This document shows positions 1-64,000 of a stretch of DNA of 64,000 nucleotides, one piece after another. Below the pieces are notes generated by a model that ran no database searches, was not told where the DNA came from, and was given only the letters and a program-made list of their open reading frames with translations. Position numbers and translations under genes: made by a program. This stretch comes from Escherichia phage BYEP02, in sequence record OR757454.1. One strand, written 5' to 3'. Positions within the stretch are counted from its first letter, which is position 1. Each line of letters begins with the position of its first letter.

Positions 1-228
1 CGATTTGAAAATGGCATCACGGTTTCAATCACAATGGAAGGTTCCAACTTCAAAATTGCTTTGGATGATGATTTTCGTCAACGCGATTTAGGGACTCATC
101 CTTGCTGGAATGGCGTTAATCGCAAGCTTCTGGTTAAAACTTGGATTCGTCATATTCTGAGTAACAGAGCTAAACCTGAGCATCTTGAAGCAATCTTTGA
201 TGTAGTTCTTAACGAATTTGATATTTAA
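1..228 (+). CDS. hypothetical protein, 3' part (open reading frame runs off the left edge)
   Basis: Frame open from nt 1 to stop at 226-228; followed by GGGGCTTCGGCCCC hairpin. Confidence 0.4.
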   Translation, partial: RFENGITVSITMEGSNFKIALDDDFRQRDLGTHPCWNGVNRKLLVKTWIRHILSNRAKPEHLEAIFDVVLNEFDI

Positions 229-238
229 AATAAAAATG

Positions 239-254
239 AGGGGCTTCGGCCCCT
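239..254 (+). terminator. stem-loop AGGGGCTTCGGCCCCT (UUCG tetraloop)
   Basis: Perfect 6-bp GC stem after ORF stop; no strong U-tract. Confidence 0.4.
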
Positions 255-269
255 ATTGAGGAAAATATT

Positions 270-557
270 ATGTTTATGACTACTTATTTTGATACCCGCA
301 AAAATTTCTGTGAAGTTGTTTTCTCTAAGGCGCCTAAAGACCTTCCTGCACATTTGCAACCTACTAGCGAATCGATTAAAAACTACGTTGATGTGGTTTG
401 TCCTTTAGAGTTTCGTACTGTAAATGGGCGCGATACTTTAGCTATCACTAAACTCAATCGTGAAATTGACATTGACCCTTCAATTGCGCGCGAAATTAAT
501 ATCTCTGATATTGGTGGCGGTAATGTTAAATCGCACGGTTTTCAGATGAGGTTCTAA
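270..557 (+). CDS. hypothetical protein (95 aa)
   Basis: ORF with upstream GAGG RBS; position in small-gene cluster upstream of ligase. Confidence 0.5.
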   Translation: MFMTTYFDTRKNFCEVVFSKAPKDLPAHLQPTSESIKNYVDVVCPLEFRTVNGRDTLAITKLNREIDIDPSIAREINISDIGGGNVKSHGFQMRF

Positions 558-754
558 TGAAATTCTTTTTAGGTCAAACTGTTGAATTAAAGGGAGTTGG
601 TATACCTGGATTAATTTCTAAGGTTCTACCTCCATTTAAATGGAGTGGTATTCAAATAAAAGAGGCTTATATTGTTTCCTGGGTAGATGGAAATGAAGAC
701 CTTCGTATGGGTGATGAATTATCTCCTATCTACGGATTAAAGGAATTAGTATGA
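557..754 (+). CDS. hypothetical protein (65 aa)
   Basis: ORF; start overlaps previous stop (ATGA-type coupling). Confidence 0.45.
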   Translation: MKFFLGQTVELKGVGIPGLISKVLPPFKWSGIQIKEAYIVSWVDGNEDLRMGDELSPIYGLKELV

Positions 755-957
755 ATATAATTAATAAGATTTTTGGAATTCAGTACATTAAGGTCACATA
801 TAAAGTAACAGATAAAAATCCATATACTGATGAACATGAAGAACCACGAGTTGAGTCTATTATATTAGAAAAGGACCCTAACTGGCCAGTTGAATTTCGT
901 CTTCCTTGCTATGGTCATTGGGCTGATGTTGAAATTATAAGCATTGAAAATGTCTGA
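751..957 (+). CDS. hypothetical protein (68 aa)
   Basis: ORF overlapping previous stop. Confidence 0.45.
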   Translation: MNIINKIFGIQYIKVTYKVTDKNPYTDEHEEPRVESIILEKDPNWPVEFRLPCYGHWADVEIISIENV

Positions 958-1485
958 GTTAGAGATTAGAAGCAATTTTAGGTGGCCATCATGTGCATTA
1001 AGTAATTTCGCCCAATGGCCTTTCGTTATGGATGGTATTCAATTTGGAGGTCTTGAAGGATTCCTCCAAGGATGCAAGGTGAAAAACGTTGAACAACAAC
1101 GTCGTATATTTGGGTTATCTGGGCTTGCCGCTCAACAAGCTGGAAGGTCTTATGCTAGAGCTCAGGACCGTGGGACCCTCTTCTGGCTTGGAGTTCCGTT
1201 TTCAAGATACTCCCCGGCGTGGAAAGAATTATACACAAATGCATATTTTGAAGCAGCGTTCCAAAACAAGGGTTTTCGCGATGCATTACAAGCCTCGAAA
1301 GGAAAAGTTTTGAAGCACAGCATGGCTAGTGGTCTAACAAAAGATGATACTTTCGTGATGCATTACAAGCCTCGAAAGGAAAAGTTTTGAAGCACAGCAT
1401 GGCTAGTGGTCTAACAAAAGATGATACAATACTAACCGAAGCTGAATTTATTGATGTGTTAAACCTATTAAGAGACTCTCTATGA
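944..1485 (+). CDS. NADAR-like (YbiA/DUF1768-like) domain protein, frameshifted by a 77-nt duplication
   Basis: LSNFAQWPFVMDGIQFGGLEGFLQGCK resembles the NADAR motif FSNFA.WP..DG..W..EH.FQA.K from memory; reading one duplicate copy restores the frame to stop at 1483-1485. Confidence 0.4.
1274..1427. repeat. 77-nt tandem duplication
   Basis: Copies 1274-1350 and 1351-1427, 1 mismatch; in NADAR-like ORF. Confidence 0.9.
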
Positions 1486-2321
1486 AGCCTACTATTTTAA
1501 CTGATATTGATGGAGTGTGTTTAAGCTGGCAATCAGGCCTTCCTTATTTTGCTCAGAAATATAATCTTCCGTTGGAACATATTTTAAAAATGATCCAAGA
1601 TGAAAAATTTATTTCTCCTGGTAAACTTTTTAATTGTGATGAAGAACTTGGTGTCAAGTTAATTGAAAAATACAATCGTTCAGATTTTATTCGTTACTTG
1701 TCTCCATATAAAGATGCTCTGTGTGTAATTAACAAATTAAAAGAAGATTATAATTTTGTAGCTGTTACAGCGCTGGGTGATTCTATTGACGCTCTGCTGA
1801 ATCGTCAATTTAATTTGAATGCTCTTTTTCCTGGTGCCTTCTCAGAAGTACTGATGTGTGGTCATGATTCTTCAAAAGAAGAGTTGTTCAAAAAGGCAAA
1901 AGAGAAATATAACGTAATTTGTTATATTGACGATCTCGCTCACCACTGCGATCACGCGAGTGAAATATTAAGTGTTCCTGTTTATTGGATGGCTCGAGGG
2001 GAACGTGACAGTATTCCAAAAACTGCTCAGCGAGTTTATACATGGAACGATGTAGAGAATAAGCTTTTTTCACCAAAGGAAAATAAAGAAAGTTTTGATA
2101 GTGAAAAAGCTATAAAAGATGTAATTGAAAAGATGATTAAAAACGATTCTTTTCGTTGGAACACTACCTGGAGAACTCCTGGATTTAATCCTTATAATCA
2201 TCTATATCATCCATATCAGACACATCCGTTTCAGACATGGAACTATATTAAACCCGGCGGTATAGAGTATTTGTATAATAGACTTACTAGTGGTGATAAT
2301 ATTTTCCAAGGAGCATTCTAA
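1482..2321 (+). CDS. HAD-superfamily hydrolase-like protein (279 aa)
   Basis: N-terminal ILTDIDGV matches HAD motif I (DxDxT/V); later YIDD motif. Confidence 0.5.
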   Translation: MKPTILTDIDGVCLSWQSGLPYFAQKYNLPLEHILKMIQDEKFISPGKLFNCDEELGVKLIEKYNRSDFIRYLSPYKDALCVINKLKEDYNFVAVTALGDSIDALLNRQFNLNALFPGAFSEVLMCGHDSSKEELFKKAKEKYNVICYIDDLAHHCDHASEILSVPVYWMARGERDSIPKTAQRVYTWNDVENKLFSPKENKESFDSEKAIKDVIEKMIKNDSFRWNTTWRTPGFNPYNHLYHPYQTHPFQTWNYIKPGGIEYLYNRLTSGDNIFQGAF

Positions 2322-2587
2322 TGTTTGTCGTTCACACTATTTATGAAAATGAAGGTAATACTACACGTGATTACGGTCACGTAAATCAATTTTTTAGATG
2401 CAATCCAGAATTCCGAGCTCAAAAAGACGAACGAATTTTTAAAAAATGTGTAGAGCAAGGTTTCATTTACGTCAAGCACTGGATGCAAGGAAATAAAGTT
2501 AGAACTACATATCATAAGTCTTTGCCTGAGCTTAATGATGAATTGATTTATAATAGAGCTGTAAACCAAACTCTGAAGGATGAATAA
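2321..2587 (+). CDS. hypothetical protein (88 aa)
   Basis: ORF immediately upstream of ligase. Confidence 0.5.
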   Translation: MFVVHTIYENEGNTTRDYGHVNQFFRCNPEFRAQKDERIFKKCVEQGFIYVKHWMQGNKVRTTYHKSLPELNDELIYNRAVNQTLKDE

Positions 2588-4050
2588 TGATTCTTAAAAT
2601 TCTGAATGAAATAGCATCTATTGGTTCAACTAAGCAGAAGCAAGCAATTCTTGAAAAGAATAAAGATAATGAATTGCTTAAACGAGTATATCGTCTGACT
2701 TATTCTCGTGGGTTGCAGTATTATATCAAGAAATGGCCTAAACCTGGTATTGCTACCCAGAGTTTTGGAATGCTGACCATTACCGATATGCTTGACTTCA
2801 TTGAATTCACGTTAGCTACTCGGAAATTGACTGGAAATGCTGCAATTGAGGAATTGACTGGATATATCACCGATGGTAAAAAGGATGATGTTGAAGTTTT
2901 GCGTCGAGTTATGATGCGAGACCTTGAATGCGGTGCTTCAGTATCTATTGCAAACAAAGTTTGGCCAGGTTTAATTCCTGAACAACCTCAAATGCTGGCA
3001 AGTTCTTATGATGAAAAAGGCATTAGTAAGAATATCAAGTTTCCAGCTTTTGCACAGTTAAAAGCAGATGGAGCTCGGTGTTTTGCTGAAGTCCGAGGTG
3101 ATGAATTAGATGATGTTCGTCTTTTATCACGAGCTGGTAATGAATATCTAGGATTAGATCTTCTTAAGGAAGAATTAATCAAAATGACTGCTGAAGCCCG
3201 CCAGATTCATCCAGAAGGTGTGTTAATTGATGGCGAATTGGTATACCATGAGCAAGTTAAAAAGGAACCAGAAGGACTAGATTTTCTTTTTGATGCTTAT
3301 CCTGAAATTAGTAAAGCTAAAGAATTCGCCGAAGTAGCGGAATCTCGTACTACTTCTAATGGAATCGCCAATAAATCCTTAAAAGGAACCATTTCTGAAA
3401 AAGAAGCTCAATGTATGAAGTTTCAGGTCTGGGATTATGTCCCGTTGGTAGAAATATACGGTCTTCCGGCGTTTCGTTTAAAATATGATGTACGTTTTTC
3501 TAAACTAGAACAAATGACATCAGGATATGATAAAGTAATTTTAATTGAAAACCAGGTAGTAAATAACCTAGATGAAGCTAAGGTAATTTATAAAAAGTAT
3601 ATTGACCAAGGTCTTGAAGGTATTATTCTCAAAAATATCGATGGATTATGGGAAAATGCTCGTTCAAAAAATCTCTATAAATTTAAAGAAGTAATTGATG
3701 TTGATTTAAAAATTGTAGGAATTTATCCTCACCGTAAAGACCCTACTAAAGCAGGTGGATTTATTCTTGAGTCAGAGTGTGGAAAAATTAAGGTAAATGC
3801 TGGTTCAGGCTTAAAAGATAAAGCCGGTGTAAAATCGCATGAACTTGACCGTACTCGCATTATGGAAAACCAAAATTATTATATTGGAAAAATTCTAGAG
3901 TGCGAATGCAATGGTTGGTTAAAATCTGATGGCCGCACTGATTACGTTAAATTATTTCTTCCGATTGCGATTCGTTTACGTGAAGATAAAACTAAAGCTA
4001 ATACGTTCGAAGATGTATTTGGCGATTTTCATGAGGTAACTGGTCTATGA
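2587..4050 (+). CDS. 30: ATP-dependent DNA ligase (487 aa)
   Basis: Translation recognised as T4 gp30; KADGAR adenylation motif (KxDG); length 487 aa. Confidence 0.93.
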   Translation: MILKILNEIASIGSTKQKQAILEKNKDNELLKRVYRLTYSRGLQYYIKKWPKPGIATQSFGMLTITDMLDFIEFTLATRKLTGNAAIEELTGYITDGKKDDVEVLRRVMMRDLECGASVSIANKVWPGLIPEQPQMLASSYDEKGISKNIKFPAFAQLKADGARCFAEVRGDELDDVRLLSRAGNEYLGLDLLKEELIKMTAEARQIHPEGVLIDGELVYHEQVKKEPEGLDFLFDAYPEISKAKEFAEVAESRTTSNGIANKSLKGTISEKEAQCMKFQVWDYVPLVEIYGLPAFRLKYDVRFSKLEQMTSGYDKVILIENQVVNNLDEAKVIYKKYIDQGLEGIILKNIDGLWENARSKNLYKFKEVIDVDLKIVGIYPHRKDPTKAGGFILESECGKIKVNAGSGLKDKAGVKSHELDRTRIMENQNYYIGKILECECNGWLKSDGRTDYVKLFLPIAIRLREDKTKANTFEDVFGDFHEVTGL

Positions 4051-4235
4051 AAGCTTACTTAGAAACAATTGTCGTGGCTCAAAAAGAAGGTGGAGATGTT
4101 TCTACTTCTGTATCACAAGTCATTCTCGAATTTGTAGATGCATACGCTTATAATAAATTTACAGAAACATTTGATGCTTATGAAAAAGGTCCAAAGTTTG
4201 AAATATATCGTACTCTCTTACCTATAGATTATTAA
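4047..4235 (+). CDS. hypothetical protein (62 aa)
   Basis: ORF between ligase and alt; followed by AAGGCCTTCGGGCCTT hairpin. Confidence 0.45.
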   Translation: MKAYLETIVVAQKEGGDVSTSVSQVILEFVDAYAYNKFTETFDAYEKGPKFEIYRTLLPIDY

Positions 4236-4250
4236 AGGCCTTCGGGCCTT
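4235..4250 (+). terminator. stem-loop AAGGCCTTCGGGCCTT with downstream T-rich tract
   Basis: Between ORF 4047-4235 and alt. Confidence 0.45.
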
Positions 4251-4256
4251 TAATTT

Positions 4257-4264
4257 TATAAATA
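4257..4264 (+). promoter_or_regulatory. T4-type late promoter core TATAAATA (alt)
   Basis: Exact TATAAATA 21 nt upstream of alt ATG. Confidence 0.6.
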
Positions 4265-4284
4265 GAATAAACACTAGAGAGGAT

Positions 4285-6612
4285 ATGATGGAACTAATTA
4301 CAGAATTATTTGACGAAGATACTACTCTTCCGATTACAAACTTAAATCCAAAGAAGAAAATACCACAAATTTTTTCAGTTCATGTTGATGACGCAATTGA
4401 ACAACCAGGCTTTCGTTTATGTACCTATACATCTGGAGGTGATACTAATCGTGATTTAAAGATGGGCGATAAAATGATGCACATTGTTCCTTTTACATTA
4501 ACTGCTAAAGGTTCAATTGCTAAATTGAAAGGTCTTGGTCCAAGCCCAATTAATTATATCAATTCAGTTTTTACTGTTGCAATGCAAACAATGCGTCAGT
4601 ATAAAATTGATGCCTGCATGCTTCGTATTCTTAAGTCTAAAACCGCTGGTCAAGCTCGACAAATTCAAGTTATTGCTGATAGACTTATCCGTAGTCGTTC
4701 AGGTGGCAGATACGTCCTTCTTAAGGAACTCTGGGATTATGATAAAAAGTATGCATATATTCTTATACATCGCAAAAATGTATCACTAGAAGACATTCCA
4801 GGAGTTCCGGAAATTAGTACCGAGCTCTTTACTAAAGTTGAATCGAAGGTCGGTGATGTTTATATCAATAAAGATACTGGAGCTCAAGTAACTAAAAATG
4901 AGGCAATTGCAGCATCTATTGCAAGGTCGGTGATGTTTATATCAATAAAGATACTGGAGCTCAAGTAACTAAAAATGAGGCAATTGCAGCATCTATTGCA
5001 CAAGAAAACGATAAACGTTCTGACCAAGCTGTAATCGTTAAAGTTAAAATTTCCCGTAGAGCAATTGCACAAAGTCAATCATTAGAGTCTTCTAGATTTG
5101 AAAGTGAATTATTCCAGAAGTATGAATCTACAGCAGCTAATTTTAATAAACCAGCTACTGCACCTTTAATTCCCGAAGCAGAAGAAATGAAAATTGGAAT
5201 TAATTCATTAGCTTCTAAAACTAAGGCAGCAAAAATCATTGCCGAAGGAACTGCAGATGAACTTCATTATGACTATAAATTCTTTTCAAAAAGTGAGGTT
5301 AATGAAGTTTCTGAAAAAATTAAAGATGTAATTCTTAATGCGATTAAAAATGAACCAACCACTTCAATAAAATGTTTAGAGAAATACGCAGCAGCTGTTA
5401 ATCAATTCTTTGAAGAATATAAAGATAATTGGCTTGATAAACATAATAAAACACGTAAAGGACAGCCAGATGAAGTCTGGGAAGAAATAACTAAAAATTC
5501 CTGGAACGCGACAAAAACTAAATTCCTCAAAAGAATGATTTATAGTTTCTCTGGAATTGGTGCAGGTCCAATGATTGATATTACTATTGCCCGTGATGGT
5601 TCTAAATATACTCCATCACAAAAGCGCGGCATTAGAGAGTATTGCGGTTCAGGATATACTGACATCAATAATCTTCTTTTAGGACGCTACAATCCAGAAC
5701 GATATGATGTAATGAGTGAAAAAGAAATTGAATCTGCTATAAATAACTTAGATTCAGCTTTTGAAAATGGTGACCGCATACCGGAAGGCATCACAGTTTA
5801 TCGTGCTCAAAGCATGACTGCTCCTATATACGAAGCATTAGTTAAAAATAAAGTATTCTATTTCAGAAATTTTGTATCTACTTCTTTAACTCCTATCATT
5901 TTTGGACGTTTTGGATAGTTAAAAATAAAGTATTCTATTTCAGAAATTTTGTATCTACTTCTTTAACTCCTATCATTTTTGGACGTTTTGGAATTACACA
6001 TGCTGGTATTGGTCTTTTAGAACCAGAAGCTCGCAATGAATTAACAGTTGATAAAAATGAAGAAGGAATAACTATTAATCCAAACGAAATAAGAGCGTAT
6101 AAAGAAAATCCTGAATACGTTAAAGTTCAAATAGGATGGGCAATTGATGGAGCAATCCAAACGAAATAAGAGCGTATAAAGAAAATCCTGAATACGTTAA
6201 AGTTCAAATAGGATGGGCAATTGATGGAGCTCATAAAGTTAATGTTGTATATCCAGGAAGTCTCGGAATAGCAACAGAAGCTGAAGTTATTCTACCGCGT
6301 GGATTGATGGTCAAAGTTAATAAAATAACTGATGCTTCTAATAATGACGGAACAACATCTAATAATACAAAACTCATTCAAGCTGAAGTTATGACCACGG
6401 AAGAGCTCACCGAATCGGTAATCTATGATGGAGACCATTTAATGGAAACTGGTGAATTGGTTGCAATGACAGGTGATATTGAAATAGAAGACAGAGTTGA
6501 CTTTGCATCATTTGTTTCATCAAATGTTAAACAGAAAGTAGAATCATCTCTTGGAATTATTGCGTCTTGCATAGATATTGCAAACATGCCTTACAAGTTC
6601 GTTCAAGGATAA
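4285..6612 (+). CDS. alt: ADP-ribosyltransferase Alt, interrupted by three 77-nt duplications
   Basis: N-terminus MELITELFDEDTTLPITNLNPKK recognised as T4 Alt; TATAAATA late promoter 21 nt upstream; total length fits about 682 aa plus three 77-nt inserts. Confidence 0.8.
4846..4999. repeat. 77-nt tandem duplication
   Basis: Period 77 verified; in alt. Confidence 0.9.
5841..5994. repeat. 77-nt tandem duplication
   Basis: Period 77 verified; in alt. Confidence 0.9.
6075..6228. repeat. 77-nt tandem duplication
   Basis: Period 77 verified; in alt. Confidence 0.85.
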
Positions 6613-6615
6613 ATC

Positions 6616-7001
6616 ATGGAACTTATTACATAATTATTTGACGGCGCTTCGGCGCCGGTTGTTAACTTAAATCCTAAGCATAAAATACCACAAATTTTTG
6701 CTATTCAAGCCGGCGAAGAAAGCGTGCTTCCTGGATTTAGATTTTGTACATACACCTCTGGCGGTGATACAGATAAAACGTTAAACCAGGCGACAAAATG
6801 ATGCATATCGTAATGATAGGTGTTAATGAGAAACTATCATTAGTTAAGCTTAAAAACTTGGGTGGAAATCCAATTGGTGTCATTAATGCTGTTTTTGATA
6901 CTGCTCTTCAAACAATGAAACAGTATAAAATCGACGCATGCCTATTACGCGTACTAAAAAGTTCAAAATGTAGTTTACAAGTCCCTCGTGTTGTGTTATA
7001 G
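6616..7001 (+). pseudogene. decayed paralogue of the alt N-terminal region
   Basis: Starts MELIT then TAA at codon 6; GGCGCTTCGGCGCC hairpin replaces codons; frameshift near codon 55; downstream ORF 6798-7001 (MMHIV...QYKIDACLLRVLKS) parallels Alt residues about 63-125. Confidence 0.5.
6643..6656 (+). terminator. stem-loop GGCGCTTCGGCGCC after alt
   Basis: GC stem with UUCG loop 31 nt after alt stop. Confidence 0.45.
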
Positions 7002-7033
7002 TAGTCTTACTGACATAACATGAGGAACACAAA

Positions 7034-7324
7034 ATGAAATCTTCTTTACGCTTTTTAGGTCAAGAACTTGTAGTTGAAGGCGTTATTCCTGCTGATAATG
7101 CTTTTAATGAAGCAGTTTATGATGAATTTATCAAAATTTTCGGAACAGATAAAAAGTTTGGAATTTTTCCTTCTGAAAATTTTTCAAAGCCAGAACAGAC
7201 TGAAAGTATTTTTCAGGGTGTAGTAACAGGTAAATTTGAGTCAGAAGCTCCGGTAAAAATTGAAGTTTATATTGAAGACAGTTTAGTTGCTTCAGTTGCT
7301 GCTTTCATTTCATTCCGTAAATAA
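7034..7324 (+). CDS. hypothetical protein (96 aa)
   Basis: ORF with GAGGAA RBS; ends at bidirectional terminator. Confidence 0.5.
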   Translation: MKSSLRFLGQELVVEGVIPADNAFNEAVYDEFIKIFGTDKKFGIFPSENFSKPEQTESIFQGVVTGKFESEAPVKIEVYIEDSLVASVAAFISFRK

Positions 7325-7330
7325 AAATAT

Positions 7331-7348
7331 GGGGACCGAAAGGTCCCC
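7331..7348. terminator. bidirectional hairpin GGGGACCGAAAGGTCCCC between convergent genes
   Basis: Between + ORF end 7324 and gp54 stop 7397; A/T-rich flanks both sides. Confidence 0.6.
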
Positions 7349-7396
7349 GTTGTTATATTGCTCCTAATATTTTACTCTGCGAATTGACAATCCCTG

Positions 7397-8320
7397 TCAT
7401 AGTATACTAATATTTGAAATGCTTCCTGAGGTTCCTCCTAGTCTACTAAGTCGTGAAAGCGAATTAGATAGTCCAGTAACACCTCCACTATTTCCGAGAA
7501 CGCTTTGAATACCATTTATAGCAGCAGATTCAAGCCATTCAAGCGCAGCTTGCCTATCAACTGCTCCAGCCTGCATCACTCTGTACGCAAAAGTAACATC
7601 AAATGTAGTTATTTGGTTATCTCCATCATATGATAACTCAGGAGCGCTCACTGATATTGGAATGCATCCGGTGAACATCACAGCAGTATGAGGTAATCCA
7701 TTGCGAGAATGAAGATTAACCTGAATGTCTGCCTCGACATCTTGTGGCAAAGCGCGTAATCCAGTTACTGGGTCTTGAACGGAGTTAACCCAGTCTTGCA
7801 TTGCACGATAGTTACAAGCTTCTGAATCCATTCTAAATGAAATAACCAAAGGGTCTAATTCTCTCCCAGTTATACGAATATTAGGAGAATTATAGTTCCA
7901 GTCAGTTTCATAGGATAATCTATTCTCTGGCATTTTTACAGAATATATCATCAATCCAGATGAGTTATATGCCATGTTAAAGAAGTCAATTAAATATGTA
8001 CCAACTGTAAATGAGCCCAATAAACTTTGAACTGTACGTTGACTCATGGCACCAATAAGATATTTACTAACCCCTGATTTTCTTATCAGTTTTTGTGTGC
8101 CAGCTGTAATTAGCGTGGTAATTCCCTGATTAATATCACCTTGAGTTAATCCTAACCAATTTGAATTTAGGCCCAAGTTATTATAAGAAAAGTTGCTAAT
8201 TGAACTTATCAACGAAGAGCTTTTAGTTGATGGAGTTGTTGCAAAAACGCAGCTAAACATATTATTACGTTGGAAATCTGCGTTTATTGCTTGATTATTA
8301 AATTCCTCTAAAGAATACAT
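7397..8320 (-). CDS. 54: baseplate tail-tube initiator
   Basis: Position after gp48 in conserved order 29-48-54; 307-aa ORF; start overlaps gp48 stop. Confidence 0.8.
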   Translation of the reverse strand: MYSLEEFNNQAINADFQRNNMFSCVFATTPSTKSSSLISSISNFSYNNLGLNSNWLGLTQGDINQGITTLITAGTQKLIRKSGVSKYLIGAMSQRTVQSLLGSFTVGTYLIDFFNMAYNSSGLMIYSVKMPENRLSYETDWNYNSPNIRITGRELDPLVISFRMDSEACNYRAMQDWVNSVQDPVTGLRALPQDVEADIQVNLHSRNGLPHTAVMFTGCIPISVSAPELSYDGDNQITTFDVTFAYRVMQAGAVDRQAALEWLESAAINGIQSVLGNSGGVTGLSNSLSRLSRLGGTSGSISNISIL

Positions 8321-9414
8321 TAAAAAGTCCCCGCATATAAAGAAGCACGGTTTAACGTGATAATTTCTCTCATAGTAATCTCGAGAGTAAATGTACTAGG
8401 GAGGTTTGGAGCAATAGCTAATCCGTTAAAGTTACCATTAGGTGTTTTATCAAATCTAATGCTCTGTATTTGGCATGGACCAAATATTTCCGTTTTTCCA
8501 TCAAACTTAGATGTTGCACCAAAGTTTTTCACCATCCAAACTGTCGGGTTTGAAACTACAAGAACGTTCGTTAAACTTGCTGTCATTTTCTCAAATAGTG
8601 TTTTATTTTTAGCTGCGTCTTCCGGAGATAAAGGTTCAATTAACGTAGAACGATACCAATCATCCAAATACCCCTTTATTTCAGCAGCGTATTGAGATTT
8701 ACCTGTTTCGCCATAAGAAAAATAGTTAAAATATTGATAGATATTAATAATAGCCATTAAATCTTCTGTTGAACGTGGAGTCAAATCCCATGTAAACACT
8801 TTAGTTCTATTTTCAGCACCACCATACATACTTCTGGCTGTCGTATAAATCTGTTCATTATTATCAGCCATTATACCTTGTGTTATACTTTCCAGTGCCC
8901 CAAATACTGCGGTTGAAGCAATATTACTTAGCACACCAGTAGCAGTACCTCCGCCTCTACTGATAAGGCTTTCTTGAACATCATTAAATCTATGTGTTGA
9001 TGTATCAACATCAGATTTAGATCTCGGTAAAAGAATGTTTGCGACAGGAGCTTTACTTATTGTTCCTGAATTATTATTTGATATTAATCCATTTGATAGT
9101 TTTGATACTGTACTACTAATAGTGTTTCTAGCTGTACTTAAAATACTCGAAGATGAAGAAGAGTAGTTAGATCTCATCGATCTAAGACTTCCAGAATCCC
9201 TAGATGACATATTGTATGCAGTAAATAATAATCCATTCTTATATAGATCTGTTACCTGGAAGTCCCCTGTAGTGTCATTACCACTAGCACGCCCAGTTGG
9301 AAACTGGGCAGTGTATGTTTTAGTTACTACTTCTGATTTAGTGCTCTGTCCGGCTGAAATTTTCTCACCGGACTTTTTAATTAAATCAGTAGTTATTTCT
9401 TTAACAATTGCCAT
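8320..9414 (-). CDS. 48: baseplate tail-tube cap (364 aa)
   Basis: 364 aa matches T4 gp48 length; gene order. Confidence 0.8.
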   Translation of the reverse strand: MAIVKEITTDLIKKSGEKISAGQSTKSEVVTKTYTAQFPTGRASGNDTTGDFQVTDLYKNGLLFTAYNMSSRDSGSLRSMRSNYSSSSSSILSTARNTISSTVSKLSNGLISNNNSGTISKAPVANILLPRSKSDVDTSTHRFNDVQESLISRGGGTATGVLSNIASTAVFGALESITQGIMADNNEQIYTTARSMYGGAENRTKVFTWDLTPRSTEDLMAIINIYQYFNYFSYGETGKSQYAAEIKGYLDDWYRSTLIEPLSPEDAAKNKTLFEKMTASLTNVLVVSNPTVWMVKNFGATSKFDGKTEIFGPCQIQSIRFDKTPNGNFNGLAIAPNLPSTFTLEITMREIITLNRASLYAGTF

Positions 9415-9422
9415 ATTATTCC

Positions 9423-11272
9423 TTAATTAACTCCAGTCGCATCAAATACACCAGGAGCAGTTGTGCTTGTGACAGGTGTCATATTATGAACGACAGTATT
9501 TTTCTTAATAACATTATTAGTATTATTGATTGAAGGAGATGCTTGCTGAACAGGAGCTTGCTGTGCTTTGTTCTTTTCAATAACCTGGACCTGTTTCGCT
9601 TCTGGCGATTTAGCAGAAGTTTCAGGTTTGGCATTAGGCTGATTTTTCTTGAGCTCTTGATAAGTAGCATCAATTTTAGAAAATCTAGCAGCAAGTTCTT
9701 TTTTAACTGCCGGTGAATTGTTTAAATCCGGGTCATCCATCCGTTTTTTAAGGTCTTCATAGGCAGATTCAACAGATTTAACCGTTGAGTCTTTACTCAT
9801 ATCAGCTGAATCAGCATATTTTTCAAAACGAATCATCGCGGCACGTGCTTCATTAGCCTTCATTAAAGCATTTTTTCTTTCTTCAGGTGAAAGCTGCTTT
9901 AATTTTTCTTCTTCTGCTGCACGTTCTTCGTCGGTAGTTAGTGCTTCTTTATTATCAACACCGCGAATCCAATTAGATGCACGAGTTTTCCAATTAGCAA
10001 TTTTATCTAATCCTTTTGCTATCGGACCAAGGTCTCCGTTCATTCGTTTATCTTGATAATTTGCAACTTTTTCTTGGTCTTCTTTATTGAGAGATGCTCC
10101 AGTAGAATTTTGGAAATTTTCCAATGCTCTTCCTTCTACTTCATCAGCAGTATCCTTCATACCAGGAATGACTCGAAGAATTGCTGCAGATAATTTAGCC
10201 ATACCTAATTGAATAAGCTCTCCTAAATTAAAAAGAACACTTCCAAGTCCTTCTATGATAGCTGTTGTCAATCCACCCCAATCTCCCGCTTCCCAAAGTT
10301 GTTTAATTTTATCAATAGAATCAAAGATGCTCTGTAATAAAGGACCCCACCACCCCAATCTCCCGCTTCCCAAAGTTGTTTAATTTTATCAATAGAATCA
10401 AAGATGCTCTGTAATAAAGGACCCCATGTTCCGGTTTCGCTAGAGAATTTAGTAAAATCAGTACTATATAAATCCCAGGCTTTTGAAAATTTATCTGACC
10501 AGTATTTAAAATGAACCATCAACAGGTCTATTCCAACAACAACAGCCAATATCATTGCAGTCATTTTAGCAGCTTCAATAGCAGCACTAACGGTATACTT
10601 AAATAGCATGCTTGATATTTTATCAGTAATTGAAATAGATTTCTTAAATCCAAAATCAACTGTCTTTGTTAATTTATCTAAAGCTTGAGATAATTTTAAG
10701 TTAAATGCTTCTTTTTTCTGTTTTTCTTCTGGTGATTCTTGTTTGGGTTCAACTGGTTGAGGGGTAGGGAAAAAATCAGCGTCAGGATCATTATTAACTG
10801 CTTCGGGAGCTGGTAATAAAGGACCCACAGATTCGGCAGTATCATCCTCAACGACTTTAACAGGAATAGCGCTTTCAACCGTGGCTAAACTAGTTCCCGT
10901 CTGTTGAATTCCAGCTGTCTGAATTTTTTGCTCTAGTAAACTTGTTAATTTATCTAATTTGCTTCCGAGTGATTCACCGATTTCTTTATTAATATTGTTG
11001 CCAATTTCGACAGTTTCAGCAATTAACTCAGAACCAGCAGTAGTATCACTCACTGCGCTTTCTACGTTATCAATTGCTCCAATTATTTCATTCGATTTTT
11101 CTTCGACAGTTTGAGCTATTAATTCAGAAGCAGCTTGAGCATCATCCAATTTCGTAGAAATGTCATTAAGCCCAGATAAAGTATTAGAAGCGGATTTAGC
11201 CGCTTCCTGTGTTGGTTTATTATCTGAAATAACTTTTCTACGCATCGTTTGCATTTCTTGTGGCTTTTTCAT
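9423..11272 (-). CDS. 29: tail tape-measure / baseplate hub protein, one 77-nt duplication inside
   Basis: Length 1850 nt = 590 aa + stop + 77; gene order 28-29-48. Confidence 0.8.
10273..10426. repeat. 77-nt tandem duplication
   Basis: Period 77 verified; in gene 29. Confidence 0.9.
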
Positions 11273-11802
11273 TCAAATAATCCAATAATATTGCCAATTC
11301 CAGTTATTGGACCATTAGGGCCAGGAATTGCTAAAGTTGTAAAAATATCATTTGCCCATTTTAAAACGAATGCTGGCATCTCAAGAAAATTAATTTCTTT
11401 AACTTCATCATTGACCTTAAGCAAGCATTTGGATAACATATCGCTCACAGTTAAAAATTGTTCAAATTTTCCAGGCGGTCTAAAATAAAATGTATTTCCT
11501 TGGTATTGAAATTCTAATCTTTGGCATACATAAACATCATTAATGTCATAAGTATAACCATCTATTTCTTTACGAGATTTAATCTTTCCATTAAATTCCA
11601 ATAAATGAATAGAAACGAAATCAACTTCTGCTGGTGATAAATTCGGACAAATAGAATCGATCAAAAGTTTTAAATTTTCATCAGGACCTTTAACATCTTT
11701 TAAAATGTTATAATGTTTAAGACCCATTTTAGGAATAGAAACTTCTTTATTGCTTATTGGAAGAACTACTTTCTTCAGTGGTAGTATCAGATTTAAATTC
11801 AT
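11269..11802 (-). CDS. 28: baseplate hub distal subunit (177 aa)
   Basis: 177 aa as in T4 gp28; gene order. Confidence 0.8.
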
Positions 11803-12999
11803 TTTTAACCTTAACTGGGTCTATTGTTTCCAGTTTCGTTGCATTAGTGAACATATATAGATGAGTTACTGAATTATTATTGGATAATTCATGGATAACT
11901 TCATCAACGTAAAATTCTGTTTTAAATTGGTTTTTACTATCATTAAAAATAATTTTAACGATAATTCATGGATAACTTCATCAACGTAAAATTCTGTTTT
12001 AAATTGGTTTTTACTATCATTAAAAATAATTTTAACACCAGGAGTCAAGTTAAAATTACCGACAGTAGAACATTTAGCATAGCCATCATATTGCGCCATA
12101 GTTTGAAGACGAATAGCTTCTTCATATCCATTCCTATAAGTCATTTCAGAATAAGCACCTGACCTTGACACTACAATAGAGTTTTCTCCCTTTCCTGTAG
12201 TAATCATTGGCAATGAAGAATCTAAAAATGAATGAGCATAGATAGTAGCGTTTTTCATTGGGTCACGTTTGTGAGGATTCGATTTAGTCAACCAAACGAA
12301 ATCATATGCTAATGGATATTTTAATTCTTGGATGAATTGACCTATTAAAGATGGCTCACCGACAATCATTGGATACGGTTCTTGATTTATCATCATATCA
12401 TAGTCCATCATGTTAACTCCCATGATGTCTTGCCACACAAATACAAATTTGTCACTTCCTACAGCTAGAGCAACTTCTCTAACATACGACAAATAGTTTT
12501 CAAATGTGCTAGTCCATGGAATATCAGGAACATAAGCATTTATAGCATTTATTGCTGGAGTTAATAATGTACGGTCTTGATAAATGACGCCAAGCATTTC
12601 TTTTATAGATTCACCTGCATCAGGGAAAAATGGTCTACCAAATTTAAGATTTTCTATAGAATGAATAGTTCCCAATTCAATAGCAATGATGTTATCGCCT
12701 TTTGAATCGACTGACACGGAAAAATGCTTACATCCATAAATTCGTGTTTTAACATTATTAATATCATTTGCATTAGCTACAGAAATCTGAATTATTTCAT
12801 TTCCATCCATTTTTGTATGGATGTTTTTAGAATCATAAAACTGCAGCATTCCTTCATTTCGGCCATAAAGAGAATCCCGCATAGTTAATGTGGTAATAGT
12901 AGCAGCTAATTCAACAAATCTATTATTACTCCAAGCGTCGTAGCTATCAAATAATTTAACGCTGAGATTTGGATATCCGGGGCGTTGCAACATACTCAT
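11757..12999 (-). CDS. 27: baseplate hub protein, one 77-nt duplication near the 3' end
   Basis: Recognised gp27-like translation; with one copy removed the frame continues ...[15 protein letters not shown]...SSSSNKQ to a stop near 11758, overlapping the gp28 start. Confidence 0.8.
11888..12041. repeat. 77-nt tandem duplication
   Basis: Period 77 verified; in gene 27 3' region. Confidence 0.9.
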
Positions 13000-13748
13000 T
13001 ATTGTTTATCCTTCTCAATCAGTTTTAATACGAATCCGCGCTCAGCAGGAATCATTTTCATTATTGAATTTAAGCTATAATTACTTTTTACGAGTGTGTG
13101 ATTAATTTGATAAAAAGTAAATATCTCATCTGGGTTAACTAATAGCTTAAACACGTCTACTATATCAGTGTATTTTTTAATGTACTTATTACAGCATGAC
13201 ATATGTAGAGTTAAATTAATAGGATTCATTGCATCGAGAATTTTTTCTAATGTTTCTATCTCGATGGCGTCAACGAGTTCTATTTGACTGGACTCGCTAA
13301 TTTCCTTCCAATCATACCAAGTTTCATCTACTTGAACAGAATGAATATTTTCAGTAATCATCTTTGCTTTATTTTCATAAAACTCAGAAGGAAACTTTAA
13401 TTTAATTTTAACATTAGCTACATCAAAAACAGGTTCCTTTAATTCTTTTTGATATATTTCAAATGGAACTGTCTTTTCTTTTTTACATTTTGGACATACG
13501 AATGTGACTGGTACTTTTGTTTTACCTATCGACCCTACAAATACCTGCAAAAATATAAATGGTTGCCAAGTCTTCGGATAGTCTCCAAAATAATCATCAA
13601 TTAAATCAGTAATTATTTCTTTTTGTTCTTGTGGTGACCGATGTTCTATATCGTTTCGAACTAACAAAAAATCTCGATAATCTTCTACCGTAAATGGTTT
13701 AAAACGATGAACACCATCTGGTAATTTACAACGAATAATGTTTGCCAT
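12999..13748 (-). CDS. 51: baseplate hub assembly protein (249 aa)
   Basis: 249 aa matches T4 gp51; divergent from gp26 with shared late-promoter palindrome. Confidence 0.75.
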
Positions 13749-13765
13749 AGATGCTCCTTTTATTC

Positions 13766-13773
13766 TATTTATA
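13766..13773 (-). promoter_or_regulatory. late promoter core TATAAATA (gene 51)
   Basis: Reverse-strand TATAAATA overlapping the gene 26 promoter; 18 nt upstream of gp51 ATG. Confidence 0.6.
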
Positions 13774-13777
13774 AATA
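13770..13777 (+). promoter_or_regulatory. late promoter core TATAAATA (gene 26)
   Basis: Exact motif 22 nt upstream of gp26 ATG; part of palindrome TATTTATAAATA. Confidence 0.65.
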
Positions 13778-13798
13778 TGATAAATAAAGGAGCTAAAT

Positions 13799-14425
13799 AT
13801 GTATGAATACAAATTTGATGTGAGAGTTGGTTCTAAAATAATCAATTGTCGCGCATTCACGCTTAAAGAATATCTAGAACTTATTACTGCCAAAAATAAT
13901 GGTTCTGTAGAAGTAATTGTTAAAAAGCTAATCAAAGACTGCACAAATGCAAAAGATTTAAACCGCCAAGAATCAGAACTATTATTGATTCATTTATGGG
14001 CACATTCTCTCGGCGAAGTTAATCACGAAAACTCCTGGAAGTGCACCTGTGGAACTGAAATACCAACCCATATAAATCTATTACATACACAAATAGATGC
14101 ACCAGAAGACCTCTGGTATACACTGGGTGACATTAAAATTAAATTCCGATACCCTAAAATTTTTGATGATAAAAATATAGCCCACATGATAGTATCATGC
14201 ATAGAAACGATTCATGCTAACGGGGAAAGCATTCCAGTTGAAGACTTAAATGAAAAGGAACTAGAAGATTTATATTCTATCATCACAGAGTCAGATATTG
14301 TAGCTATAAAAGATATGCTTTTAAAACCTACCGTTTATTTGGCTGTTCCAATTAAGTGTCCAGAGTGTGGAAAAACCCATGCTCACGTAATAAGAGGCCT
14401 CAAAGAGTTCTTTGAGTTACTATAA
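13799..14425 (+). CDS. 26: baseplate hub subunit (208 aa)
   Basis: 208 aa; order 51/26/25/uvsY; TATAAATA 22 nt upstream. Confidence 0.8.
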
Positions 14426-14823
14426 TGGCAAATATTAATAAGCTTTATTCTGATATTGACCCGGAAATGAAAATGGATTGGAACAAAGATGTTTCCAGAT
14501 CACTTGGATTAAGGTCAATTAAAAACAGTCTTTTGGGAATTATTACAACAAGAAAAGGTTCAAGACCGTTTGACCCTGAATTTGGATGTGATTTGTCCGA
14601 CCAGCTTTTTGAAAATATGACTCCTCTTACTGCTGACACAGTTGAGCGCAATATCGAAAGCGCAGTAAGAAACTATGAGCCACGTATTGATAAATTATCA
14701 GTTAATGTAATACCAGTTTATGATGATTATACTCTGATAGTAGAAATACGCTTTTCGGTCATCGATAACCCCGATGATATTGAGCAGATAAAACTGCAAC
14801 TGGCTTCCAGTAATAGAGTATAA
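14425..14823 (+). CDS. 25: baseplate wedge protein gp25 (132 aa)
   Basis: 132 aa; recognised translation [19 protein letters not shown]; start overlaps gp26 stop. Confidence 0.85.
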   Translation: MANINKLYSDIDPEMKMDWNKDVSRSLGLRSIKNSLLGIITTRKGSRPFDPEFGCDLSDQLFENMTPLTADTVERNIESAVRNYEPRIDKLSVNVIPVYDDYTLIVEIRFSVIDNPDDIEQIKLQLASSNRV

Positions 14824-14889
14824 TGCTTCACGTTAAAACGTGGTATAATGAATCTAAGTCCATCCAATAACAATTGAATAGAGAACAAT

Positions 14890-15303
14890 ATGAGATTAGA
14901 AGATCTTCAAGAAGAATTGAAGAAAGATGTGTTTATAGATTCGACTAAATTGCAGTATGAAGCAGCTAATAATGTGATGTTATATAGTAAATGGCTTAAT
15001 AAGCATTCAAGTATTAAAAAGGAAATGCTTAGAATTGATGCACAGAAAAAAGTTGCTCTTAAAGCTAAATTAGACTACTACTCGGGACGAGGAGATGGTG
15101 ATGAATTTAGTATGGATCGTTACGAGAAATCAGAAATGAAGACAGTTCTATCAGCTGATAAGGATGTTTTAAAGGTTGATACCTCGCTGCAGTATTGGGG
15201 GATTTTATTGGATTTCTGTAGCGGAGCTCTTGATGCTATCAAATCACGTGGATTTGCTATTAAGCATATTCAAGACATGCGGGCATTTGAGGCTGGAAAA
15301 TAA
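14890..15303 (+). CDS. uvsY: recombination mediator UvsY (137 aa)
   Basis: 137 aa; translation MRLEDLQEELKKDVF recognised. Confidence 0.9.
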   Translation: MRLEDLQEELKKDVFIDSTKLQYEAANNVMLYSKWLNKHSSIKKEMLRIDAQKKVALKAKLDYYSGRGDGDEFSMDRYEKSEMKTVLSADKDVLKVDTSLQYWGILLDFCSGALDAIKSRGFAIKHIQDMRAFEAGK

Positions 15304-15527
15304 TGAGATATAGCATTGATGATGCTTTTAATTATGAAGAAGAATTTGAAACGGAAATTCAATTCTTAATGAAAAAGCATAATCTTAAGCGTCAGGATAT
15401 TCGTATCCTGGCCGATCACCCGTGTGGTGAAGATGTCCTTTATATTAAAGGAAAATTTGCCGGATATCTTGATGAATATTTTTATTCTAAAGATATGGGC
15501 ATTGATATGCATATGAGAGTTGTATAA
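15303..15527 (+). CDS. hypothetical protein (74 aa), uvsY-downstream
   Basis: ORF overlapping uvsY stop; its 3' end is duplicated by a 77-nt repeat. Confidence 0.5.
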   Translation: MRYSIDDAFNYEEEFETEIQFLMKKHNLKRQDIRILADHPCGEDVLYIKGKFAGYLDEYFYSKDMGIDMHMRVV

Positions 15528-15616
15528 ATAGATATATAGGATATCTTGATGAATATTTTTATTCTAAAGATATGGGCATTGATATGCATATGAGAGTTGT
15601 ATAAATAGATATATAA
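15463..15616. repeat. 77-nt tandem duplication
   Basis: Period 77 verified; 3' end of ORF 15303-15527. Confidence 0.9.
15600..15607 (+). promoter_or_regulatory. late promoter core TATAAATA (small ORF 15633)
   Basis: Exact motif about 26 nt upstream; a second copy at 15523-15530 lies in the duplicate. Confidence 0.4.
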
Positions 15617-15632
15617 TTCAGAGGAGACAATC

Positions 15633-15800
15633 ATGTCAGATAAGATTTGTGTTGTCTGTAAAACTCCAATCGATTCTGCATTGGTTGTTGAAACAGACAA
15701 AGGTCCTGTACATCCTGGGCCTTGCTATAATTACATTAAAGAACTACCAGTTTCAGAAAGTTCGGAAGAACAATTAAATGAAACACAACTTTTGCTATAG
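15633..15800 (+). CDS. small Cys-containing protein (55 aa), possible zinc ribbon
   Basis: MSDKICVVCKTP...GPCYNY; GAGGAG RBS; below the ORF-track size cutoff; TATAAATA about 26 nt upstream. Confidence 0.4.
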   Translation: MSDKICVVCKTPIDSALVVETDKGPVHPGPCYNYIKELPVSESSEEQLNETQLLL

Positions 15801-15820
15801 TGTGACCTTTAGTCTATAGT

Positions 15821-15850
15821 TTTGGCCCTTCCTTTTTGGTTGGGCCTTTT
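15821..15850. terminator. hairpin GGCCC...GGGCC plus T6 between convergent ORF 15633 and uvsW.1
   Basis: Stem GGCCC/GGGCC followed by TTTTTT. Confidence 0.45.
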
Positions 15851-16165
15851 TTAATTTAAAAGCTTTCTTCTACTTCATCGTCTGAATCTTCTAATTCAGC
15901 TCTTTTTCCTGCCAAAGCATCTCTCACAGAGATGTCATCAGTATCTTTTAATTCAGTTTCTTTGACTCTTTTCTTGTAATAAGCTTCAAGTTCTTCTAAA
16001 CCTTCTAATGTTTGACAAGAGGCAATTTTACCCATAAATTCATCAATAGAAGCTTCATAAAGAAATTGTTTAAATTACCTTCTAATGTTTGACAAGAGGC
16101 AATTTTACCCATAAATTCATCAATAGAAGCTTCATAAAGAAATTGTTTAAATCCTAGTAACATCT
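15846..16165 (-). CDS. UvsW.1-like small acidic protein, one 77-nt duplication inside
   Basis: MLLGFKQFLYEASIDEFMGKIASCQTLEG...; lies just downstream of uvsW after a hairpin. Confidence 0.5.
15999..16152. repeat. 77-nt tandem duplication
   Basis: Period 77 verified; in uvsW.1-like ORF. Confidence 0.85.
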
Positions 16166-16174
16166 TTTTCTCCA

Positions 16175-16190
16175 AAGGGCCGAAGCCCTT
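16175..16190 (-). terminator. hairpin AAGGGCCGAAGCCCTT after uvsW
   Basis: GC stem with GAAG loop immediately after uvsW stop. Confidence 0.5.
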
Positions 16191-17854
16191 ATAAATTAAC
16201 TGTTTTCATTACGTAATTAAATTTTTCATCTGCGTAGCGCTGAATACGATCAATGCCGTGTTTTAAAAGATAGTTCAAATGAACATATTTCTTTTTCGTA
16301 TTAGCAGATTTTGGCTTAACACCACAATCATCTATGAGGTCCCAGACTGTTGCGACTGTTTTAGAACCATGCTTACGTAATACACGACCGATTGTTTGTA
16401 ATACAATGATTTTTGATTTAACGCCGTGCGCTATGTCTTAGAACCATGCTTACGTAATACACGACCGATTGTTTGTAATACAATGATTTTTGATTTAACA
16501 CCGTGCGCTAAAACAACATGATGCAGATTTTTAACTGAAATACCAGTAGAAAATACACCATAACTCGCTACTATAATTATTCCTTTACCATTTTCAGCTA
16601 AGGTTTTCATTACGTTGCGGGTTTCGGTATCAACTTCCCCTGATACGTAATAAACTTTATCGTATTCATTTTTAATTAAATCGAAAATAGCTTTACCATG
16701 CGATACATGTTTAAACATGACAAAAGCGTTTTCATCTTTTTGTCATTTTTAATTAAATCGAAAATAGCTTTACCATGCGATACATGTTTAAACATGACAA
16801 AAGCGTTTTCATCTTTTTGTGCAAGCTTAATAGCTAATTTAGCGATCCATTTATTTCTTTTACTGAGCCCAGTAATAATTTTTATTTCTTCTTGGTAAGT
16901 TTTTCCCTTTAATTTAGTAGTGAACTCATCGGGATAGCGAAGAAAAATACTATTAATTTTTAACTCAGTTACTTGTCCATCTTCCATTAATTTAGAGGTC
17001 GTTACTGGCTTAAATATTTCACCAAACATTCCAACATACTGCATGATATTGGCTTTGCCGTCACGTAATGAACCAGACAAACCAAATTTAAACATGCAGT
17101 TATTTAAACCTGATATGATAGATGAAATACTTTTTCCTGTAGCAAGATGGCATTCATCATTCATCATCATTCCAAACTGTGAGAACCATTCTTTCGGTTG
17201 TTTAACTACAGTTTGCCATGTACCAACGACGACTGGTGCATCATTTTTATATTTATCATCTTTTGATGCTCCGCCACCAATTTTCTTTATCATTGCATGA
17301 CTGAATAAACGATAGTCAACAAAGTCATCAGCCATCTGAGTTGTCAGAGCAGTTGTTGGAACAATGATAAGAATTTTACCTTCATAATTTTCCAAATAAT
17401 ATCGCGCAAGCAAAGCTTGAATTAAAGATTTACCAGCAGATGTTGGAAGATTAAGAATTCTACGACGATTAACTAATCCTTCGAACACTGCATCTTTTTG
17501 ATACCAGTGCGGTTCAATTCTTTTATTTCCTGAATAGATTTCTAATTTAGAAAGCCATTCATCAAAATCTTTTCTTGATAATTCTTCTTTTTCGTTAATT
17601 TGTGGGTCAATCCAGGCTTTATAGCCAAAGTTATCACAGAACTTTTTAATTTGCCCGACTAAGCCGAATGGAAGAAGACGATTATAATCTAAAAGACGGA
17701 TTCGTCCATCCCAGTGGCCATATCTGTACTTCGGATTAAAACGATACCCATCAGCTTCAAAGCTAAAGAAATCACGGAGTTCATGAAATGTACTTTCTTC
17801 GCAATCAATTCTCACGTGACTAAAATCATAAAAATGTACTTTAATGTCAGTCAT
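16189..17854 (-). CDS. uvsW: SF2 helicase UvsW, two 77-nt duplications inside
   Basis: Walker A PTSAGKS and DECH box; about 503 aa once 154 nt of duplicate is removed; TATAAATA about 30 nt upstream. Confidence 0.85.
16358..16511. repeat. 77-nt tandem duplication
   Basis: Period 77 verified; in uvsW. Confidence 0.85.
16667..16820. repeat. 77-nt tandem duplication
   Basis: Period 77 verified; in uvsW. Confidence 0.85.
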
Positions 17855-17883
17855 GTCTAAATACCATGTAATAAATATATCTA

Positions 17884-17891
17884 TATTTATA
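17884..17891 (-). promoter_or_regulatory. late promoter core TATAAATA (uvsW)
   Basis: Reverse-strand motif about 30 nt upstream of uvsW ATG. Confidence 0.55.
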
Positions 17892-17904
17892 CTGAGGAAA
17901 TATT

Positions 17905-18661
17905 ATGATAGATAAAGATTATATTGCAGAGCTGAAGGCTCTTGATGATAATAAAGAAGCTAAGGCTAAATTAGCTGAATATGCTGAACAGTTTGGTATA
18001 AAGGTCAAAAAGAATAAATCTTTTGATAATATCGTTATTGATATTGAAGAAGCCCTCCAGAAGCTCGCTAGTGAACCTATGCCAGAGACTGATGGGTTAT
18101 CTATTAAAGACTTAATTGATGCTGCTGATGCCGCAGAGGGATTAAAATATGACGATGAAGAAGTCAATCCAGAAGCAGCACTTCTGATTGATTCTCCGGT
18201 TAAATCTGACATTAAAATTGAAGTAGTAGAAATGGATAAAATTCCCGAAAATACCGATGTTTTGATTGAAGATACTCCTTTTGTTGAAGAAAAATTTGAA
18301 CAGGCTGTAGCTGAGATTATTGAATCTGAAAAGCCGTCTGTATTTACTCTTCCGGAAAACTTTAGTCCGAATCTTCAGCTGATTGGAAAAAATCCAGGAT
18401 TCTGCACTGTTCCTTGGTGGATTTATCAATGGATAGCTGAAACTCCGGATTGGAAATCTCACCCAACTAGTTTTGAACATGCACTGTTCCTTGGTGGATT
18501 TATCAATGGATAGCTGAAACTCCGGATTGGAAATCTCACCCAACAAGTTTTGAGCATGCGTCAGCACACCAAACTTTATTTAGCTTAATTTATTACATTA
18601 ACCGTGACGGATCAGTTTTAATTCGTGAAACACGCAATTCTTCTTTCGTAACATTAAAATA
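17905..18661 (+). CDS. inh: Inh-like protein (inhibitor of prohead protease), one 77-nt duplication inside
   Basis: About 226 aa after removing the duplicate, matching T4 Inh length; position between uvsW and hoc; acidic. Confidence 0.45.
18404..18557. repeat. 77-nt tandem duplication
   Basis: Period 77 verified; in inh-like gene. Confidence 0.9.
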
Positions 18662-18671
18662 AGGATAACTT

Positions 18672-20167
18672 ATGACTTTTACAGTTGATATAACTCCTAA
18701 AACACCTACTGGAGTTATAGATGAGACTAAGCAGTTTACTGCTACGCCCAGTGGTCAAACTGGAGATGGACCTATTACCTATGCTTGGACTGTTGATGAT
18801 GCACCGCAGGAAGAAACGTCTGCAACTTTTAGTTATGTACTAAAAGGTCCTGCTGGACAAAAGACTATTAAGGTAGTTGCAACAAATCCAGTTCCTGATT
18901 CTGAAGCTGAAACAGCTGAAATTAGTACAACTATCACAGTTCAAAATAAGACACAAACAACTACTTTAGCTGTAACTCCTGGTAGCCCTGATGCTGGAGT
19001 GATTGGAACTCCAATTGAATTTACCGCTGCCTTAGCTTCACAGCCATCAGGTGCAAACGCTACATATCAATGGTACGTTGACGGTTCTCCTGTGGGCGAA
19101 GCAACTGGCACTACATTCAATTACACTCCTGACGCAAGCGGAGTTAAAACAATTAAGTGTGTAGCTCAAGTAACCGCGACAGATTATGATGCAAAGGAAG
19201 TTACTTCTAATGAAGTGTCACTGACTGTTAATAAGAAAACACAGACAACTACGTTAGCCGTAACTCCTGCTAATCCTCCAGCAGGAGTTATTGGAACCCC
19301 AGTTCAATTTACTGCTACCTTGGCTTCACAGCCACCAGGAGCGTCTGCTACGTATCAGTGGTATGTTGACGGTTCTCTGGTCGATGGAGAAACTACTACT
19401 ACATTTAACTATACTCCTACCACAGTTGGAGCTAAAACAGTTAAGTGTGTAGCGCAAGTAACTGCAGAAAATTACAATGAAAAGGAAGTTACTTCTAATG
19501 AAGTATCATTGACTGTTAATAAGAAAACAATGAATCCACGGGTTACATTGACTCCTCCTTCTATTAACGTTCAGCAAGATGCTTCGGCTACATTTACTGC
19601 TAATGTTACGGATGCTCCAGAAGAAGCACAAATCGAATATTCATGGAAGAAAGATTCTTCTCCAGTAGAAGGGTCAACTAATGTATACACTGTTGATACA
19701 TCATCTATTGGAAGTCAAACTATTGAAGTTACTGCAACTATTACTGCAACTGATTACGATAGCAAAACTATTACAGCAGAAGGTCAAGTTCAGGTAACTG
19801 ATAAAGTTGCTCCGGAACCAGAAGGTGAATTACCTTATGTTCATCCTCTTCCACATCGCACTTCAGCTTATATCTTGATAAAGTTGCTCCAGAACCAGAA
19901 GGTGAATTGCCTTATGTTCATCCTCTTCCACATCGCACTTCAGCTTACATCTGGTGCGGTTGGTGGGTTATGGATGAAATCCAAAAAATGACCGAAGAAG
20001 GTAAAGATTGGAAAACTGAAGATCCAGATAGTAAGTACTACTTGCATCGTTACACTCTTCAGAAGATGATGAAAGACTATCCAGAAGTTGATGTCCAAGA
20101 ATCGCGTAATGGATACATCATTCATAAAACTGCTTTAGAAACTGGTATCATCTATACCTATCCATAA
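18672..20167 (+). CDS. hoc: outer capsid protein Hoc with four Ig-like domains, one 77-nt duplication inside
   Basis: Ig-like repeats (TFTVDITPKTP...; QTTTLAVTP...) and capsid-binding C-terminus ...GIIYTYP; about 472 aa after removing the duplicate. Confidence 0.85.
18949..19542 (+). repeat. diverged in-frame 297-nt tandem repeat inside hoc (two Ig-like domains)
   Basis: Two 99-codon units NKKTQTTTLAVTP...EVTSNEVSLTVNKK, roughly 80-85% identical. Confidence 0.8.
19800..19953. repeat. 77-nt tandem duplication
   Basis: Period 77 verified; 3 mismatches, all synonymous; in hoc. Confidence 0.9.
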
Positions 20168-20172
20168 TCATA

Positions 20173-20192
20173 AGGGGCTTCGGCCCCTTTCT
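20173..20192 (+). terminator. intrinsic terminator AGGGGCTTCGGCCCCT + TTCTTCATTTT after hoc
   Basis: GC hairpin with UUCG loop and T-rich tail. Confidence 0.65.
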
Positions 20193-20256
20193 TCATTTTG
20201 AAAGCACACAAAACACAATCAGAAAATGATGTATATAATGGCACCAACTCGATAAC

Positions 20257-20472
20257 ATGAGATTGATTATGAGAACTGAGGTTGTGGTGTTTACTCTTCA
20301 TGAGTCTGGAAAGTCATTCATTGAAATTGCTCGTGAATTAAACTTACAGGCAAAAGAAGTGGCTGTATTATGGGCTCGAGCTATGACTGCTAAGAATAAA
20401 TTTGAAACTCGAGAAAAAGTTGTCTATAGAAAAAGACATATTAATAAAAAGGTGAAAAATGGAACAGTATGA
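20257..20472 (+). CDS. hypothetical protein, possible helix-turn-helix (71 aa)
   Basis: ORF; ESGKSFIEIARELNLQAKEV looks like an HTH. Confidence 0.4.
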   Translation: MRLIMRTEVVVFTLHESGKSFIEIARELNLQAKEVAVLWARAMTAKNKFETREKVVYRKRHINKKVKNGTV

Positions 20473-20737
20473 TCTTTATGAAAATGAATCTTTTGCTAAT
20501 CAATTACGCGAAAAAGCATTCAAAAGTAAACAGTTTAAGCTAGAGTGTTTTATTAAAGATTTTTCGGAACTTGCTAATAAAGCAGCTGAACAAGGTAAAA
20601 CACATTTTAATTATTATTGTATTGCTCGTGATAAATTGATTACTGAAGAAATTGGTGATTGGCTGAGAAAAGAAGGATTCAGCTTTAAAGTCAATAGTGA
20701 TCAGCGTGATGGTGATTGGTTAGAAATTACATTTTGA
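20459..20737 (+). CDS. hypothetical protein (92 aa)
   Basis: ORF overlapping previous gene. Confidence 0.5.
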   Translation: MEQYDLYENESFANQLREKAFKSKQFKLECFIKDFSELANKAAEQGKTHFNYYCIARDKLITEEIGDWLRKEGFSFKVNSDQRDGDWLEITF

Positions 20738-20746
20738 GGATTAATT

Positions 20747-21828
20747 ATGTTTAAAAAGTATAGCAGTCTTGAAAATCATTACAATTCTAAATTCATTGAA
20801 AAACTTTATAGTTTAGGATTGACTGGCGGCGAATGGGTAGCTCGTGAAAAGATTCATGGTACAAATTTCTCGTTGATTATTGAGCGCGATAAAGCAACTT
20901 GTGCTAAACGTACTGGACCGATTCTTCCTGCTGAAGATTTCTTTGGGTATTGATTATTGAGCGTGATAAAGTAACTTGCGCTAAACGTACTGGACCAATT
21001 CTTCCTGCTGAAGATTTCTTCGGTTATGAAATTATTTTAAAGAATTACGAAGATTCTATTAAAGCTGTCCAAGAAATTATGGAAACTTCAGCTGTTGTGA
21101 CTTATCAAGTTTTTGGCGAATTCGCTGGACCTGGCATTCAGAAGAATGTCGATTATGGCGATAAAGATTTTTATGTATTTGACATTATTGTTACTACCGA
21201 AAGTGGTGATGTAACTTATGTTGATGATTACATGATGGAATCGTTTTGTAATTCATTTGGGTTTAAAATCGCTCCACTTTTGGGTCGTGGTAAATTTGAA
21301 GATCTTATTAAACTTCCAAATGATTTGGATTCTGTTGTTCCGTCTTATAATTTTACCGTAGATAATGCAGGTTTAATTGACGCTAACAAATGTGTTTGGA
21401 AAGCTGAAGCCAAAGGCGAAGTATTTACCGCTGAAGGATATGTATTGAAACCTTGTTATCCTTCTTGGCTGCCTAATCGCAATCGTGTAGCCATCAAATG
21501 CAAGAATTCTAAATTTAGTGAAAAGAAAAAGTCTGATAAGCCTATTAAAGCTAAAGTTGAACTGTCAGAAGCTGATAACAAATTGGTGGGGATTTTAGCT
21601 TGTTACGTTACACTAAACCGAGTAAATAACGTTATTTCTAAAATTGGCGAAATTGGTCCAAAAGATTTTGGAAAGGTGATGGGACTAACTGTTCAAGATA
21701 TTTTGGAAGAAACTTCTCGTGAAGGTATTACTCTAACTCAAGCGGATAATCCTTCTTTGATTAAAAAGGAATTAGTTAAAATGGTACAAGATGTACTTCG
21801 TCCGGCTTGGATTGAATTGGTAAGTTAA
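20747..21828 (+). CDS. rnlB: RNA ligase 2, one 77-nt duplication inside
   Basis: EKIHGTNFS adenylation-lysine motif; 334 aa + 77 nt. Confidence 0.85.
20874..21027. repeat. 77-nt tandem duplication
   Basis: Period 77 verified; 6 mismatches, 5 synonymous; in rnlB. Confidence 0.9.
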
Positions 21829-21833
21829 ATAAA

Positions 21834-21861
21834 AAGGGACCGAAAGGTCCCTTTGTTTTAT
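21834..21861. terminator. bidirectional terminator AAAGGGACCGAAAGGTCCCTTT between rnlB and gene 24
   Basis: Perfect hairpin flanked by A-run and T-run. Confidence 0.7.
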
Positions 21862-23218
21862 TCATCAATGATAATTTTTGGTAGCTTAACACCTAATAAA
21901 ACAGACAAATCTGAACGACCCGCCATTTTATCCATGTCTCCACCATCAATTACTCTTGCTTCTTTTTCATCTTTTGCTACGGTGTAAGGATTTGCTGATA
22001 AAGCATATCTAACTAATAAACCGATAGATGGCTGCAAACTTTCTGGGTCAACTACAACTTTAAATGCACCTACATGTTCAGGGTCATCTAAGTCAAGACC
22101 TTCTGTATACGGAGCATAGAAAATTGATCCAACAATTTCTTTTTCACCGATATTTTCTACTACGCCAACGATTACATAATCTAATGGGCTGTTAGTATCG
22201 CAATAAAGCGGTAAACCATTAGCTAAGAACCCGTAGGCATTTTGTGAAAGATATTTGTCATCTTCTGGTTTATGTTTTAACCAACCTGATGCAGCAAGAA
22301 TCGCAGCGGCACGAGCTTTTGTGAAAGATATTTGTCATCTTCTGGTTTATGTTTTAACCAACCTGATGCAGCAAGAATCGCAGCGGCACGAGCTGAAGCA
22401 ACACAGAACGTTGCCGTATAAGTTGATTCTTTTTGGATATGCGAAACCATTTCACATACCATTCGGTATAATGAACGACCAGCTTCAGGAGCAGATGCAT
22501 AACTCAAATCGATGAATCCAGTATCAGTAATTCCTGTAACTTTATAGCGTTTTGACACTGTAATCAAAGACTGCAGAATGTCTTTATTGATTTCATCTGC
22601 CATTTCAGTTGCAAGCAAATCTTCCAAGAAATTAGGAGCATCGAATCCATTTGCTTCTAAATCTTGTGCTAATTCAACTGTGATGCCAGTTTTAAGTTTA
22701 CGAGATTTAACTGCGGTTTGCCATTTATTAATCTGGAATCTAGCATCCGCAATTTCACTATCAGAGCTTTCAAATTTGCTTGTTGACGCTGCATCAGAAA
22801 ATAGACGAACCTTTAAAAGAACAATTGCAATCTGAAGAGCTAACTCTAAGTCGCTTTCTTCAATATCAGCAAATGGTGTATCTTCTAATACTTTATAAAC
22901 GATATTATTATATTTGAATAAATCGCCTTTATTGAGAGTTAATTTAGACTCTTCTGTTAATTCTGTGATTTGTTCTCGGTCTACATATCCAGCTTCGCCA
23001 GCGTAAGTAGCACCCGTTTTAAACGTAAATTCGTTATCTGGGTTAAGGTATTTGATACCATAAAAAGCAGCAACAGGTTGATTAGTTCTTTGCGTTGCTA
23101 CAATGTCAGAATATATTAATTTAGTGGTAGCGCGAGTCAAAGCAACGAGATTTGGGCGACCGATTGAGTTGCTATTCGTTGTGGTTGATTCGCGCAGAAG
23201 TTCGTTGATTTTAGCCAT
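21858..23218 (-). CDS. 24: head vertex protein gp24, one 77-nt duplication inside
   Basis: Immediately downstream of gp23; 427 aa + 77 nt; TATAAATA 28 nt upstream. Confidence 0.85.
22240..22393. repeat. 77-nt tandem duplication
   Basis: Adjacent copies; in gene 24. Confidence 0.85.
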
Positions 23219-23245
23219 TGCGCTTTCCTTTTGGTTTATATGATT

Positions 23246-23253
23246 TATTTATA
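23246..23253 (-). promoter_or_regulatory. late promoter core TATAAATA (gene 24)
   Basis: Reverse-strand motif 28 nt upstream of gp24 ATG. Confidence 0.6.
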
Positions 23254-23269
23254 CCATAAAAACAACTAA

Positions 23270-23287
23270 AGGGACCCGAAGGTCCCT
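23270..23287 (-). terminator. hairpin AGGGACCCGAAGGTCCCT after gene 23
   Basis: GC hairpin between gp23 stop and the gene 24 late promoter. Confidence 0.6.
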
Positions 23288-23301
23288 TAAATCGTCAAAG
23301 A

Positions 23302-24867
23302 TTAGATACCTTTAACATATACACGGCGGAAGTAAGCGTTTTTACCAAGGCTATTCAGAATAGAAGGCATACCGCTCTGGATGCGAGAAGCCGGAGCCTG
23401 AGCAGCGGATTCTGCAAATGGGTTGATACCGATACCGTAACGAGTTTTGAATCCCATTACTGGTTGGAAGTTCTTCGGATCGGAACCACGCAGCGGAGTC
23501 AGAGCTACATATGGAGCATAGTAAATACCAGCATCCATTTCGTTCGGACCTTTATAACCTACAGTGAAATAATCCTGTTTAGCATACTGGTCGATATATA
23601 CACGGTATTTACCACCCAGAACACCAGCAAATACTGACTTGGTAGTATCAGTGTTAAAGCCAGTAGCCAGACCCTGTGCAGCATAAGAAATGCCAGTATC
23701 AACTGAAGCCAGAACGTTAACTACGTTACGGGAAGCGATAATGAAGTTACCTTCGCCGCGACCAGTCTGACGAGCAATTTCAACTGCTTCTTTGTCAATC
23801 TGGAACAACAGAGCTTTAAAGGATTCACCCGCCCAGCGAGCACCACGAATATCAATCGGATCCTGGAAGTCAAATACACCAGCTTTAGAACCCGGAGTCA
23901 GGGTCATACCAGATTTACCAACCTGAGCCGAGTAGTTAATCCAATCAACAACTTCACGGTTAATTTCCAGCATGATTTCGGTAGCCAGAATACCAGACAG
24001 TTCAGCATCAGCATCCATACCGTGAACAGCGCGGAGGTCTTGTGCTAATTCGATAGAGTAAGCAGCTTTCAGCTGGCGAGATTTAGCTTCGATAACTTGT
24101 TTATCGATACGGAAGCCCATTTCATTCCATGGGTTATCGGTAGAACCGTTGAAACTTTCCTGAAGTTCAGCGATAGAAGTAGCCATACCTTCAGCGATTT
24201 CTACCAGTACACCAGCTTCCATTTGTTTCTTAATTTCAGCATCTAATTTAGCTGCGTCAGTTGCACTAGTATCAATTTGCTTAACTTCTGTAGCTTGCAG
24301 ATACACAGTACCAGTGTCCTGGAAGAAGTGGGTGTAAATAGTTCCAACTTCAAGAGTATCACTTGCTTTCAAAGCAGCGAATTTCTTAGCAGCACCCTGA
24401 CCAGAGAACATTGCATCTGGACCATACATTGGGTGGAATGCTTCTTTAGCGCCGGAAGCGATTGGGTCTTTACCATATACTGCACGCAGTGCGAATATCT
24501 GGCCAGTCGGGCTGTTCATCGGCTGAACACCACAAATATCGAAAGCAATCAGGTTAGGAATAGCACGACGTACCATACCCATAACAGCTGGGCCAATCTG
24601 AGTTACTGCGCCAGAAGTCTGACCTGCAGCGATGTTGGTAGCATTGTAACCGTGGTCACCACCGATTTCAGCTTCTGTTAAGAAAGAACCGAATGCCTGA
24701 GCAATTTTTTCGTCTTTATATTCCGGAGCTGTCTGGAAATCTTTTTCCTGGTTTTCAAAGATTTTAGCGATAATCGCTTGTTTGCTATTAGCAATTTCCG
24801 GTAAACCTTCACCTTCCAGTAATGGCTTCCATTTGTTCAAAAGTTCAGCTTTAGTTTTGATAGTCAT
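23302..24867 (-). CDS. 23: major capsid protein gp23 (521 aa), intact
   Basis: Translation MTIKTKAELLNKWKPLLEGEGLPEIANSKQAIIAKIFENQ recognised; 521 aa. Confidence 0.95.
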   Translation of the reverse strand: MTIKTKAELLNKWKPLLEGEGLPEIANSKQAIIAKIFENQEKDFQTAPEYKDEKIAQAFGSFLTEAEIGGDHGYNATNIAAGQTSGAVTQIGPAVMGMVRRAIPNLIAFDICGVQPMNSPTGQIFALRAVYGKDPIASGAKEAFHPMYGPDAMFSGQGAAKKFAALKASDTLEVGTIYTHFFQDTGTVYLQATEVKQIDTSATDAAKLDAEIKKQMEAGVLVEIAEGMATSIAELQESFNGSTDNPWNEMGFRIDKQVIEAKSRQLKAAYSIELAQDLRAVHGMDADAELSGILATEIMLEINREVVDWINYSAQVGKSGMTLTPGSKAGVFDFQDPIDIRGARWAGESFKALLFQIDKEAVEIARQTGRGEGNFIIASRNVVNVLASVDTGISYAAQGLATGFNTDTTKSVFAGVLGGKYRVYIDQYAKQDYFTVGYKGPNEMDAGIYYAPYVALTPLRGSDPKNFQPVMGFKTRYGIGINPFAESAAQAPASRIQSGMPSILNSLGKNAYFRRVYVKGI

Positions 24868-24885
24868 TTGTGTTAACCTTTAAAA

Positions 24886-25695
24886 TTAGAAACGAGATGC
24901 GACTTTCGCATATACACTTACAATATCTTCTGCACCCTGTGCAGCTTTATCTTCTACAGCTTCAGTGACGAAATTCAGTCCGGCTGCTTCAGTATCAGGA
25001 GTATTTATACTCTCAGTAATAGTGCTTTCATCTTTATTAGATTTCTTCACCATTTCTACGATTGCACTCAATTTACTTGAGAATGCATCTGAATAATCCA
25101 TACCTTCGACCAGAGCAGAGACTTTTTCTTTTTGAGACTCAGTCAGATCTTTAGTACTTTCGCTCAATGCCACTTCACGCTGCACATAATTGATATATGC
25201 GTCACGCTTATTGAGTTCTTCGAACAGACGAGCTGATTCTTCTTTATGTTCTTGCAGCTCTTCTTCCATTTCAGCTACAATATCAACTGATTCTTCTGGA
25301 ACAACAACGTTGTGTTCAACAAAGAGCTCTTTTAATCCACCAAGCATGGATTCAAACAGTTCGGCTTTGATGCCTTTATCAACTGCTAATTTATTTTCAG
25401 CGAGCCATTCTTTTGCAAGATGGTCAATGAATTTAGAAGCTTGCTCAGCGATTTTCTTCTCAGCTTTTTCTTCGGCTTCTTCTTTATTTTTTTCTACTTC
25501 TTCTTCTGCTTTTTCAGCAATTTTAGCGATATGAGATTCAGCTAATTTAACGGCGTGCTGCTTGACGGTAGCTTCGAATACAGTGCCGAAAGTTTCTTTT
25601 GCTTCCGGAGAAATATTAACTGATTCGAAAATACTATCAAGAGCAACGGAAGCATCAATTTTTTGCGCTTCAGCAATCAGTTGTTCTTTAAGCAT
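24886..25695 (-). CDS. 22: prohead core scaffold protein gp22 (269 aa)
   Basis: Acidic coiled-coil-rich 269-aa protein upstream of gp23; TATAAATA 28 nt upstream. Confidence 0.9.
   Translation of the reverse strand: MLKEQLIAEAQKIDASVALDSIFESVNISPEAKETFGTVFEATVKQHAVKLAESHIAKIAEKAEEEVEKNKEEAEEKAEKKIAEQASKFIDHLAKEWLAENKLAVDKGIKAELFESMLGGLKELFVEHNVVVPEESVDIVAEMEEELQEHKEESARLFEELNKRDAYINYVQREVALSESTKDLTESQKEKVSALVEGMDYSDAFSSKLSAIVEMVKKSNKDESTITESINTPDTEAAGLNFVTEAVEDKAAQGAEDIVSVYAKVASRF
25002..25009 (-). promoter_or_regulatory. candidate late promoter core inside gene 22 (gene 23)
   Basis: Reverse-strand TATAAATA about 135 nt upstream of gp23 ATG. Confidence 0.35.
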
Positions 25696-25722
25696 TTTGT
25701 AGTCCTGTTGTTTAGATAATAA

Positions 25723-25730
25723 TATTTATA
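25723..25730 (-). promoter_or_regulatory. late promoter core TATAAATA (gene 22)
   Basis: Reverse-strand motif 28 nt upstream of gp22 ATG. Confidence 0.6.
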
Positions 25731-26364
25731 ACGCTTTTTTCATGGCCTCTGCGAGAGCCATATAGGCGTCATCGGCACTTGTATCGGCTTCCGCCGTCTG
25801 TGATTCGGTAATTTCCTTAGGAGTTACCCATGCATCTGGAGCACTTGGACCCCATACTGCATCAACACCTACAGTTAATTTGAATCCTTCGTTTACGATA
25901 CGATAACCTTTATTTGTGTCAGTCAATGAACCTAATCCACGAGAAGAAACTCCTGGAATCCATCCGGCACGAATATTAGCTGCTAATTTATCTCCAGGAC
26001 CGTGGTCACCTTCAATAACACGAGCTCGTCCGTATACGTCATTTCCTTTCCACCACATATCTTCTATAATGATAGCGGCTTGCATCGGGTCAACATTAGC
26101 GCGTGGAGGATGATTTAATTCTCCGAGAGCTTGTTTAGTTAAAACTTGCTCATTAATATAGTCTTTTACCGCTTTTTCTAATATGCGTTTTGGATAAAGA
26201 CGTTTATTTCTATTGACGACTTCTGCTTGCATGAATATTCCTTCGATGTATAAACCCGGTTTTAAACCTAAGTCTTTTCCATCATGGGATTCAAGCATTG
26301 GCACACCATCAATAATTTCGCCAGGTTGACCCCAAGTTTCAATTAGTAATTGGGGTTCATTCAT
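25726..26364 (-). CDS. 21: prohead protease gp21 (212 aa)
   Basis: 212 aa; recognised translation; gene order 68-21-22. Confidence 0.9.
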   Translation of the reverse strand: MNEPQLLIETWGQPGEIIDGVPMLESHDGKDLGLKPGLYIEGIFMQAEVVNRNKRLYPKRILEKAVKDYINEQVLTKQALGELNHPPRANVDPMQAAIIIEDMWWKGNDVYGRARVIEGDHGPGDKLAANIRAGWIPGVSSRGLGSLTDTNKGYRIVNEGFKLTVGVDAVWGPSAPDAWVTPKEITESQTAEADTSADDAYMALAEAMKKAL

Positions 26365-26789
26365 TAGCTTAATCCTAATGCTTTACGGCGTTTAAGAGCT
26401 TTTTTACGCTTACGCTGAGCACGAGATTGACCTGCTGGATTGGCAATCTTCGTTTTGGTAGCTTTGCGAGCAATTTGTCTACGTTTTGCTTTAGACAGCC
26501 CAGTGGTTTGAAATGCATTACGTTCGCGTGTTTTGCGGTCTTTAGTACGTGTAATTTCACCACGAGCTGAAACATGCTTAACAATGAATTCATTTAACGG
26601 CATATTTTCATTAATAGAAGCTAATGCAACTGCTAAATCAGTTTCATCATCAAGCATATTCTCGACAATTGTATTTATATCGTCTTTATTTAAAGCAGAA
26701 GACAATTCGTCAAAGCGACCCTGTGCTTCAGGAATAAGTGCTTCGACATTCTCGAGAACTAATTCATGAGTTTCAGGGATCAGAAGCAT
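26364..26789 (-). CDS. 68: prohead core protein gp68 (141 aa)
   Basis: 141 aa; gene order 20-67-68-21. Confidence 0.7.
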
Positions 26790-27030
26790 TATTCATCATC
26801 CTCGTCTTCGTCATCTTCGTCAGAGTCTTTGTCTTTTTTGTCGTCTTTATCATCACCATCTTCGTCATCATCCTCGTCTTCAGGTTCTTCACCTTCGATT
26901 AAGAAATTACGAGCGATAGCGATTTTTTCTTCTTTAATTAAATCAATCGTTCTTGCAGCCATGGCTTCAGCAAATAATTTACGAGCGGCTACGAGGTCGT
27001 TTGATTTAATAGCTTCAATTAAACCTTCCA

Positions 27031-27031
<1 letters not shown>
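26789..27031 (-). CDS. 67: prohead core protein gp67 (80 aa) with poly-acidic C-terminus
   Basis: 80 aa; [30 protein letters not shown] tail. Confidence 0.7.
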
Positions 27032-28733
<1,702 letters not shown>

Positions 28734-28742
28734 TTAAGCAGG

Positions 28743-28760
28743 ATGGGGATTTCTCCCCAT
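28743..28760 (-). terminator. hairpin ATGGGGATTTCTCCCCAT after gene 19
   Basis: Between gp19 stop and the gene 20 promoter. Confidence 0.45.
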
Positions 28761-28765
28761 TCATT

Positions 28766-29257
28766 TTATTCCCAATAATCGAGAGCGAGAGTTACTTCAA
28801 AGGTTTGGATTTCATTGTTTGAATCCCAATCTAATTGAAGTTCACCCACGTTGGTAGGCCACAGACCTTTAATTTCAATTTCTTTTGTTACTGTTTTAGC
28901 GTCACGAGCATATTGACGAACGATAGCGCTCTTTTTATACTCTGCAGGTTTTCCACCAGTAATTTCGTTTCCTTGCCCCGCAGCAATGCTTTGCCAATCA
29001 ACGAACTTCTGACGAGCATCATGAGCTTCATCGTTCATTACTGTAACAGTCCAGTCATCGAATGTACGATCGCCTGCTACATTAATTTTACGGTTCATAA
29101 ATCCGACTGGAATTTTTTCTACAATACCAGCTGGTAAAGCAGTGGCTTTACACTGAAACGTAAAATTTTGTCCAAGATAAGAAATTTCTACTTGGAATAA
29201 GTTAGGTCGAGCAAAATCACCAGATTCAAACGCTCGTGTTACATCATCTACAAACAT
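28766..29257 (-). CDS. 19: tail tube protein gp19 (163 aa)
   Basis: 163 aa; recognised translation; late promoter upstream. Confidence 0.9.
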   Translation of the reverse strand: MFVDDVTRAFESGDFARPNLFQVEISYLGQNFTFQCKATALPAGIVEKIPVGFMNRKINVAGDRTFDDWTVTVMNDEAHDARQKFVDWQSIAAGQGNEITGGKPAEYKKSAIVRQYARDAKTVTKEIEIKGLWPTNVGELQLDWDSNNEIQTFEVTLALDYWE

Positions 29258-29272
29258 ATTAGCCTCTGTAGT

Positions 29273-29280
29273 ATTTATAT
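29273..29280 (-). promoter_or_regulatory. late promoter core TATAAATA (gene 19)
   Basis: Reverse-strand motif 16 nt upstream of gp19 ATG; second copy at 29331-29338. Confidence 0.55.
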
Positions 29281-29339
29281 CCCTATGTTTAACCTAGGGC
29301 ATATAGAATTAAAGAATTAAGGATATAGTGTATTTATAT

Positions 29340-29357
29340 GGCCTGCCGAAACAGGCC
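29340..29357 (-). terminator. hairpin GGCCTGCCGAAACAGGCC after gene 18
   Basis: Between gp18 stop and the gene 19 promoter. Confidence 0.5.
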
Positions 29358-29373
29358 TTTAGAATGCACCGTA

Positions 29374-31507
29374 TTAACCTGCAAGACCAGTTAACTCGTC
29401 GAAATCTGCACCAGTAGCAGTTGCGACGAAATTAAGTTGGATATAATTTATACTTCTAGCCGGTTGGATGTAGAATGTTGCAACAAACTCATTTCTATCA
29501 ATTACTGACGGAGTGTTATTTGTTGTATCGCAAACTACACGATATTCATAAATTCCACCGAGAGCTTTAATTCCCTGTAAGTATTGGGCAGTTTCTGTGC
29601 GGAACGATGAACGGGTAAACGCGTTGTTTAATTCGAACAAACGATATTTTGAACTACGTCCGATATTCGTTTTCAACATATTAAACAGACGACGAACGTT
29701 AATACGATCAAATGGAGAAGGAACAGAAGTAGCTGTTTTATCACCATACAATACGTAACCATCACCACCTGTACCGGTTACCGGGTTGATAGCTTCTTGG
29801 TATAAACGGTCGCGCTGAGCCTGGCGAGTTTCAATAGCAAGTTTAATAACGTTAAGAATCTGACCACGATTATAACCAGCTGGAGACATCCAAGTCTGAG
29901 ATACGTTATCAGTTCTTGCGCATAAACCAGCAATATCAGCTGCTAATGGAACCCAGCGATTGACATCATTATATTTGTCATACTGATATTTGTAGTTACC
30001 ATCAATTGCTGCATAGGTTGAACTGATATTAAAGTTATTATCAGTGTATGAACCTGTTGCGGTTCTCCAATTGACTAAGTTATCAACAGCGCGAGTTACA
30101 GGAATTCCAACTACAGTTTCGCGCGGTGGTGAGCACAATACTAAGCAATCCTGGCGAGCATCCCCGATTGAAACGACGTGTTTTTGGACAGTAGATGCTG
30201 TTTCTAAAGATTCACCGGCACAAGAACCCGCAATAAACAACTGAACGTCAACAGATTCACGGTCAGCAAAGAAGTCCCAGGCTTCCATTAAATCTCCTGC
30301 TGTTACTTCAGCATTTGATGATAATCCACCAGACAGAGTTAAAATTCCAGAGAAGCCTTCTGGCCAGTTTTGTGCAGTTGCAAAAATATATTCTGAACCA
30401 CCTTTTGCGAAAAAGTCATCGATATAGATGTTACTATCGTAAATATCTTTTTCACCGCGCTTTGTTGAAAGAACAACGCTTTGAACAATAGCATCATTAC
30501 GACGAACTATAATAGCGTACTGTGAATCAGTTTGTGGTCCATATCCAAACACAGTTTTAGCAGTAGATGCACGAGTACCACCGCCTGGATAAATTGGGAG
30601 TAATGCAGAAGCACCTTTTGCATAGTCAGCTTTAGATACTATTTCAATTTCAATTTTATCGCCTAATTCGCCTGGATAAAGCGCTACTACTCCTGGAATT
30701 CCGTATTTTTCGAGATTTGCTTGAAAGCCAACCTCTGTCATAGCAGCTTCAGCATTTTCAATTTCAGCTAATAAAATACCAGAATCAGTAATAATTTTTC
30801 CAAGAGTTATTACTGCAGCTAAACCAGAGCATTTTCAATTTCAGCTAATAAAATACCAGAATCAGTAATAATTTTTCCAAGAGTTATTACTGCAGCTAAA
30901 CCAGAGGAAGATGAAGAAATTTCCGCAGTCCAGTTAGAACCTAATTCCGGATATTCACCGACTTCTTTAGCTTTAGCGATAATTTTTGCAGTAGGAATAT
31001 TAATTTTCTTAATTTTTCCATCTACGTCTACTTCAGTAATTTTACCTTCAGTTTCAATAGCATCTGAAACATATTTGACCGTGATTTTATCTCCAACTGC
31101 GTAGTTACTACCTGGGGTAGAAATTGTGTATTCAATATTACCGGCAATCGGAGATGAGTTTTTAGCGGTATCTCTATCGACAGCACGCACAACTCGCAAA
31201 TCATTTCCATATTGTAAGAAATTCATTGCAGACATAAAATAGTCAGCAGTTTCAGCTGTAGGTTGACCAAAAGTATTAACTAAATCTACTTCATTTGTAA
31301 CCTGTTTGATCTGAAAAGCAGGACCCCACTGGAATTTACCGGCCAAAGCTGCTGTACCAGTAGAGTTATTAACCACGGTGCTTTGAACTGAAAAGCAGGA
31401 CCCCACTGGAATTTACCGGCCAAAGCTGCTGTACCAGTAGAGTTATTAACCACGGTGCTTTGAACCGTAGTTTCTTTGAGCTCAATGCCCGGAGATAATA
31501 AAGTCAT
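29374..31507 (-). CDS. 18: tail sheath protein gp18, two 77-nt duplications inside
   Basis: MTLLSPGIELKETTVQSTVVNN recognised; 659 aa + 154 nt. Confidence 0.9.
30753..30906. repeat. 77-nt tandem duplication
   Basis: Adjacent copies; in gene 18. Confidence 0.85.
31311..31464. repeat. 77-nt tandem duplication
   Basis: Adjacent copies; in gene 18 5' region. Confidence 0.85.
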
Positions 31508-31535
31508 TTTTAATCCTCTTTAATATGCTTTAATA

Positions 31536-34165
<2,630 letters not shown>

Positions 34166-34195
<30 letters not shown>

Positions 34196-34984
34196 TGTTG
34201 GTCTATTTACATTGCTAGTGAAAGTTTGTTTTACTGTTCCATCCCAGTCTTCTGGGTTAATATCTCGAGGAACAACTTCGTTATCGACAGATTCAAAAAC
34301 ACCTTCGCCATCAGGCAAATCTCTTGTATTGGCGTGAAAATCTGTATAAGTAGTACGAATTAATCCTTCTGCATCATCTACCGGAGGATACATCCATCCA
34401 TTTACTTCAAATGTTAGTGACCATTCAATTCTACGACGAGATAAATTATCTCCATCTATAGATTCGTCTATAGCAGCAGACATCAGTACAATTTTAATAT
34501 CCCTTTTAAATGGAATATCATTTCCAAACTGTTCGTACATAGTTGTATTAAAATGAGGTTGAAAATATGGAAGAATCTGTTCAACTATTTGAAACATATC
34601 ATCTTCGTAGCGAGTAAAGATACTCAATTCATAAATCATTTTAATAGGAGATGGATTATACTGCGATACTACAGAAGTTGCACCTTTTTGCAGTAAATTC
34701 TGATTTAAAATGTTTGTTTTAAATGGAGCATTATAGCTAAAATCAACTAAATGTAAATTTATACGAGGTAGAATGGTTTCAACTTTAGCTACATCTTCTT
34801 GTGAATTTATTGATGTCCATTTATTCAATTTCATCATAAAGTGTTCCTTTGATGCATACGTAATAGGAACACGTATAAACTTATCACCAGATTCTAACTG
34901 ACGTTTGATTTGGATATTTGAAAACAAATCGCCCATCAAGGTAGCATATCGTCTAAAAGACGAATTATAAAAATAACCAAACAT
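34166..34984 (-). CDS. 15: tail sheath stabiliser / tail terminator gp15 (272 aa)
   Basis: 272 aa; gene order 13-14-15-16. Confidence 0.85.
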
Positions 34985-35025
34985 GACTTCTCCTAATCTG
35001 GGTTTTAATTAATTTATAATATTTA

Positions 35026-36958
<1,933 letters not shown>

Positions 36959-36971
36959 TTAAAAATCCTTT

Positions 36972-36987
36972 GGGGCCTTGCGGCCCC
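36972..36987 (-). terminator. hairpin GGGGCCTTGCGGCCCC after wac
   Basis: GC hairpin followed on the minus strand by a U-rich tract. Confidence 0.55.
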
Positions 36988-36991
36988 ATGT

Positions 36992-38531
36992 TATGCTGGT
37001 GATAAAAAGGTAGAAAGTAATACCCATTCGCCGTCTTTACGAACGTAAGCTTGGCCATCTTTTGGAGCTTCAGGAATATAACCTGCTTCTTGAGTAATAC
37101 CCATTCGCCGTCTTTACGAACGTAAGCTTGACCATCTTTTGGAGCTTCAGGAATATAACCTGCTTCTTGTAGAGCTTGAACATCACCTTGCAGAGAAGAT
37201 ATACTACCTTTGGCTGTATTCACTTCTTGTGTAACTGATGCAATGTTGGTTTCGTTAGCTTTTATTGAATTGGTTAATCCGCGTTCTTCGACAGTTGAAC
37301 CGTTTGGGTTAGTTCCATTTACTAAAGTATTTAACGCTACAACTTGCCCTTTAATTCCTGTGCTGTTATTACCAATTTCTACCTGTAGGTTTTGAACATC
37401 GTTATTCAAGCCTGAAACAGAAGTTTCAATTGTAGAAACTCGGTTTAAAAGAGACCCAGGAGGAGACGGTTGTCCACCGCTAGAATCAGTTCCAACAATT
37501 TGGTTTAACCATGAAACATTCGCTCTTAAACCAGATGAAGTGTTTTCACCGACGATTCCATTCAGAGATTCGATTGAAGTTGTATTATCTTTAATTTGAC
37601 CTTTAATACTCGAAGGAATATCATCTGAACCAATGGAAGTTTCAATAACTGTTAAACGCTGTTTAATACCTCCACTTTGATTTAGCTCTAAATTAATAGA
37701 TGCAATATTATCAGTGTTTGTATTAACACTCGTGATAATCGAATTATTTCCTGGATATCCTATTGAGGTCTTAATAGCACTAATGTCAGATTCAAATGTT
37801 GTCTGTTTAGTGTCAATTTCATTTAAACGACTATAAACGTTTTGTGAAAATGATGGTGGTTTCGGTCCAAGCTCTTCACGAAGATTACCAACTTCAATAG
37901 TCAAAGAACCTACATCAGATTCAATAAATTTTGTTTCTAATTCGCTTAAACGTATTCCCTGTGAAGTAATGGCATCAGTATTATTAATAATGCGATGCTT
38001 CATTCCACTACTAGGATTTCCTACAACAGGAAGACCATTAATATCTTGACCTGCGTATTGTCCAAGTTCACGCTTTATCCACAGTAAATCATTTCTGATC
38101 GTTCTGTATACAGAGTTGGCCTCGGAGTTAAATGGACCAATATCAGCAAGAATACTGTCAACCGTACTATTAGTTCCATTTAATATTTCTGTATGTTCAC
38201 TGGTTAGCGTTTTGAGGTCAGAAATATCCTTTTTATTGATACCTATTTGGGCCAAAGCTTCAATATCACCAGATACATCTAAGATGCCCTGAATTGTTTT
38301 AATATCACTATTTGCGGTTTCTAAAGATGTTTTAAGTATTCCAATGTTTTTATCAAGAACTTCAACATTTCTTAGTACAGAAACTGTAGGTCTATTCATT
38401 GAACCTTCGCTTCCATACTGCGTGTCAGCTCCTAATATTTCTTCGCCGTTTTTAATCCAGGAAATGCGGCTCTGGCCCTCTGCAGGAGGGCCGTCAACGA
38501 ATGGTAAGTCATTCAGTACAATATCTGTCAT
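36992..38531 (-). CDS. wac: fibritin (whisker), 77-nt duplication in the C-terminal foldon
   Basis: Foldon [23 protein letters not shown]; true end ...LSTFLSPA then stop near 36992; the 528-aa track ORF is a duplication read-through. Confidence 0.85.
37018..37171. repeat. 77-nt tandem duplication
   Basis: Adjacent copies; duplicates the wac foldon-coding segment. Confidence 0.85.
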
Positions 38532-40188
38532 TCTTTTACCTTAATTATGTAGTTTAAAGAAATGTTCCATGGACGTGTTTCATTTCCAATTAATTCAGGA
38601 CGATTTAATGTATATTTGGAATTACGCTGCGATTCTGGGTCAATTTCATATCCGTCATTGGTGAAGTATGAACGGTTATCCCAGTCAAGTCCTTTACGTG
38701 TACCAACAAAATTTGATCTACGGGTATTACCGAATGCCCCAGAATCATCATGCTCACCAAATCCACCAGCATGTTTATGATAAGACATCTGCTGTTTTTG
38801 TACTTCACCAACATATCCACCGGTACAACCTACACCTAATCTAGGCTTACCAAATTGGTCATTACCATTAACGTTTGGATTTGTTAAGTGAGAGCCACGA
38901 CCAGAGCCACGAACAAAAAGACCACGCATATCAGGTAATCCAGGATTTGATGAGCTTCCGCCGTATCTTGTTCCAATTCTGAGCCGCGAACAAAAAGACC
39001 ACGCATATCAGGTAATCCAGGATTTGATGAACTTCCGCCGTATCTTGTTCCAATTCTAGAAGCATATAATGGACAATCTGATGCTGAAACAGTTCCACCG
39101 TGGCAAAAACGCCAAGCATCACTAGGAAGACTATCAGCGGCCCACATCATAATAGCTCCGACAGGAATAGTTCTATCAATTTCATTTTGTGTTACGACAC
39201 GCTTACCTTGAATATAACCACCGGTCATGTTAACTGTTCCGGTAATATTTGCTCCACCTGAAGCTATTGTAAGCGTGTTATTAATGCGGAGTGTTCCATT
39301 AATAGTTTGACCGCCTCTTTGATGGATAACGTCAGCATTCCAAGCTAGTGCTGATGAAGCATCACCTCCACTCTGTGAGCCGGCAGTTGTAGTTAATTTA
39401 ACTACGCCTCTCATTGACGTTGTAGAACCACGACCATTAAGAGTTGCACCAGTAACAGCAACAGAAGCATTATTCGAGTTAACTTCTGACTGTGTTCCTA
39501 ATTTAATTACGCCTTTATATTCTTCAGTAGCAGATGAATTCATAAACGTATAAGGAGAAATTGCATAGCCTTCTCTTAAAGTTCCCTGACGAACCTGCGC
39601 TACTGTTGCTAATTGAACAACACCTTGGTCCGATTCGGTAGCTGTGGTTTCAGAAGGAGCAATTTGCGCAATTAATTTAATAGCTAACTGCTGCGTTTTT
39701 AATGGAGTCATTGCAGTAGTATCATCTGCACCAGCTAATGCTTGCGGTAGAGATGATAACTTAATAACGCCAAGTGAACTTTCAGAAGAAATTCGTGTAT
39801 CAAAAATGTGATTAATTGCTGTAGTAAATTTAGCCGGAGTTATAGATGATTCATTATTAACACCAGCTACAGCTTCATCGTCTGTTGAATAACGTGTAAG
39901 TCCATAAACTTCTTCGGTAGCATTTGGATATGATAATCTTGTTGCCAACGTTGCCGGTGTAACTGCTTTGGTATTATTAGTTCCATCTATAACTTCCTGT
40001 TCAGTGGCAAGAAATAAAATTCCCTTTGTTGTTGACGATGCATCAGGAACTCCATTTACGCCAGCAGGAGAAATGGCTGCTATAGCAGCTTGAACATCAG
40101 TAATCTCTTCCGGAAAATTTGTACCAGTTGGATCAAATTTTACATAACGAGATTCATTAGAAACGTGTTGATATGTATTATTACTCAT
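38528..40188 (-). CDS. 12: short tail fibre gp12, one 77-nt duplication inside
   Basis: [28 protein letters not shown]...; 527 aa + 77 nt. Confidence 0.9.
38904..39057. repeat. 77-nt tandem duplication
   Basis: Adjacent copies, 2 mismatches; in gene 12. Confidence 0.85.
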
Positions 40189-40844
40189 GCTGTTCTCTCA
40201 AAATGATAAAGTACTGTAGGAGTCTGCTGATTATCTAAAGTTACAGTTTGTGCGCCTAATAAATTCCATGTACCATAGCCAGGTTTAGACTCAGAAATAA
40301 TTTCCTGCGAAATAGTTATTCCATATGTAGAATATGTGCTTAATACATGTTTTTGATTGTCTAAATAAGTAACTTCTAATTTACTACCATCTGTTGGATG
40401 GTCTTTATATGAATTGATAGCAGTAAATGACGCAATAGCTTCTTGTAGTGCAACACGAACTTTGGCAACAAACTCGATAGCTGTCATTCCGGTTGTTGCT
40501 GAAACTGGAAGACCAAATACTAATACAGTAACAGGAGAACCAGGAGGAAGCGAATCATCTGTCACAGTTCCTGAAAATGCCCAATAATCAGTTTGAGAAA
40601 CACCCTCAGGAGAAACACCAGTTTTATTAGTAATAATTGTACCAACGTCTTTTATAGAAAAATTATGAACGTCATTAATAGCTGATTCTACGTTTGGTTC
40701 ATAAAATCCTTTCGCTAATTGAGAAATTGTCACTGACCCAACTGATTGACGATTCATTACATCTATATTACCAGCTTTAGGTCTAAAACCAAGAAAATCG
40801 GCTAAGCGGGAAATAACTCCCGCTTTATTATTAAGTAAACTCAT
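40185..40844 (-). CDS. 11: baseplate wedge / short-fibre attachment protein gp11 (219 aa)
   Basis: [20 protein letters not shown]...; start inside copy 1 of a junction duplication. Confidence 0.85.
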
Positions 40845-40953
40845 TATGCAATCCTTATCCAACGATAAACTGTAATAGCTAAGCGGGAAATAACTCCCGC
40901 TTTATTATTAAGTAAACTCATTATGCAATCCTTATCCAACGATAAACTGTAAT
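40800..40953. repeat. 77-nt tandem duplication
   Basis: Spans gene 10 stop and gene 11 start. Confidence 0.85.
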
Positions 40954-42729
40954 ATATGGTTGAATGTTAGTTATTGATGTTGGCGGAGTGTGAGTAGAGT
41001 TAGTAGATGCTTTAGCTTCACGGTATTTAGTGTAGATTGGACCGGATTCATCTGGATCGTATTGACACCCACCAACAATGACTGATCCATTTTCATCAAC
41101 TATTAGAACTTCTTCATCTGTTTCAGTTGCAGGAAGATTAGCATTTTCCAATGTAACAGAAGTAGAACCACCTGTTCCACCTGCAGTATGTGAAGGATTT
41201 CCACCCGAATCTAAATCGTTGTTATTTAGAGCAAAGTTAGGGTCCGAAATATCTTCATTCCATCCAACTAAAACTTTTCCTTGCCCAAATAATTTCCATG
41301 AGCCGAATCCCATATATGTAACAGGGTTATTTGGATTAACAGCGTTTTCATATATAGTTCCAATAGGATAAATCGTATCAAAGATATTTGAAACAGCATT
41401 AAATTCGCGTTGGTAAGATTGAACTGCTTCTACATTTGGCCAACCAATTTTATCGAAGTCTGTTAAATTTACATCACCAGAAATATCTACTCCCGGTCCT
41501 TGCGATACATAAAGATTATCAGTTTCATCAATAATCTCATCTTTTGTTAATAATGTACCCAAATCATTATTAAACCAGGTGATATTGATAATGTCACCAT
41601 GCTCAAATACTCTATCGAAATGTAAAATTTCCGGTATGCCGTTTTCATCAGTTTCAACTGAATAATCGGTATGAGATTGTTCCCAAGTTCCACCTAAAAC
41701 AGAGCATTCTACTTCATCGTCTGAATCGGCACCAACACAATGAAATAATGGCATTCCAACTGTTCCAGCCAATTCCTGCAAAATCCCGTTAAAACGAACC
41801 TCAAGAGAATTAGGATTAATAGGTTCTCCTGGAATTAATCCAAAAGCAGAAAATGGAATTGATTTCATTGTTGATAAATCAGTAACGTAAATACTTCCTT
41901 CTAAAGAAGTTTTTGACGTTAATTTTGAATCTAACAATCTAATTTGACGTCTTGTATATGAACTTCTCCACTGCGATACACCATCCATAAATGTTTCAAT
42001 TTGAACAGTGTCACCAATATTACAAGGCTGTCTTAATCGAATATTAAATCCATCAAGAGGAACTAGTTCTCCTTCATTTTCGCCCGGAGAGCCAAAATCG
42101 CTGTTTTCGCTAAACACATCGCCGTAATACAATTCGTTACCACGATGTTTTACTCTGATGTTATTTACATTATAACTGGTTCCACGGAAAACATCTAAAA
42201 AGTCTGTTTGTCCTTGGACTTCGACTAAAAATTCTTTACGAGCTACATTACTAATGTCTGAACTGGTAATTTTGTCAATTTGTTTATTTTTGACATATTC
42301 CCAACGTCCTGGGGCACAATACACTAGTTCTAAATCGCTGAATTGAACATTAATTTCAACTGGTACTGCAGACCCTTTAATCGTATCGCCGGAAGCAGCT
42401 ACTAGTGTAACTGGGTTGACGTTCCATGTAGCAAATACGTCTCTAGCTCTAATTACCTTGTTGTAATCATTAACTGTACCCTTTGGAAGATTTATAGTCA
42501 CTCTTCCAGAAGATGTATTAATAGCGTATGATTTTCCCCATTCTGCTGTTAATGTTTGTCCTGATGAAGCATTATAAGTTTTCCAGGCACCAGCTGAATA
42601 TGGAACATCACCATCACCGAGTTCATAATAAAGCTCATCAAAGTTTTCATTTATTTTTATACCACCTTTACGCAGGTAGTCACCGGTACCATCATCTACA
42701 ACATTACCGATATTAATATTTTGTTTCAT
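40921..42729 (-). CDS. 10: baseplate wedge protein gp10 (602 aa)
   Basis: 602 aa; gene order 9-10-11. Confidence 0.9.
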   Translation of the reverse strand: MKQNINIGNVVDDGTGDYLRKGGIKINENFDELYYELGDGDVPYSAGAWKTYNASSGQTLTAEWGKSYAINTSSGRVTINLPKGTVNDYNKVIRARDVFATWNVNPVTLVAASGDTIKGSAVPVEINVQFSDLELVYCAPGRWEYVKNKQIDKITSSDISNVARKEFLVEVQGQTDFLDVFRGTSYNVNNIRVKHRGNELYYGDVFSENSDFGSPGENEGELVPLDGFNIRLRQPCNIGDTVQIETFMDGVSQWRSSYTRRQIRLLDSKLTSKTSLEGSIYVTDLSTMKSIPFSAFGLIPGEPINPNSLEVRFNGILQELAGTVGMPLFHCVGADSDDEVECSVLGGTWEQSHTDYSVETDENGIPEILHFDRVFEHGDIINITWFNNDLGTLLTKDEIIDETDNLYVSQGPGVDISGDVNLTDFDKIGWPNVEAVQSYQREFNAVSNIFDTIYPIGTIYENAVNPNNPVTYMGFGSWKLFGQGKVLVGWNEDISDPNFALNNNDLDSGGNPSHTAGGTGGSTSVTLENANLPATETDEEVLIVDENGSVIVGGCQYDPDESGPIYTKYREAKASTNSTHTPPTSITNIQPYITVYRWIRIA

Positions 42730-43672
42730 TATTGAGCCACCCCGATTTTCTGCGTAGCGATAACTTTAACTGCTGCTCTCATACCGACAGTTGAAGAACT
42801 TATAGTCGCCGTTCCACCCCGATTTTCTGCGTAGCGATAACTTTAACTGCTGCTCTCATACCGACAGTTGGAGAACTTATAGTCGCCGTTACATAATTTT
42901 CTTTAATACTAAATGCAATATTAGCGATTTCGTCTTCTTCGGTTTCATTCCCAACTCGCATGACAGCATATTCAGAAGAAATGACCTCTGAATTAACAGT
43001 ATCCACAAGAATATTTATTTCTGCCGTTTTAATTTTTCTTCCATCTACTGATTGGCACGTAACTAGCAATTTAGCCATATTGTATTCAGTGCGATGAAAT
43101 AATGGAATGTCAACTGATCCAGATGTAGAAATATTCCATGTACCTTCAGCTGGTGATTCCTTTTGTCCAAACATACTTTCAATAGAATAATTCCAAACCG
43201 ACGTAGAATTATCAGATGAAATACAGCGTAAAGTTACTTTACTATATGGACTAGTTACTACTAAATTACCCGAAACACCTTTAATTGAATCAATAGCTTG
43301 AATTGTTAAAGGATTAGTAACTGATATTGATCCATTTGAGTTAATGAATTCAACACAATCGCCGAGTTCGCCTCTTTCAATGATAACTTTAACACCTACA
43401 GTAGAGGTATCAATATCATGTCTAGTGCCAACTTTCACTGGAGTTGCGTACTCTGCAATAGAGTGTTTTTGATAATATCCAGTAGCATGAATAATTTGAC
43501 CATCTGCTCCAGTGCCGTTTGCTACTGCCATTTTACGCTGATCGCCAAACGCATTATAAATTGCGTTAAAATCACTATTAATTTTATTACCACCGTCGAA
43601 TAAGATATCACCAGTAGAAGCGTTACCAATTTCGCCGGTATCAATCAATTTCTTTGGTTCTTGAATGAACAT
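42729..43672 (-). CDS. 9: baseplate wedge / long-fibre socket gp9, 77-nt duplication at the 3' end
   Basis: 288 aa + 77 nt; TATAAATA 25 nt upstream; stop overlaps gp10 start (TAATG). Confidence 0.85.
42738..42891. repeat. 77-nt tandem duplication
   Basis: Adjacent copies; gene 9 3' end just upstream of gene 10 start. Confidence 0.85.
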
Positions 43673-43696
43673 AGCGGTTTCCTTATGAGTTTATAG

Positions 43697-43704
43697 TATT
43701 TATA
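43697..43704 (-). promoter_or_regulatory. late promoter core TATAAATA (gene 9)
   Basis: Reverse-strand motif 25 nt upstream of gp9 ATG. Confidence 0.6.
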
Positions 43705-43712
43705 AAGAAAAA

Positions 43713-43730
43713 GGGAGCCCATGGGCTCCC
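43713..43730 (-). terminator. hairpin GGGAGCCCATGGGCTCCC after gene 8
   Basis: Perfect palindromic hairpin upstream of the gene 9 late promoter. Confidence 0.55.
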
Positions 43731-43735
43731 TTAAT

Positions 43736-44817
43736 TTAAAATGTAAACAGAATATTGATTTCTTCTGTTTGATCCATTGCCATGATAATAGGTGGCCTAT
43801 TTTCCATATAAATCATTTCGCCCGAATGCCTCATTAAATCTTCCGGATCATAATAATCCTTTTCAGCTTTAACGTTTGGGTCATTTGGATGAGCTTTAGC
43901 TTCAAGAGGATTCGTGATTATTGATATTTGCCTAAATCCTTTATTTCCCGGCAGTGCAGCTTCAGGAAAATAAACTGAATCTAAATATGCTTTAAAACGG
44001 ATAGTATTTGCCTTAACACGGTAAATTAATCCAAAATCATCTTGTTGCCATGTGAGATTATCTTCATATCCCCATCTAGTCGGGTCTTCTTTTAATTCCT
44101 CAGGCCAAGGAACCACGATATATTCATTCGTGCATCTATTTATAGATACATCAGGCGGAATCTCAAAAAGGTATTCCCAAACATATCCGTCTCCATATAT
44201 TCATTCGTACATCTATTTATAGATACATCAGGCGGAATCTCAAAAAGATATTCCCAAACATATCCGTCCCCAGGTTCAATTGTTCCTTCAGCATCTCCTC
44301 GACCTTCAGGAGGAGTCATTGACCTAGCAGAAGGAGTCCATTTTCCACCTAACTTAAGGCATTCATCCTTATCAGTTAAAGATGCGATTGAACACATTCC
44401 GGTATCAGGAACATCTAAACAACGATATACTAACCAGCCTGCGCCTGATTCAGTAGCGTTGTAAGGAGCTGAGTTACACACTACAATATCGTTAATTCTA
44501 AATGTGTATGGATCCGGATATCTAGTATCTCCCCAATCTCTACGAGGAATAACAGCATCAAGCATTGATGGAAGAACCTTTACTGTTCCCATCATATGCG
44601 TCCACATGTCAGTTACACCTAATACAGAATCAGTGGGATAAGGCGGGGCAAAGCCCGCCTCATTTTCATTTGATGACCACGGTTCTGATCTTCCAAATGT
44701 GATAAAGATAGTGTTTTTATCCGGACCACTTCCAATTGAATTATAAAAATTCAACATTTTTTCTGTTCTAAATTTTGAAGTAACTATCGCACGATAGATA
44801 ACACTTGAATCATTCAT
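43736..44817 (-). CDS. 8: baseplate wedge protein gp8, one 77-nt duplication inside
   Basis: 334 aa + 77 nt; followed by GGGAGCCCATGGGCTCCC hairpin. Confidence 0.85.
44119..44272. repeat. 77-nt tandem duplication
   Basis: Adjacent copies; in gene 8. Confidence 0.85.
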
Positions 44818-47800
44818 CTATTTTAACCTGTGTTGGATTTTCAGGGTCTCTTGGATTTCCTATATTATCTTTTAGACGTTTATTAACTAAATCTCTAAAT
44901 TGCGCAAATGTTGTTCCAGATGCATCAAATAAAGGACTCATTAATTTACGTCGTTCAGACGGCAATTGACCTTGAAATATTGAATTATTATTTTCAGCAT
45001 TATAGTCATCAGGAAGAGGATATTTTACGCCAGCCATTGGGCCAGGCTCATAAATTGCTTCGCCTGTTACTGAATCATGCTCAATTTCACCGGTTGGAGT
45101 CAATTTAGCTACTCTATCAGCGTATTCAGTAGGCAATCCAGAATCCCATTTATAGTTTTTGTATTTATTAATTATAGTCTCTGTATGTTTAAGAGTTAAA
45201 CCGACATTAATAAACATTGTTAAAAGGGTAATTGCTATAAATCCAAATCCTACTGGATGAACAAAACGAATAACGTCAGATTTCCAGCGGGAAGAAGGTA
45301 AATTGGATTTAATTTTCATTACATAGTATGATCTACTTCTATTAATATAGTCTATATTGTTTTGAAGCAAATCCTTTCCTTTAACGCCACGAATAATTTC
45401 GCCTTCAAAACCAGGGAGTCTTTCTGCTTTAACTTCTTGACCAGCAATTAATCGTCCCAAAAGATTATGAATAGTTACGGTCCATTGCAATTTACCATTA
45501 GAATAGCTTCTTTCTATATAAGTAACATTACATCTTCCTGTTGCCGTATAAATCGTTTGTCCTACTAATTACCATTAGAATAGCTTCTTTCTATATAAGT
45601 AACATTACATCTTCCTGTTGCCGTATAAATCGTTTGTCCTACTAAATCTTCAGTCAAAGAATCAGATTGAACGATTATGTCATATTCAGTACCAGCCCCA
45701 GATTCAATTTCAATTTCAACTTCTTCATTATAAAGAACTTTAAAAAGAAATTTGTATGATGCTTCAATTCCTTTAGTAGAATAAAAATCATAGCTACGTG
45801 ATTCAAAGAATCTCGCAACAGCATCGCGTTTGTCAGCATTTAAATAAATGTTTCTTTTATATATCTCTGACCACAAATATTCCCATGCATGCTCTTCTCG
45901 TGGATATTGGTTACGAATTAAATTTCGTAAATTGTTATACTGAGTTCCATATCCATCAGAAAGATATTGAATATATGCTTCGCAAAATGCTTCAAAATTC
46001 GAATCCTGTAACAAATAAGAATCAGGCATCATTGTGCCAATTAATGGTCTTAAATCAGGGTCAGCTAATCCACGCTCTTCTTCTGGTGACCAAGGAGTCT
46101 CATGCTCTTGGTTTTGTAAAAATGCTTTTAAAAATACTTCAGTTGGCTTCCAAATAATTTCTACTGTATCTCTCACACGATAGTTAAAATCATAGTAAGA
46201 AATTATTTCACCGGAGGCTTTGTAGAAAAGCATTCCTGATGCGTATTTTTTAAATCCAGTGAATTTGACATTTGGCATTACTATAGTGCAATCACCATCA
46301 TCCCAGTATTCATGAACTAATCTATCTGGTGATGTTTCCGGAATATTTTCTATAACTTTAGTGTATTTTAAATCGGCATAAACTACTACAGCTCTATCAG
46401 AGTTGTTTATCCAACAACGTGTGTTAGATTTTTTAGACCAATTAAAGAACGGTTCTGCGTAGTATTTCATCGGTTGAGGAGTAAAAGTCTCCCAATCAGA
46501 TTTTTCATCCGCTATAAACGCCATCATATGATAATGTTTATCAGCTAACCATTCACGAGGAAATTCATATTTAACAGCACCGATTAACTGGTATTTTACA
46601 GCAGTTTCAGGGTCATTAACAACGTTATCACTTAAAAATTTAAAATTACTCGAAGACAGAGAAACTAATTTACCATCAGTTGACATATTCGCATATCCGG
46701 GTTGAATACGTCTTCTTTCTTCTTCGGTATTACCAAAAACTCTTTTCCATGTTTTTTCATCATGATTTAAAACATATATTCCTTTATCAGCGGAATCAAT
46801 TATTTTTGATGTTCTAGGATTAGCATTTAATGTTTCAACTTCACCAATAATAAGAGCAAAAACTTTATCACCTCAATTATTTTTGATGTTCTAGGATTAG
46901 CATTTAATGTTTCAACTTCACCAATAATAAGAGCAAAAACTTTATCACCGATAGAATCCATTTTATAACATACTGCTTTAGGATTTCCGGTTATAGTCAT
47001 GGTATCAGGTTCAAAAAGTCTTTCCGAATATGTTGGAGATAATGGATCAGAATCTATAGGTGCATTACTCGTTTTTATGTATCTAACTTTGTCTCTGGCG
47101 ACAACGTAAATGTAATCATCGGTGCAAGTAATAGCTTCTGCAATGCGGTATACATTAGCTGGCAAAGTCGCGTAAGTGGCAAAAATTTCTACATCAAATC
47201 CTAAATGAAGTTGGTCTCCTAATTTAGCAAATGTTATATCCTGTGAACTGAATCTGACATCATCTGCTGACCATCTAACATCAGTAGATTTGCGGCCATA
47301 GAAAATCTTGTCGTATCCTAGAACGTATGTTGTGTTCGCAGATTGGTAATATACTGTCTTAGATAAAGGATATCCTACGCGGTCATTGAAGAGCTTTACA
47401 GCTTTCCAAGTTTGTCCTTTATCATTGGATACTTTAACTACAGGTTGATAGCGCTCAAAAAGGTATAGAATCCCTTCTGATTCCATCAAATAAACTCGGT
47501 TAATATCCTTACATACTTGCTGAATAGAACCTTGTATTTCATGATACTCATTTTCACCAATAATAAAATTACTTATTGATGAAACATCAACATATGATGA
47601 ATAGAACCTTGTATTTCATGATACTCATTTTCACCAATAATAAAATTACTTATTGATGAAACATCAACATACGATGGGCTGAATTGAAATGATTCATTCA
47701 TCAATGCAGCCATTATGGTGTCATTATTAAAATTAACATAATCAGAATTATTAAGAGTGAACTTTTCCTGAATGAATTTATTAGCTAATTGCATTTCAAT

Positions 47801-48139
47801 CATGTTTTGAAATGTGTAAGCATTCGTAGCAAAAGTTTCAAACTCTTCAGTATAAATCCAATCAGACTGCTCAAAATCTTGCGCAGCTGTGGCTACTCTA
47901 ATAATGTATGATGTCAATGGATCAGCATCATCAAAAAAGAAGCTGTTATTTGCAGTATATCCTAAATTAATCCAACGATATTGATTACTCGGGAGATTTT
48001 CCCCCGAGTCTGTTTTTGTCTCAGCGATTTCTACAAAATAGTAGAAATTAGCACCAACGTCATCCCAGCGTACTTGCACCTGATTTGCGGATAACTTGGA
48101 AATTCTGAGACTAGTGACTGAAGGTGCTTTTACTGTCAT
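44810..48139 (-). CDS. 7: baseplate wedge protein gp7, three 77-nt duplications inside
   Basis: 3330 nt = 1032 aa + stop + 3 x 77; gene order 6-7-8. Confidence 0.85.
45492..45645. repeat. 77-nt tandem duplication
   Basis: Adjacent copies; in gene 7. Confidence 0.85.
46797..46950. repeat. 77-nt tandem duplication
   Basis: Adjacent copies; in gene 7. Confidence 0.85.
47524..47677. repeat. 77-nt tandem duplication
   Basis: Adjacent copies; in gene 7. Confidence 0.85.
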
Positions 48140-50195
48140 TGTGATATAGGCTCCAAATCGATAGTTAAGTATTGTGGACGTAAGTCATTTTCAAATACAA
48201 TCAGTGAACCATCGCGAGTAAAGATAACATCATCGGTTGGGTCAGAATATAATTCAATAGTCTGAACTTCAAATTTTTCAGATGTTAAATTAATTTTAGC
48301 GATATTCCAGTAAATCACATCAGCTGGATAATTTATTTCACCGATAACATAGTATTTGTCACGTCCATCAGAATTTGCTAATTTGTTAAAATCGTTGCCT
48401 GTATACGGCTGAATGTTTTCATTTTCTGTAACATCACCCGAAGCAAATGGACCAATAATAACTTTACCAATTCCTTTAGAATCTCGGTCTGTTGATACTA
48501 TGCGAACGTCATATAATACATCTTCTTCTAAACCAGTATCAGGATTTACAACCTTTCGTCCAGAATTAAATGAAAACGTATTAGATTCCATAGAACGGTC
48601 TTTTATTTGATTATTGTATTTAATACCTGCTTCAGGTGTTTTATAGAAGTTTTGTACTTCACGAACAATTTGAATTGTCGCTAATGAACCAATGATAGAA
48701 TGATCTGCATCATCTACATATGTCAACATCTTAGATTTAGCGAAAGATGAGTTAAAAATTTCTACGTCTTCGGTATAATAACGATCAATTTTATCAATTA
48801 TTTGACCTTCGAGCCACTGTTCGGATTCTTGCAGCTTATTTAAAGCATATGTGACTTTTAAATTAGTCTTAATAAAAAGATAATTAGGAGAAATAATTGA
48901 TGGCGTAATAGGAGCTAAATTATAGTCTTTGAGATAATTTTTAATATCTTCGCGCTGTACAGTAGTTAAATACAACCCTGATTTAGGTTTAGCAGCAATA
49001 AATGCATAACCAGGTTTAGTAGAATCAGTGAACGTCTGAACTGCTTGAATAATAGAACCAAATCTCTCTGAAACGAATGTATCATAGTCAGTTGCAGTTA
49101 CGCAGCGTTGCTGGGTTTCGCGTTTAATAGTACCCAATTCGCGAATACGTTCAATATCTTCTGGATCACCGCCGCCATCTGCCCCAACAAAATCTGGGTC
49201 ATCGTTTGGATTTTCATTAATGTTGATGACAGTTATATTTGTTAATGTATCTGCATATGAAAATCCGACTGCGCCATTCGCATCTGCACCGTTAGTACTG
49301 ATGTACTCAATAACAATCGTAGAGTTCTGGGTAGGTTTAAGACCTCCAATATAATTAGCAGTCAATGCTCCTTCTGCCGCATTAACAGAAATCTCGCCTT
49401 CACCAAAATAAAACTCAGTATTTCCATCAATAGTTTCACGCATGTAGTAAATTGTTGATGTAGAACCAGCATGAACCATTGACTTTCTTGTCCAGTTAAT
49501 CCATTCTGCTCCATCAACATATAGTTTAACTTGGTTTCTATCTATATTTTTGTCATAAATGATAATAGGTGTTAATTTATCATAAATGATTTCAGTTCTT
49601 ACTATACGTCCCTGGGCTCAATATTTTTATCATAAATGATAATAGGTGTTAATTTATCATAAATGATTTCAGTTCTTACTATACGTCCCTGGGCCAATTT
49701 TAAACGTGGAAAATATTGGTTATTTTTATCACGAATAGCAATAACGTCTTCGGTAGAAACGAAGTTATATGGATTAACAGAAGTATCTTTTGCATATGCT
49801 AAAAAGCGAGTTCCGCGAGGAATAGTAATGTAATTTCTATTCAATGCATCTGTGCATGTTAACATAATTTCGGTCTGCGCAGCGGATTTTGAAGTAGGTA
49901 AATATCCGTTATCTTGCGCAGCTTGAACAACTGAACTTCGTAAGTTAGCAGTACGCATAAAGCTTTCATACACAGCAGCATTACCAAACTGCTGAATGTA
50001 CAGCGTATTATAAGCCAAAAGGTCACACAGAACGTTTAATCTTGAGCCTTCAAAATCATAATCCAAAAATTCATTTTGGCCATTAAGCCATTCAATGAGG
50101 TTTTGTTTTATTTCAGCAAATGTACCCCCGACGAATATCTCGGGAATAGCATTTGCTGTTCTTGTTAATTGATAATTTACAGGGGTATTTGCCAT
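48136..50195 (-). CDS. 6: baseplate wedge protein gp6, one 77-nt duplication inside
   Basis: MANTPVNYQLTRTANAIPEIFVGG recognised; 660 aa + 77 nt. Confidence 0.85.
49541..49694. repeat. 77-nt tandem duplication
   Basis: Adjacent copies; in gene 6. Confidence 0.85.
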
Positions 50196-50203
50196 TTTAA
50201 ATC

Positions 50204-50574
50204 CTATTTAATGAATACTTTAGATGATGCCTGAGCCACAGTATCACCGCATGATATTGGATCAGCCATTTGAACAGCTTTCTTTCCAGTGACATATACC
50301 TTAGAAGTTCTAGGTTGTGTCACTCCGCCATGTGTTTCATATGGCTTTTTAATTTCTGTATGTTCTGTAATTGGATCACCTGCTACGAGAACAGCAATTC
50401 CTCCAGTGAATACTTTACTTTGTGTAGCATTCACAACTGTTGGAGGCCAGGATCGCCTGCTACTAGAACAGCAATTCCTCCAGTGAATACTTTACTTTGT
50501 GTAGCATTCACAACTGTTGGAGGCCACGCTTCATGGCCAGCAGTAACACACTTATCATAACTTAATCCTGACAT
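50204..50574 (-). CDS. 5.4: PAAR-repeat spike-tip protein gp5.4, one 77-nt duplication inside
   Basis: [29 protein letters not shown]...; 97 aa + 77 nt; between gp5.1 and gp6. Confidence 0.7.
50373..50526. repeat. 77-nt tandem duplication
   Basis: Adjacent copies, 2 mismatches; in gene 5.4. Confidence 0.85.
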
Positions 50575-51171
50575 TTATGGCCTCTCATACACATAGCTTC
50601 TCAGTTTATTAGCCCAACGACTCCAATTTCCAACTATAGTTTTAGTATAATTTTTAACGAGAGTTTTTCTTATTGGAGCAGGAGGATCCGTTGGTTCAGT
50701 AGTATCAGAAGATGACCTAGAATTACTGCCAGAACCTCCAGATTCACTTTGTTCTTGGTAGTCATATATTAATGTTACTTCGTAAGTGAATGTCTTCTGG
50801 AGGTTTTGAGGAGCTTTCCATAGATTTGTTCTTGGTAGTCATATATTAATGTTACTTCGTAAGTGAATGTCTTCTGGAGGTTTTTAGGAGCTTTCCACAA
50901 ATACAACTGAGTGTCAGAATCAGTAGGAAGTTCTTCCCATGAAGCAGCAGTTTTAAATTCATCACCTAAACGATATTTCAACGCGTCATTTCCAAATCCA
51001 AACACAGATTCATACGTTCCATATAAACGATTTTCTTCTACTAAAACCCCAGGAGTTTCTTCGTAACTAGTTATATTTATAGATACTAACGTTTCACCTG
51101 TTTCTAATTGAGCGGTAAAGGTGACGTCGATAGAAGAACCTTCCATGGATTCTCCTAAATCAGCGCTCATT
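50575..51171 (-). CDS. 5.1: gp5.1-like protein, one 77-nt duplication inside
   Basis: Starts MSADLGESMEG 10 nt after gp5 stop; ends ...YVYERP directly before gp5.4 ATG. Confidence 0.5.
50749..50902. repeat. 77-nt tandem duplication
   Basis: Adjacent copies; in gene 5.1. Confidence 0.85.
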
Positions 51172-51180
51172 GGAAGTATA

Positions 51181-53293
51181 TTAGCCAATGTCAATCCTCG
51201 ATCCATCAATTGTGTATTGACCAGATGAAATAGAACTCATAGATGCCATTTTTTCTGTCCAATCACCACCAACGTCCCAATCAACTGTCCCAGCAACTTT
51301 CCAAGAAAGATTTCCATTTACTGTATTAGTTTGATTTCCTTCCCACCAACGTCCCAATCAACTGTCCCAGCAACTTTCCAAGAAAGATTTCCATTTACTG
51401 TATTAGTTTGATTACCTTCAACTAAAGTGGTAGCATCTCCTTTAACTGTAATGTCAGCATTACCTTCAACTACAATAGTAACATTACCTTTAACTAGGAT
51501 AGTTCCATTACCTTCAACCGTCTTAGTTTCATCGCCTCTAACAAATATCGTATTGCTTCCATCTATTTGGTGAAGACGATTATCCATGTTGTAATAAATT
51601 TCTGATCCACCGACGTTAGTCTTTTTATCGCCGGCTACCAAAAAATTACCATCAGCATTTGTTATATCATACAAATTATCAACAGTTTTTCTTGTTCTTC
51701 TTCCTGACCGGCTACCAAAAAATTACCATCAGCATTGGTTATATCATACAAATTATCAACAGTTTTTCTTGTTCTTCTTCCTGACGGTGATACTTCCTCA
51801 TACGTTCCAGTCGGATGAACTAATCTGTATCGTTCTTGCCCAGGGGTATCATCAAATTCCTGAATATGCCCACTTTCAGTTTCCATTGTATGCACATAAG
51901 GATATTCGCCTTTATATGAAGAAACTGGTTCTTTGAATAAAATTCTCGAGTCATTTGGAATAGGAGGGTCAGCCGGGTCAGAAGACTTTGCTACAGTAGC
52001 AGCCATTGCTGACAAAGACCTAGCCGGTGTTTTCACTTCAATACCGTATGATTCTCAGAAGATTTAGCTACAGTCGCAGCCATTGCCGATAAAGACCTAG
52101 CTGGAGTTTTCACTTCAACACCATATGATTCCAAATTCCCCGTAAGAATAATCATGGTAACACGGGATGCACGGCCTTTTGTTTGTTGATACCACAATGA
52201 ATCACGACCGGCTTTATATGCTTTTTCCCAATCTCCTGCTAACATAGCAGTTAACATTGTGTTAAATTTAGCTACACCGCCAACACCCATCTGAAATGCC
52301 ATATTTTCTAATGCCATTTGGCGAGAACGGTTGACAGCTTGCCAGACTGGTCCTACTTTAGAATGTGATTTAATGTCGCGTTGCATATCAGCCAAATCAC
52401 GTTCAAATAGAGTCGTCGCTTCTTCCATTGTAATAGAACCTGGATTTCCGGTAATTTCACGACCAACTTGTTTTGATAAAACTTTATTAATTTGGGCCAT
52501 ATCACGAACTGGCTGCTTCATGATAAGATGACCAATACCAATTGTCGGATATCCTTCAGTATCCCAATAAACTTTTAGTCTTAATCCTTCATCACGGCGA
52601 AGCATTTCAGCCATTGACATATTTGGATTATCATCAGTTGGAATCTCTGATAGTGGTCTATCATCGGGTCACGGCGAAGCATTTCAGCCATTGACATATT
52701 TGGATTATCATCAGTTGGAATCTCTGATAGTGGTCTATCATCGGGATTTATTGCGGTGTCTAAGTTACTATCTTGAATAACATTAGAAGAGGAATCATAT
52801 CCTACATCACCACCTTGGTTTAATACGTTCGTATCATTTCCTAAACGTCTAGGATATTGCCCAGTTGGGTCAGAAAATCCTTCAAGTCTATTCGGTTTTT
52901 CGCGAACTATTCCACCATACGTGCCAAGGACAATTCCGTTAGTTTTCCATTTGTCTAAAAAATGACCATAAACTCTAGTTCCTTCTACCGGTCCAGTAAC
53001 AGAACCTCCAATTCCAGACATTGCTGCAGAAGTTATAGGTTGAATAACTGACATCCATGGTAATTTTTCAGTTGGAATACCCATTACATCACCTTGCGCT
53101 CTTTGTGGTGGATGCAGACCAACCACACGAACACGAACACGACCTAATTTTAATGGGTCCATTCTATCTTCAACAACACCAACAAACCAATTGAACCAAC
53201 CACACGAACACGAACACGACCTAATTTTAATGGGTCCATTCTATCTTCAACAACACCAACAAACCAGTTGAGGTTATTACTTATCATTTCCAT
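51181..53293 (-). CDS. 5: baseplate hub + tail lysozyme gp5, five 77-nt duplications inside
   Basis: MEMISNNLNWFVGVVED start; lysozyme domain MSMAEMLRRDEGLRLKVYWDTEGYPTIGIGHL; VxGxxx beta-helix repeats; C-terminus SGQYTIDGSRIDIG; 575 aa + 5 x 77. Confidence 0.9.
51266..51419. repeat. 77-nt tandem duplication
   Basis: Adjacent copies; gene 5 beta-helix region. Confidence 0.85.
51631..51784. repeat. 77-nt tandem duplication
   Basis: Adjacent copies; in gene 5. Confidence 0.85.
51980..52133. repeat. 77-nt tandem duplication
   Basis: Adjacent copies with many third-position differences; in gene 5. Confidence 0.85.
52591..52744. repeat. 77-nt tandem duplication
   Basis: Adjacent copies; gene 5 lysozyme-domain start. 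Confidence 0.85.
53118..53271. repeat. 77-nt tandem duplication
   Basis: Adjacent copies; gene 5 N-terminal region. Confidence 0.85.
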
Positions 53294-54021
53294 AAGATTT
53301 CTCCATTATACGTATAAGGTCGTTCATAAATGAATTGATGTCTGATTTTGCTATTATTTTTATTTGACGAAGTTTTTCATTTTCAAGAACAGCAGCTTCA
53401 TACGTATCGACCGCAGCAAGTGCTCCTTCATATTGAGGATATTTTCTAGCTTTATCGCCTTTAGAACAGCAGCTTCATACGTATCGACCGCAGCAAGTGC
53501 TCCTTCATATTGAGGATATTTTCTAGCTTTATCACCTTTGTCATACCAAACATATGGATTATCATCGTATGATATTAAATTATAAAATTTTTCACCATTC
53601 TCATTCACATGATATACTATTTGGTCTCCACCTACGTTTTTGTATTTTTGTATAGATGCTTGATAAGCAGCTTCTTGCGAAGTAATCCATCCATAATACG
53701 GATCATAATTATCATTACACATCAATAAAACCCAATACAACTGGCAGCTTCTTGCGAAGTAATCCATCCATAATACGGATCATAATTATCATTACACATC
53801 AATAAAACCCAATACAACTGCGGATTTCCATATATAGTATTTGCTAATTCTTCCGGGCGTGGTGAACCTTTAATATAATAAGTACGTAAGCGGTATCCCG
53901 CAAGAGCGCGTTTAAAATAGTCTTTATAGTTTCTAAAAATATCTGTCATAGGAATAGTCGGCGCGTTTTTATTCACCGTTTTGGCCGCATATTCAATCGG
54001 ATCAAAAAATGTAAAGAGCAT
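53277..54021 (-). CDS. 53: baseplate wedge protein gp53, two 77-nt duplications inside
   Basis: 196 aa + 154 nt; C-terminus ...IRIMEKSYGNDK overlaps gp5 start; late promoter upstream. Confidence 0.8.
53387..53540. repeat. 77-nt tandem duplication
   Basis: Adjacent copies; in gene 53. Confidence 0.85.
53667..53820. repeat. 77-nt tandem duplication
   Basis: Adjacent copies; in gene 53. Confidence 0.85.
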
Positions 54022-54034
54022 GGGCCCTCCTGTT

Positions 54035-54042
54035 TATAAATA
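54035..54042 (+). promoter_or_regulatory. late promoter core TATAAATA (gene 4)
   Basis: Exact motif 27 nt upstream of gp4 ATG. Confidence 0.6.
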
Positions 54043-54049
54043 TATTATC

Positions 54050-54057
54050 TATTTATA
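54050..54057 (-). promoter_or_regulatory. late promoter core TATAAATA (gene 53)
   Basis: Reverse-strand motif 29 nt upstream of gp53 ATG; divergent from the gene 4 promoter. Confidence 0.6.
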
Positions 54058-54068
54058 AGGAGAATCCA

Positions 54069-54521
54069 ATGGCATATTCTGGAAAATGGGTTCCTAAAAA
54101 TATATCAAAATATAGAGGTGACCCTAAAAAAATTACGTATAGATCAAATTGGGAAAAATTCTTTTTTGAATGGTTAGATAAAAATCCAGAAATTATTGCA
54201 TGGGGTAGTGAAACAGCAGTAATTCCTTATTTTTGTAATGCAGAAGGGAAAAAACGTAGATACTTCATGGATATTTGGATGAAAGATTCTTCTGGACAAG
54301 AATTTTTTATTGAAATAAAGCCTAAAAAAGAAACACAACCACCAGTTAAACCAGCACATCTAACAACTGCAGCGAAGAAAAGATTTATGAATGAAATTTA
54401 TACATATTCCGTTAATACTGACAAATGGAAAGCAGCTCAAGCTTTAGCTGAAAAGCGTGGAATAAAATTTAGAATTCTAACAGAAGATGGATTACGAGCT
54501 CTTGGCTTTAAGGGGGCATAA
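54069..54521 (+). CDS. 4: head completion protein gp4 (150 aa)
   Basis: 150 aa; divergent from gp53; TATAAATA 27 nt upstream. Confidence 0.8.
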
Positions 54522-55422
54522 TGGCTATTTTTCAAATAATTAATGAAAGCACTCCCCAAGTTCCAAAGGTTAAGCAATCATTAAACGAAAAGAAATGGAT
54601 TCAGATAGGTCTTGAATACAGAAAGGCCAAAGCAAAAGGAATGACAGGAAAGCAATTTGCTGAAGAAAGAGGAATCAAATACTCTACGTTTACTTCGGCA
54701 ATGTCAAAATATGCTTCAGGAATTAAAACGGCTGAAAAGATTCAAAAGCTTGAATCAAAACCAATGAATAAACTCAATAAGCAAGAAAGACAACTGCTTA
54801 TGATAAATTCATTCAGGCAAACATTGCGTGATAAAATTCGTAATGAAGGTGCAGCAATTAATAATAAAACCAGAAAGTGGTTTGCTGAAACTATTAAGCA
54901 AGTAAAAGGACATAAAGTTGTTCGCCCGCAGCCGGGACGAATATATGCTTTTGCTTATGATGCTAAACACAAGGAAACTCTTCCTTACTGGGATAAATTT
55001 CCTTTGATAATTTACCTTGGTTTAGGTAAACATAATTTAATGTACACAAGGAAACTCTTCCTTACTGGGATAAATTTCCTTTGATAATTTACCTTGGTTT
55101 AGGTAAGCATAATTTAATGTACGGATTGAACTTGCACTATATTCCACCTAAAGCTCGTCAGCAATTCCTAGAAGAGCTTTTAAAGCAATATGCAAATACA
55201 CCTACTATTACTAATAAAACGAAATTAAAAATTGATTGGAGTCAAGTGAAAGGATTTAGGGGTGCAGACCAAATGATTAAGGCATATATACCTGGTAATA
55301 TTATGGGTAGCCTTGTTGAAATCGCCCCGAAAGACTGGGCGAACGTTGTGTTAATGCCACTTCAGCAGTTCGTTTCAAAAGGAAAACGTTTCTCTGCAAA
55401 CAAAGTCTGGTCAAATATCTAA
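54521..55422 (+). CDS. 2: DNA end-protector protein gp2, one 77-nt duplication inside
   Basis: 274 aa + 77 nt; gene order 4-2-3-1. Confidence 0.7.
54969..55122. repeat. 77-nt tandem duplication
   Basis: Adjacent copies, 1 mismatch; in gene 2. Confidence 0.85.
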
Positions 55423-55573
55423 TTCTATTATCTTCCATTCTTTTCTATTGTTTGTTCTAATTGGAATTGAATGGAAGGGACTTAGACCCATTATACTAAT
55501 TCTATTATCTTCCATTCTTTTCTGTTGTTTGTTCTAAATGGAATTGAATGGAAGGGACTTAGACCCATTATAC
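55420..55573. repeat. 77-nt tandem duplication
   Basis: Adjacent copies; gene 2 stop and the 2-3 intergenic region. Confidence 0.85.
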
Positions 55574-55605
55574 CACCAACAGTTATAAAGCATTATGAGG
55601 AATAT

Positions 55606-56213
55606 ATGTCGCAAGCACTACAACAAATTTTTAACCAAGCAAATACAACTAACTTTGTAGTATCAATACCGCATAGTAATACTACATCTGCTTTTACTTT
55701 AAATGCTCAGTCAGTTCCTATTCCGGGAATTAGGTAGTATCAATACCACATAGTAATACTACATCTGCTTTTACTTTAAATGCTCAGTCAGTTCCTATTC
55801 CAGGAATTAGAATACCTGTTACTGATACCGTGACTGGGCCGTTTGGACTGGGCCGAGCACAGCGTCCAGGTGTTACATTTGAGTATGATCCACTCATTGT
55901 GAGATTTATAGTTGATGAAGAACTTAAGTCGTGGATAGGAATGTATGAATGGATGCTAGGAACTAGCAACTATCTTACAGGTGAAAATACTGCTCAAAAA
56001 ACAGGTCCTGAATACATTACGCTTTACATCTTAGATAATAGTAAAACTGAAATCGTGATGTCAATAAATTTTTATAAGCCTTGGGTTTCTGACCTGTCTG
56101 AAGTAGAATTTAGCTACACGGAAGATTCAGACCCAGCTTTAGTATGTACAGCAACGATTCCTTATACGTATTTTCAAGTAGAAAAAGATGGCAAAATTAT
56201 AGCAGAAGTTTAA
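55606..56213 (+). CDS. 3: tail completion / sheath stabiliser gp3, one 77-nt duplication inside
   Basis: 176 aa + 77 nt; GAGGAA RBS; gene order. Confidence 0.7.
55657..55810. repeat. 77-nt tandem duplication
   Basis: Adjacent copies; in gene 3. Confidence 0.85.
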
Positions 56214-56247
56214 TGCTTCAGTTTCATGTGTTATAATCTTAACTAAA

Positions 56248-56401
56248 TTTGAGGAGAAACATATGAAACTAATCTTTTTAAGTGGTGTAAAGCGTAGTGG
56301 AAAAGATACTACTGCAGATTTTATTTTGAGGAGAAACACATGAAACTAATCTTTTTAAGCGGTGTAAAGCGTAGTGGAAAAGATACTACTGCTGATTTTA
56401 T
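56248..56401. repeat. 77-nt tandem duplication
   Basis: Adjacent copies, 3 mismatches; duplicates gene 1 RBS and start. Confidence 0.9.
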
Positions 56402-57052
56402 CATGAGCAATTATTCTGCAGTTAAATACCAACTTGCTGGTCCTATTAAGGATGCATTGGCTTATGCATGGGGAGTATTTGCAGCAAACACTGACTATCC
56501 TTGCTTAACTCGTAAAGAGTTTGAAGGAATTGACTATGATCGTGAGACTAATTTAAATCTGACTAAATTAGAAGTAATTACGATTATGGAACAAGCATTT
56601 TGCTATCTTAATAGTAAAAGCCCAATTAAAGGTGTGTTTGTTTTTGATGACGCAGTTAATTTCGTAGCATTTAACAAGATTGCTGACGTTATAAATAATA
56701 TTGAAGATCAATGGTCAGTCCGTCGTCTGATGCAAGCCCTAGGTACGGATTTGATTGTTAATAACTTCGACCGCATGTATTGGGTAAAATTATTTGCTTT
56801 AGATTATCTTGATAAATTTAACTCAGGTTATGATTATTATATCGTTCCTGATACTCGTCAAGATCATGAAATGGATGCGGCTAGGGCGATGGGTGCTACA
56901 GTAATTCATGTAGTTCGTCCTGGTCAAAAATCCAATGATACTCATATTACAGAAGCTGGATTGCCAATTCGTGATGGTGATTTAGTAATTACAAACGATG
57001 GTTCTCTTGAAGAACTTTTTTCTAAAATTAAAAATACACTAAAGGTACTATA

Positions 57053-57053
<1 letters not shown>
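56340..57053 (+). CDS. 1: deoxynucleoside monophosphate kinase gp1
   Basis: P-loop LSGVKRSGKDT; recognised gp1-like translation; duplicated upstream start copy at 56263 dead-ends after 26 codons. Confidence 0.88.
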
Positions 57054-57904
<851 letters not shown>

Positions 57905-57916
57905 TTTCACAAAGTT

Positions 57917-57947
57917 GTTTACACGTTGATGAGGTAGTGATACTATT
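57917..57947 (+). promoter_or_regulatory. T4-early-type promoter (GTTTAC, 18 nt, TACTAT) upstream of ipI
   Basis: -35 GTTTAC with conserved upstream TTCACAAAGTTG; -10 TACTAT. Confidence 0.5.
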
Positions 57948-57976
57948 ATCTCATCAAAATTAATTAGGAAAATAAA

Positions 57977-58341
57977 ATGAAAACTTTCAAAGAGTTTACT
58001 ACAAAAACTACCCCGGTTTCTACTATTACTGAAGCTACTCTTACTTCTGAAGTTATTAAAGCAAATAAAGGACGAGAAGGTAAACCAATGATTAGTTTGG
58101 TTGATGGCGAAGAAATCAAAGGTACTGTTTACCTAGGTGATGGGTGGTCTGCTAAAAAGGATGGTGCTACAATCTGGTTGATGGCGAAGAAATCAAAGGT
58201 ACTGTTTACCTAGGTGATGGGTGGTCTGCTAAAAAGGATGGTGCTACAATCGTTATCTCTCCTGCTGAAGAAACTGCGTTGTTTAAAGCTAAACACATTT
58301 CTGCGGCACATCTCAAGATTATTGCTAAAAATCTTTTGTAA
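57977..58341 (+). CDS. ipI: internal protein I (capsid-packaged, injected), one 77-nt duplication inside
   Basis: MKTFKEFTTKTTPVSTITEA|TLTSEVIKANKGREGKPMISLVDGEEIKGTVYLGDGWSAKKDGATIVISPAEETALF...; capsid-targeting N-terminus with gp21-type L/I-x-E site. Confidence 0.8.
58100..58253. repeat. 77-nt tandem duplication
   Basis: Adjacent copies; in ipI. Confidence 0.85.
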
Positions 58342-58359
58342 TAAATATTTCACAAAGTT

Positions 58360-58389
58360 GTTTACATAGGGTTTTAGTTGTGATACTAT
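58360..58389 (+). promoter_or_regulatory. T4-early-type promoter upstream of the membrane-protein ORF
   Basis: Near-identical to the 57917 promoter (TTCACAAAGTTGTTTACA ... GTGATACTATTA). Confidence 0.5.
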
Positions 58390-58417
58390 TACCCTATCAA
58401 CTACTGAGGAGAATAAA

Positions 58418-58680
58418 ATGAAACGTTGTGAATTAATTCGAAATGTTGCTATTGCAATTTCTGCTTCTGCTTTTAGTTTTTCAATGTTTGTTGGATTTAT
58501 ATGTGGATTATTAACTACAGCAGAAAATGTGTTTTCACTTGTAGTAGCATTTTTAATTGGTTTAATGTTGGATTTATATGTGGATTATTAACTACAGCAG
58601 AAAATGTGTTTTCACTTGTAGTAGCATTTTTAATTGGTTTAATTGCTGTCGTTATGGATAAAATTTCTAAAGGTGAATAG
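58418..58680 (+). CDS. small hydrophobic (membrane) protein, one 77-nt duplication inside
   Basis: MKRCELIRNVAIAISASAFSFSMFVGFICGLL...; two predicted TM stretches; early promoter upstream. Confidence 0.45.
58490..58643. repeat. 77-nt tandem duplication
   Basis: Adjacent copies; in small membrane-protein ORF. Confidence 0.85.
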
Positions 58681-58681
58681 A

Positions 58682-59065
58682 ATGTATAAAGTGTACGCGG
58701 ATTATCAGGCTAATCCATCTGAAAAGCCAGGTTGTCAAATTGGATGGGCTCATGATACTTTGCTTGAAGCAGTAGATGCTGCTCAAAAATTAGGATATAA
58801 ATATGTAGAGATTGTTCAACTACCATCAGGAACAGTTATTACTCTTGAAGAGTTCAATAACATTAAACCAAACTTTTTACTTTTTGCAGGTGATAATTAT
58901 TATCCTCGTGGTGGATATGCTGATTTAATCGCGAAAGCCGCTACTGAAGATGAACTTCGTGATATTATCAAAGAAAATGAAAACAAACCGATGTATGGTT
59001 CTAATCGCTTTGATTGGTGGCAAATTGTAAATGCCCATACTCATACTATTGTTGATGAAGGTTGA
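58682..59065 (+). CDS. hypothetical protein (127 aa)
   Basis: ORF with AAAGGTGAA RBS (the track's upstream start at 58643 is less likely). Confidence 0.5.
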   Translation: MYKVYADYQANPSEKPGCQIGWAHDTLLEAVDAAQKLGYKYVEIVQLPSGTVITLEEFNNIKPNFLLFAGDNYYPRGGYADLIAKAATEDELRDIIKENENKPMYGSNRFDWWQIVNAHTHTIVDEG

Positions 59066-59355
59066 TAATGATTCTTTATGCTAAAGTATCATCCATTGAA
59101 AATGGATATAAATATGATCAAGAAGCAGTTAAAGCCTTGATTGATGATTATGGCATTTTAACATGTTTTGAAGTTGAAAAGGTTTATGTTGACCGTTCAT
59201 CTTCTCAAGTTAAATTAGTGAAGGAAGACCGTAAATTTAATACAGTAAATTTTGATTTCTTTATTGAAACAGAAAAAGGTCCTCTTGAATATGATATTTT
59301 CAAGAATCCTTTGGGTCTTGAATGCATCGTAAATATGTATTATCATAAATGGTAA
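59062..59355 (+). CDS. hypothetical protein (97 aa)
   Basis: ORF overlapping previous stop (ATGA). Confidence 0.5.
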   Translation: MIMILYAKVSSIENGYKYDQEAVKALIDDYGILTCFEVEKVYVDRSSSQVKLVKEDRKFNTVNFDFFIETEKGPLEYDIFKNPLGLECIVNMYYHKW

Positions 59356-59506
59356 ATATGCTTTAAGAATTATTTGTTATTATTAACTCATATCGCACTG
59401 ATTAATACCCTCTATCATCAAGGGTTCTTTAAATATGCTTTAAGAATTATTTGTTATTATTAACTCATACCGCACTGATTAATACCCTCTATCATCAAGG
59501 GTTCTT
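59353..59506. repeat. 77-nt tandem duplication
   Basis: Period 77 verified; intergenic, duplicates the MotA-box promoter. Confidence 0.9.
59436..59460 (+). promoter_or_regulatory. candidate MotA-dependent middle promoter upstream of the HNH gene
   Basis: MotA-box-like ATGCTTTA followed about 12 nt later by TATTAT; an identical copy at 59359-59383 lies in a 77-nt duplicate. Confidence 0.4.
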
Positions 59507-59542
59507 GTTTGAGAGCCTTTGTTAATAATTGGGAATCATATT

Positions 59543-60151
59543 ATGGATACTAAATTAGCTGAAATTTTTGAAGGAAAACATCCAAATTTTAGTACAGGAA
59601 AGCTGAAAGATAAAATAATAAAAGAAAATATTTTTCCATATGAGTGTGCAATTTGTAAAATTTCAAAATGGCAAAATAAGCATATTGTTCTGCAATTAGA
59701 CCATATTGACGGAAATAACAAAAATCATCTTAAATCAAATTTAAGATTATTATGTCCAAATTGCCATTCGCAAACTGATACTTTTGCTGGTAAAAATATT
59801 AAAAATAATAAAAAGCGTTATAATGTTAGTGATGAAGAAATTTTAAACGCATTATTAAATTCTGCTACTATATCATCTGCAATTACTTCATTAGGTTTAA
59901 GTAAAGGCGGAAACTATAAAAGATTCATTAAAATTGCTAATGATAATAAATTATATCATTTACTGGTAAATATTAATGAAAACATTTTAACTGATGAAAT
60001 TTACGAAGAATTAGTTAAAATTGATTATTCTAAATTTGGATGGGTTAGTAAAGCTGCTAAAATAATAGGTATAAGCCCACAAAAAGCTAGAAAATGGATA
60101 GAACGAAAGTGTCCAGAATTGATAGAACAATCTTTTTCACGTAATAAATAA
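59543..60151 (+). CDS. HNH homing endonuclease
   Basis: HNH motif HIDGNNKNHLKSNLRLLCPNCH; sits directly upstream of the tRNA cluster; MotA-box promoter upstream. Confidence 0.75.
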   Translation: MDTKLAEIFEGKHPNFSTGKLKDKIIKENIFPYECAICKISKWQNKHIVLQLDHIDGNNKNHLKSNLRLLCPNCHSQTDTFAGKNIKNNKKRYNVSDEEILNALLNSATISSAITSLGLSKGGNYKRFIKIANDNKLYHLLVNINENILTDEIYEELVKIDYSKFGWVSKAAKIIGISPQKARKWIERKCPELIEQSFSRNK

Positions 60152-60157
60152 TATAGA

Positions 60158-60244
60158 GCGAGAATGGTCAAATTGGTAAAGGCACAGCACTTAAAATGCT
60201 GCGGAATGATTTCCTTGTGGGTTCGAGTCCCACTTCTCGCACCA
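60158..60244 (+). tRNA. tRNA-Leu (anticodon TAA), type II
   Basis: Cloverleaf read by eye: anticodon loop CTTAAAA, long variable arm, GGTTCGAGTCC T-arm, CCA encoded. Confidence 0.8.
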
Positions 60245-60249
60245 AATTT

Positions 60250-60323
<74 letters not shown>

Positions 60324-60477
60324 ATTTAATTTACTCCGTGTAGCTCAGTTTGGTAGAGCGTCTGCTTTGGGAGCAGAATGTCGCAGGTTCAAATCCTGCA
60401 ATTTAATTTACTCCGTGTAGCTCAGTTTGGTAGAGCGCCTGATTTGGGATCAGGAGGTCCAAGGTTCAAATCCTTGT
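60324..60477. repeat. 77-nt tandem duplication (diverged copies) over tRNA-Pro
   Basis: Period 77; 10 mismatches in the 3' 40 nt, arranged as compensatory pairs in the anticodon and T stems. Confidence 0.85.
60334..60400 (+). pseudogene. truncated tRNA-Pro-like copy lacking the 3' acceptor strand
   Basis: Copy 1 of a 77-nt duplication; 5' 37 nt identical to tRNA-Pro, anticodon and T stems differ by compensatory changes. Confidence 0.6.
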
Positions 60478-60484
60478 ATGGAGA
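60411..60484 (+). tRNA. tRNA-Pro (anticodon TGG)
   Basis: Acceptor CTCCGTG/TATGGAG (G-U pairs); anticodon loop TTTGGGA; T-arm GGTTCAAATCC. Confidence 0.75.
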
Positions 60485-60486
60485 CT

Positions 60487-60576
60487 GGAGGCGTGGCAGA
60501 GTGGTTTAATGCACCGGTCTTGAAAACCGGCAGTCGCTCCGGCGACTCATAGGTTCAAATCCTATCGCCTCCGCCA
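60487..60576 (+). tRNA. tRNA-Ser (anticodon TGA), type II
   Basis: Acceptor GGAGGCG/CGCCTCC; anticodon loop CTTGAAA; long variable arm; CCA encoded. Confidence 0.8.
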
Positions 60577-60685
60577 GTTTTGCTGATTTAGCTCAGTAGG
60601 TAGAGCACAGTCGCTCCGGCGACTCATAGGTTCAAATCCTATCGCCTCCGCCAGTTTTTGCTGATTTAGCTCAGTAGGTAGAGCA
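60532..60685. repeat. 77-nt tandem duplication over the tRNA-Ser/tRNA-Thr junction
   Basis: Period 77; one T indel between copies; makes a chimeric pseudo-tRNA. Confidence 0.9.
60583..60653 (+). pseudogene. chimeric tRNA fragment (Thr 5' part fused to Ser 3' half)
   Basis: Created by the 77-nt duplication at 60532-60685; no matching acceptor stem. Confidence 0.6.
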
Positions 60686-60735
60686 CCTCACTTGTAATGA
60701 GGACGTCGGCGGTTCGATTCCGTCAATCAGCACCA
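60660..60735 (+). tRNA. tRNA-Thr (anticodon TGT)
   Basis: Acceptor GCTGATT/AATCAGC; anticodon loop CTTGTAA; T-arm GGTTCGATTCC; CCA encoded. Confidence 0.8.
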
Positions 60736-60736
60736 A

Positions 60737-60811
60737 GGCCCTGTAGCTGGAAGGTTCAAGCAAGCGACTCATAATCGCCAGATGGTGGTTCAATTCCACC
60801 CAGGGCCACCA
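60737..60811 (+). tRNA. tRNA with anticodon CAT (Ile2-type or Met)
   Basis: Acceptor GGCCCTG/CAGGGCC; loop CTCATAA; T-arm GGTTCAATTCC; D-arm atypical. Confidence 0.6.
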
Positions 60812-60820
60812 AATTAATTT

Positions 60821-60907
60821 GGGGAGTTATCCCGTAGAGGTAGCGGTGTGGACTGTAAATTCATTGTCATTGCGACTCGGGTGGTTCGACTCCACCACTC
60901 CCCACCA
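60821..60907 (+). tRNA. tRNA-Tyr (anticodon GTA), type II
   Basis: Acceptor GGGGAGT/ACTCCCC; anticodon stem GTGGA/TTCAT with two G-U pairs; loop CTGTAAA; long variable arm; T-arm GGTTCGACTCC. Confidence 0.55.
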
Positions 60908-60911
60908 ATTT

Positions 60912-60986
60912 GGATGTGTAGCTCAATGGCAGAGCGATCGCCTGTTAAGCGATTGGTTATAGGTTCGAATCCTATCACGTCCGCCA
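60912..60986 (+). tRNA. tRNA-Asn (anticodon GTT)
   Basis: Acceptor GGATGTG/CACGTCC; D-arm GCTC..GAGC; anticodon stem ATCGC/GCGAT, loop CTGTTAA; T-arm GGTTCGAATCC. Confidence 0.65.
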
Positions 60987-61100
60987 AATTTGTGACAACT
61001 GTCACATTAATATCTACTTGACGCGATTATAGGGGTTGAACTGATCACTCTTCTCTTAATTTCGTGTGAAGACATCTTGATTGTTGGAGTAGGTATTAAT

Positions 61101-61176
61101 GTGGCCGTAGTTCAGTTGGTAGAACTCGAGATTGTGATTCTCGTAGTCATGGGTTCGACTCCCATCGGTCACCCCA
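61101..61176 (+). tRNA. tRNA-His (anticodon GTG)
   Basis: Acceptor GTGGCCG/CGGTCAC; anticodon stem CGAGA/TCTCG, loop TTGTGAT; T-arm GGTTCGACTCC. Confidence 0.7.
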
Positions 61177-61180
61177 ATTA

Positions 61181-61256
61181 CGGGGCATAGCTCAGAAGGA
61201 AGAGCAAGGACCTTCTAAGTCCTAGGTCGTAGGTTCGATCCCTACTGCCTCGACCA
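61181..61256 (+). tRNA. tRNA-Arg (anticodon TCT)
   Basis: Acceptor CGGGGCA/TGCCTCG; anticodon stem AGGAC/GTCCT, loop CTTCTAA; T-arm GGTTCGATCCC. Confidence 0.75.
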
Positions 61257-61274
61257 ATTATAAGTGAGGAAAAT

Positions 61275-61625
61275 ATGAAAGGTAATGTTTATTTAGTAGT
61301 TCATGATTTAACATTTTACTTCAATGAATATGAAAAACATATCTCATTTCGTGAAATTAATTTACTTTATCAACATGCGGATTATATTTATATTCAAAAC
61401 GAATTTGGTCATTGGCAATTTCTCAAAAATCGTTCATTTGGCTTAGATGGTTACGAATACTTTGAACGTAAAGACCTTTTAGATAAAATTCCGTTATCTA
61501 CGCAATATCAAAATCACAAATCTTTATATAAATGCCGTCCAATTCGAAATGTTGAATCCGCGTATGAAGCAATTGATTTATGGCGTGAACGCCGTAAACA
61601 GATTGATGCTTTAAAAGAATATTAA
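61275..61625 (+). CDS. hypothetical protein (116 aa)
   Basis: ORF with GAGGAAAA RBS directly after tRNA-Arg. Confidence 0.5.
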   Translation: MKGNVYLVVHDLTFYFNEYEKHISFREINLLYQHADYIYIQNEFGHWQFLKNRSFGLDGYEYFERKDLLDKIPLSTQYQNHKSLYKCRPIRNVESAYEAIDLWRERRKQIDALKEY

Positions 61626-61885
61626 GAAACCGGGTCGCTACCGGTAAGTCGTCGGACTGATGTTCCCTGAGTAAGGAATTGCGTTAATAATCTTTGCGTT
61701 TATTGATGCCCTCTTACATCACAGCAGAAACGGCGCACCGAATTATCGATTCGAGGAAATATCTTTGCCGTAAGCCGAGTAGCGTTTTTGACGGAACGTT
61801 CGGATATGGTCGAGATATGGCCTTTTAAAAATATTGAGTAGCGTCAACTGCTTAATAACCGGGTTCGAATCCCGGCGTTTCGTAC
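61626..61885 (+). ncRNA. candidate structured RNA with a tRNA-like T-arm at its 3' end
   Basis: About 260 nt with no ORF of 60 aa or more on either strand; 3' CCGGGTTCGAATCCCGG T-arm followed by CGTTTC complementary to the 5' GAAAC. Confidence 0.3.
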
Positions 61886-61934
61886 AAACACTTGCCTTAG
61901 CAGGTGGAACCCCGACAAGGTTGCCGCAAGGCTT

Positions 61935-61962
61935 AGCCCCGACCGAAAGGTTGGGGCTTTTT
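61935..61962 (+). terminator. terminator-like hairpin AGCCCCGACCGAAAGGTTGGGGCT + T5 (81-nt unit, copy 1)
   Basis: GNRA-loop hairpin plus U-tract. Confidence 0.55.
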
Positions 61963-62015
61963 GGTATAACACTTGCCTTAGCAGGTGGAACCCCGACAAG
62001 GTTGCCGCAAGGCTT

Positions 62016-62043
62016 AGCCCCAGCCGAAAGGTTGGGGCTTTTT
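62016..62043 (+). terminator. terminator-like hairpin, 81-nt unit copy 2
   Basis: Same hairpin with two substitutions, plus U-tract. Confidence 0.55.
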
Positions 62044-62045
62044 AG

Positions 62046-62053
62046 TATAAATA
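62046..62053 (+). promoter_or_regulatory. late promoter core TATAAATA (internal-protein-like gene)
   Basis: Exact motif 37 nt upstream of ATG 62090. Confidence 0.55.
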
Positions 62054-62089
62054 AGTATATTAAATCTACAAATTAAAACAGGAAATAAG

Positions 62090-62563
62090 ATGAAATCATA
62101 TGCTCAATTTTTAAATGAAGCGGTGTTAAATGAAGCATCTAGCACTGAAATTCAAGCTGTTGCAAAAGCTGCCATTGCCGCGGGTAAATATTCCTATAAA
62201 GATGCTTCCGATGAATCACGATTCCAATTTGCTCGTGATATGAAAGCCGAAGGATTTACAGGGAATGCAGTTAGTATGGCTTGGAAAAGTTTAGTTGCTA
62301 CTGGAGCTGCTTTTGCAAAGGCTTCAGGTAAACCTGCTCCTAAGGCTGACCCTAAAGCAGCACAAGAAAAAAATATTGCTAAAGGAATTATCTCTAGGTA
62401 TGAAGCAATTCTTAAAGAACTTTTGATAATTAAGACCGAAGGCCAGAAACTTGCGCGTGCTTATAGTTTCAAAGATAATCCACATGCTCATGACCTAGAG
62501 TATGTTGAAGACCTCCAAAAAATCATCAAAGACCGCATTTGGTCTGCTAAACAAATCAAATAA
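62090..62563 (+). CDS. internal-protein-like (IPII/IPIII-type) capsid-targeted protein (157 aa)
   Basis: N-terminus MKSYAQFLNEA resembles the T4 internal-protein capsid-targeting sequence with an L-x-E protease site; TATAAATA 37 nt upstream; terminator downstream. Confidence 0.5.
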   Translation: MKSYAQFLNEAVLNEASSTEIQAVAKAAIAAGKYSYKDASDESRFQFARDMKAEGFTGNAVSMAWKSLVATGAAFAKASGKPAPKADPKAAQEKNIAKGIISRYEAILKELLIIKTEGQKLARAYSFKDNPHAHDLEYVEDLQKIIKDRIWSAKQIK

Positions 62564-62570
62564 CATTCTT

Positions 62571-62599
62571 AGCCCCGACCAAAAGGTTGGGGCTTTTTG
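62571..62599 (+). terminator. intrinsic terminator AGCCCCGACCAAAAGGTTGGGGCT + T5 after the internal-protein-like gene
   Basis: Third copy of the same hairpin family 8 nt after the stop. Confidence 0.65.
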
Positions 62600-62731
62600 G
62601 TATCTAGGCCTTTCCGGGCCTCTCTAGGCATCATTTAGTTTATACCCTTTATAATATATTATCCTACCTTTTAATTGCCCCTCCTGACCCTAGAATTCCC
62701 TAAAACTTTTTAAAAATTTTTTCACAAAACT

Positions 62732-62761
62732 GTTTACATCCCTGTTCTTCCATGGTACTAT
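62732..62761 (+). promoter_or_regulatory. T4-early-type promoter upstream of ORF 62805
   Basis: TTCACAAAACTGTTTACA, 18 nt, TACTAT. Confidence 0.5.
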
Positions 62762-62804
62762 ACAACTATCAACTACTGATACAGAAAATAACTTGGAGAA
62801 TGAA

Positions 62805-63145
62805 ATGGATAATTACGGCGAACTGTTCAACTTCTTTATGAAATGCGTTTCAGAAGATTTCGGTCGTACAGTGAATGATATTAAAGTCATCGGTCCTGAC
62901 CATCCAACTTCTTTATGAAATGTGTTTCAGAAGATTTTGGTCGTACAGTGAATGATATTAAAGTTATCGGTCCTGATCATCCGATGTTTGAAACTTACGC
63001 AGTAATGGGTAATGAAGATGGTCAGTGGTATACTGTAAAGGTTGTGATTAACATGTTCACTGCTGAAGGTTATGTTAAACTGTCTTCTAAAGTTTACCAT
63101 GATAACGATGAAATCGCAGAAGAATATTTCAATAATATGAAATAA
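62805..63145 (+). CDS. hypothetical protein (about 88 aa), one 77-nt duplication inside
   Basis: MDNYGELFNFFMKCVSEDFGRTVNDIKVIGPDHP...; early promoter upstream. Confidence 0.5.
62828..62981. repeat. 77-nt tandem duplication
   Basis: Period 77 verified; 4 C/T differences, all at third codon positions; in ORF 62805. Confidence 0.9.
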
Positions 63146-63175
63146 GTTTACACAGGCTCATGATTGAGATATTAT
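63146..63175 (+). promoter_or_regulatory. T4-early-type promoter upstream of ORF 63202
   Basis: GTTTAC, 18 nt, TATTAT. Confidence 0.45.
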
Positions 63176-63201
63176 GAGCCTATAACTTTGAGGAGAACAT
63201 T

Positions 63202-63537
63202 ATGAAACGTAACTTTAGTAAAGCTTTTTGTAATAGAAATTATTATCCTGAAGAGCTTTTTGAATCTAAGGACTTTAAAGAGTTTAACGAACGTTCTCAA
63301 AACATGCCTGTACAATGGGTGTTAGATTATGCCAAACGTATCTTTGAAGGTGTACGTTGGTTCAGTCCTGATGATGAAGCCCCATATTTTCAAAGGGCAT
63401 GGTCTATAGTCAATCAAGCTTATATTGATGCTTTAGAAAATATTAATATTATGGATGATGATGATGCTTTGTTAATCATCGATGAGTCTATTAATAGTAG
63501 TATCGATAAATTTATTGATGAATTGGACGAAGAATAA
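63202..63537 (+). CDS. hypothetical acidic protein (111 aa)
   Basis: ORF with GAGGAGAA RBS; early promoter upstream. Confidence 0.5.
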   Translation: MKRNFSKAFCNRNYYPEELFESKDFKEFNERSQNMPVQWVLDYAKRIFEGVRWFSPDDEAPYFQRAWSIVNQAYIDALENINIMDDDDALLIIDESINSSIDKFIDELDEE

Positions 63538-63559
63538 GTTTACAAACTCTTGGGAGTAG
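63530..63559 (+). promoter_or_regulatory. T4-early-type promoter upstream of ORF 63613
   Basis: GTTTAC, 18 nt, TATAAT; the -10 sits inside inverted repeat GGGAGTA...TACTCCC. Confidence 0.5.
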
Positions 63560-63612
63560 AGTATAATACTCCCACGGATTATAAAAACCCTTAATTAACT
63601 AAAGGAAATGCT

Positions 63613-64000
63613 ATGAACATGCTGAAGAAAATTGTTGAGTTTATTCGCACTAAACTTGGTTCTGCTATGGCTAAAAATTTATCTGTTGAAGAACAGTATA
63701 CTGCTGCGGCAGCAAAACTACTTGATAAGATTAAAGATCTAAAAACTGCTTCTGTTAAATCTATTAATGAAGAAAAACGTATTCGTGAACTTATTGTCGA
63801 AAAGAATCGACAGGCCGAATCAAAAGAGCGTGAAATTCGCAAGCTTCTTTCTGAAGGTCAAGATGTAACAATGCATGCTAAACTCGGCTTGCTATATCGT
63901 CGAACAGCTGAACAGTTGACTACTAAAGCTGATGGTTATGCTGAAATGCGAATTGAAATCGCCAAGAAAGTAGTTGAATTGGATGATGCTCGCCAAGAAC
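63613..64000 (+). CDS. hypothetical coiled-coil protein, 5' part (runs off the right edge)
   Basis: [43 protein letters not shown]...; no stop before the window end; early promoter with TATAAT upstream. Confidence 0.45.

What the first reader, a model, noticed from the sequence alone, without database searches (positions are those of the whole stretch)
944..2321. NADAR-like and HAD-like genes sit just upstream of DNA ligase and the ADP-ribosyltransferase alt
ORF 944-1485 has an SNFAQWP...DG...E.FLQ..K motif reminiscent of NADAR (YbiA/DUF1768) domains, which in other systems process ADP-ribose or reverse nucleic-acid ADP-ribosylation. ORF 1482-2321 starts with a HAD motif I (DIDGV), suggesting a nucleotide phosphatase. 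Their position next to ligase and alt suggests a nucleotide or ADP-ribose metabolism module, possibly with a counter-defence role. Both assignments rest on short motifs only.
Basis: inference. Interest (0 to 1): 0.45.

Follow-up and report, generated by a model that had tools for sequence, protein, structure and literature searches.

The report
Known T4 adfN plus HAD phosphatase
These are the ordinary phage T4 genes 30.3 (adfN, an enzyme already shown to strip ADP-ribose from phage DNA and defeat the bacterial DarTG1 defence) and 30.2 (an uncharacterised phosphatase, probably a nucleotidase), and the break in the first gene in this sequence is an assembly artefact.

Summary
The window is a T4-like (Tequatrovirus) genome. 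The first ORF is T4 gene 30.3, also called adfN. It matches Pfam Phage_30_3 at E=8.6e-70 and is 150/152 aa identical to T4 AdfN once an artefact is removed. It carries catalytic E36 and K43 and the phage-type H123.

As written, the gene is not open from 944 to 1485. An exact 77-bp tandem duplication (1274-1350 / 1351-1427) shifts the frame, and the ORF stops at 1390. The window holds 53 such 77-bp duplications and none at other periods tested. Collapsing the first four restores colinearity with relatives and intact 30.3 and alt, so this is an assembly artefact.

The second ORF (1482-2321) is intact T4 gene 30.2 (271/278 identical). It has all four HAD motifs (D8xD10, T96, K132, D150D151) and a confident HAD fold with a C1 cap. 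It is nearest to NT5C-type 5'(3')-deoxyribonucleotidases. Its substrate is untested.

The proposed module is not supported. In nine distant loci the 30.2 homologue always sits by DNA ligase; a 30.3 homologue is nearby in only two.

The parts
950..1485 (+). Gene 30.3 / adfN (NADAR-family DNA ADP-ribosylglycohydrolase). It is 152 codons once one copy of the 77-bp duplication is removed. As written, the frame stops at 1390, giving a 146-aa product that lacks the C-terminal helix.
   Evidence: Pfam PF08010 E=8.6e-70. 150/152 aa identical to T4 gp30.3. Function from PMC11825919.
1274..1427 (.). Exact-period 77-bp tandem duplication (copies 1274-1350 and 1351-1427, 76/77 identical). It is an assembly or concatenation artefact that frameshifts gene 30.3.
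   Evidence: TRF and copy comparison. Listed best relatives span 1924 bases for 2001 query bases. The junction is not matched contiguously in any listed phage record and is absent from viral contigs. It is one of 53 such repeats.
1055..1078 (+). Codons for catalytic E36 (1055-1057, GAA) and K43 (1076-1078, AAG) of AdfN.
   Evidence: Sequence. E36 is invariant and K43 is conserved in at least 90% of the 39-sequence family alignment. E36A and K43A impair T4 AdfN.
1316..1318 (+). Codon for H123, the histidine in the last strand that marks phage gp30.3-type NADARs. It lies in the duplicated segment and is repeated at 1393-1395.
   Evidence: Invariant H123. Position confirmed. Family definition from PMC11125620.
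1482..2321 (+). Gene 30.2, intact at 279 codons. Residues 1 to about 200 form a HAD phosphatase core with a C1 helical cap. Residues about 200-279 form a variable, low-confidence tail. The start ATG overlaps the 30.3 stop (ATGA).
1503..1511 (+). HAD motif I, D8-x-D10: nucleophile plus the Asp+2 general acid/base that marks phosphatases.
   Evidence: Invariant D8, D10 and G11 in 36 sequences. D and D are also invariant in 34 remote relatives.
1767..1934 (+). HAD motif II (T96, 1767-1769), motif III (K132, 1875-1877) and motif IV (D150-D151, 1929-1934).
   Evidence: K132 is invariant. T96, D150 and D151 are conserved in at least 90% of sequences.
2321..2587 (+). Gene 30.1 (DUF3045), between 30.2 and ligase.
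   Evidence: Pfam PF11243 E=5.4e-63. T4 annotation.
2587..4050 (+). Gene 30, ATP-dependent DNA ligase (487 aa).
   Evidence: 99% identical to the T4 and slur14 ligases. Annotation.
4285..6612 (+). alt (ADP-ribosyltransferase). It is split into three ORFs in the window by three more 77-bp duplications (4846, 5839, 6077). It is one 698-codon ORF after they are collapsed.
   Evidence: Annotation of the colinear slur14 gene.

Best explanation
The region holds the T4 early-region genes 30.3 and 30.2, in the usual T-even order 30.4-30.3-30.2-30.1-30(ligase)-alt.1-alt.

Gene 30.3 is adfN, a stand-alone NADAR enzyme. It hydrolyses the N-glycosidic bond between ADP-ribose and guanine in DNA. This undoes the modification that the DarT1 toxin of the DarTG1 defence system puts on phage DNA and lets replication proceed. 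That function is shown for the T4 protein, which is 98.7% identical, and is inferred here by orthology.

The frameshift in this copy comes from a 77-bp tandem duplication. It is a technical artefact of joining assembly segments without trimming k=77 overlaps, not a property of the phage.

Gene 30.2 is a Mg2+-dependent HAD-superfamily phosphatase with a C1 cap. The catalytic motifs and the fold are shown here. Its most likely substrate is a nucleoside or deoxynucleoside monophosphate, as in the NT5C 5'(3')-deoxyribonucleotidases. That substrate is inferred and untested. It is translationally coupled to 30.3 in T-even phages, but its evolutionarily stable neighbour is DNA ligase, not the NADAR gene.
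For: Identity of the region:
- 659 phage records match and 495 cover at least 80% of the query; the best are 99% identical Tequatrovirus genomes.
- The gene order matches slur14 and T4.

adfN:
- PF08010 at E=8.6e-70.
- 150/152 aa identical to T4 gp30.3, with E36, K43 and H123 present.
- The family profile hits YbiA 2b3w at E=0.0027.
- The AF2 model of a homologue has pLDDT 95. Its top three PDB matches are YbiA, P. nicotianae NADAR and G. lovleyi NADAR.
- Published genetics and biochemistry support the function (PMC11825919; PMC11125620; HIDEN-SEQ preprint).

Artefact:
- There are 53 tandem duplications of exactly 77 bp and none at 11 other periods tested.
- 77 is not a multiple of 3, so each shifts any reading frame it falls in.
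- Collapsing four of them gives one colinear alignment to slur14 over 6.6 kb and restores intact 30.3 and alt.
- The listed phage records match the junction only as two separate pieces, never contiguously.
- Mismatches between copies often lie 3 nt apart, like natural synonymous polymorphism between strains.

gp30.2:
- Invariant D8, D10, G11 and K132, and T96, D150 and D151 conserved in at least 90% of sequences.
- AF2 pLDDT above 90 for residues 1-190.
- Foldseek finds 96 PDB hits at E<=0.001. All of the 50 listed have HAD-superfamily folds, and the top hit is cdN 2jao at 2.3e-8.
- The profile hits cdN 2jao at E=0.024.
- 22 of 34 remote family members match Pfam NT5C, best 4.2e-10. Their profile hits the PDB nucleotide phosphatases SSM1, 3nuq, XMP phosphatase and mdN.
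Against: - A direct Pfam scan of the window's proteins hits neither NADAR PF08719 nor any HAD model. Family placement rests on profiles, models and transitive homology.
- 32 of the 53 duplications are imperfect. Simple concatenation of de Bruijn graph edges would not produce that. It needs the added assumption of a mixed-strain sample or a polishing step.
- T4 NADAR did not rescue E. coli from DarT1 toxicity when expressed without phage. Its in-vivo specificity is therefore not fully understood.
- No raw reads are available to prove the artefact.
Confidence: 0.85

Rival explanations
1. The 77-bp duplication is real. This phage carries a truncated, weakened adfN, like RB69, whose allele lacks the last 15 residues, and would be sensitive to DarTG1.
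For: As written, the product ends after residue 134 plus 12 foreign residues. It loses the helix 138-151 and the invariant L136, T137, E140, L145 and R149. Truncating T4 AdfN at the RB69 position reduces activity.
Against: 52 further duplications of exactly the same length are scattered over the 64 kb. Three of them break alt. None of the listed phage records contains the junction contiguously. A genome with a frameshift roughly every 1.2 kb could not be viable.
Confidence: 0.03
2. gp30.2 is a DNA-end 3'-phosphatase, or another end-cleaning enzyme, that prepares nicks for the adjacent DNA ligase. It would work like the HAD domain of polynucleotide kinase-phosphatase.
Against: gp30.2 has a helical C1 cap of about 75 residues (helices 16-86). 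From established knowledge of HAD enzymes, a cap goes with small-molecule substrates, and macromolecule-acting HADs such as PNKP lack one. Sequence relatives match NT5C, not HAD_PNKP. T4-like phages already encode PNK in the same region. Conserved adjacency may be inherited synteny.
Confidence: 0.15
3. gp30.2 works downstream of AdfN or Alt in ADP-ribose metabolism, for example by dephosphorylating a product derived from the released ADP-ribose, as part of one counter-defence pathway.
For: In T-even phages the 30.3 stop and the 30.2 start overlap (ATGA). Both genes have near-identical distributions across phage records: 1438 and 1510 records, with similar organism counts. Early co-expression of NADAR genes with ARTs in T4-like phages has been noted (PMC9503650).
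Against: A 30.3 homologue is near 30.2 in only 2 of 9 distant loci. Three loci anchored on 30.3 relatives lack any 30.2 relative, and profile comparison of the flanking genes is negative. AdfN alone, expressed from a plasmid, restores RB69 growth on DarTG1. HIDEN-SEQ on DarTG1 reports adfN, and 30.2 is not mentioned in that preprint.
Confidence: 0.1
4. gp30.2 is a non-phosphatase HAD enzyme (a dehalogenase or an epoxide hydrolase), or a catalytically dead HAD fold.
Against: Motif I is DxD with an invariant Asp+2. By established knowledge of the superfamily this residue marks phosphoryl-transfer HADs and is absent in dehalogenases. All four motifs are conserved over 36 family members, and the core residues over 34 remote relatives. 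Alignments to the dehalogenases have rmsd 7-9 A, against 4.4-4.8 A for nucleotidases.
Confidence: 0.02

Closest known systems
T4 AdfN (gp30.3), anti-DarT factor NADAR (PMC11825919)
   Same: 150/152 residues are identical. The genome position is the same. E36, K43, H123 and the C-terminal helix are all encoded once the artefact is removed.
   Different: Two substitutions (I104F, I125M). In the window as written, the gene is interrupted by the 77-bp duplication.
DarG1 / DarT1-associated NADAR antitoxins (BC4488 family; G. lovleyi NADAR, PDB 8bat)
   Same: Same fold (Foldseek rank 3) and the same chemistry on guanine-ADP-ribose in DNA.
   Different: The last-strand residue is Asp rather than the phage-type His. 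The bacterial proteins have fold extensions and sit in a toxin-antitoxin operon. AdfN is an orphan without a toxin.
E. coli YbiA (PDB 2b3w), YbiA family of NADAR
   Same: It is the best structural and profile match and shares the LSNF...DG...E.F.Q..K motif.
   Different: It has Glu in the last strand. It is linked to riboflavin-intermediate N-glycosidase activity and a LexA operon, and it does not protect against DarT1 in vivo.
5'(3')-deoxyribonucleotidases cdN/mdN and Pfam NT5C (PDB 2jao, 1mh9, 3bwv)
   Same: HAD core with a C1 cap and a DxDGV motif I. It is the top Foldseek hit and the only significant profile hit. Remote gp30.2 relatives match NT5C.
   Different: Identity is only 14-21%. 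The window protein itself does not reach any Pfam HAD threshold. It has an extra C-terminal tail of about 80 residues. Its substrate is untested.
Phage Dtm, the dTMP phosphatase of PBS1-like dU-DNA phages (PMC12697855)
   Same: It is a phage-encoded mdN-like nucleotidase used to reshape the dNMP pool. This is a precedent for the proposed role.
   Different: It comes from a different phage group and works in the context of a different DNA modification. No sequence comparison was made here.
T4 polynucleotide kinase 3'-phosphatase domain (PDB 1ltq, 5uj0)
   Different: It has no cap and acts on nucleic-acid ends. Only 126-131 core residues align.

Membership tests
NADAR superfamily (gp30.3 / phage NADAR subfamily) | [quoted passage not shown] | tested here: met
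   The AF2 model of the 87%-identical homologue P0103 has pLDDT 95. Foldseek against the PDB ranks YbiA 2b3w (E=5e-5), 8bau and 8bat first to third. The window's own protein could not be submitted because it is disrupted.
NADAR superfamily (gp30.3 / phage NADAR subfamily) | Conserved catalytic Glu and Lys (E36, K43 in T4 AdfN) | tested here: met
   GAA at 1055-1057 and AAG at 1076-1078. E36 is invariant and K43 is conserved in at least 90% of 39 sequences.
NADAR superfamily (gp30.3 / phage NADAR subfamily) | Histidine in the last beta-strand (phage-type, in place of Glu or Asp) | tested here: met
   H123 is invariant in the family and lies in strand 120-123 of the model. The definition is from PMC11125620.
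NADAR superfamily (gp30.3 / phage NADAR subfamily) | Significant match to the family's sequence models | tested here: met
   PF08010 Phage_30_3 at E=8.6e-70. There is no direct hit to PF08719 NADAR. The family profile hits YbiA at E=0.0027, and one family member (P0181) matches both Pfam models.
NADAR superfamily (gp30.3 / phage NADAR subfamily) | Intact C-terminal helix, needed for full AdfN activity | tested here: inconclusive
   It is lost in the frame as written, which stops at 1390. It is encoded at 1428-1482 and restored when the artefactual 77-bp copy is removed.
NADAR superfamily (gp30.3 / phage NADAR subfamily) | DNA guanine-ADP-ribose glycohydrolase activity and protection from DarTG1 | not testable with these tools
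   Reported for the T4 protein.
HAD superfamily phosphatases | Motif I DxD (nucleophile plus Asp+2) | tested here: met
   D8, D10 and G11 are invariant. D and D are invariant in remote relatives.
HAD superfamily phosphatases | Motif II Thr/Ser, motif III Lys, motif IV acidic pair | tested here: met
   T96 (at least 90% conserved), K132 (invariant) and D150-D151 (at least 90% conserved).
HAD superfamily phosphatases | Rossmannoid HAD core fold with a cap insertion | tested here: met
HAD superfamily phosphatases | Significant match to curated HAD sequence models | tested here: not met
   The window protein gives no Pfam or NCBIfam HAD hit. Among family members, 9 of 36 match Hydrolase and 5 of 36 match NT5C, all weakly.
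NT5C-type 5'(3')-deoxyribonucleotidases | Sequence membership (Pfam PF06941) | tested here: inconclusive
   The window protein does not match. 22 of 34 remote relatives of the same HMM family match, best 4.2e-10. The profile hits cdN at E=0.024.
NT5C-type 5'(3')-deoxyribonucleotidases | Dephosphorylation of dNMPs or NMPs | not testable with these tools
   No biochemical report on gp30.2 was found in the paper library.

The most novel reading that the evidence does not exclude
gp30.2 is not a housekeeping nucleotidase. Either it is functionally coupled to the phage DNA ligase, since the pairing survives rearrangements across at least four Straboviridae lineages, or it is a counter-defence enzyme that destroys a phosphorylated nucleotide-derived immune signal or toxic nucleotide. 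Its T-even-specific C-terminal tail, with the conserved G-I-E-Y-L...P-T motif, would dock it to a partner.
Probability: 0.12. Interest if true: 0.5.

Novelty: already known. Interest (0 to 1): 0.15.

Why it matters
- It shows that the motif-based guess re-finds a published anti-defence gene (adfN), so there is no new biology to claim for 30.3.
- Any gene call from this window has to be made after collapsing the 77-bp duplications. Otherwise adfN, alt and other genes that contain one of the duplications look like pseudogenes. A reader could wrongly predict DarTG1 sensitivity by analogy with RB69's truncated allele.
- The one open question left is gp30.2. It is a very widespread HAD phosphatase (1438 phage records) that keeps its position next to DNA ligase and has never been characterised.

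Tried and rejected
- Direct Pfam and NCBIfam scans of the two window proteins gave no NADAR or HAD hit, only PF08010 for 30.3.
- phmmer of single sequences against the PDB gave nothing significant.
A homologue was used instead.
- The duplication junction is not matched contiguously in any listed record of the phage collection and is absent from viral contigs. The exact gp30.2 protein is not on record in the contig index, so the source assembly could not be traced.
- Fusion proteins that contain the gp30.2-like domain (P0253, P0314, P0206, P0244, P0082 and others) have no recognisable partner domains.
- Genes flanking distant 30.3 relatives are not 30.2 relatives; hhalign probability is 0.2%.
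- Promoter and terminator scans of 1-4300 found no more than chance.
- Literature searches for gp30.2 found nothing. The '30.2' hits were unrelated numbers.

Full report
**What the window is.** The 2-kb stretch around the finding matches 659 phage records, 495 of them over at least 80% of its length. The best matches are about 99% identical Tequatrovirus (T4-like) genomes from Escherichia, Shigella and Yersinia phages. Compared with the annotated genomes of phage slur14 and T4, the + strand carries 30.6, 30.5, 30.4, 30.3, 30.2, 30.1, 30 (DNA ligase), alt.1 and alt, in that order. The finding therefore covers T4 genes 30.3 and 30.2.

**Checking the observation.** ORF 1482-2321 is intact as described: 279 codons, with 'DIDGV' at residues 8-12. 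The first ORF is not. The frame that opens at TTG 944 / ATG 950 stops at 1390.

The cause is a tandem duplication of exactly 77 bp (copies 1274-1350 and 1351-1427). The copies are 76/77 identical, differing by C/T at 1279/1356. In the listed best relatives the 2001-base query spans only 1924 bases, and the listed phage records match the junction only as two separate pieces. Removing either copy gives a 152-codon gene from ATG 950 to the TGA at 1483-1485.

As written, the product is 146 aa. It replaces the last 18 residues with 12 foreign ones. That removes the C-terminal helix (138-151 in the model) and five invariant residues (L136, T137, E140, L145, R149).

**The duplication is an artefact.**
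- Tandem Repeats Finder and a direct period scan find 53 tandem duplications of exactly 77 bp across the 64 kb. Their spacing is 223-5649 bp, with a median of 848.
- Of these, 21 are perfect and 32 carry 1-9 mismatches. None occur at 11 other periods tested.
- Because 77 is not a multiple of 3, each one shifts any reading frame it falls in.
- Three of them cut alt into three ORFs.
- Collapsing the first four turns five BLAST pieces into a single colinear alignment with slur14 (6.6 kb, 98.2% identity). That also restores a 152-codon 30.3 and a 698-codon alt.
- Mismatches between the two copies often lie 3 nt apart, for example at offsets 8, 11, 20, 32, 35, 47 and 50. This is the pattern of synonymous differences between natural strains.

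My reading is an inference from general knowledge that 77 is a common largest k-mer in short-read assemblers. Assembly segments from a mixed population of T4-like phages appear to have been joined without trimming their 77-base overlaps. I could not trace the source record.

**Gene 30.3.**
- The de-duplicated protein matches Pfam Phage_30_3 (PF08010) at E=8.6e-70, but not NADAR PF08719 directly.
- It is 150/152 identical to T4 gp30.3.
- A 39-sequence family alignment has invariant P13, A16-F20 (ALSNF), F25, E36-G37-F38, Q40 and H123, with K43 conserved in at least 90% of sequences.
- An AlphaFold model of an 87%-identical homologue has pLDDT 95. Its top three PDB matches are the NADAR structures 2b3w, 8bau and 8bat.

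The literature settles the function. In PMC11825919 the gene was renamed adfN (anti-DarT factor NADAR). The evidence reported there is:
- T-even phages with a full-length allele resist DarTG1, and RB69, whose allele lacks 15 C-terminal residues, is sensitive.
- Plasmid-borne adfN-T4 rescues RB69.
- E36A, K43A and the C-terminal truncation all impair it.
- The purified protein removes ADP-ribose from DarT1-modified DNA.

PMC11125620 defines phage NADARs ('gp30.3 proteins') by a histidine in the last strand. It shows in-vitro activity on guanosine-ADP-ribose, though no rescue of E. coli from DarT1 without phage. A transposon-sequencing preprint finds adfN conditionally essential on DarTG1. Early co-expression of NADAR genes with ADP-ribosyltransferases in T4-like phages was noted in PMC9503650. 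The NADAR guess is therefore correct and already known.

**Gene 30.2.**
- It is 271/278 identical to T4 gp30.2.
- It gives no Pfam or NCBIfam hit. It matches PHROG 420, 'unknown function', and weakly a polynucleotide-kinase PHROG.
- A 36-sequence alignment shows all four HAD motifs: invariant D8, D10 and G11; T96; invariant K132; and D150-D151. The Asp at +2 marks phosphoryl-transfer HADs rather than dehalogenases (established knowledge of the superfamily).
- The AlphaFold model is confident for residues 1-190 (pLDDT above 90). A helical insert at 16-86 directly after motif I makes it a C1 cap. The model is disordered from 233 to 279.
- Foldseek finds 96 PDB matches at E<=0.001. All of the 50 listed have HAD-superfamily folds, led by mouse cytosolic 5'(3')-deoxyribonucleotidase at 2.3e-8. 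The nucleotidases fit with the lowest rmsd.
- The family profile hits cdN at E=0.024.
- An exhaustive profile search finds 1440 cluster representatives. Of 34 remote ones, 22 match Pfam NT5C (best 4.2e-10). Their profile hits the PDB pyrimidine and XMP nucleotidases and mdN.
- A phage precedent exists: the mdN-like dTMP phosphatase of dU-DNA phages.

The phosphatase chemistry is therefore well supported. The nucleotide-monophosphate substrate is the best inference. The biological role is unknown, and I found no publication on gp30.2.

**The 'module'.** In T-even phages, 30.3 and 30.2 overlap by ATGA. Both genes are about equally widespread among phage records, at 1510 and 1438 records with near-identical organism profiles. 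Adjacency, however, is not conserved:
- In nine distinct distant loci that carry a 30.2 homologue, DNA ligase lies within about 700 bp in all nine. A 30.3 homologue lies within about 4 kb in only two: an Acinetobacter phage and Klebsiella phage KP15. The nine loci are metagenomic T4-likes, an Acinetobacter phage, a Shewanella-phage-like contig, Klebsiella KP15 and KP179, Aeromonas phage 65 and Vibrio PVA23.
- Three loci anchored on distant 30.3 relatives contain neither gene, and their flanking genes are unrelated to 30.2.
- AdfN works alone from a plasmid.

The stable partner of the HAD gene is ligase, not the NADAR gene or alt. Whether that reflects function or inherited synteny cannot be decided here.

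**Verdict.** The fold guesses are right, but the first is a rediscovery of published AdfN. The first ORF's coordinates hide an assembly artefact that would make the gene look inactivated. The ADP-ribose module idea is not supported. The only open item is the substrate and role of the ligase-linked HAD phosphatase gp30.2.

Noticed in passing
whole window, e.g. 1274, 4846, 5839, 6077, 10273 ... 62828: There are 53 tandem duplications of exactly 77 bp (21 perfect, 32 with 1-9 mismatches), roughly one per 1.2 kb, and none at other periods tested. Because 77 is not a multiple of 3, each shifts any reading frame it falls in. They look like untrimmed k=77 overlaps between joined assembly segments. 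Mismatches spaced by 3 nt suggest the segments come from different co-occurring T4-like strains.
   Followed up: partly
window 4285-6612: alt (ADP-ribosyltransferase) appears as three separate ORFs (4285-4968, 5187-5918, 6304-6612) only because of three 77-bp duplications. It is a single 698-codon gene after they are collapsed.
   Followed up: yes
window 2082-2318 (gp30.2 residues about 200-279); alignment A1 columns about 300-390: The C-terminal tail of gp30.2 is absent from many homologues of about 200 aa, variable in sequence and low in confidence. Many otherwise divergent tails share a short motif G-(G/T)-G-I-E-Y-L-x-x-x-P-T. It may be a docking peptide.
   Followed up: no
L003-L008, L012-L015 (distant T4-like loci): A gp30.2-like HAD gene lies next to, or within two genes of, ATP-dependent DNA ligase in 9 of 9 loci from several Straboviridae lineages, even where the surrounding genes differ. 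In Aeromonas phage 65 the order is gp32, 30.2, 'hydrolase', ligase.
   Followed up: partly
L001 4329-4709 (RefSeq NC_028448, phage slur14): The RefSeq CDS for gp30.3 starts at the internal Met27 (126 aa). That omits the invariant P13 and ALSNF(16-20) residues. The T4 record and the published residue numbering use the upstream ATG (152 aa).
   Followed up: partly
window 1089-1313 (+): There is an out-of-frame internal ORF of 74 codons inside gene 30.3. It corresponds to T4's annotated 30.3' ('internal translation in a different reading frame'). Its end lies inside the first copy of the duplication.
   Followed up: no
window 4047-4235: alt.1 (62 aa) matches the Pfam family 'Phage blade protein' (PF24647) at E=2.4e-29.
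   Followed up: no
window 18951-19529: A 288-bp tandem repeat with 2 copies, 80% identical. It is the only long tandem repeat that does not have a 77-bp period, and probably encodes repeated protein domains.
   Followed up: no
window 60319-60686 and 61887-62050: Period-77 repeats with more mismatches, one with an indel, lie in what looks like the tRNA gene cluster. There is also an 81-bp tandem repeat. These may be partly natural and not all artefact.
   Followed up: no

Follow-up and report, generated by a model that had tools for sequence, protein, structure and literature searches.

A probable remnant of a full-length tandem alt paralogue at the alt.-1/alt.-2 locus of a T4-like phage

The window analysed here, a 64,000-nucleotide stretch of DNA from Escherichia phage BYEP02, is a segment of a Tequatrovirus (T4-like) genome. 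Its positions 6500-7400 match Escherichia phage BYEP01 without a difference (100% identity) and many other T4 relatives at 98-99%. On the plus strand, the DNA ligase gene 30 (2587-4050) is followed by alt.1 (4047-4235), alt (4285-6612, with its stop codon at 6610-6612), the interval under study (6616-7001) and alt.-3 (7034-7324), beyond which genes 54 and 48 are encoded on the opposite strand. T4 has the same gene order, and its annotation, like that of phage e11/2, divides the studied interval between alt.-1, a gene of 61 codons, and alt.-2, one of 67. The alt.-3 gene, which carries this name in the T4 annotation and encodes a DUF5498 protein (Pfam PF17602, E = 1.4e-64), is intact and forms the downstream boundary of the locus.

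Several transcription signals surround the interval. The promoter scan placed an early-type promoter for alt.-3 on the plus strand at 6973-7002, with GTTTAC at -35, a 17-nt spacer and the extended -10 element TGtTATAGT (10/12 matches with TG); the annotation of phage Lutter has a promoter at this position as well. GTTTAC is the T4 early -35 consensus (PMC1524935), and a promoter of this kind is consistent with the early expression of alt.-3 in T4, where both its RNA and its detected protein are classed as early (PMC9697503 Table S2). The stop codon of alt.-2 (6999-7001) sits within the -10 hexamer, so that the promoter also encodes the last nine codons of alt.-2 and its stop. The first canonical terminator downstream of alt is a bidirectional intrinsic terminator between alt.-3 and gene 54 (7329-7350), which was called on both strands by the scan and is annotated in e11/2, G50, Lutter and SP1. 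Upstream, the gap between alt.1 and alt contains a C(UUCG)G hairpin with a 10-bp stem and a T-rich tail (4231-4254), where e11/2 and G50 annotate a terminator, immediately followed by TATAAATA at 4257-4264. The latter is presumably the T4 late-promoter motif, and a late-promoter-like element at this position fits the late appearance of the Alt protein.

The assembly of the window shows a systematic irregularity. Between positions 1274 and 62982, sequence is duplicated in tandem at about 55 sites, each with two exact copies and a period of exactly 77 nt, for example at 4846-5000, 5839-5992, 6077-6230 and 10273-10426. Such a pattern is typical of pieces joined without trimming a k = 77 overlap, and not of biology. 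Three of these duplications break alt into the apparent ORFs 4285-4968, 5187-5918 and 6304-6612, and after their removal a stop-free alt of 697 codons was obtained, the product of which was identical to G50 Alt at 692 of 697 residues. Other genes in the window will show false frameshifts for the same reason. At 697 codons, the de-duplicated alt is of the variant found in G50, N2 and Lutter, whereas BYEP01 (L001, 1065-3113) carries the 682-codon T4-type gene; the window is therefore not simply BYEP01, and alt is mosaic among close relatives. Imperfect 77-nt duplications, 88-92% identical, were also present at 20873-21027, 36024-36178, 51978-52131 and 60322-60686. They could represent joins at strain-variant bubbles, and the last of them, which consists of tRNA-like units, could instead reflect genuine similarity of neighbouring tRNA genes of about 77 nt. 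A genuine-looking tandem repeat with a 288-nt (96-codon) period, 2.0 copies and 80% identity occurs at 18951-19529 and probably corresponds to two copies of a repeated domain in a protein-coding gene.

The interval itself begins 3 nt past the alt stop codon with ATG GAA CTT ATT ACA TAA (6616-6633). Both the MELIT restart shared with Alt and the nonsense codon at codon 6 (6631-6633, plus strand), which had been pointed out in a sequence-only reading of this DNA, can be read directly in the sequence. In the alignment, codon 6 is GAA in T4, e11/2 and all intact paralogues described below. The prohead protease gp21 cuts Alt after Glu-6 in the motif ITE-6 (PMC5694885), and the codon turned into TAA is the one for this cleavage residue; with MELIT followed by a stop codon and no Glu codon, the cleavage motif of the N-terminal propeptide, which serves head packaging, is lost. 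The Alt-like frame runs on to about position 6790, where 1 nt is absent. The missing nucleotide belongs to a run of four adenines at 6775-6778 (plus strand), which is A5 in the intact paralogues, and the resulting frameshift separates alt.-1 from alt.-2.

Past the frameshift, which the sequence-only reading had also noticed, lies the intact alt.-2 ORF of 67 codons on the plus strand (6798-7001), starting with ATG and listed both among the open reading frames of the window and as alt.-2 in T4 and e11/2. The alt.-1 frame closes with a TGA (6799-6801) that shares nucleotides with this ATG in an ATGA arrangement. When the stop codon and the frameshift were conceptually repaired, the product aligned to Alt residues 1-117 with 62% identity over 117 residues (E = 7e-49), and the similarity to Alt proposed earlier thus holds on proper alignment. 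The more specific assignment of the 67-codon ORF to Alt residues of about 63-125 holds in part: its first 55 codons correspond to residues 63-117, whereas the last 12 (SKCSLQVPRVVL) are read-through and unrelated. A Pfam search with the 67-residue alt.-2 product and with a 128-residue ORF from phage N2 returned no family. The catalytic domain of the ADP-ribosyltransferase (PF03496, ADPrib_exo_Tox) is absent from the interval, and alt.-2, beginning at residue 62, wholly lacks the ITE-6 motif.

Full-length counterparts were found in relatives. When the repaired 128-residue product was used as a tblastn query, its residues 1-116 matched without a break, at about 96% identity, within an Alt-like ADP-ribosyltransferase gene of many Tequatroviruses, there being two such genes per genome. 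A 685-codon gene, here called alt2, occupies the slot between alt and alt.-3 in G50, AR1, teqskov, RB7, UFV13, Sf21, KK4 and two IMG/VR contigs; the IMG/VR sampling was anchored on alt.-3 and comprised 5 loci, too few for population counts. Residues 414-620 of alt2 form the ADPrib_exo_Tox domain (PF03496), and its full-length product shares 40% identity with that of alt. Two Alt paralogues have also been described in another Tequatrovirus (2026; PMC13600099). The window interval was 95.3% identical in nucleotide sequence to positions 4945-5348 of both the G50 and the AR1 locus (L004 and L006), where the 685-codon gene begins. Codons 1-116 of alt2 thus correspond to window positions 6616-6962 on the plus strand and, in T4 terms, to alt.-1 together with codons 1-55 of alt.-2 (alt2 codons 62-116). 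An intact full-length frame in relatives had been named beforehand as an observation that would speak against decay; such frames were found, yet they confirm the pseudogene reading, with the interval as the stump of a full-length tandem paralogue that is intact in most Tequatroviruses.

The point at which the stump leaves the intact gene was resolved to a short repeat. Window positions 6560-6962 aligned to the first 348 nt of alt2 (95.3%) and positions 6954-7400 to its last 20 nt and the downstream region (95.5%). The 9 nt common to both blocks form a single copy of CTAAAAAGT at 6954-6962 on the plus strand. In the AR1 locus, copies of CTAAAAAGT occur at 5340-5348 and 7039-7047, 1,699 nt apart; the left copy was perfect in 6/9 intact genes and the right copy in all nine. 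The junction was identical in 13/13 stump genomes examined. Since 1,699 is not divisible by three, the reading frame shifts at the junction. In G50 and AR1, alt2 ends with ...AAG TTC AAA ATG TAG, and the same letters are present in the window in another frame. The old stop codon (TAG, 6971-6973, plus strand) is now out of frame and is read through by alt.-2, which stops at the TAG at 6999-7001 and gains 12 unrelated residues on the way. This 12-codon tail is accidental read-through of the old alt2 3' end and the alt.-3 promoter.

The same evidence bears on a rival origin, in which only the first part of alt was duplicated in a primary event and no full-length paralogue was shortened by deletion. 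The T4 RefSeq note, which states that the pair 'together reflect an old duplication of the first part of gene alt, into which a stop codon...', speaks for such an origin, as does the listing of T4 alt.-1 and alt.-2 as paralogous duplications of alt by Nolan et al. 2006 (PMC1524935). Against it, the stump DNA is about 95% identical to the 5' end of alt2 and only about 70% identical to alt, the sequence past the junction is the exact 3' end of alt2 with its stop codon, and the junction is a single copy of a 9-nt repeat that intact genomes have on both sides of the lost 1,699 nt. The real duplication of alt was, judging from the 40% identity between alt and alt2, full-length and much older. A primary partial duplication is accordingly regarded as highly improbable.

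The frequencies of the two states were estimated by counting the GenBank phage records that matched diagnostic BLAST queries. With a query spanning the junction, 471 records were matched; 90 of them (the window, T4 and 88 others) contained the junction, and the remaining 381 (~80%) matched only from the repeat onward, in the 3' end of a full-length alt-like gene. Intact alt2 is therefore the majority state in Tequatroviruses and the T4-type stump the minority, with about one fifth of sequenced Tequatroviruses, T4 included, bearing the deletion. An exact 57-mer with TAA at codon 6 was found in 44 of 489 phage records, the window included, which amounts to about half of the deletion-bearing genomes.

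These counts also bear on the suspicion that faulty sequencing or assembly produced the TAA and the frameshift, which arises naturally in a window with about 55 artefactual tandem duplications, three of them breaking alt. No such duplication touches 6616-7001, the 44 GenBank and RefSeq records with the TAA 57-mer stem from many laboratories, and the A4 frameshift is shared by T4 and 10 other stump genomes examined. An error is hardly credible as the source of these lesions.

The lesions occur in different combinations. The run is A5 in all 9 intact genes as well as in the stumps of N2 and AV120, and A4 in the other 11 stump genomes, including the window. Phage N2 carries the deletion alone, with A5, GAA at codon 6 and a single 128-codon ORF (UTQ79515). 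T4, e11/2, VEc20, SP1 and Pu-Krd-SF3 combine the deletion with the A5-to-A4 frameshift, and the window, BYEP01, Lutter and slur14 have the deletion, the frameshift and the TAA. In the window alt.-1 is consequently truncated to 5 codons and is not the open 61-codon ORF of T4; alt.-1 is unannotated in BYEP01, Lutter and slur14. In AV120 (OR352950; L015, 1195-1581), the TAA occurs together with a run that is still A5. Decay in a strictly linear series was considered and rejected, as all four combinations of TAA and frameshift exist; recombination or recurrent homopolymer slippage is needed to account for them. The stump haplotype of AV120 resembles the RB7/UFV13-type intact genes and the other stumps share the Sf21-type, which suggests that sequence around the deletion has recombined or that the 9-nt repeats gave rise to a second, independent deletion. 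In the AV120 record, a 92-codon ORF at the stump is named 'putative RNA polymerase-ADP-ribosyltransferase'.

Polymorphism was compared between 13 stump and 9 intact sequences, a small sample in which a mutation was judged private to the stumps against only 9 of the ~381 intact genes. Codons 1-116 of the intact genes contained 34 synonymous and 2 nonsynonymous polymorphic sites. The stump-private mutations comprised 3 synonymous, 9 missense, 1 nonsense and 1 frameshift mutation. The ratio of nonsynonymous to synonymous changes was 10:3 in the stumps versus 2:34 in the intact genes (Fisher p = 2e-6), and the former is near the 3.6:1 expected under neutrality. Within the alt.-2 part, the synonymous to nonsynonymous counts were 23:1 in the intact genes versus 0:3 among stump-private changes (Fisher p = 0.0014). 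The differences are significant, and they show the stump to evolve neutrally and intact alt2 to be under strong constraint.

The second possibility raised by the sequence-only reading, that of a small protein expressed separately, can be weighed against these data. In the form considered here, alt.-2, together with alt.-1 where the latter is intact, would be a functional small protein from the N-terminal part of Alt that might, for example, modulate the packaging or activity of Alt. The alt.-2 ORF with its ATG is open in 13/13 stump genomes, T4 and many relatives have it annotated as a gene, RNA of the region is made in T4, and the T4 ATGA overlap with alt.-1 could couple translation of the two. 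The open frame was rejected as a sign of function, as a stop is created by only 4.8% of single substitutions and the divergence among the sequences is low. The selection data speak against such a protein, with all three stump-private changes in alt.-2 altering amino acids, and so does the composition of the ORF, which starts in the middle of a conserved region, carries neither the N-terminal targeting and cleavage motif nor the catalytic domain, and ends in a 12-residue tail of old stop codon and promoter read-through. Its ATG is preceded by a weak Shine-Dalgarno match only (AGG), and in the window and other carriers of the TAA allele translation of alt.-2 could no longer be coupled to that of alt.-1 by way of the ATGA overlap.

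Expression data from T4 point in the same direction. In a time-resolved transcriptome and proteome, the RNAs of alt.-1 and alt.-2 were classed as 'middle', the same class as alt, and the Alt.-1 and Alt.-2 proteins were undetected by LC-MS/MS (class NA), which is weak evidence as small proteins are easily missed by MS (PMC9697503 Table S2). A region transcribed by read-through from alt but yielding no stable protein would fit these data, which are suggestive only. Because no canonical terminator precedes 7329-7350, the stump is probably still transcribed in the window by read-through from alt, and it would yield no functional protein. Overall, a functional small protein is considered very unlikely.

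A G+C-rich hairpin of the C(UUCG)G type, CGGCGC-TTCG-GCGCCG, with a 6-bp stem and a TTCG loop, was identified by folding and by the hairpin scan at 6642-6657 on the plus strand. It had been proposed to replace the codons of the Alt-like frame and to double as the alt terminator, and of these proposals the first was not borne out and the second found no support. The hairpin is in frame and encodes G-A-S-A-P (codons 10-14), and it is unchanged inside the intact 685-codon alt2. Being located within this intact, selected gene in relatives, the hairpin must there be crossed by transcription, and it is thus not a canonical terminator. The terminator scan made no call at 6642-6657, where the hairpin is followed by no U-run (tail GGUUGUUAAC / GGTTGTTAAC), and the terminators annotated in e11/2, G50, Lutter and SP1 stand after alt.1 and alt.-3, with none at the hairpin. 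An Rfam scan of 6400-7450 (E <= 1) gave two sub-threshold chance matches, both outside the stump.

Hairpins with a TTCG loop are nevertheless enriched in the window. With stems of at least 6 bp, 8 were counted in 64 kb versus 0.6 expected from shuffles in which stems of at least 5 bp were counted; they lie at 239-254, 4231-4254, 6642-6657, 15393-15410, 16175-16190 (minus strand), 20172-20189, 23269-23288 (minus strand) and 34456-34473. Of the eight, six are of the G+C-rich C(UUCG)G type; the majority of the eight lie between genes, and a T-rich tail follows two of them. The hairpin in the stump thus belongs to a genome-wide class, among which it is odd in lying within coding sequence in relatives with intact alt2. 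C(UUCG)G hairpins in T4 mRNAs were reportedly described as unusually stable structures by Tuerk et al. in 1988.

A functional role of the hairpin, as terminator or 3'-end stabiliser of the alt mRNA for which the stump has been kept, would accord with this enrichment and reported stability and with a perfect 6-bp G+C stem and UUCG loop only 30 nt after the alt stop codon in an AT-rich genome. The counterevidence, besides the missing U-run, scan call and annotation, is that about 80% of relatives have the hairpin in frame within a gene subject to purifying selection, that the folding of its 101-nt context is ordinary (z = -1.2), and that RNA of T4 alt.-1 and alt.-2 is detected in the same class as alt. 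Its invariance in 22/22 sequences, including the 9 intact alt2 genes, covers five codons only and is statistically uninformative. A functional hairpin is thus an unlikely explanation for the stump.

Given the anatomy, the junction, the frequencies of the states and the relaxed selection observed, the interval 6616-7001 is very probably a pseudogene, the 5' remnant of a tandem 685-codon alt2 gene for an Alt-like ADP-ribosyltransferase. Relative to an intact orthologue at the same locus, it bears three disabling lesions (the loss of 1,699 nt, the 1-nt frameshift and the nonsense codon), and its constraint is relaxed. In the proposed course of decay, slippage or illegitimate recombination between the CTAAAAAGT repeats would have deleted 1,699 nt in the lineage of T4 and the window, removing codons 117-679 with the whole catalytic domain. 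Codon 116 would thereby have been fused out of frame to the last few alt2 codons, with reading entering the alt.-3 promoter, and the immediate product may have been an N2-like state with a single 128-codon ORF. Contraction of A5 to A4 would then have divided the stump between the 61-codon alt.-1 and the 67-codon alt.-2, the T4 state, and a change of GAA to TAA at codon 6 would have cut alt.-1 to five codons in the window and about half of the deletion-bearing genomes. The deletion could also be recurrent rather than of single origin, as the repeats permit recurrence and the flanking haplotypes are mosaic. That the loss of alt2 was adaptive, for example as an escape from a host defence sensing Alt2, with the stump hairpin serving as a stabiliser of alt mRNA or alt.-2 as a small regulator, is given only a slim chance.

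The reading of the interval as a pseudogene is already on record through the T4 annotation and Nolan et al. 2006. With the full-length gene at hand, the T4 wording of a duplication of the first part of alt is imprecise, in that the locus is the relic of a full-length paralogue and T4 represents the derived state. Annotation pipelines treat the alt.-1/alt.-2 locus inconsistently. The 67-codon alt.-2 is labelled 'ADP-ribosyltransferase' in VEc20 (vec20_193), vB_Eco_F26, vB_Eco_F25, SG1, JEP6 and SYGD1; such labels are a carry-over from the N-terminal similarity to Alt, as the product has no catalytic domain. The series from intact gene through deletion and frameshift to nonsense codon offers a teaching example of phage gene decay.

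Among known systems, the closest is the alt.-1/alt.-2 pair of T4 (NC_000866; T4p199 and T4p198), which shares with the window the slot, the junction, the A4 frameshift with AAAATGATG and the ATGA overlap. The alt.-2 proteins of the two phages are identical at 67/67 residues. The window differs from T4 in having TAA for GAA at codon 6, an allele found in 43 other records, as well as N53D and a few silent differences. In comparison with T4 Alt, the packaged RNA polymerase ADP-ribosyltransferase, the repaired stump retains similarity that includes the MELITE start, but it is a paralogue and not a copy, and it lacks the catalytic domain and, in the window, the Glu-6 codon. The full-length alt2 of relatives (AR1_201, G50 gp212, Sf21 gp189, RB7 'alt.-2' and 6phi13) shows the same locus in its intact state. 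Codons 1-116 are shared at about 95% DNA identity, hairpin included, and the last codons and the downstream promoter are identical, whereas codons 117-679 with the PF03496 domain are missing from the window and a frameshift and a nonsense codon have been added. The naming of these genes reflects the relationship: the RB7 record calls its full-length alt2 'alt.-2', and the Sf21 record remarks of the full-length gene that its 'N-terminus is similar to phage T4 Alt.-1'. The 128-codon ORF of phage N2 has the same junction and read-through tail as the window but keeps A5 and GAA, so that its stump is unbroken and represents the least decayed of the deletion-bearing states.

Follow-up and report, generated by a model that had tools for sequence, protein, structure and literature searches.

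In bacteriophage T4 the two baseplate-hub genes 27 and 28 share a stretch of sequence. The T4 reference record (NC_000866.4) places gene 27 at 117228..118403 and gene 28 at 118348..118881, and 56 nt (118348-118403) therefore belong to both. The overlap is an ordinary feature of the T4 reference annotation and as such was already known. A search of the literature for experimental statements on coupling or overlap at T4 27/28 or 16/17 returned none that was usable. Quantitative data on re-initiation at gene junctions come from reporter constructs in E. coli, in which re-initiation peaks at an overlap of 4 nt, is approximately constant from 0 to +25, and falls linearly for overlaps of more than 10 nt, at least 25 nt being recommended to prevent coupling (Tian and Salis 2015, PMC4538824). 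When the line through these data is extrapolated, re-initiation is already reduced at 17 nt, reaches zero by ~28 nt and is absent at 56 nt. For gp28 itself, a 2010 review of tail morphogenesis gives a mass of 17.3 kDa, and a sequence search of the PDB returned no solved structure of the protein.

The window analysed here, 64,000 nt of Escherichia phage BYEP02 (OR757454.1), is that of a T4-type phage. Whole-window alignment shows it to be the reverse complement of ~69.5-129.7 kb of T4 (NC_000866), with which it is collinear and mostly 96-98% identical, and more than 490 T4-type phages match positions 10000-14000 at 95-99% identity in megablast. The alignment with T4 is broken into about 60 blocks, whose identity ranges from 84 to 99%, and at each break the T4 coordinate goes back by 77 nt. 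The most divergent genes of the window are those for Hoc, 74% identical to T4, and Alt (4288-6612), ~70% identical; the hoc region (18951-19529) also carries a natural internal repeat of 288 nt with 80% matches. Three homing-endonuclease genes of T4, segC (together with 5.3), segD and segE, are absent, and because of this the pairs 5.1/5.4 (50574/50575), 23/24 (23219-23301) and uvsW/inh (17849-17867) are drawn close together. A further ~870 nt at 60757-61624, between the tRNA cluster and the small stable RNA genes, have no alignment with T4, which has segB at this place.

Using Tandem Repeats Finder and our own scan, we found 55 tandem duplications across positions 1274-62982. The period is exactly 77 nt in 53 of them, the remaining two, at 60531 and 61887, having periods of 77/78 and 81 nt, respectively, and the spacing of the duplications is irregular, from 211 to 5649 nt (examples are at 11883-12036, 40801-40954 and 53118-53271). 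None is present in T4, where each corresponds to one of the 77-nt steps back in the alignment. The two duplications of the gene 27/28 region are also missing from the best-matching phage records, among the matches listed; these records match in split pieces and span 77 nt less for each duplication. Each duplication shifts the reading frame, 77 not being divisible by 3. At least 46 of the 55 lie inside coding sequence, as judged from T4 gene homologues, and at least 35 genes are affected, many of them essential. Breakage on this scale is incompatible with a viable phage, and the duplications are therefore taken to be artefactual, introduced when the sequence was compiled.

As to the cause, we infer that de Bruijn-graph edges or contigs (k = 77) were joined without trimming of the k-mer overlap. 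The duplications resemble such a concatenation artefact in having one fixed length that equals a common assembler k, in their irregular spacing, in their absence from relatives and in the disruption of essential genes. They differ from it in that approximately half of the copy pairs are non-identical, down to 88% (for example 51978-52131, with 68 of 77 positions identical, 20873-21027 and 36024-36178), whereas raw k-mer overlaps would be exact. For the non-identical pairs, separate polishing of the pieces, or an origin of the pieces in different co-occurring strains, would have to be assumed. Adjoining blocks may thus derive from different T4-like templates or have undergone separate polishing, and co-occurring strains may have been combined in the window as a chimera. 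Exact searches of viral_contigs, metagenome_contigs and genome_contigs gave no match to the 31-mer across a duplication junction.

We deleted the second copy of every duplication, which left 59,760 nt. In this de-duplicated sequence nearly every T4 protein is recovered by tblastn at full length and in T4 order, and the lengths of the overlaps equal those of the T4 annotation at all pairs except 30.1/30 (1 vs 4 nt). The uvsW gene (~15900-16250) still reads in two frames, one covering T4 residues 2-511 and the other 505-587, and small indels with respect to T4 are found near the break, the second block beginning at 16077; this could be a real split arrangement of the uvsW/uvsW.1 type or a sequence error. 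Gene calling on this window must begin with the removal of the 77-nt duplications, and the overlaps flagged in it are trustworthy only after that step.

All of the genes considered below are on the minus strand of the window. Gene 27, for the hub subunit gp27, extends over 11747..12999 and encodes 391 aa after removal of one 77-nt copy. With the T4 protein as tblastn query against the de-duplicated window, residues 1-391 are covered at 99.5% identity, and the restored length is that of chain D of PDB 1K28 (391 aa). In the raw window the reading frame of gp27 extends only over 11866..12999, is 377 aa long and falls short of gene 28; it is frame-shifted and stops at 11866 because of an exact 2 x 77-nt duplication at 11883..12036 (77 mod 3 = 2), the two copies of which are 100% identical and which T4 does not have. 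Gene 28, for the hub distal subunit gp28, extends over 11269..11802 and encodes 177 aa, 99.4% identical to T4 gp28. The two genes overlap by 56 nt (11747..11802), the same length as in T4, and the frame of gene 28 is +1 with respect to that of gene 27. The gp27 stop codon is the TAA at 11747..11749, the position of which varies among relatives. At the other end of the overlap is the translation initiation region of gene 28, AAGGTTAAAAATGAATTTAAA (11792..11812), near-invariant in the Tevenvirinae, in which the Shine-Dalgarno (SD) sequence AAGG occupies 11812-11809 and the start codon ATG 11802-11800; read in the gene 27 frame, this region gives residues K-V-K-N-E-F-K of gp27. The sequence-only reading of the window had proposed that the restored gp27 frame ends about 46 nt inside the gp28 start (11757-11802). 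The overlap is real once the duplication is taken out, but its length is 56 nt; a length of 46 nt would require the TAA at 11756-11754, and this codon is in the third frame, used by neither gene. In the T4 reference too the gp27 stop falls 56 nt inside gene 28, and not upstream of its start, the position that would have refuted the reading.

Upstream of gene 51, the late-promoter consensus TATAAATA is found at 13766..13773, scored as an exact consensus match only. A consensus scan revealed no other exact match on the same strand from 13766 to gene 54, and it is therefore probable from the sequence that genes 51-27-28-29-48-54 form one late transcript. Over the whole window, exact copies of TATAAATA occur 26 times, where 8.9 are expected, and back-to-back divergent pairs lie between genes 51 and 26 (13766-13777) and between genes 53 and 4 (54035-54057).

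Of 59 same-strand neighbour pairs in the window, 28 overlap: 14 by 1 nt, eight by 4 nt, two by 8 nt, one by 14 nt, two by 17 nt and one, 27/28, by 56 nt, the longest. The two overlaps of 17 nt are those of genes 16/17 (33509..33525), for the small and large terminase subunits, and of genes 53/5 (53277..53293); both had been given correctly in the sequence-only reading and both equal T4. The gene identities of that reading are also right, as are most of its overlap lengths, and they agree with the T4 reference. The same reading had listed four pairs as sharing TAATG or ATGA junctions, and this is borne out for two of them, 9/10 (TAATG at 42729, as in T4) and 10/11 (TAATG at 40844), each with 1 nt shared. 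The other two share no nucleotide: in 13/14 (TAA-t-ATG, 35873..35875) the codons are separated by a 1-nt spacer, the T4 pair being likewise non-overlapping (94553/94555), and in 5.1/5.4 (TAAATG, 50574..50575) they abut, the two genes being adjacent here because segC and 5.3, which lie between them in T4, are absent. The 10/11 and 13/14 junctions occur twice in the raw window because they lie inside duplicated blocks (40801-40954 and 35801-35954, respectively).

The comparison across relatives used 9 GenBank genomes, from several Tevenvirinae genera, and 35 IMG/VR loci whose gp28 shares 45% identity or more with that of T4. Throughout this set the block AAGGTnAAAAATGAAyTTAAA, which runs from the SD of gene 28 through the spacer and the ATG into its first codons, is near-invariant, and it is read in the gp27 frame as K-V-K-N-E-L/F-K. 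The end of gene 27 shifts. Overlaps of 29, 44, 47, 50, 53, 56, 59, 68, 89 or 101 nt are found in Tevenvirinae-like genomes, with differences even between close relatives (50 vs 29 nt, 44 vs 68 nt), and the gp27 tails beyond the start block are hydrophilic and unrelated in sequence. In the outgroups (Acinetobacter, Aeromonas and Krischvirus relatives) the junctions are of 1 or 4 nt, and in one genus gene 27 is on the other strand. The distance to a stop codon expected by chance in this base composition is ~14 codons; T4 runs for 18. In one T4-type locus, IMGVR_UViG_2974742932_000001 (2001-2586), the gene 27/28 region contains ~55 extra bases with respect to T4 (58 gap positions), and the gene 28 match there is consequently 586 nt long and not 531.

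The invariant start, the shifting stop and the 1- or 4-nt junctions of the outgroups lead us to read the long overlap as a run-on tail. On this sequence evidence the most likely course of events is that an ancestral gp27 stop, at a 1- or 4-nt junction of the ATGA or TAATG type, would have been lost in the Tevenvirinae lineage, the ancestral state being drawn from a handful of outgroups. From there gene 27 would have continued, at -1 with respect to the frame of gene 28, as far as the first chance stop. The outcome would be a short hydrophilic gp27 tail of variable length, with the start region and N-terminus of gene 28 kept under selection. The near-invariant A-rich start block could in addition have a further function. 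The 53/5 overlap looks like a second case of the same pattern, a lineage-specific run-on tail after loss of a stop codon: among relatives a length of 17 nt is confined to the three T4-type loci, and the 24 other loci overlap by 1 or 4 nt. At 16/17 the overlap is 17 nt in 16 loci, 23 nt in seven and 1 nt in six. Overlap length should not, then, be taken as a measure of the strength of translational coupling.

Coupling was nevertheless what the sequence-only reading had taken the overlaps to imply. At 27/28 it would mean that ribosomes finishing gene 27 re-initiate 53 nt upstream of their stop codon, at the start of gene 28, or are otherwise needed for initiation there, and the overlap would exist to tie gp28 output to gp27 output. 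The two genes are probably on one late transcript, as the promoter scan suggests, and an overlap is kept throughout the Tevenvirinae; an interaction between gp27 and gp28 is reported in the reference cited as B27 in PMC3004832, and in the T4 literature conserved overlap of reading frames is commonly taken as a sign of coupling, as for dsbA/33 (PMC2988020). Set against this are the distance, which at d = -56 is far outside the range in which re-initiation is measured or detectable, and the variability of the overlap (29-101 nt), unlike a tuned coupling distance. Gene 28 has its own conserved SD, and there is no inhibitory RNA structure for upstream ribosomes to melt: no stable structure was found over the gene 28 start in a 141-nt window (MFE -14.3 kcal/mol vs -15.9 +/- 2.9 for shuffles, z +0.56), an 81-nt window gives z -0.74, again no improvement on shuffles, and most of the SD and AUG is left unpaired in the folds. 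The starts of gp17 (z -0.93) and gp5 (z +1.04) do not fold better than shuffles either. We consider coupling at 27/28 unlikely. Gene 28 is most likely translated independently of gene 27, a conclusion for which the measurements are those of the E. coli reporter study and not of T4. It would be begun de novo at its own SD (AAGG) and ATG, which lie within the gp27 codons K-V-K-N-E; ribosomes that terminate 53 nt downstream would be unlikely to re-initiate there, and any effect of gene 27 ribosomes on gene 28 would be occlusion as readily as stimulation. The part of the coupling claim that survives concerns the 1- and 4-nt junctions of the window, where the spacing fits and coupling is plausible; the 17-nt overlaps of 16/17 and 53/5 are intermediate and borderline for re-initiation.

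Three other explanations bear on the overlap itself. If gp28 began at the internal Met26, giving a product of 152 aa, the start would lie 19 nt downstream of the gp27 stop and there would be no real overlap, so that the choice of start matters. The computed mass of this form, 17.34 kDa, matches that of the review and the 20.12 kDa of the 177-aa form does not, and in the annotations of phages SF and EcS1 gene 28 starts downstream of the gp27 stop, with calls that are shorter still. The T4 reference record (protein version.2), however, has 177 aa, with reference to N-terminal sequencing of the protein. All relatives have homologous residues 1-25, even the outgroups, where that stretch is clear of gene 27, and position 26 is Leu or Phe in seven of 11 other aligned genomes. 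Met1 is served by an invariant SD and ATG, and no SD-like motif is seen in the 18 nt that precede Met26. In codons 1-11 of gp28 the variable columns fall at third positions (8/11) and hardly at second positions (1/11), a bias that indicates selection on the gp28 frame within the overlap. We regard a start at Met26 as very improbable, and the comparison across T4 relatives favours the 177-aa form beginning at Met1 over the 152-aa (17.3 kDa) form of reviews and of some GenBank records. Alternatively, a programmed frameshift might carry some ribosomes from gene 27 into the gene 28 frame to make a gp27-gp28 fusion in the manner of lambda G/GT. The record of Citrobacter phage Moon (NC_027331, 487-2125) has a two-piece joined CDS labelled 'GT-like fusion protein; T4 gp28-like', and the five A's before the ATG (GTT AAA AAT G) are invariant, so that a +1 slip of tRNA-Lys would reach the gene 28 ATG. 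Yet gene 28 is in the +1 and not the -1 frame in all Tevenvirinae examined, GTT AAA AAT GAA contains no X XXY YYZ heptamer, no stimulatory structure accompanies it, and the invariance is fully explained by the SD, spacer, ATG and dual coding. The Moon genome paper is silent on frameshift or fusion, the N-terminal sequencing cited in the T4 record fits a free gp28 with its own start, and the gp27 chains in the PDB are of 391 aa only, with no chain containing gp28. It is highly improbable, therefore, that a small fraction of ribosomes slips +1 on the Lys codon to yield a gp27(1-373)-gp28 fusion of ~63 kDa with a role in hub assembly; if true, such a fusion would explain both the joined frames of Moon and the fact that gp28 has never been located in baseplate structures. 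In a milder variant, the long overlap could be kept since it uncouples, or negatively couples, gp28 synthesis from that of gp27. Finally, the raw window has no 27/28 overlap, and it might be asked whether deleting the duplication creates a frame that is absent from the real phage. To this we give almost no credence: the two copies are identical and the choice between them is irrelevant, after de-duplication the window is collinear with T4 and with the closest of the listed relatives, from which the duplication is absent, and the alternative would leave a phage with at least 35 genes broken by the duplications, at least 46 of which lie in coding sequence. Taken as a whole, the account that we prefer, of a normal hub cluster in which gene 27 runs on after loss of its stop and gene 28 is initiated independently, is in our judgement probably correct.

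The locus can be set beside three described systems. With the lambda G/GT fusions it has in common two adjacent tail genes with overlapping frames, a pair labelled in this way in the Moon record; it is unlike them in the +1 frame, in lacking a canonical slippery heptamer and a stimulatory structure, and in the SD and ATG that belong to gene 28. With the termination-reinitiation junctions of Tian and Salis (2015, PMC4538824), 22 of the 59 junctions in the window agree in overlapping by 1 or 4 nt, among them junctions in this range at 9/10, 10/11, 51/27 and 28/29; 27/28, at d = -56, does not resemble them. The closest correspondence is with T4 genes 27 and 28 themselves: the order 51-27-28-29-48-54 on one strand, the lengths of 391 and 177 aa, the 56-nt overlap, the +1 frame relation and the sequence of the start region are all the same, and the differences are a few point substitutions and the 77-nt duplication in the gene 27 of the window. 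What the window shows at this locus is the normal late baseplate-hub cluster of a T4-type phage (51-27-28-29-48-54), seen through artefactual 77-nt duplications.

Follow-up and report, generated by a model that had tools for sequence, protein, structure and literature searches.

The stretch of Escherichia phage BYEP02 DNA analysed here (64,000 nucleotides of record OR757454.1; hereafter the window) carries, in the region of the head genes, inh - hoc - 24.3/24.2 - rnlB in the same order as T4 and pSs-1, with inh upstream. As assembled, the hoc open reading frame that starts at 18672 on the plus strand ends at 19991 after 439 aa, the last of them C-terminal nonsense, and the true C-terminus lies in a second frame, 19907-20167. 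The frame is broken because of a tandem duplication of 77 nt (19799-19875 and 19876-19952, 96% identical). Deletion of either copy gives the identical gene of 1419 nt and protein of 472 aa; an artefact of 77 nt and a Hoc of about 472 aa had both been claimed in the original prediction and were confirmed by repeat search and reconstruction. The features of the locus are as follows.

18672..19875, plus strand: first part of the hoc coding sequence, codons 1-401, to the end of the first 77-nt copy (ORF list; 472-aa reconstruction; 98.1% aa identity to the pSs-1 'Hoc-like head decoration' protein).
18672..18944, plus strand: Ig-like domain 1, aa 1-91 (aligns to T4 Hoc 1-91; modelled beta-sandwich strands at residues 4-91).
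18945..19232, plus strand, in domain phase (18936-19223 in repeat-search phase): repeat unit 1, type A, equal to Ig-like domain 2a, aa 92-187 (PKD / BiPBP_C Pfam matches; clusters with the first units of two- and three-unit Hocs).
19233..19520, plus strand, in domain phase (19224-19511 in repeat-search phase): repeat unit 2, type B, equal to Ig-like domain 2b, aa 188-283 (PKD match at residues 196-265).
19521..19799, plus strand: Ig-like domain equivalent to domain 3 of T4 Hoc, aa 284-376 (aligns to T4 Hoc ~188-280; Ig_3 / I-set matches at 289-373; modelled strands at 290-376).
19876..19952, no strand assigned: second copy of the 77-nt duplication, an assembly artefact that shifts the frame of hoc and creates the false 439-aa ORF 18672-19991 (ORF list; repeats; pSs-1 blocks).
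19953..20167, plus strand: second part of the hoc coding sequence with the stop codon (residues 273-472 align, nearly identical, to T4 Hoc 177-376).

The broken 439-aa frame, 18672-19991, matches at 100% identity a protein deposited as 'PKD domain protein [Escherichia phage BYEP02]' (P0042), whose annotation probably inherits the 77-nt artefact. The repair has some value for annotation: in OR757454.1 the artefact splits the hoc gene, which bears no label beyond 'PKD domain protein'. The region of hoc with the duplication measures 468 nt here versus 391 nt in the best-matching phage records. At approximately 55 places in the 64 kb, about 1 per 1.2 kb, a segment of exactly 77 nt is duplicated in tandem, and most of these duplications have copies that are 96-100% identical (88-100% overall); examples are found at 1274-1427, 4846-5000, 18403-18559, 19799-19952, 20873-21027 and 60322-60474. 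When the window is aligned with pSs-1, it splits into blocks, and adjacent blocks share 77 nt of pSs-1 sequence at their ends; this indicates, at the level of sequence, that these duplications are assembly-graph segments joined without trimming of a k = 77 overlap. Where the two copies of a duplication differ, the joined segments appear to have come from slightly different variants. Many genes are broken in this way, including uvsW, inh, hoc, rnlB and some tRNAs.

The repaired gene is the hoc of a Tequatrovirus (T4-like phage). Its only strong match among solved structures is T4 Hoc (5VF3 chain Z and others; E = 1e-206), and this match falls into two stretches, residues 1-190 on T4 1-190 and residues 273-472 on T4 177-376, the pattern expected from one extra copy of domain 2. 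The second stretch (404 bits) includes the homologue of the capsid-binding C-terminal domain (T4 Hoc ~281-376), while Pfam matches to PKD, Ig_3, I-set and related families confirm the N-terminal string of Ig-like domains. Structure was modelled on P0010, a 472-aa homologue with A-B units that is 95% identical to the repaired window Hoc. The model contains four beta-sandwich domains (~1-91, 92-187, 188-283 and 284-376; block pLDDT mostly 87-96) followed by a C-terminal alpha/beta domain of lower confidence, and its top Foldseek matches in the PDB are arrays of four Ig domains (Dscam1 Ig1-4, ICAM-5 D1-D4 and Sidekick Ig1-4). Structure prediction had been proposed as a check on a protein with four Ig-like domains and a capsid-binding C-terminus; this architecture is supported by the four sandwiches of the P0010 model and by the Foldseek arrays, Pfam matches and T4 Hoc alignment.

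Two adjoining units of 288 nt (96 codons) were found in hoc by repeat search at 18936-19223 and 19224-19511, with a spacing of 288 and 78% nt identity. Tandem Repeats Finder places the repeat at 18951-19529 (period 288, 2.0 copies, 80% matches, score 760). A direct count, in the frame set by the hoc start at 18672, gives 225/288 identical nucleotides and 72/96 identical amino acids (75%) between the units, and the longest exact run common to both is 24 nt. The edges of the units coincide with the modelled domain edges, residues 92-187 and 188-283. Adjacent units, a period of 288 (3 x 96) and one domain per unit identify the repeat as an in-frame tandem domain duplication. The original prediction was correct in this respect but not in the details of size: units of 297 nt, or 99 codons, were claimed, while Tandem Repeats Finder, repeat search and direct count all give 96 codons, and the observed identities (78% nt, 75% aa) lie just under the ~80-85% that had been proposed. 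Similarly, the predicted span of 18949-19542 (594 nt) represents ~2.06 periods of 288 rather than 2 x 297, because the similarity at an offset of 288 overshoots the second unit by a few codons, fading after ~19240.

The T4 protein has a single unit at this position. T4 hoc is annotated in NC_000866 as encoding 376 aa, the length given in the original prediction, and the window Hoc with its 472 aa is exactly 96 aa longer. The original prediction also gave T4 Hoc three Ig-like domains, in agreement with a published structure of three plus a C-terminal capsid-binding domain (PMC10385173). Gene and locus are shared between T4 Hoc (NP_049793, 376 aa; PDB 5VF3, 8T1X and others) and the window; however, T4 has one domain-2 unit (type C) and three Ig-like domains whereas the window has two units (A and B) and four. 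The proposed alignment to T4 Hoc finds one 96-aa unit there and not four domains of the window's length. In a four-way alignment, the Hocs of the window and pSs-1 contain in domain 2 one additional block of 96 aa that is missing from those of T4 and vB_Eco_Geo. The pSs-1 protein (YP_009111000-series locus pSs1_00190, 472 aa) has the A-B architecture and length of the window Hoc, with 98.1% aa and 96.8% nt identity, and both properties recur in ime09, HP3, slur02, phiD1 and other 472-aa Hocs. Records of the pSs-1 type differ from the window hoc by point differences only and are without the 77-nt artefact. Hocs of 568 aa (e.g., Escherichia phages UGKSEcP1 and UGKSEcP2) have the same repeat family at the equal position, but contain three units, usually A-C-B, and five Ig-like domains as compared to the two units of the window. 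Fokine et al. reported in 2023 that Hoc homologues share a conserved C-terminal domain but vary in their string of Ig domains, which can number up to ten (PMC10385173). These are distant homologues (the Hoc of Serratia phage Muldoon has 10 Ig-like domains and that of PG7 has one), whereas here closely related phages differ in how many copies of one particular domain they have.

The longer Hoc is, from the sequences available, ordinary: it is common to more than 100 sequenced relatives, ancient and not peculiar to BYEP02. All 60 of the 60 tblastn matches listed were full-length over 472 aa, at 91-98% identity, and all were in isolate genomes; carriers include pSs-1, EPIMRB01, JEP6, ime09, HP3, slur02/04/11/13, phiD1, fPS-90 and the PYps phages. 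A hoc of the window's type is found in ~650 records. The 570 tblastn records at ≥80% coverage are unfit as a count of four-domain proteins, as one-unit subjects align to both units of the query. A 120-nt query centred on the junction between the units, which matches in full only where at least two units adjoin, detected the junction at ≥80% coverage in 117 records, which is a minimum, since junctions that have diverged escape megablast. This junction also matches, with 85% identity, at 1501-1619 in Mosigvirus mar005p1 (OZ035759.1), and there are two such places in OZ035759.1; multi-copy domain 2 may hence extend beyond Tequatrovirus. In a large protein collection, the 120 cluster representatives listed fall into length classes of 376/377, 468/472 and 567-570 aa, and the public series of 376, 472 and 568 aa corresponds to one, two and three copies of the unit. 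The four-Ig allele is already known: GenBank has contained the 472-aa form at the latest from the pSs-1 record (KM501444 / NC_025829) onwards. A literature search found general remarks on variable Ig number but no publication describing a four-Ig Hoc in T4-like phages or the 376/472/568 series within Tequatrovirus; the population-level pattern of this series is the sole mildly new angle.

We cut 123 Hoc sequences into units of 96 aa and clustered these units, which grouped by type across phages and not by phage. Three types were distinguished.

Type A: core motif GSPV.EAT; takes the first position in almost every Hoc with several units.
Type C: core motif DDSQVGGET; sole unit of T4 Hoc.
Type B: core motif GSLVDGETTTT; usually last.

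The second unit of the window, of type B, falls into one cluster with the final units of Hocs that have three, and also with the only unit present in certain Hocs of 376 aa, for instance that of fPS-65. Architecture C was the most frequent (55/123 Hocs), followed by A-C (22/123), A (16/123), B (7/123), A-B, to which the window and pSs-1 belong (5/123), and A-C-B (4/123), the remainder being mosaics or unclassified. Hocs with one unit occur as A-only, B-only, C-only or an A/B chimera. In the 376-aa Hoc of vB_Eco_Geo, the first third is A-like and the remainder is of type B, a fusion that is the expected product of unequal crossover between A and B. Between the two window units, dS is ~0.64, dN is ~0.16 and dN/dS is ~0.26, and 18 of the 24 amino acid differences map to loops or linker of the P0010 model. 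These substitution rates, the unit types and the vB_Eco_Geo chimera argue that the duplication is old, that purifying selection acts on both copies and that recombination alters the copy number and composition of domain-2 units, although the direction of single events, gain or loss, can only be surmised. The idea of a diverged natural domain duplication, put forward in the original prediction, is borne out by its presence in independent genomes, the 78% nt identity and the dS of ~0.64. We consider it highly probable that the locus is a Tequatrovirus hoc in which domain 2 of T4 is represented by two old, diverged and constrained copies of 96 codons (A then B), giving four Ig-like domains in 472 aa, as part of a copy-number polymorphism made by recombination.

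Other origins for the repeat were considered. Ig-like modules shuffle between phage proteins, and the extra domain could have come from outside hoc as an Ig or PKD module of another gene or of a distant phage. Module swaps are indeed seen in hoc, as P0043 (472 aa) and P0082 (567 aa) have much more divergent units at the same positions. For BYEP02, however, the two units share 75% identity over the whole length and in equal phase, and unit B belongs to one cluster series with domain 2 of T4; foreign acquisition is rejected on these grounds and is very improbable. A recent duplication, specific to the BYEP02 lineage or its immediate ancestors, would agree with a repeat that is tandem, in-frame and exactly the size of a domain. 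This explanation is slightly less probable still and is rejected by the dS of ~0.64 and the clustering by unit type: A and B are each closer to units of other phages than to each other, and both also stand alone in 376-aa Hocs and flank the C unit in 568-aa Hocs. The least probable explanation, to which we attach almost no weight, is an assembly error in which the repeat was expanded like the ~55 artefactual duplications of the window, one of them inside hoc, as the artefacts are all 77 nt and mostly 96-100% identical whereas the repeat in hoc has units of 288 nt that are 78% identical and have no exact run above 24 nt in common, is contained in a single block (18480-19875) that aligns colinearly and without gaps to pSs-1 at 96.6%, shares its two-unit architecture with more than 100 independently sequenced genomes, and remains a gap-free, two-unit 472-aa protein in the independent assemblies of pSs-1, ime09, HP3, slur02, phiD1 and many others.

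In T4, Hoc is a dispensable decoration protein, bound as a monomer at the centre of the hexamer (gp23*) through its C-terminal domain, and its ~180 A fibre of Ig-like domains helps dispersal and weak adhesion to bacterial or mucosal surfaces (PMC10385173). In domain 3 of Hoc, one substitution is enough to change binding to fucosylated glycans and persistence on mucus (PMC9271167). In the window protein, the C-terminal domain would similarly dock at the hexamer centre of the major capsid protein and the Ig-like string would project from the head, with the domain 2 of T4 present as two diverged copies, type A then B, to give four Ig-like domains. Homologous or unequal recombination between similar units has probably produced a standing polymorphism of 1, 2 or 3 copies (376, 472 and 568 aa) and of mosaics. 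Judged from the ~180 A four-domain fibre of T4 (PMC10385173), the extra domain would lengthen the fibre by roughly 4-5 nm, and a second domain-2 module with different loops and surface could help the phage to adhere weakly to glycans or to the surface of cells. By analogy with T4, we infer that the result would be a longer fibre with added adhesion surface. Alleles with one, two and three copies in otherwise near-identical phages form a natural series in which fibre length or domain-2 surface can be set against adhesion, and are relevant to uses of Hoc for display and to work on phage adherence to mucus.

It is also conceivable, although we regard this as rather unlikely, that domain 2 of Tequatrovirus Hoc is a small cassette system, in which homologous or unequal recombination shuffles 1-3 copies of the old types A, C and B, kept in fixed order, perhaps as an undescribed adaptive polymorphism of populations. 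If so, alleles with fibres of different length and with different surfaces on their adhesion loops would coexist in natural populations. The domain-2 positions of P0043 and P0082 are occupied by far more divergent units, e.g. AVEIGTATTFTANVSNQP..., which point to an occasional swap-in of distantly related Ig modules beyond the reshuffling of A, C and B.

Several other observations were made in the window. The segE homing endonuclease gene, which lies between inh and uvsW in T4 (L001 3558-4175), is absent from this place in the window (17855-17905) and in pSs-1, where uvsW leads directly to inh. Apart from the hoc repeat, the only long tandem repeat that is not of 77 nt is found at 61887-62050 (period 81 nt, 2.0 copies, 96% matches); no Rfam family matched this repeat at the gathering threshold. 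It follows the tRNA cluster at a short distance downstream and has a stem-plus-T-run motif at its end. Ten Rfam tRNA matches are present in 60158-61253, one of which, at 60341-60399, is truncated (model positions 8-63) and sits inside the 77-nt duplication at 60322-60474; hence, tRNA genes are probably over-counted or damaged in OR757454.1.

Follow-up and report, generated by a model that had tools for sequence, protein, structure and literature searches.

The Escherichia phages slur03, slur08 and slur14 (NC_042129; Tequatrovirus) are the closest relatives, throughout, of the DNA described here (98.4-99.1% identity), a 64-kb stretch that was analyzed as a whole and is called the window below. 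The window is T4-like and extends from alt/gp30 through gp20-gp24 and gp5-gp12 to the tRNA cluster; it belongs to Tequatrovirus, with collinear T4-type gene order and high nucleotide identity to members of the genus. Gene order and ten tRNAs are common to the window and the slur phages, and many stretches of the window are identical to slur03; unlike the window, however, slur03 contains none of the duplications analyzed here. The remaining sequence, which differs from slur03, we refer to as the X haplotype.

The largest default k of the assembler SPAdes with 150-nt reads is 77. Identical 77-bp contig ends are a documented signature of SPAdes (PMC9409062), and these repeats resemble those of the window in that they have the same length, are computational, need trimming and break the genes that they span. 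They differ in that they lie on the ends of circular contigs, whereas the copies in the window are homologous (32 of 53 pairs differ), lie at internal joins and have a fixed polarity. Strain-chimeric or reference-patched assemblies also resemble the window, since in both, adjoining stretches are at or near 100% identity to different relatives (here slur03 versus phiC600P9, SG1 and BGP) and switch abruptly at no biological boundary. The sawtooth of the window recurs 54 times, however, which is unusually systematic for such assemblies, and this regularity points to one coordinate bug rather than to sporadic mis-joins. Natural T4-like mosaicism likewise involves genuine, selection-filtered variants common to other Tequatroviruses, but natural recombination leaves no duplicated overlap, no frameshifts and no slur03-type block behind all 54 joins.

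Tandem overlaps of 77 nucleotides

The entire window was scanned for tandem two-copy repeats at all periods of 20-139 nt, and the only periods found were 77 nt (53 sites) and 81 nt (one site). Tandem Repeats Finder detected one more 77-nt site, at 60531, where the copies differ by a one-base indel. When the window was cut at the 54 junctions of 77-nt period (53 exact and one with the indel), 55 pieces of irregular length (212-5649 nt) were obtained, all of which align to slur03 over their full length, with neighbors overlapping by exactly 77 nt in slur03 coordinates. The 81-nt repeat sits within the 54th piece. The junctions other than that in rnlB, which is treated separately, are given below with one seamless switch; entries are exact 77-nt junctions unless described otherwise, each range holds both copies, and strand is not assigned.

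1274..1427, hypothetical gene, 1 mismatch
2283..2284, seamless internal switch from slur03 to X between adjacent bases in piece S01 (1351-4922)
4847..5000, alt, copies identical; mismatches to phiC600P9 0/200 in left flank, 15/200 in right flank
5839..5992, alt, copies identical
6077..6230, alt, copies identical
10273..10426, gp29, copies identical
11883..12036, gp27, copies identical
15462..15615, uvsY.-1, copies identical
16000..16153, uvsW.1, 1 mismatch
16357..16510, uvsW, 2 mismatches; mismatches in left flank 0/200 to phiC600P9, 11/200 to slur03
16667..16820, uvsW, copies identical
18406..18559, inh, 2 mismatches
19799..19952, hoc, 3 mismatches, synonymous
22241..22394, gp24, copies identical
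27890..28043, portal gene gp20, 1 mismatch
30753..30906, gp18, copies identical
31312..31465, gp18, copies identical
31960..32113, terminase gene gp17, 1 mismatch
32441..32594, gp17, copies identical
33638..33791, gp16, 4 mismatches; exception with 3 non-slur03 alleles on right, slur03-like on left
34042..34195, gp16/gp15, copies identical
35492..35645, gp14, copies identical
35801..35954, gp14/gp13, copies identical
36025..36178, gp13, 6 mismatches, synonymous
37016..37169, wac, 1 mismatch
38904..39057, gp12, 2 mismatches
40801..40954, gp11/gp10, copies identical
42737..42890, gp9, 1 mismatch
44119..44272, gp8, 3 mismatches
45492..45645, gp7, copies identical
46796..46949, gp7, copies identical
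47523..47676, gp7, 1 mismatch
49541..49694, gp6, 2 mismatches
50373..50526, gp5.4, 2 mismatches
50749..50902, gp5.1, 3 mismatches
51266..51419, gp5, 1 mismatch
51632..51785, gp5, 1 mismatch
51978..52131, gp5, 9 mismatches (8 synonymous); left copy has the BGP allele at 9/9
52592..52745, gp5, copies identical
53118..53271, gp5, 1 mismatch; exception with non-slur03 allele on right
53386..53539, gp53, 1 mismatch
53667..53820, gp53, copies identical
54969..55122, gp2, 1 mismatch
55420..55573, gp2/gp3 intergenic, 2 mismatches
55657..55810, gp3, 2 mismatches
56248..56401, gene 1 start, 3 mismatches (2 synonymous, 1 noncoding)
57194..57347, gp57A, 1 mismatch
57438..57591, gp57B, 1 mismatch
58098..58251, ipI, copies identical
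58490..58643, hypothetical gene, copies identical
59353..59506, intergenic, 1 mismatch
60322..60475, tRNA-Pro, 8 mismatches; left copy is a BGP-like tRNA-Pro allele ending at the junction
60531..60685, tRNA-Ser 3' end/tRNA-Thr 5' end, left copy 77 nt (run of four T), right copy 78 nt (run of five T, as in slur03)
61887..62048, 81-nt junction of opposite polarity, slur03-like in the left copy, X-like from the right copy onward
62829..62982, ORF starting at 62805, 4 C/T third-position mismatches

Protein-coding genes wholly contain 45 of the 54 overlaps, and as 77 nt equal 25 codons plus 2 bases, each intragenic overlap shifts the reading frame. In the uncorrected window, 38 of 71 slur03 genes are full length, and the truncated ones include those for the portal (gp20), sheath (gp18) and terminase (gp17), gp5 (with five junctions), gp6, gp7 and gp8-gp12. 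Deletion of either copy at each junction brings the number of full-length genes to 68 of 71; the three exceptions are hoc and gp54, which vary naturally in length, and one ORF that leaves the end of the window. A constant length equal to an assembler k (the 53 exact 77-nt sites), absence of the repeat from relatives and restoration of genes upon its removal are all properties of a k-mer artifact. A 39-mer spanning a junction had no match among the viral, genome or metagenome contigs searched, and the products of three junction-truncated ORFs were looked for and are not on record. The 77-nt duplications thus reflect faulty assembly rather than the biology of a phage.

Two haplotypes and the differences between the copies

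The junction singled out in a preliminary description of this DNA lies in rnlB (20874-21027) and consists of two copies.

20874..20950, strand not assigned, left copy of the flagged junction, X haplotype within rnlB, 77 nt at the end of piece S12 (19876-20950)
20951..21027, strand not assigned, right copy of the flagged junction, first 77 nt of piece S13 (20951-22317), slur03 haplotype

The preliminary description counted six differences between these tandem copies, five synonymous and one A to V, and we re-found all six (CGC/CGT, GCA/GTA [A to V], TGT/TGC, CCG/CCA, TTT/TTC and GGG/GGT). The left copy is 100% identical over its 77 nt to Salmonella phage SG1 and carries six differences from slur03. 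The 100 nt ending in this copy are also 100% identical to SG1 and have 9 mismatches to slur03, and the final 301 nt of the left piece have 4 mismatches to SG1 and 14 to slur03. On the other side, the right copy equals slur03 at 77/77 positions, the 400 nt from this copy onward show 0 mismatches to slur03 versus 40 to SG1, and piece S13 matches slur03 with 0 mismatches over its full 1367 nt. The rnlB of the window is thus SG1-like N-terminally and slur03-like C-terminally; X near rnlB also resembles phage slur07 (98.3%). At least 80% of a 501-nt query across this junction was covered by 492 phage records, and in the 25 of these listed, the match spans 424 nt, that is, 501 minus 77, so that the duplication is absent there.

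The same kind of difference recurs throughout the window. Among the 53 exact 77-nt junctions, 21 pairs of copies are identical and 32 have 1-9 mismatches, giving a total of 78 mismatches (57 transitions and 21 transversions). We tabulated them by codon position and stem pairing over the whole window, as the preliminary description had proposed, and the distribution is non-uniform, as it had predicted: codon positions 1, 2 and 3 account for 6, 2 and 58 of the mismatches, respectively, and noncoding sequence for 12 (p = 5e-20 for the position 3 excess). Fifty-nine of the coding mismatches are synonymous and 7 nonsynonymous, while random changes at the same sites would be expected to be synonymous in 21.8% of cases (p = 1e-31). 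Outside the left copies, the window differs from slur03 at 800 sites, with 92, 49 and 624 differences at codon positions 1, 2 and 3, respectively (634 synonymous and 131 nonsynonymous), and the spectrum at the junctions is indistinguishable from this background (chi-square p = 0.19). A spectrum of this kind, with 58/66 coding mismatches at position 3 and 59/66 synonymous, is that of natural divergence between haplotypes in a two-haplotype assembly.

At the tRNA-Pro junction, six of the eight differences compensate each other in stems, making up two base pairs of the anticodon stem and one of the T stem. A seventh belongs to a fourth pair, the other base of which is situated immediately beyond the copy, and the eighth maps to the variable loop. 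In its left copy, this junction has the allele of phage BGP. Rfam recognizes the left copy as a tRNA fragment (60341-60399; model positions 8-63) that is cut at the junction, and ARAGORN calls the right copy only. The individual counts made earlier also held: all three differences in hoc are synonymous, the ORF starting at 62805 has its four C/T third-position differences, and in gene 1 both coding differences are synonymous, with a third difference in noncoding sequence. With this excess of synonymous, third-position or stem-compensatory changes, the copies do differ like orthologues from related phages and not like random errors, as had been proposed; the copy differences are natural inter-strain variants rather than sequencing errors.

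For the assignment of alleles we compared slur03, BGP, ESh36, phiC600P9, SG1 and slur07, with RB32 and RB33 among the search matches; these relatives are closer to the window, and more discriminating, than T4, T2 and T6. One allele is that of slur03 at 78/78 sites, and it lies in the right copy at 74, in the left copy at 4 and in neither at 0 (p = 1e-17). At 51 of the 53 exact 77-nt junctions, the right copy matches slur03 at 100%, and non-slur03 alleles occur in right copies at two junctions only (33638 and 53118). Odd first-base alleles in four right copies proved to be boundary ambiguity, as they disappear when the rightmost equally good boundary is chosen. Within 200 nt on each side, the ends of left pieces differ from slur03 at 2.04% of positions and the starts of right pieces at 0.47%. 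The expectation that left and right flanks would match different relatives was therefore borne out, both by these rates and by SG1 versus slur03 at rnlB, and adjoining stretches that match different relatives are a feature of two-haplotype assemblies.

The X pieces amount to ~36.6 kb of the window and are 2.4% divergent from slur03. In the first ~17 kb, X is phiC600P9/BYEP01-like: positions 2300-4922 are 100.0% identical to both phages over 2623 nt, and agreement with phiC600P9 is complete across the left flank (0/200 mismatches) at junctions 4847, 16357 and 16667, with a return to slur03 in the right flank. In gp5 and tRNA-Pro, X is BGP-like. A single known genome behind X was considered and rejected, since phiC600P9 fits the first ~17 kb only. 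The best database matches of the other X pieces reach 98.9-99.0% (PD112 or CrRp10), and a 4-kb probe concatenated from nine X ends was uninformative, since the distances between its parts within individual records were too large for the matches to be connected. As judged from these alignments, X may be either a single unsequenced mosaic phage or more than one haplotype.

Direction of the sawtooth

All 54 junctions of 77-nt period share one polarity. Pieces start as slur03 and remain free of mismatches to it for at least 77 nt in 52 of 54 cases (median 328 nt, maximum ~1.9 kb); most of them later turn into X without any overlap and then stay X through their final base. Mismatch-free runs against slur03 have a median of 328 nt on the right of a junction and 64.5 nt on its left; the run on the right is the longer one at 48 junctions and the shorter one at 6 (Wilcoxon p = 5e-8), while at random control positions the median runs in the two directions are 89 and 90 nt. 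In a permutation test that preserved the clustering of mismatches, the next 77, 154 and 300 nt beyond the copy contained 23, 45 and 109 mismatches versus 60, 121 and 234 expected (P <= 0.0008), and the sequence preceding the junctions was ordinary X background. As slur03-type sequence runs significantly past the copy, the idea that the foreign part is a 77-nt reference seed only was ruled out.

The internal switch to X can be sharp. Piece S01 carries 47 slur03-type alleles in a row and then 63 of phiC600P9 type, with the switch at 2283|2284, and other internal switches were localized to within 6-18 nt. The identical pairs of copies (21/53, or 40%) are as frequent as random 77-nt X stretches without a difference from slur03 (38%), and this chance-level fraction indicates that the overlaps are homologous sequences and not shared graph k-mers. 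The 81-nt repeat, which is single copy in slur03 and in BGP, has the opposite polarity and adjoins a net 4-nt deletion in X downstream; our reading, a loose one, is that the left edge of an X piece was placed wrongly here.

Origin of the overlaps

We consider it very probable that the window is a computational chimera with an off-by-k error and not the genome of a physical phage. What the sequence shows is a chain of 55 pieces along one linear T4-like coordinate system, in which each next piece restarts in the slur03 haplotype 77 nt ahead of the point where X stops, so that the same 77 bases are written twice, as X and then as slur03. That the copies are identical where the two haplotypes agree and differ where they are polymorphic follows from their being the same locus in two haplotypes. 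Contig-like X pieces may have been laid onto, or gap-filled with, a linear slur03-like backbone, and if the end of a contig was recorded as the start of its last 77-mer instead of its last base, the backbone would resume 77 nt early. The constant one-sided offset points to such an off-by-k coordinate error; the assembler and the step at fault are our inference. At 60531, where 77 nt of X face 78 nt of slur03 across an indel in a T run, it appears that the restart was placed by homology, at the position corresponding to the first base of the last 77-mer. The proposal in the preliminary description, that a mixed or stitched assembly joined close relatives into a mosaic with 77-nt overlaps, is supported by the spectrum and the flanks. 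Our analysis goes beyond it in the identity of the slur03 partner, the fixed direction, the second, seamless switch within most pieces and the homologous nature of the overlaps. By sequence comparison, the two relatives then envisaged appear to be a minimum, as the slur03-like partner is constant and the best match of X varies by region.

The backbone may have come from outside, as a reference genome, or from a second strain that was assembled along with the first. The non-slur03 alleles in the right copies at 33638 and 53118 indicate that it was not literally the deposited slur03. An external reference is favored by the identity of slur03-type pieces to a deposited genome, by the identity of X to no single genome and by the need for linear coordinates; a mixed sample is favored by the same two sets of right-copy alleles and by the several related phages in the slur series. 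Some of the internal switches from slur03 to X could also mark places where X itself is naturally mosaic.

Graph vertices would also account for the invariant length of 77 and for the 21 pairs of identical copies, and 77-bp contig-end repeats are known from SPAdes. Thus, SPAdes contigs of k = 77 from mixed strains might have been concatenated in the order of a reference with their de Bruijn-graph overlaps untrimmed, with the differences arising from later polishing or mismatch correction by mixed reads, and a mixed sample is plausible given that the slur series has several Tequatroviruses, including the slur07 that X resembles at rnlB. We nevertheless regard this as improbable. Neighboring contigs share an identical k-mer, both copies being one graph vertex, yet 32 of 53 pairs differ at up to 9 of 77 bases, one further pair has an indel, and the 40% of identical pairs is the chance level for independent haplotypes. 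Moreover, a strand-symmetric graph has no direction, whereas the right copy is slur03 at 74/78 sites; switches between adjacent bases or within 6-18 nt are impossible as k = 77 paths; and nine linked BGP-type alleles in one copy are not expected from polishing.

Given slur03-type pieces that match a database genome at 100%, and an X piece that does so with phiC600P9/BYEP01, the window might instead be a deliberately stitched, simulated or model-generated sequence in which fragments of existing phages were joined in silico through 77-nt homologous overlaps. This appears very improbable: the other X pieces reach no more than 98.9-99.0% identity to any database phage and so were not simply copied, the irregular piece lengths (212-5649 nt) are contig-like and unlike designed fragments, and cloning overlaps would be identical. 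Real tandem duplications in a phage genome, for which nothing speaks but their presence in the sequence, can practically be dismissed, since a viable genome with event-specific lengths would be expected, while here 54 events share one uniform length, 45 shift the frame in genes that include portal, sheath, terminase and many other essential structural genes, the duplications are absent from the relatives examined, and the two copies hold alleles of different phages.

With an off-by-k chimera as the preferred reading, the significance of the finding is one of data quality only. Truncation or a frameshift affects 33 of 71 genes in the uncorrected record, and rnlB, gp5 and tRNA-Pro are among those that are chimeric between two phages; gene calls, protein clusters, repeat statistics and recombination inferences drawn from it would mislead. 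The signature, namely a tandem repeat of constant k length, reading frames that return on collapse, synonymous differences and a reference-ward polarity, can be used to flag similar records. Deleting the right copies regains the X haplotype at the junction sites, although the slur03-type stretches that follow may not belong to X. It is possible, but unlikely, that two Tequatroviruses co-replicated in the sample, one slur03-like and the other an unsequenced mosaic related to phiC600P9, SG1 and BGP. If so, some of the seamless switches would be genuine recombination joints of a mixed infection, kept by accident in a faulty assembly.

Mosaicism at rnlB and divergence in the alt block

Across rnlB, the type carried by Salmonella phage SG1, slur07 and phiC600P9 differs over 400 nt by approximately 10% from the type shared by slur03, the closest genome over the whole window, and BGP, while just upstream of the gene the same two types are only about 1-3% different. 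Such an abrupt change in divergence between the types marks a sharp natural mosaic boundary among Tequatroviruses, close to where rnlB starts. The alt region (4923-6900) constitutes a hypervariable block in which the window is highly divergent from phiC600P9 and ESh36: a 25-nt stretch often holds 5-10 mismatches or more. The window is of the slur03/BGP type throughout this block. Two alt-like genes are found in phiC600P9 and one at the slur03 counterpart.

Repeats within genes and a hairpin in the 81-nt repeat

Three repeat regions were located within coding regions of the window:
18936-19511: two tandem 288-nt units in hoc, 78-80% identical to each other
51404-51554, minus strand: 24/48-nt repeat run in gp5, 65-72% identity
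26793-26881, minus strand: imperfect 18-nt repeat in the gp67/gp68 prohead-core region, 4.9 copies, 63% matches

The hoc units correspond to the Ig-like domains that recur in the head decoration protein. The relatives vary in the length of Hoc: phiC600P9 and slur07 have 376 amino acids (aa), BGP 472 aa, ESh36 568 aa and slur03 664 aa. Once one copy per junction is removed, the window encodes a Hoc of 472 aa, the same length as that of BGP. The gp5 run, which probably codes for the repeated motif of the C-terminal beta-helix needle, is natural and bears no relation to the 77-nt junctions, the sites where adjoining window pieces repeat, even though the repeat search merges it with the junction at 51266. 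The gp67/gp68 repeat probably encodes an acidic low-complexity stretch.

The 81-nt unit repeated at 61887-62048 closes with a hairpin that resembles a terminator, GCCCCGACC GAAA GGTTGGGGC and then a T run. The stem reads GA in one copy and AG in the other, and its pairing appears to be kept via G-U wobble.

tRNA and homing endonuclease genes

60158-61256: cluster of ten tRNA genes (Leu, Gly, Pro, Ser, Thr, Met, Tyr, Asn, His, Arg)

The tRNA-Tyr gene was called by ARAGORN and missed by Rfam at the gathering threshold. An identical set of ten is present in slur03, in which an HNH endonuclease gene precedes the cluster, whereas BGP has Gln and lacks His.

Homing endonuclease genes were found in two relatives (own coordinates of each genome):
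ESh36, 16406-17023 and 34407-35219: sites at uvsW/inh and also at gp14/gp13
phiC600P9, 36515-37132: uvsW/inh interval

Neither slur03 and BGP nor the window has these genes of ESh36 and phiC600P9; presence/absence polymorphism of this kind is typical of T4-like phages.

What the first reader, a model, noticed from the sequence alone, without database searches (positions are those of the whole stretch)
57977..64000. Cluster of capsid-targeted and small early proteins as candidate injected anti-defence effectors
IPI (a known anti-restriction protein in T4) and a second protein with an internal-protein-type N-terminus (MKSYAQFLNEA, late promoter upstream) flank several small uncharacterised ORFs, each with its own early promoter: a 61-aa two-TM protein, 127-aa, 97-aa, about 88-aa, 111-aa and a coiled-coil protein running off the window. 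This hypervariable region is where T-even phages keep host-takeover and counter-defence genes. No function can be assigned from sequence alone.
Basis: inference. Interest (0 to 1): 0.45.

Follow-up and report, generated by a model that had tools for sequence, protein, structure and literature searches.

The report
T4-type internal-protein and early-gene region
This is the well-known ipI–tRNA–e region of a T4-like coliphage, broken up by assembly artefacts. It carries the known injected anti-restriction protein IPI, one unannotated second capsid-targeted protein, and early genes that are not injected, one of which (e.6) looks like a divergent PspA/Vipp1 membrane protein.

Summary
The ORFs exist, but only after removing seven artefactual tandem duplications (six of 77 nt, one of 81 nt). 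At least 52 such duplications pepper the window and are absent from reference phages. The region is 99% identical to Escherichia phage slur03 and collinear with T4 57B–ipI–trna.4/.3/.2–tRNAs–rnaD/C–e.8–e.7–e.6.

Only two proteins carry a capsid-targeting leader.
- IPI is 98% identical to T4's, the known GmrSD inhibitor.
- The 157-aa protein has an MKSYAQFLNE|A leader, conserved L-x-E cleavage motifs, a TATAAATA late promoter conserved in three genera, and pI 9.4. Its cassette is bracketed by copies of the rnaC terminator and is missing from T4. A 95.5% identical homologue was detected in purified Yersinia phage fD1 particles. It is "hypothetical" in every listed database record.

I read it as an unannotated internal protein at a third IP locus, target unknown.

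The other ORFs have no leader and are acidic or neutral. They are driven by five early promoters, and the 127-aa and 95-aa ORFs have none of their own.

Novelty: a new member of a known kind.

The parts
57372..57904 (+). 57B = Acb1 anti-CBASS 2H-phosphoesterase. It lies just upstream of the finding and contains the artefactual duplicate 57438-57591.
   Evidence: The de-duplicated translation is 100% identical over 151 aa to T4 57B. The 57B/Acb1 function comes from PMC9117128 and 10.1101/2025.11.20.689424.
57917..57946 (+). Early-type promoter (GTTTACA-N17-TACTAT) embedded in a hairpin, upstream of ipI.
   Evidence: Pattern search: 5 matches in 64 kb against 0.08 expected. Hairpin -15.5 kcal/mol, z = -4.5.
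57977..58341 (+). ipI, internal protein I, 95 aa after removing the 77-nt artefact copy 58175-58251. Leader MKTFKEFTTKTTPVSTITE|A.
   Evidence: Pfam PF11634 IPI_T4 E=7.3e-54 over residues 20-95. 97.9% identical to T4 IPI. The frameshift in the raw window gives a 78-aa ORF.
58360..58389 (+). Early-type promoter with hairpin. It is the only promoter for the trna.4-trna.3-trna.2 operon.
   Evidence: The three ORFs abut one another (58680/58682, 59065/59068).
58418..58680 (+). Trna.4 homologue, 61 aa, two hydrophobic helices. Contains the artefact copy 58566-58642.
   Evidence: 98.4% identical to T4 Trna.4. phrog_1692, function unknown. Hydropathy peaks at residues 12-28 and 38-54.
58682..59065 (+). 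Trna.3-like protein, 127 aa, acidic. The C-terminal half is conserved (NFLLFAGDNYYPxGGYxDL...FDWWQIVNA).
   Evidence: 58% identical to T4 Trna.3. phrog_1411. Precomputed Pfam PF26894 carries no function. No PDB relative.
59068..59355 (+). Trna.2 homologue, 95 aa, acidic.
   Evidence: 94.7% identical to T4 Trna.2. phrog_2023, function unknown.
59543..60151 (+). Free-standing HNH homing endonuclease, 202 aa. Absent from the T4 locus, where GIY-YIG segB sits among the tRNA genes.
   Evidence: phrog_14736 HNH endonuclease E=2.5e-123. Pfam HNH is below its cut-off at 17.3 bits. Motif LDHIDGNNKNHLKSNLRLLCPNCH is visible in the sequence. RefSeq annotation in slur03. T4 map.
60158..61256 (+). Cluster of ten tRNA genes (Leu, Gly, Pro, Ser, Thr, Met/Ile2-CAT, Tyr, Asn, His, Arg), with two artefact duplications inside (60319-60472, 60531-60658).
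   Evidence: ARAGORN. Rfam finds an extra truncated tRNA at 60341-60399, which is the duplicated allele. slur03 annotation.
61275..61625 (+). 116-aa ORF of unknown function, 18 nt after tRNA-Arg, with no promoter of its own. Absent from T4 and Ozark.
   Evidence: phrog_3355, function unknown..
61624..61884 (+). Small stable RNAs rnaD and rnaC (approximate ends, taken from the alignment with T4).
   Evidence: Near-identical alignment with the annotated T4 rnaD/rnaC.
61935..62039 (+). rnaC terminator hairpin. It appears twice only because of the 81-nt artefact duplication 61874-62035.
   Evidence: Terminator scan. All twelve best phage records span 220 nt for the 301-nt query, meaning one copy.
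62046..62053 (+). T4-type late promoter TATAAATA, 37 nt upstream of the 157-aa gene.
   Evidence: The same box in the same place occurs in WG01 (Dhakavirus) and fHe-Yen9-01 (Tegunavirus).
62090..62563 (+). Candidate internal protein, 157 aa, pI 9.4, all-helical. Leader MKSYAQFLNE|AVLNE|ASS.
   Evidence: Leader matches T4 IPII/IPIII MKTYQEFIAE|A and slur03 gp261 MKTYSEFLSESILNEA. The motif is unique to this ORF and ipI in the window. pI. AF2 pLDDT 77. phrog_2280, function unknown. The fD1 homologue g140 was detected in particles.
62568..62603 (+). Second copy of the rnaC terminator hairpin (97% identical to 61932-67). It closes the cassette.
   Evidence: Direct-repeat family D14. Terminator scan. 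T4 runs straight from the first hairpin into the sequence that follows this one.
62732..62761 (+). Early-type promoter of e.8. This one has no hairpin.
62805..63145 (+). e.8 homologue, 87 aa, acidic. Contains the artefact copy 62905-62981.
   Evidence: 98.9% identical to T4 e.8. phrog_2678, function unknown.
63146..63175 (+). Early-type promoter with hairpin, upstream of e.7.
   Evidence: Hairpin -15.7 kcal/mol, z = -4.2.
63202..63537 (+). e.7 homologue, 111 aa, very acidic (pI 4.3). The slot is variable: Ozark and fD1 have a 58-aa ORF here.
   Evidence: 77.5% identical to T4 e.7. phrog_7266..
63538..63567 (+). Early-type promoter with hairpin, upstream of e.6.
   Evidence: Hairpin -14.0 kcal/mol, z = -3.2.
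63613..64000 (+). e.6 homologue, first 129 of 197 codons. A divergent PspA/IM30/Vipp1-like protein.
   Evidence: The slur03 full-length protein is 99% identical to T4 e.6. A family profile hits Vipp1/PspA chains collinearly at E=2.6e-4 to 4e-3. 5 of 32 members hit PF04012, best 8.9e-10. Member P0212 scores 35.1 bits against the 33.9 cut-off. AF2 topology.

Best explanation
**What the stretch is.** It is the ipI–tRNA–e plastic region of a slur03-like Tequatrovirus, recovered as a chimeric, artefact-laden contig. Four functional classes sit side by side.

**1. Two late-made, capsid-targeted proteins.**
- IPI is known. Its leader takes it into the prohead core and the prohead protease removes the leader at ITE|A. 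It is injected with the DNA and blocks the GmrS/GmrD type IV restriction enzyme.
- For the 157-aa protein I infer the same route. It would be transcribed from its own TATAAATA late promoter and targeted by MKSYAQFLNE. It would be cut after LNE (residue 10 and/or 15) to give a basic helical protein of about 15.5 kDa, then packaged and injected.
- Its gene is a cassette of late promoter, ORF and terminator, bracketed by two copies of the rnaC terminator hairpin. That repeat is the likely recombination substrate for its gain or loss.
- Its target is not shown. By analogy with Ip1-3 and Bas37_0260, it is most likely a modification-dependent (type IV) restriction enzyme subtype.

**2. Early, non-packaged genes.** Trna.4 (a two-helix membrane protein), Trna.3 and Trna.2 form one operon. 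e.8, e.7 and e.6 each have their own promoter embedded in a hairpin. Functions are unknown except for e.6. e.6 is a divergent PspA/IM30/Vipp1 relative, so I infer that it binds and stabilises or remodels the inner membrane during infection.

**3. A selfish HNH homing endonuclease** next to the tRNA block.

**4. Ten tRNAs and the rnaD/rnaC small RNAs.**

**Shown versus inferred.** Shown: identities, leaders, promoters, cassette borders, the artefacts, and particle association of a close homologue. Inferred: cleavage, injection, the target of the 157-aa protein, and the membrane role of e.6.
For: **Identity of the region.**
- 99.1% identity to slur03 over the whole stretch.
- Gene-for-gene collinearity with T4.

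**Artefacts.**

**IPI.**. Function from PMC3012670 and PMC12373910.

**The 157-aa protein.**
- The leader matches IPII/IPIII, slur03 gp261/gp259, the second Ozark ip and WG01 Ip7.
- The motif occurs only in ipI and this ORF across all six frames of 64 kb.
- [LMF]-x-E followed by A/Q-S is conserved across the family.
- The late promoter is conserved in Tequatrovirus, Dhakavirus and Tegunavirus.
- pI is 9.4, against 9.2-9.5 for IPI-III and 4.3-7.8 for the neighbouring ORFs.
- The cassette borders coincide with the hairpin repeat, and T4 lacks exactly that interval.
- In fHe-Yen9-01 a paralogue with the same kind of leader sits in tandem.
- fD1 g140 (150/157 identical) passed the strict particle-proteome threshold, as did the IPI homologue g146. 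e.8, Trna.2 and Trna.4 were not detected.

**Early genes.** Five promoter matches, all in this stretch, against 0.08 expected.

**e.6.**
Against: **The 157-aa protein.**
- There is no direct evidence of cleavage, packaging or injection for this exact protein.
- The fD1 particle proteome is unspecific. It detected 49% of all phage gene products and 672 host proteins, and also flagged e.6, e.5, Trna.3 and rIIA.
- The protein has no detectable fold or sequence relative outside its own narrow family, so nothing points to a target.
- Ten ip genes tested against GmrSD variants gave no new pairs beyond Ip1-3. A type IV target is therefore an analogy, not a rule.
- I could not read Repoila et al. 1994. 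I cannot exclude that this ORF is one of their ip4-ip10.

**e.6.**
- T4-type e.6 itself does not hit PF04012.
- hhalign against E. coli PspA gives only 40% probability.

**ipI.** It has an early-type promoter and no TATAAATA in its own upstream spacer. How it is expressed late is not explained here.
Confidence: 0.7

Rival explanations
1. On this view the whole cluster (61-, 127-, 95-, 87- and 111-aa ORFs and the coiled-coil protein) consists of capsid-packaged, injected anti-defence effectors.
For: - They lie between or beside two leader-bearing genes, next to 57B/Acb1, in a plastic region.
- The Trna.3, e.5 and e.6 homologues were flagged as particle-associated in fD1.
Against: - None has the leader motif.
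- All are acidic or neutral.
- They are driven by early promoters.
- e.8, Trna.2 and Trna.4 were not detected in fD1 particles.
- The fD1 list includes obvious carry-over proteins.
- Most are 77-99% identical to T4 genes, and e.6 is conserved across genera.
Confidence: 0.04
2. The 157-aa protein is packaged but is not a counter-defence factor. It would be a basic DNA-condensing or core protein that helps packaging or ejection.
For: - Its basic charge is like that of the other internal proteins.
- Internal-protein lysines contact packaged DNA and are proposed to aid packaging (PMC3012670).
- Ip4-10 showed no reproducible GmrSD inhibition.
Against: - The gene is dispensable in nature. It is absent from T4 and from most Tegunavirus relatives.
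- It behaves as a mobile cassette.
- All four internal proteins with known function (Ip1, Ip2, Ip3, Bas37_0260) inhibit type IV restriction.
Confidence: 0.2
3. The 157-aa protein is not packaged at all. The leader-like N-terminus and promoter would be leftovers of the recombination module that moves ip cassettes, and the fD1 detection would be lysate carry-over.
For: - The particle proteome is unspecific.
- Conserved flanks and leaders are the proposed recombination substrates (PMC4122927).
- The gene lies outside the two described IP loci.
Against: - The leader and the L-x-E motif are conserved at the protein level across members only 38-42% identical. That argues for selection on the peptide.
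- A late promoter, not an early one, is conserved in three genera.
Confidence: 0.08
4. e.6 is only a generic coiled-coil protein, and its resemblance to PspA/Vipp1 is compositional.
For: - There is no PF04012 hit for the T4-type sequence.
- Coiled-coil profiles attract spurious matches: many unrelated coiled-coil families appear.
- The bias terms are high.
Against: - PspA_IM30 is the family matched by most members (5 of 32) and with by far the best E-value, 8.9e-10.
- One full-length member passes Pfam's curated cut-off. It is tied to e.6 at E=1.7e-21 over its whole length and sits in a T4-like contig.
- The PDB hits are nine Vipp1/PspA entries. All align residue 1 to residue 1 over about 145 residues.
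- The AF2 model has the alpha0, hairpin, alpha4, alpha5 order.
Confidence: 0.2
5. The 77-nt tandem duplications are real features of the phage genome.
For: They are present in the sequence as given.
Against: - There are 52 of them with one exact period, spread evenly over 64 kb.
- They frameshift conserved and essential genes.
- They are absent from slur03 and from all the best phage records.
- Each junction coincides with a change in identity to the reference, 95.7-100%, as expected when pieces from a mixture of strains are joined.
Confidence: 0.01

Closest known systems
T4 internal proteins Ip1/Ip2/Ip3 and the ip4-ip10 cassettes of T-even phages (Repoila et al. 1994; Bair et al. 2007; Silas et al. 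2025, PMC12373910), plus Bas37_0260 (HIDEN-SEQ preprint 10.1101/2025.11.20.689424)
   Same: ipI here is the T4 gene itself (98% identical). The 157-aa protein shares with this class:
- the roughly 10-residue leader
- the L/I-x-E cleavage motif
- a basic charge
- late transcription
- cassette organisation with conserved flanks
- dispensability
- sequence unrelatedness of the mature part
   Different: - The 157-aa gene lies in neither of the two described IP loci (57B–trna.4 and e–denV). It sits about 4 kb from ipI, between rnaC and e.8.
- It is named 'hypothetical' in every listed record of the 511 phage records that hold it, even where neighbouring genes are labelled Ip7/Ip9.
- Its leader is extended by a second LNEA repeat.
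- No target is known.
PspA / IM30 / Vipp1 (Pfam PF04012; bacterial members of the ESCRT-III superfamily)
   Same: - The e.6 family profile aligns from residue 1 over about 145 residues with Vipp1 and PspA chains.
- Some members pass the Pfam model.
- The predicted order of helices is an N-terminal helix, a long hairpin and two short C-terminal helices.
- The size is similar: 197 aa against 222 aa for E. coli PspA.
   Different: - e.6 is phage-encoded and early-expressed.
- It is very divergent. T4-type e.6 alone is not recognised by Pfam.
- It has no PspBC/PspF partners nearby.
- Oligomerisation and membrane binding are untested.
PeSL promoter-early/stem-loop modules of T4-like phages (Arbiol et al. 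2010; Comeau et al. 2014, PMC4122927)
   Same: - The promoters fit the reported TTTACW-N17-TAYWAT consensus for the T4/PST pair.
- They are tied to stem-loops.
- They sit at the borders of variable ORFs.
   Different: - Here the stem spans the spacer and the -10 box itself, rather than lying just upstream of the promoter.
- The 157-aa cassette uses a late promoter and a terminator repeat instead.
T4 SegB and other free-standing homing endonucleases of the tRNA region (Brok-Volchanskaya et al. 2008, cited in PMC4122927)
   Same: It is a free-standing endonuclease gene at the tRNA cluster, so its likely role is preferential inheritance of the flanking region in mixed infections.
   Different: - It is HNH rather than GIY-YIG.
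- It sits between trna.2 and tRNA-Leu, not inside the tRNA block.

Membership tests
IPI (Pfam PF11634, IPI_T4) | Sequence match to the mature 76-residue IPI* domain, above the curated cut-off | tested here: met
   180.1 bits against a cut-off of 25, residues 20-95 covering profile positions 1-76. 93 of 95 residues identical to T4 IPI.
IPI (Pfam PF11634, IPI_T4) | Inhibition of GmrS/GmrD restriction after injection | not testable with these tools
   Taken from the literature for T4 IPI (PMC3012670, PMC12373910). Assumed here because the protein is 98% identical.
T-even internal proteins (leader-bearing, packaged): the 157-aa protein | Conserved N-terminal leader of about 10-11 residues (MK[T/S]Y.[E/Q]F[I/L].E) | tested here: met
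   The leader MKSYAQFLNE compares with MKTYQEFIAE (T4 IPII/III), MKTYSEFLSE (slur03 gp261) and MKSYQEFINE (WG01 Ip7). In the window, only ipI and this ORF match.
T-even internal proteins: the 157-aa protein | Prohead-protease cleavage motif (L/I-x-E followed by A/S) at the end of the leader. The consensus is from my own knowledge of T4 gp21. | tested here: met
   FLNE|A and VLNE|A are present. [LMF]-x-E followed by A/Q-S is conserved in all full-length family members. Actual cleavage was not tested.
T-even internal proteins: the 157-aa protein | Late transcription | tested here: met
   TATAAATA lies 37 nt upstream. It is the only intergenic + strand copy in the region. It is conserved in WG01 and fHe-Yen9-01. 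No early promoter is present. No transcript data were examined.
T-even internal proteins: the 157-aa protein | Presence in purified virions | tested here: inconclusive
   fD1 g140 (95.5% identical) is listed as particle-associated at the strict threshold. That data set also lists many non-structural proteins.
T-even internal proteins: the 157-aa protein | Basic, lysine-rich mature protein | tested here: met
   pI 9.4 (9.5 after leader removal), with 25 K+R against 19 D+E. IPI-III are 9.2-9.5.
T-even internal proteins: the 157-aa protein | Location in one of the two described IP loci | tested here: not met
   It lies between the rnaC terminator and e.8. It is not next to 57B and not in the e–denV interval. 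This is a descriptive feature rather than a mechanistic one.
T-even internal proteins: the 157-aa protein | Injection into the host and inhibition of a host defence | not testable with these tools
   No target can be inferred. There are no fold or family relatives.
T-even internal proteins: the other small ORFs (61, 127, 95, 116, 87, 111 aa and e.6) | N-terminal leader | tested here: not met
   None matches the strict or the loose motif. N-termini are listed.
PspA/IM30/Vipp1 (PF04012): e.6 | Match to the Pfam model above the curated cut-off | tested here: inconclusive
   T4-type e.6 has no hit. 5 of 32 family members hit, best 8.9e-10. P0212 scores 35.1 bits against 33.9, over residues 7-146 and profile positions 3-143. 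P0212 is linked to e.6 at E=1.7e-21 over its full length.
PspA/IM30/Vipp1 (PF04012): e.6 | Collinear sequence similarity to solved PspA/Vipp1 proteins | tested here: met
   Profile A5 against PDB: 8qfv 2.6e-4, 9eom 4.8e-4, 8qbw 1.2e-3, 7o3w 1.4e-3, 6zvr 4e-3 and 4whe 0.08. All align residues 1 to about 146 with residues 1 to about 147. hhalign against E. coli PspA gives E=3e-4 and 40% probability.
PspA/IM30/Vipp1 (PF04012): e.6 | Fold: N-terminal amphipathic helix, alpha1/alpha2-3 hairpin, alpha4, alpha5 | tested here: inconclusive
PspA/IM30/Vipp1 (PF04012): e.6 | Ring or rod oligomers and membrane binding | not testable with these tools
   Needs purified protein.
HNH homing endonucleases | HNH (beta-beta-alpha-metal) motif | tested here: met
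   phrog_14736 E=2.5e-123 plus ten further HNH PHROGs. Pfam HNH scores 17.3 bits, below its 21.4 cut-off. The motif HIDGN...N...CPNCH is visible in the sequence.

The most novel reading that the evidence does not exclude
The rnaC–e.8 junction is a third internal-protein cassette locus of T-even-type phages that has not been recognised. It carries one or two leader-bearing genes behind a conserved late promoter. Its 157-aa product, present in about 500 sequenced phages and never annotated, would be an injected inhibitor of a host defence that no known Ip covers. Separately, the conserved early gene e.6 of T4 would be a phage-encoded PspA/ESCRT-III-type membrane protein that keeps the inner membrane intact, for example against membrane-depolarising abortive-infection effectors.
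Probability: 0.3. Interest if true: 0.6.

Novelty: new member of a known kind. Interest (0 to 1): 0.4.

Why it matters
**The 157-aa protein.**
- Internal proteins are the T-even phages' pre-made, injected counter-measures. Every one with a known function blocks a type IV restriction enzyme, and each is specific for one enzyme subtype (PMC12373910 and the HIDEN-SEQ preprint).
- An unannotated, widespread family at a new locus would give a ready bait for finding a new defence-inhibitor pair. The family occurs in 511 phage records across Escherichia, Shigella, Yersinia, Klebsiella and others.
- It would also be a marker for predicting the host range of therapeutic T4-like phages.
- It can be tested directly. 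BASEL phages Bas40 and Bas42 carry the gene, and public proteomics data (PXD026812) could show the processed N-terminus.

**e.6.** The link to PspA/Vipp1 would give a first functional handle on a conserved gene of the best-studied phage. It would also place an ESCRT-III-type protein in a virulent phage's early programme.

**Practical point.** The window is a chimeric assembly with more than 50 frameshifting artefacts. Any ORF-level reading of this contig must be made on a de-duplicated sequence.

Tried and rejected
**The 157-aa protein.**
- Sequence search against the PDB found nothing; the best hit was E=0.36.
- The AF2 model searched against BFVD and the PDB found only its own family; the next best hits were E of about 0.8 and 1.2.
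- Pfam, NCBIfam and PADLOC gave nothing.
- Repoila et al. 1994 is not held, so the identity of ip4-ip10 could not be checked.
- The Silas et al. supplements mention ip4-10 but hold no sequence matching the leader.

**Trna.3.**
- A family profile against the PDB gave nothing.
- Its Pfam family PF26894 is not in the local library and carries no function.

**Literature.**
- A search for trna.2/.3/.4 found no paper using these names.
- Searches on e.6, e.7, e.8 and ip4, ip7, ip8 were swamped by unrelated uses of those strings.

**e.6.**
- The narrow alignment A4 gave only sub-threshold Vipp1 hits, E=1.2-3.3, and 0.5% hhalign probability.
- The link appeared only after an exhaustive profile search widened the family.
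- The afdb50 fold library was unavailable.
- The ten most distant family members do not hit PF04012 on their own.

**Virion proteomics.**
- phiR1-RT proteomics could not be used because that phage lacks the 157-aa homologue.
- The fPS phage paper contains no proteomics.

**Ideas rejected.**
- That the 81-nt repeat is a real rnaC/rnaD-type duplication. All the best phage records have one copy.
- That the 157-aa 'internal virion protein' at slur03's denV locus is a paralogue. Its sequence is unrelated apart from the leader.

Full report
**1. The sequence is a T4-type region with assembly artefacts**

ORF listing of 55-64 kb showed pairs of overlapping ORFs that repeat the same peptide. Repeat finding explained them. 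There are tandem direct repeats of exactly 77 nt, 90-100% identical, plus one of 81 nt.

A scan of the whole window for tandem repeats of period 20-199 found 52 cases of period 77 and one of period 81, and none of any other period.

The stretch 57900-64000 is 99.1% identical to Escherichia phage slur03 (Tequatrovirus). It is 539 nt longer than the matching slur03 segment. BLAST shows the window as consecutive pieces whose ends overlap by 77 nt on slur03, with identity changing from piece to piece between 95.7% and 100%. For the 81-nt repeat, all twelve best phage records span 220 nt for a 301-nt query, which means one copy.

I conclude that the contig is a chimera of closely related strains joined with duplicated overlaps. 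A k-mer of 77 is a common assembler setting (my own knowledge). Seven artefacts fall inside the finding. They frameshift ipI, trna.4 and e.8, and they add a truncated tRNA.

Removing one copy of each restores ORFs of 95, 61, 127, 95, 202, 116, 157, 87 and 111 aa, plus an open end. Each of the nine sequences looked up is present, residue for residue, in public databases.

**2. Gene identities**

The slur03 and T4 annotations and pairwise comparison give this order:

| Gene | Identity to T4 | Note |
|---|---|---|
| 57B | 100% | the anti-CBASS nuclease Acb1 (PMC9117128) |
| ipI | 97.9% | |
| trna.4 | 98.4% | |
| trna.3 | 58% | |
| trna.2 | 94.7% | |
| HNH endonuclease | not at this T4 locus | |
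| ten tRNAs | | |
| 116-aa ORF | not at this T4 locus | |
| rnaD, rnaC | near-identical | |
| 157-aa ORF | not in T4 | |
| e.8 | 98.9% | |
| e.7 | 77.5% | |
| e.6 | 99% | cut by the window end |

Pfam recognises only IPI_T4 (E=7e-54) and, below threshold, HNH. PHROGs places every ORF in a family, all of unknown function except IPI and the HNH endonuclease. NCBIfam and PADLOC add nothing.

**3. Promoters**

The T4 early-promoter pattern GTTTACA-N17-TANNAT occurs five times in the 64 kb, against 0.08 expected. All five are on the + strand inside this stretch, 25-45 nt upstream of ipI, trna.4, e.8, e.7 and e.6.

trna.3 and trna.2 abut trna.4 and share its promoter. The 116-aa ORF follows tRNA-Arg by 18 nt.

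Four of the five promoters lie inside strong hairpins whose stems span the spacer and the -10 box (-14 to -15.7 kcal/mol, z -3.2 to -4.5). This resembles the PeSL promoter/stem-loop modules linked to gene shuffling in T4-like phages (PMC4122927).

The late-promoter box TATAAATA occurs three times on the + strand in the region. Two copies lie inside ORFs. One is intergenic, 37 nt before the 157-aa gene.

**4. The 157-aa protein is best read as an internal protein**

- **(a) Leader.** Its N-terminus MKSYAQFLNE|A matches the leaders of T4 IPII/IPIII (MKTYQEFIAE|A), the second Ozark ip, slur03 gp259 and WG01 Ip7. The extended form FLNEAVLNEA matches slur03 'internal head protein' gp261, FLSESILNEA. 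A leader motif search over all six frames of the window hits only ipI and this ORF.
- **(b) Cleavage motif.** Across the family, including members only 38-42% identical from Yersinia and Klebsiella phages, the leader and an [LMF]-x-E|A/Q-S motif are kept.
- **(c) Late promoter.** It is conserved at the same place in WG01 (Dhakavirus) and fHe-Yen9-01 (Tegunavirus).
- **(d) Charge.** pI is 9.4, like IPI-III (9.2-9.5). The neighbouring ORFs have pI 4.3-7.8.
- **(e) Cassette.** The gene is a late promoter, ORF and terminator lying between two copies of the rnaC terminator hairpin (family D14). T4 goes directly from the first hairpin into the sequence that follows the second.
- **(f) Tandem paralogue.** In fHe-Yen9-01 a 189-aa paralogue with the leader MLQYNEFLKE sits immediately upstream, so the site can hold tandem cassettes.
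- **(g) Particle proteomics.** In Yersinia phage fD1 the homologue g140 (150/157 identical) is listed as particle-associated at the strict LC-MS/MS threshold, as is the IPI homologue g146. e.8, Trna.2 and Trna.4 were not detected (Table S3 of PMC8309999).

The caveat on (g) is that the data set detected 49% of all phage gene products and 672 host proteins.

The protein is predicted to be all-helical (pLDDT 77). It has no relative outside its own narrow family in the PDB, BFVD or a 5.8-billion-sequence search. It is 'hypothetical' in every listed record of the 511 phage records that hold it. In WG01 the genes at the ipI locus carry the notes Ip7 and Ip9, while this one has none.

**5. What the literature already says**

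The idea that T-even internal proteins are a diverse set of injected defence inhibitors sharing only the leader is established (PMC3012670).
- Ip1, Ip2 and Ip3 each block a different GmrSD type IV enzyme (PMC12373910).
- Bas37_0260, a leader-bearing protein at the ipI locus, blocks McrBC.
- Ten ip genes tested against further GmrSD clusters gave no new pairs beyond Ip1-3.

It does not extend to the early genes.

**6. e.6 is a divergent PspA/IM30/Vipp1 relative**

e.6 is conserved at 47% identity or more in T4-like phages of Aeromonas, Pectobacterium, Klebsiella, Serratia and Yersinia. It is not hypervariable cargo.
- An exhaustive profile search found a compact family of 47 clusters; the full-length members are about 200 aa.
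- With a 32-member alignment, eight of the nine best PDB sequence hits are Vipp1/PspA chains and a ninth (E. coli PspA, 4whe) ranks 16th. All nine align from residue 1 over about 145 residues, the top eight at E=2.6e-4 to 4e-3.
- PF04012 is the Pfam family hit by the most members (5 of 32, best 8.9e-10).
- Member P0212 is linked to e.6 at E=1.7e-21 and lies on a 156-kb T4-like contig. It passes the curated Pfam cut-off.
- The AF2 model shows an N-terminal helix, a long hairpin and two short helices.

Against this reading:
- T4-type e.6 alone is not recognised by Pfam.
- hhalign against E. coli PspA gives 40% probability.

I found no paper linking PspA to T4-like phages in the library. A membrane-stabilising role is inferred. 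'Host specificity protein', the name some databases give e.6, has no visible basis.

**7. Verdict**

- **Observation:** partly confirmed. The ORFs, the leader and the late promoter are real. The raw sequence is artefact-ridden. Two promoter claims are wrong, and several genes were overlooked.
- **Interpretation:** partly supported. It holds for two of about ten genes.
- **New here:** the assignment of a widespread unannotated family as a probable internal protein at a third locus, with published particle-proteome support, and the link between e.6 and PspA.

Both are new members of known kinds, and both can be tested directly.

Noticed in passing
whole window, e.g. 1269, 4837, 5833 ... 62821 (list): At least 52 tandem duplications of exactly 77 nt are spread over all 64 kb. 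Copies are 90-100% identical. They are absent from reference phages and frameshift many genes (gp1, 57A, 57B, gp3 and others). The contig looks like a chimera of co-assembled strains.
   Followed up: yes
window 61874-62035: A single 81-nt tandem duplication (90% identical) of the rnaC 3' trailer and terminator. All the best phage records have one copy, so it is probably the same artefact with a different overlap length.
   Followed up: partly
window 57372-57904: Immediately upstream of ipI lies 57B, 100% identical to T4 57B/Acb1, the anti-CBASS cyclic-nucleotide phosphodiesterase. A proven early counter-defence gene thus sits next to the injected one.
   Followed up: partly
window 57926-57957, 58366-58397, 63154-63181, 63548-63578: Four of the five early promoters lie inside 11-14-bp hairpins whose stems cover the spacer and the -10 box (z -3.2 to -4.5). 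These are composite promoter/stem-loop elements like the PeSL modules. The e.8 promoter has none.
   Followed up: partly
window 62090-62140; L005:1007-1060: The leader of the 157-aa protein carries an internal repeat of the cleavage motif (FLNEA-VLNEA). The unrelated slur03 internal head protein gp261 has the same format (FLSES-ILNEA). Shorter family members have a single motif.
   Followed up: partly
protein P0148: A 94-aa public protein fuses the middle of Trna.3 to the C-terminus of the 157-aa protein, at a shared IKEN/FKDN stretch. It is either a recombinant or another short-contig assembly chimera.
   Followed up: no
window 60341-60399: Rfam finds an eleventh, truncated tRNA. It is a second allele of tRNA-Pro with compensating stem changes, created by the artefact duplication 60319-60472. 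This shows that two strains with different tRNA-Pro alleles were co-assembled.
   Followed up: partly
window 63202-63537; L003:5021-5197; L009:3191-3367: The e.7 slot is variable. T4 and this phage have a 111-aa acidic protein (77% identical to each other). Ozark and fD1 have an unrelated 58-aa ORF there.
   Followed up: no
window 57947-57976: ipI has an early-type promoter and no TATAAATA box in its upstream spacer. The nearest + strand late box upstream is at 56690, inside gene 1. How enough IPI is made late for packaging is not explained by this sequence.
   Followed up: no
fD1 Table S3 (PMC8309999), genes g136, g137, g144: The homologues of e.5, e.6 and Trna.3 were also flagged as particle-associated in fD1, although they lack a leader. 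This is either carry-over or real association and cannot be decided from the table.
   Followed up: no
window 58796-58803 and 59107-59114: Two further TATAAATA boxes lie on the + strand inside the trna.3 and trna.2 ORFs. Whether they act as late promoters was not examined.
   Followed up: no
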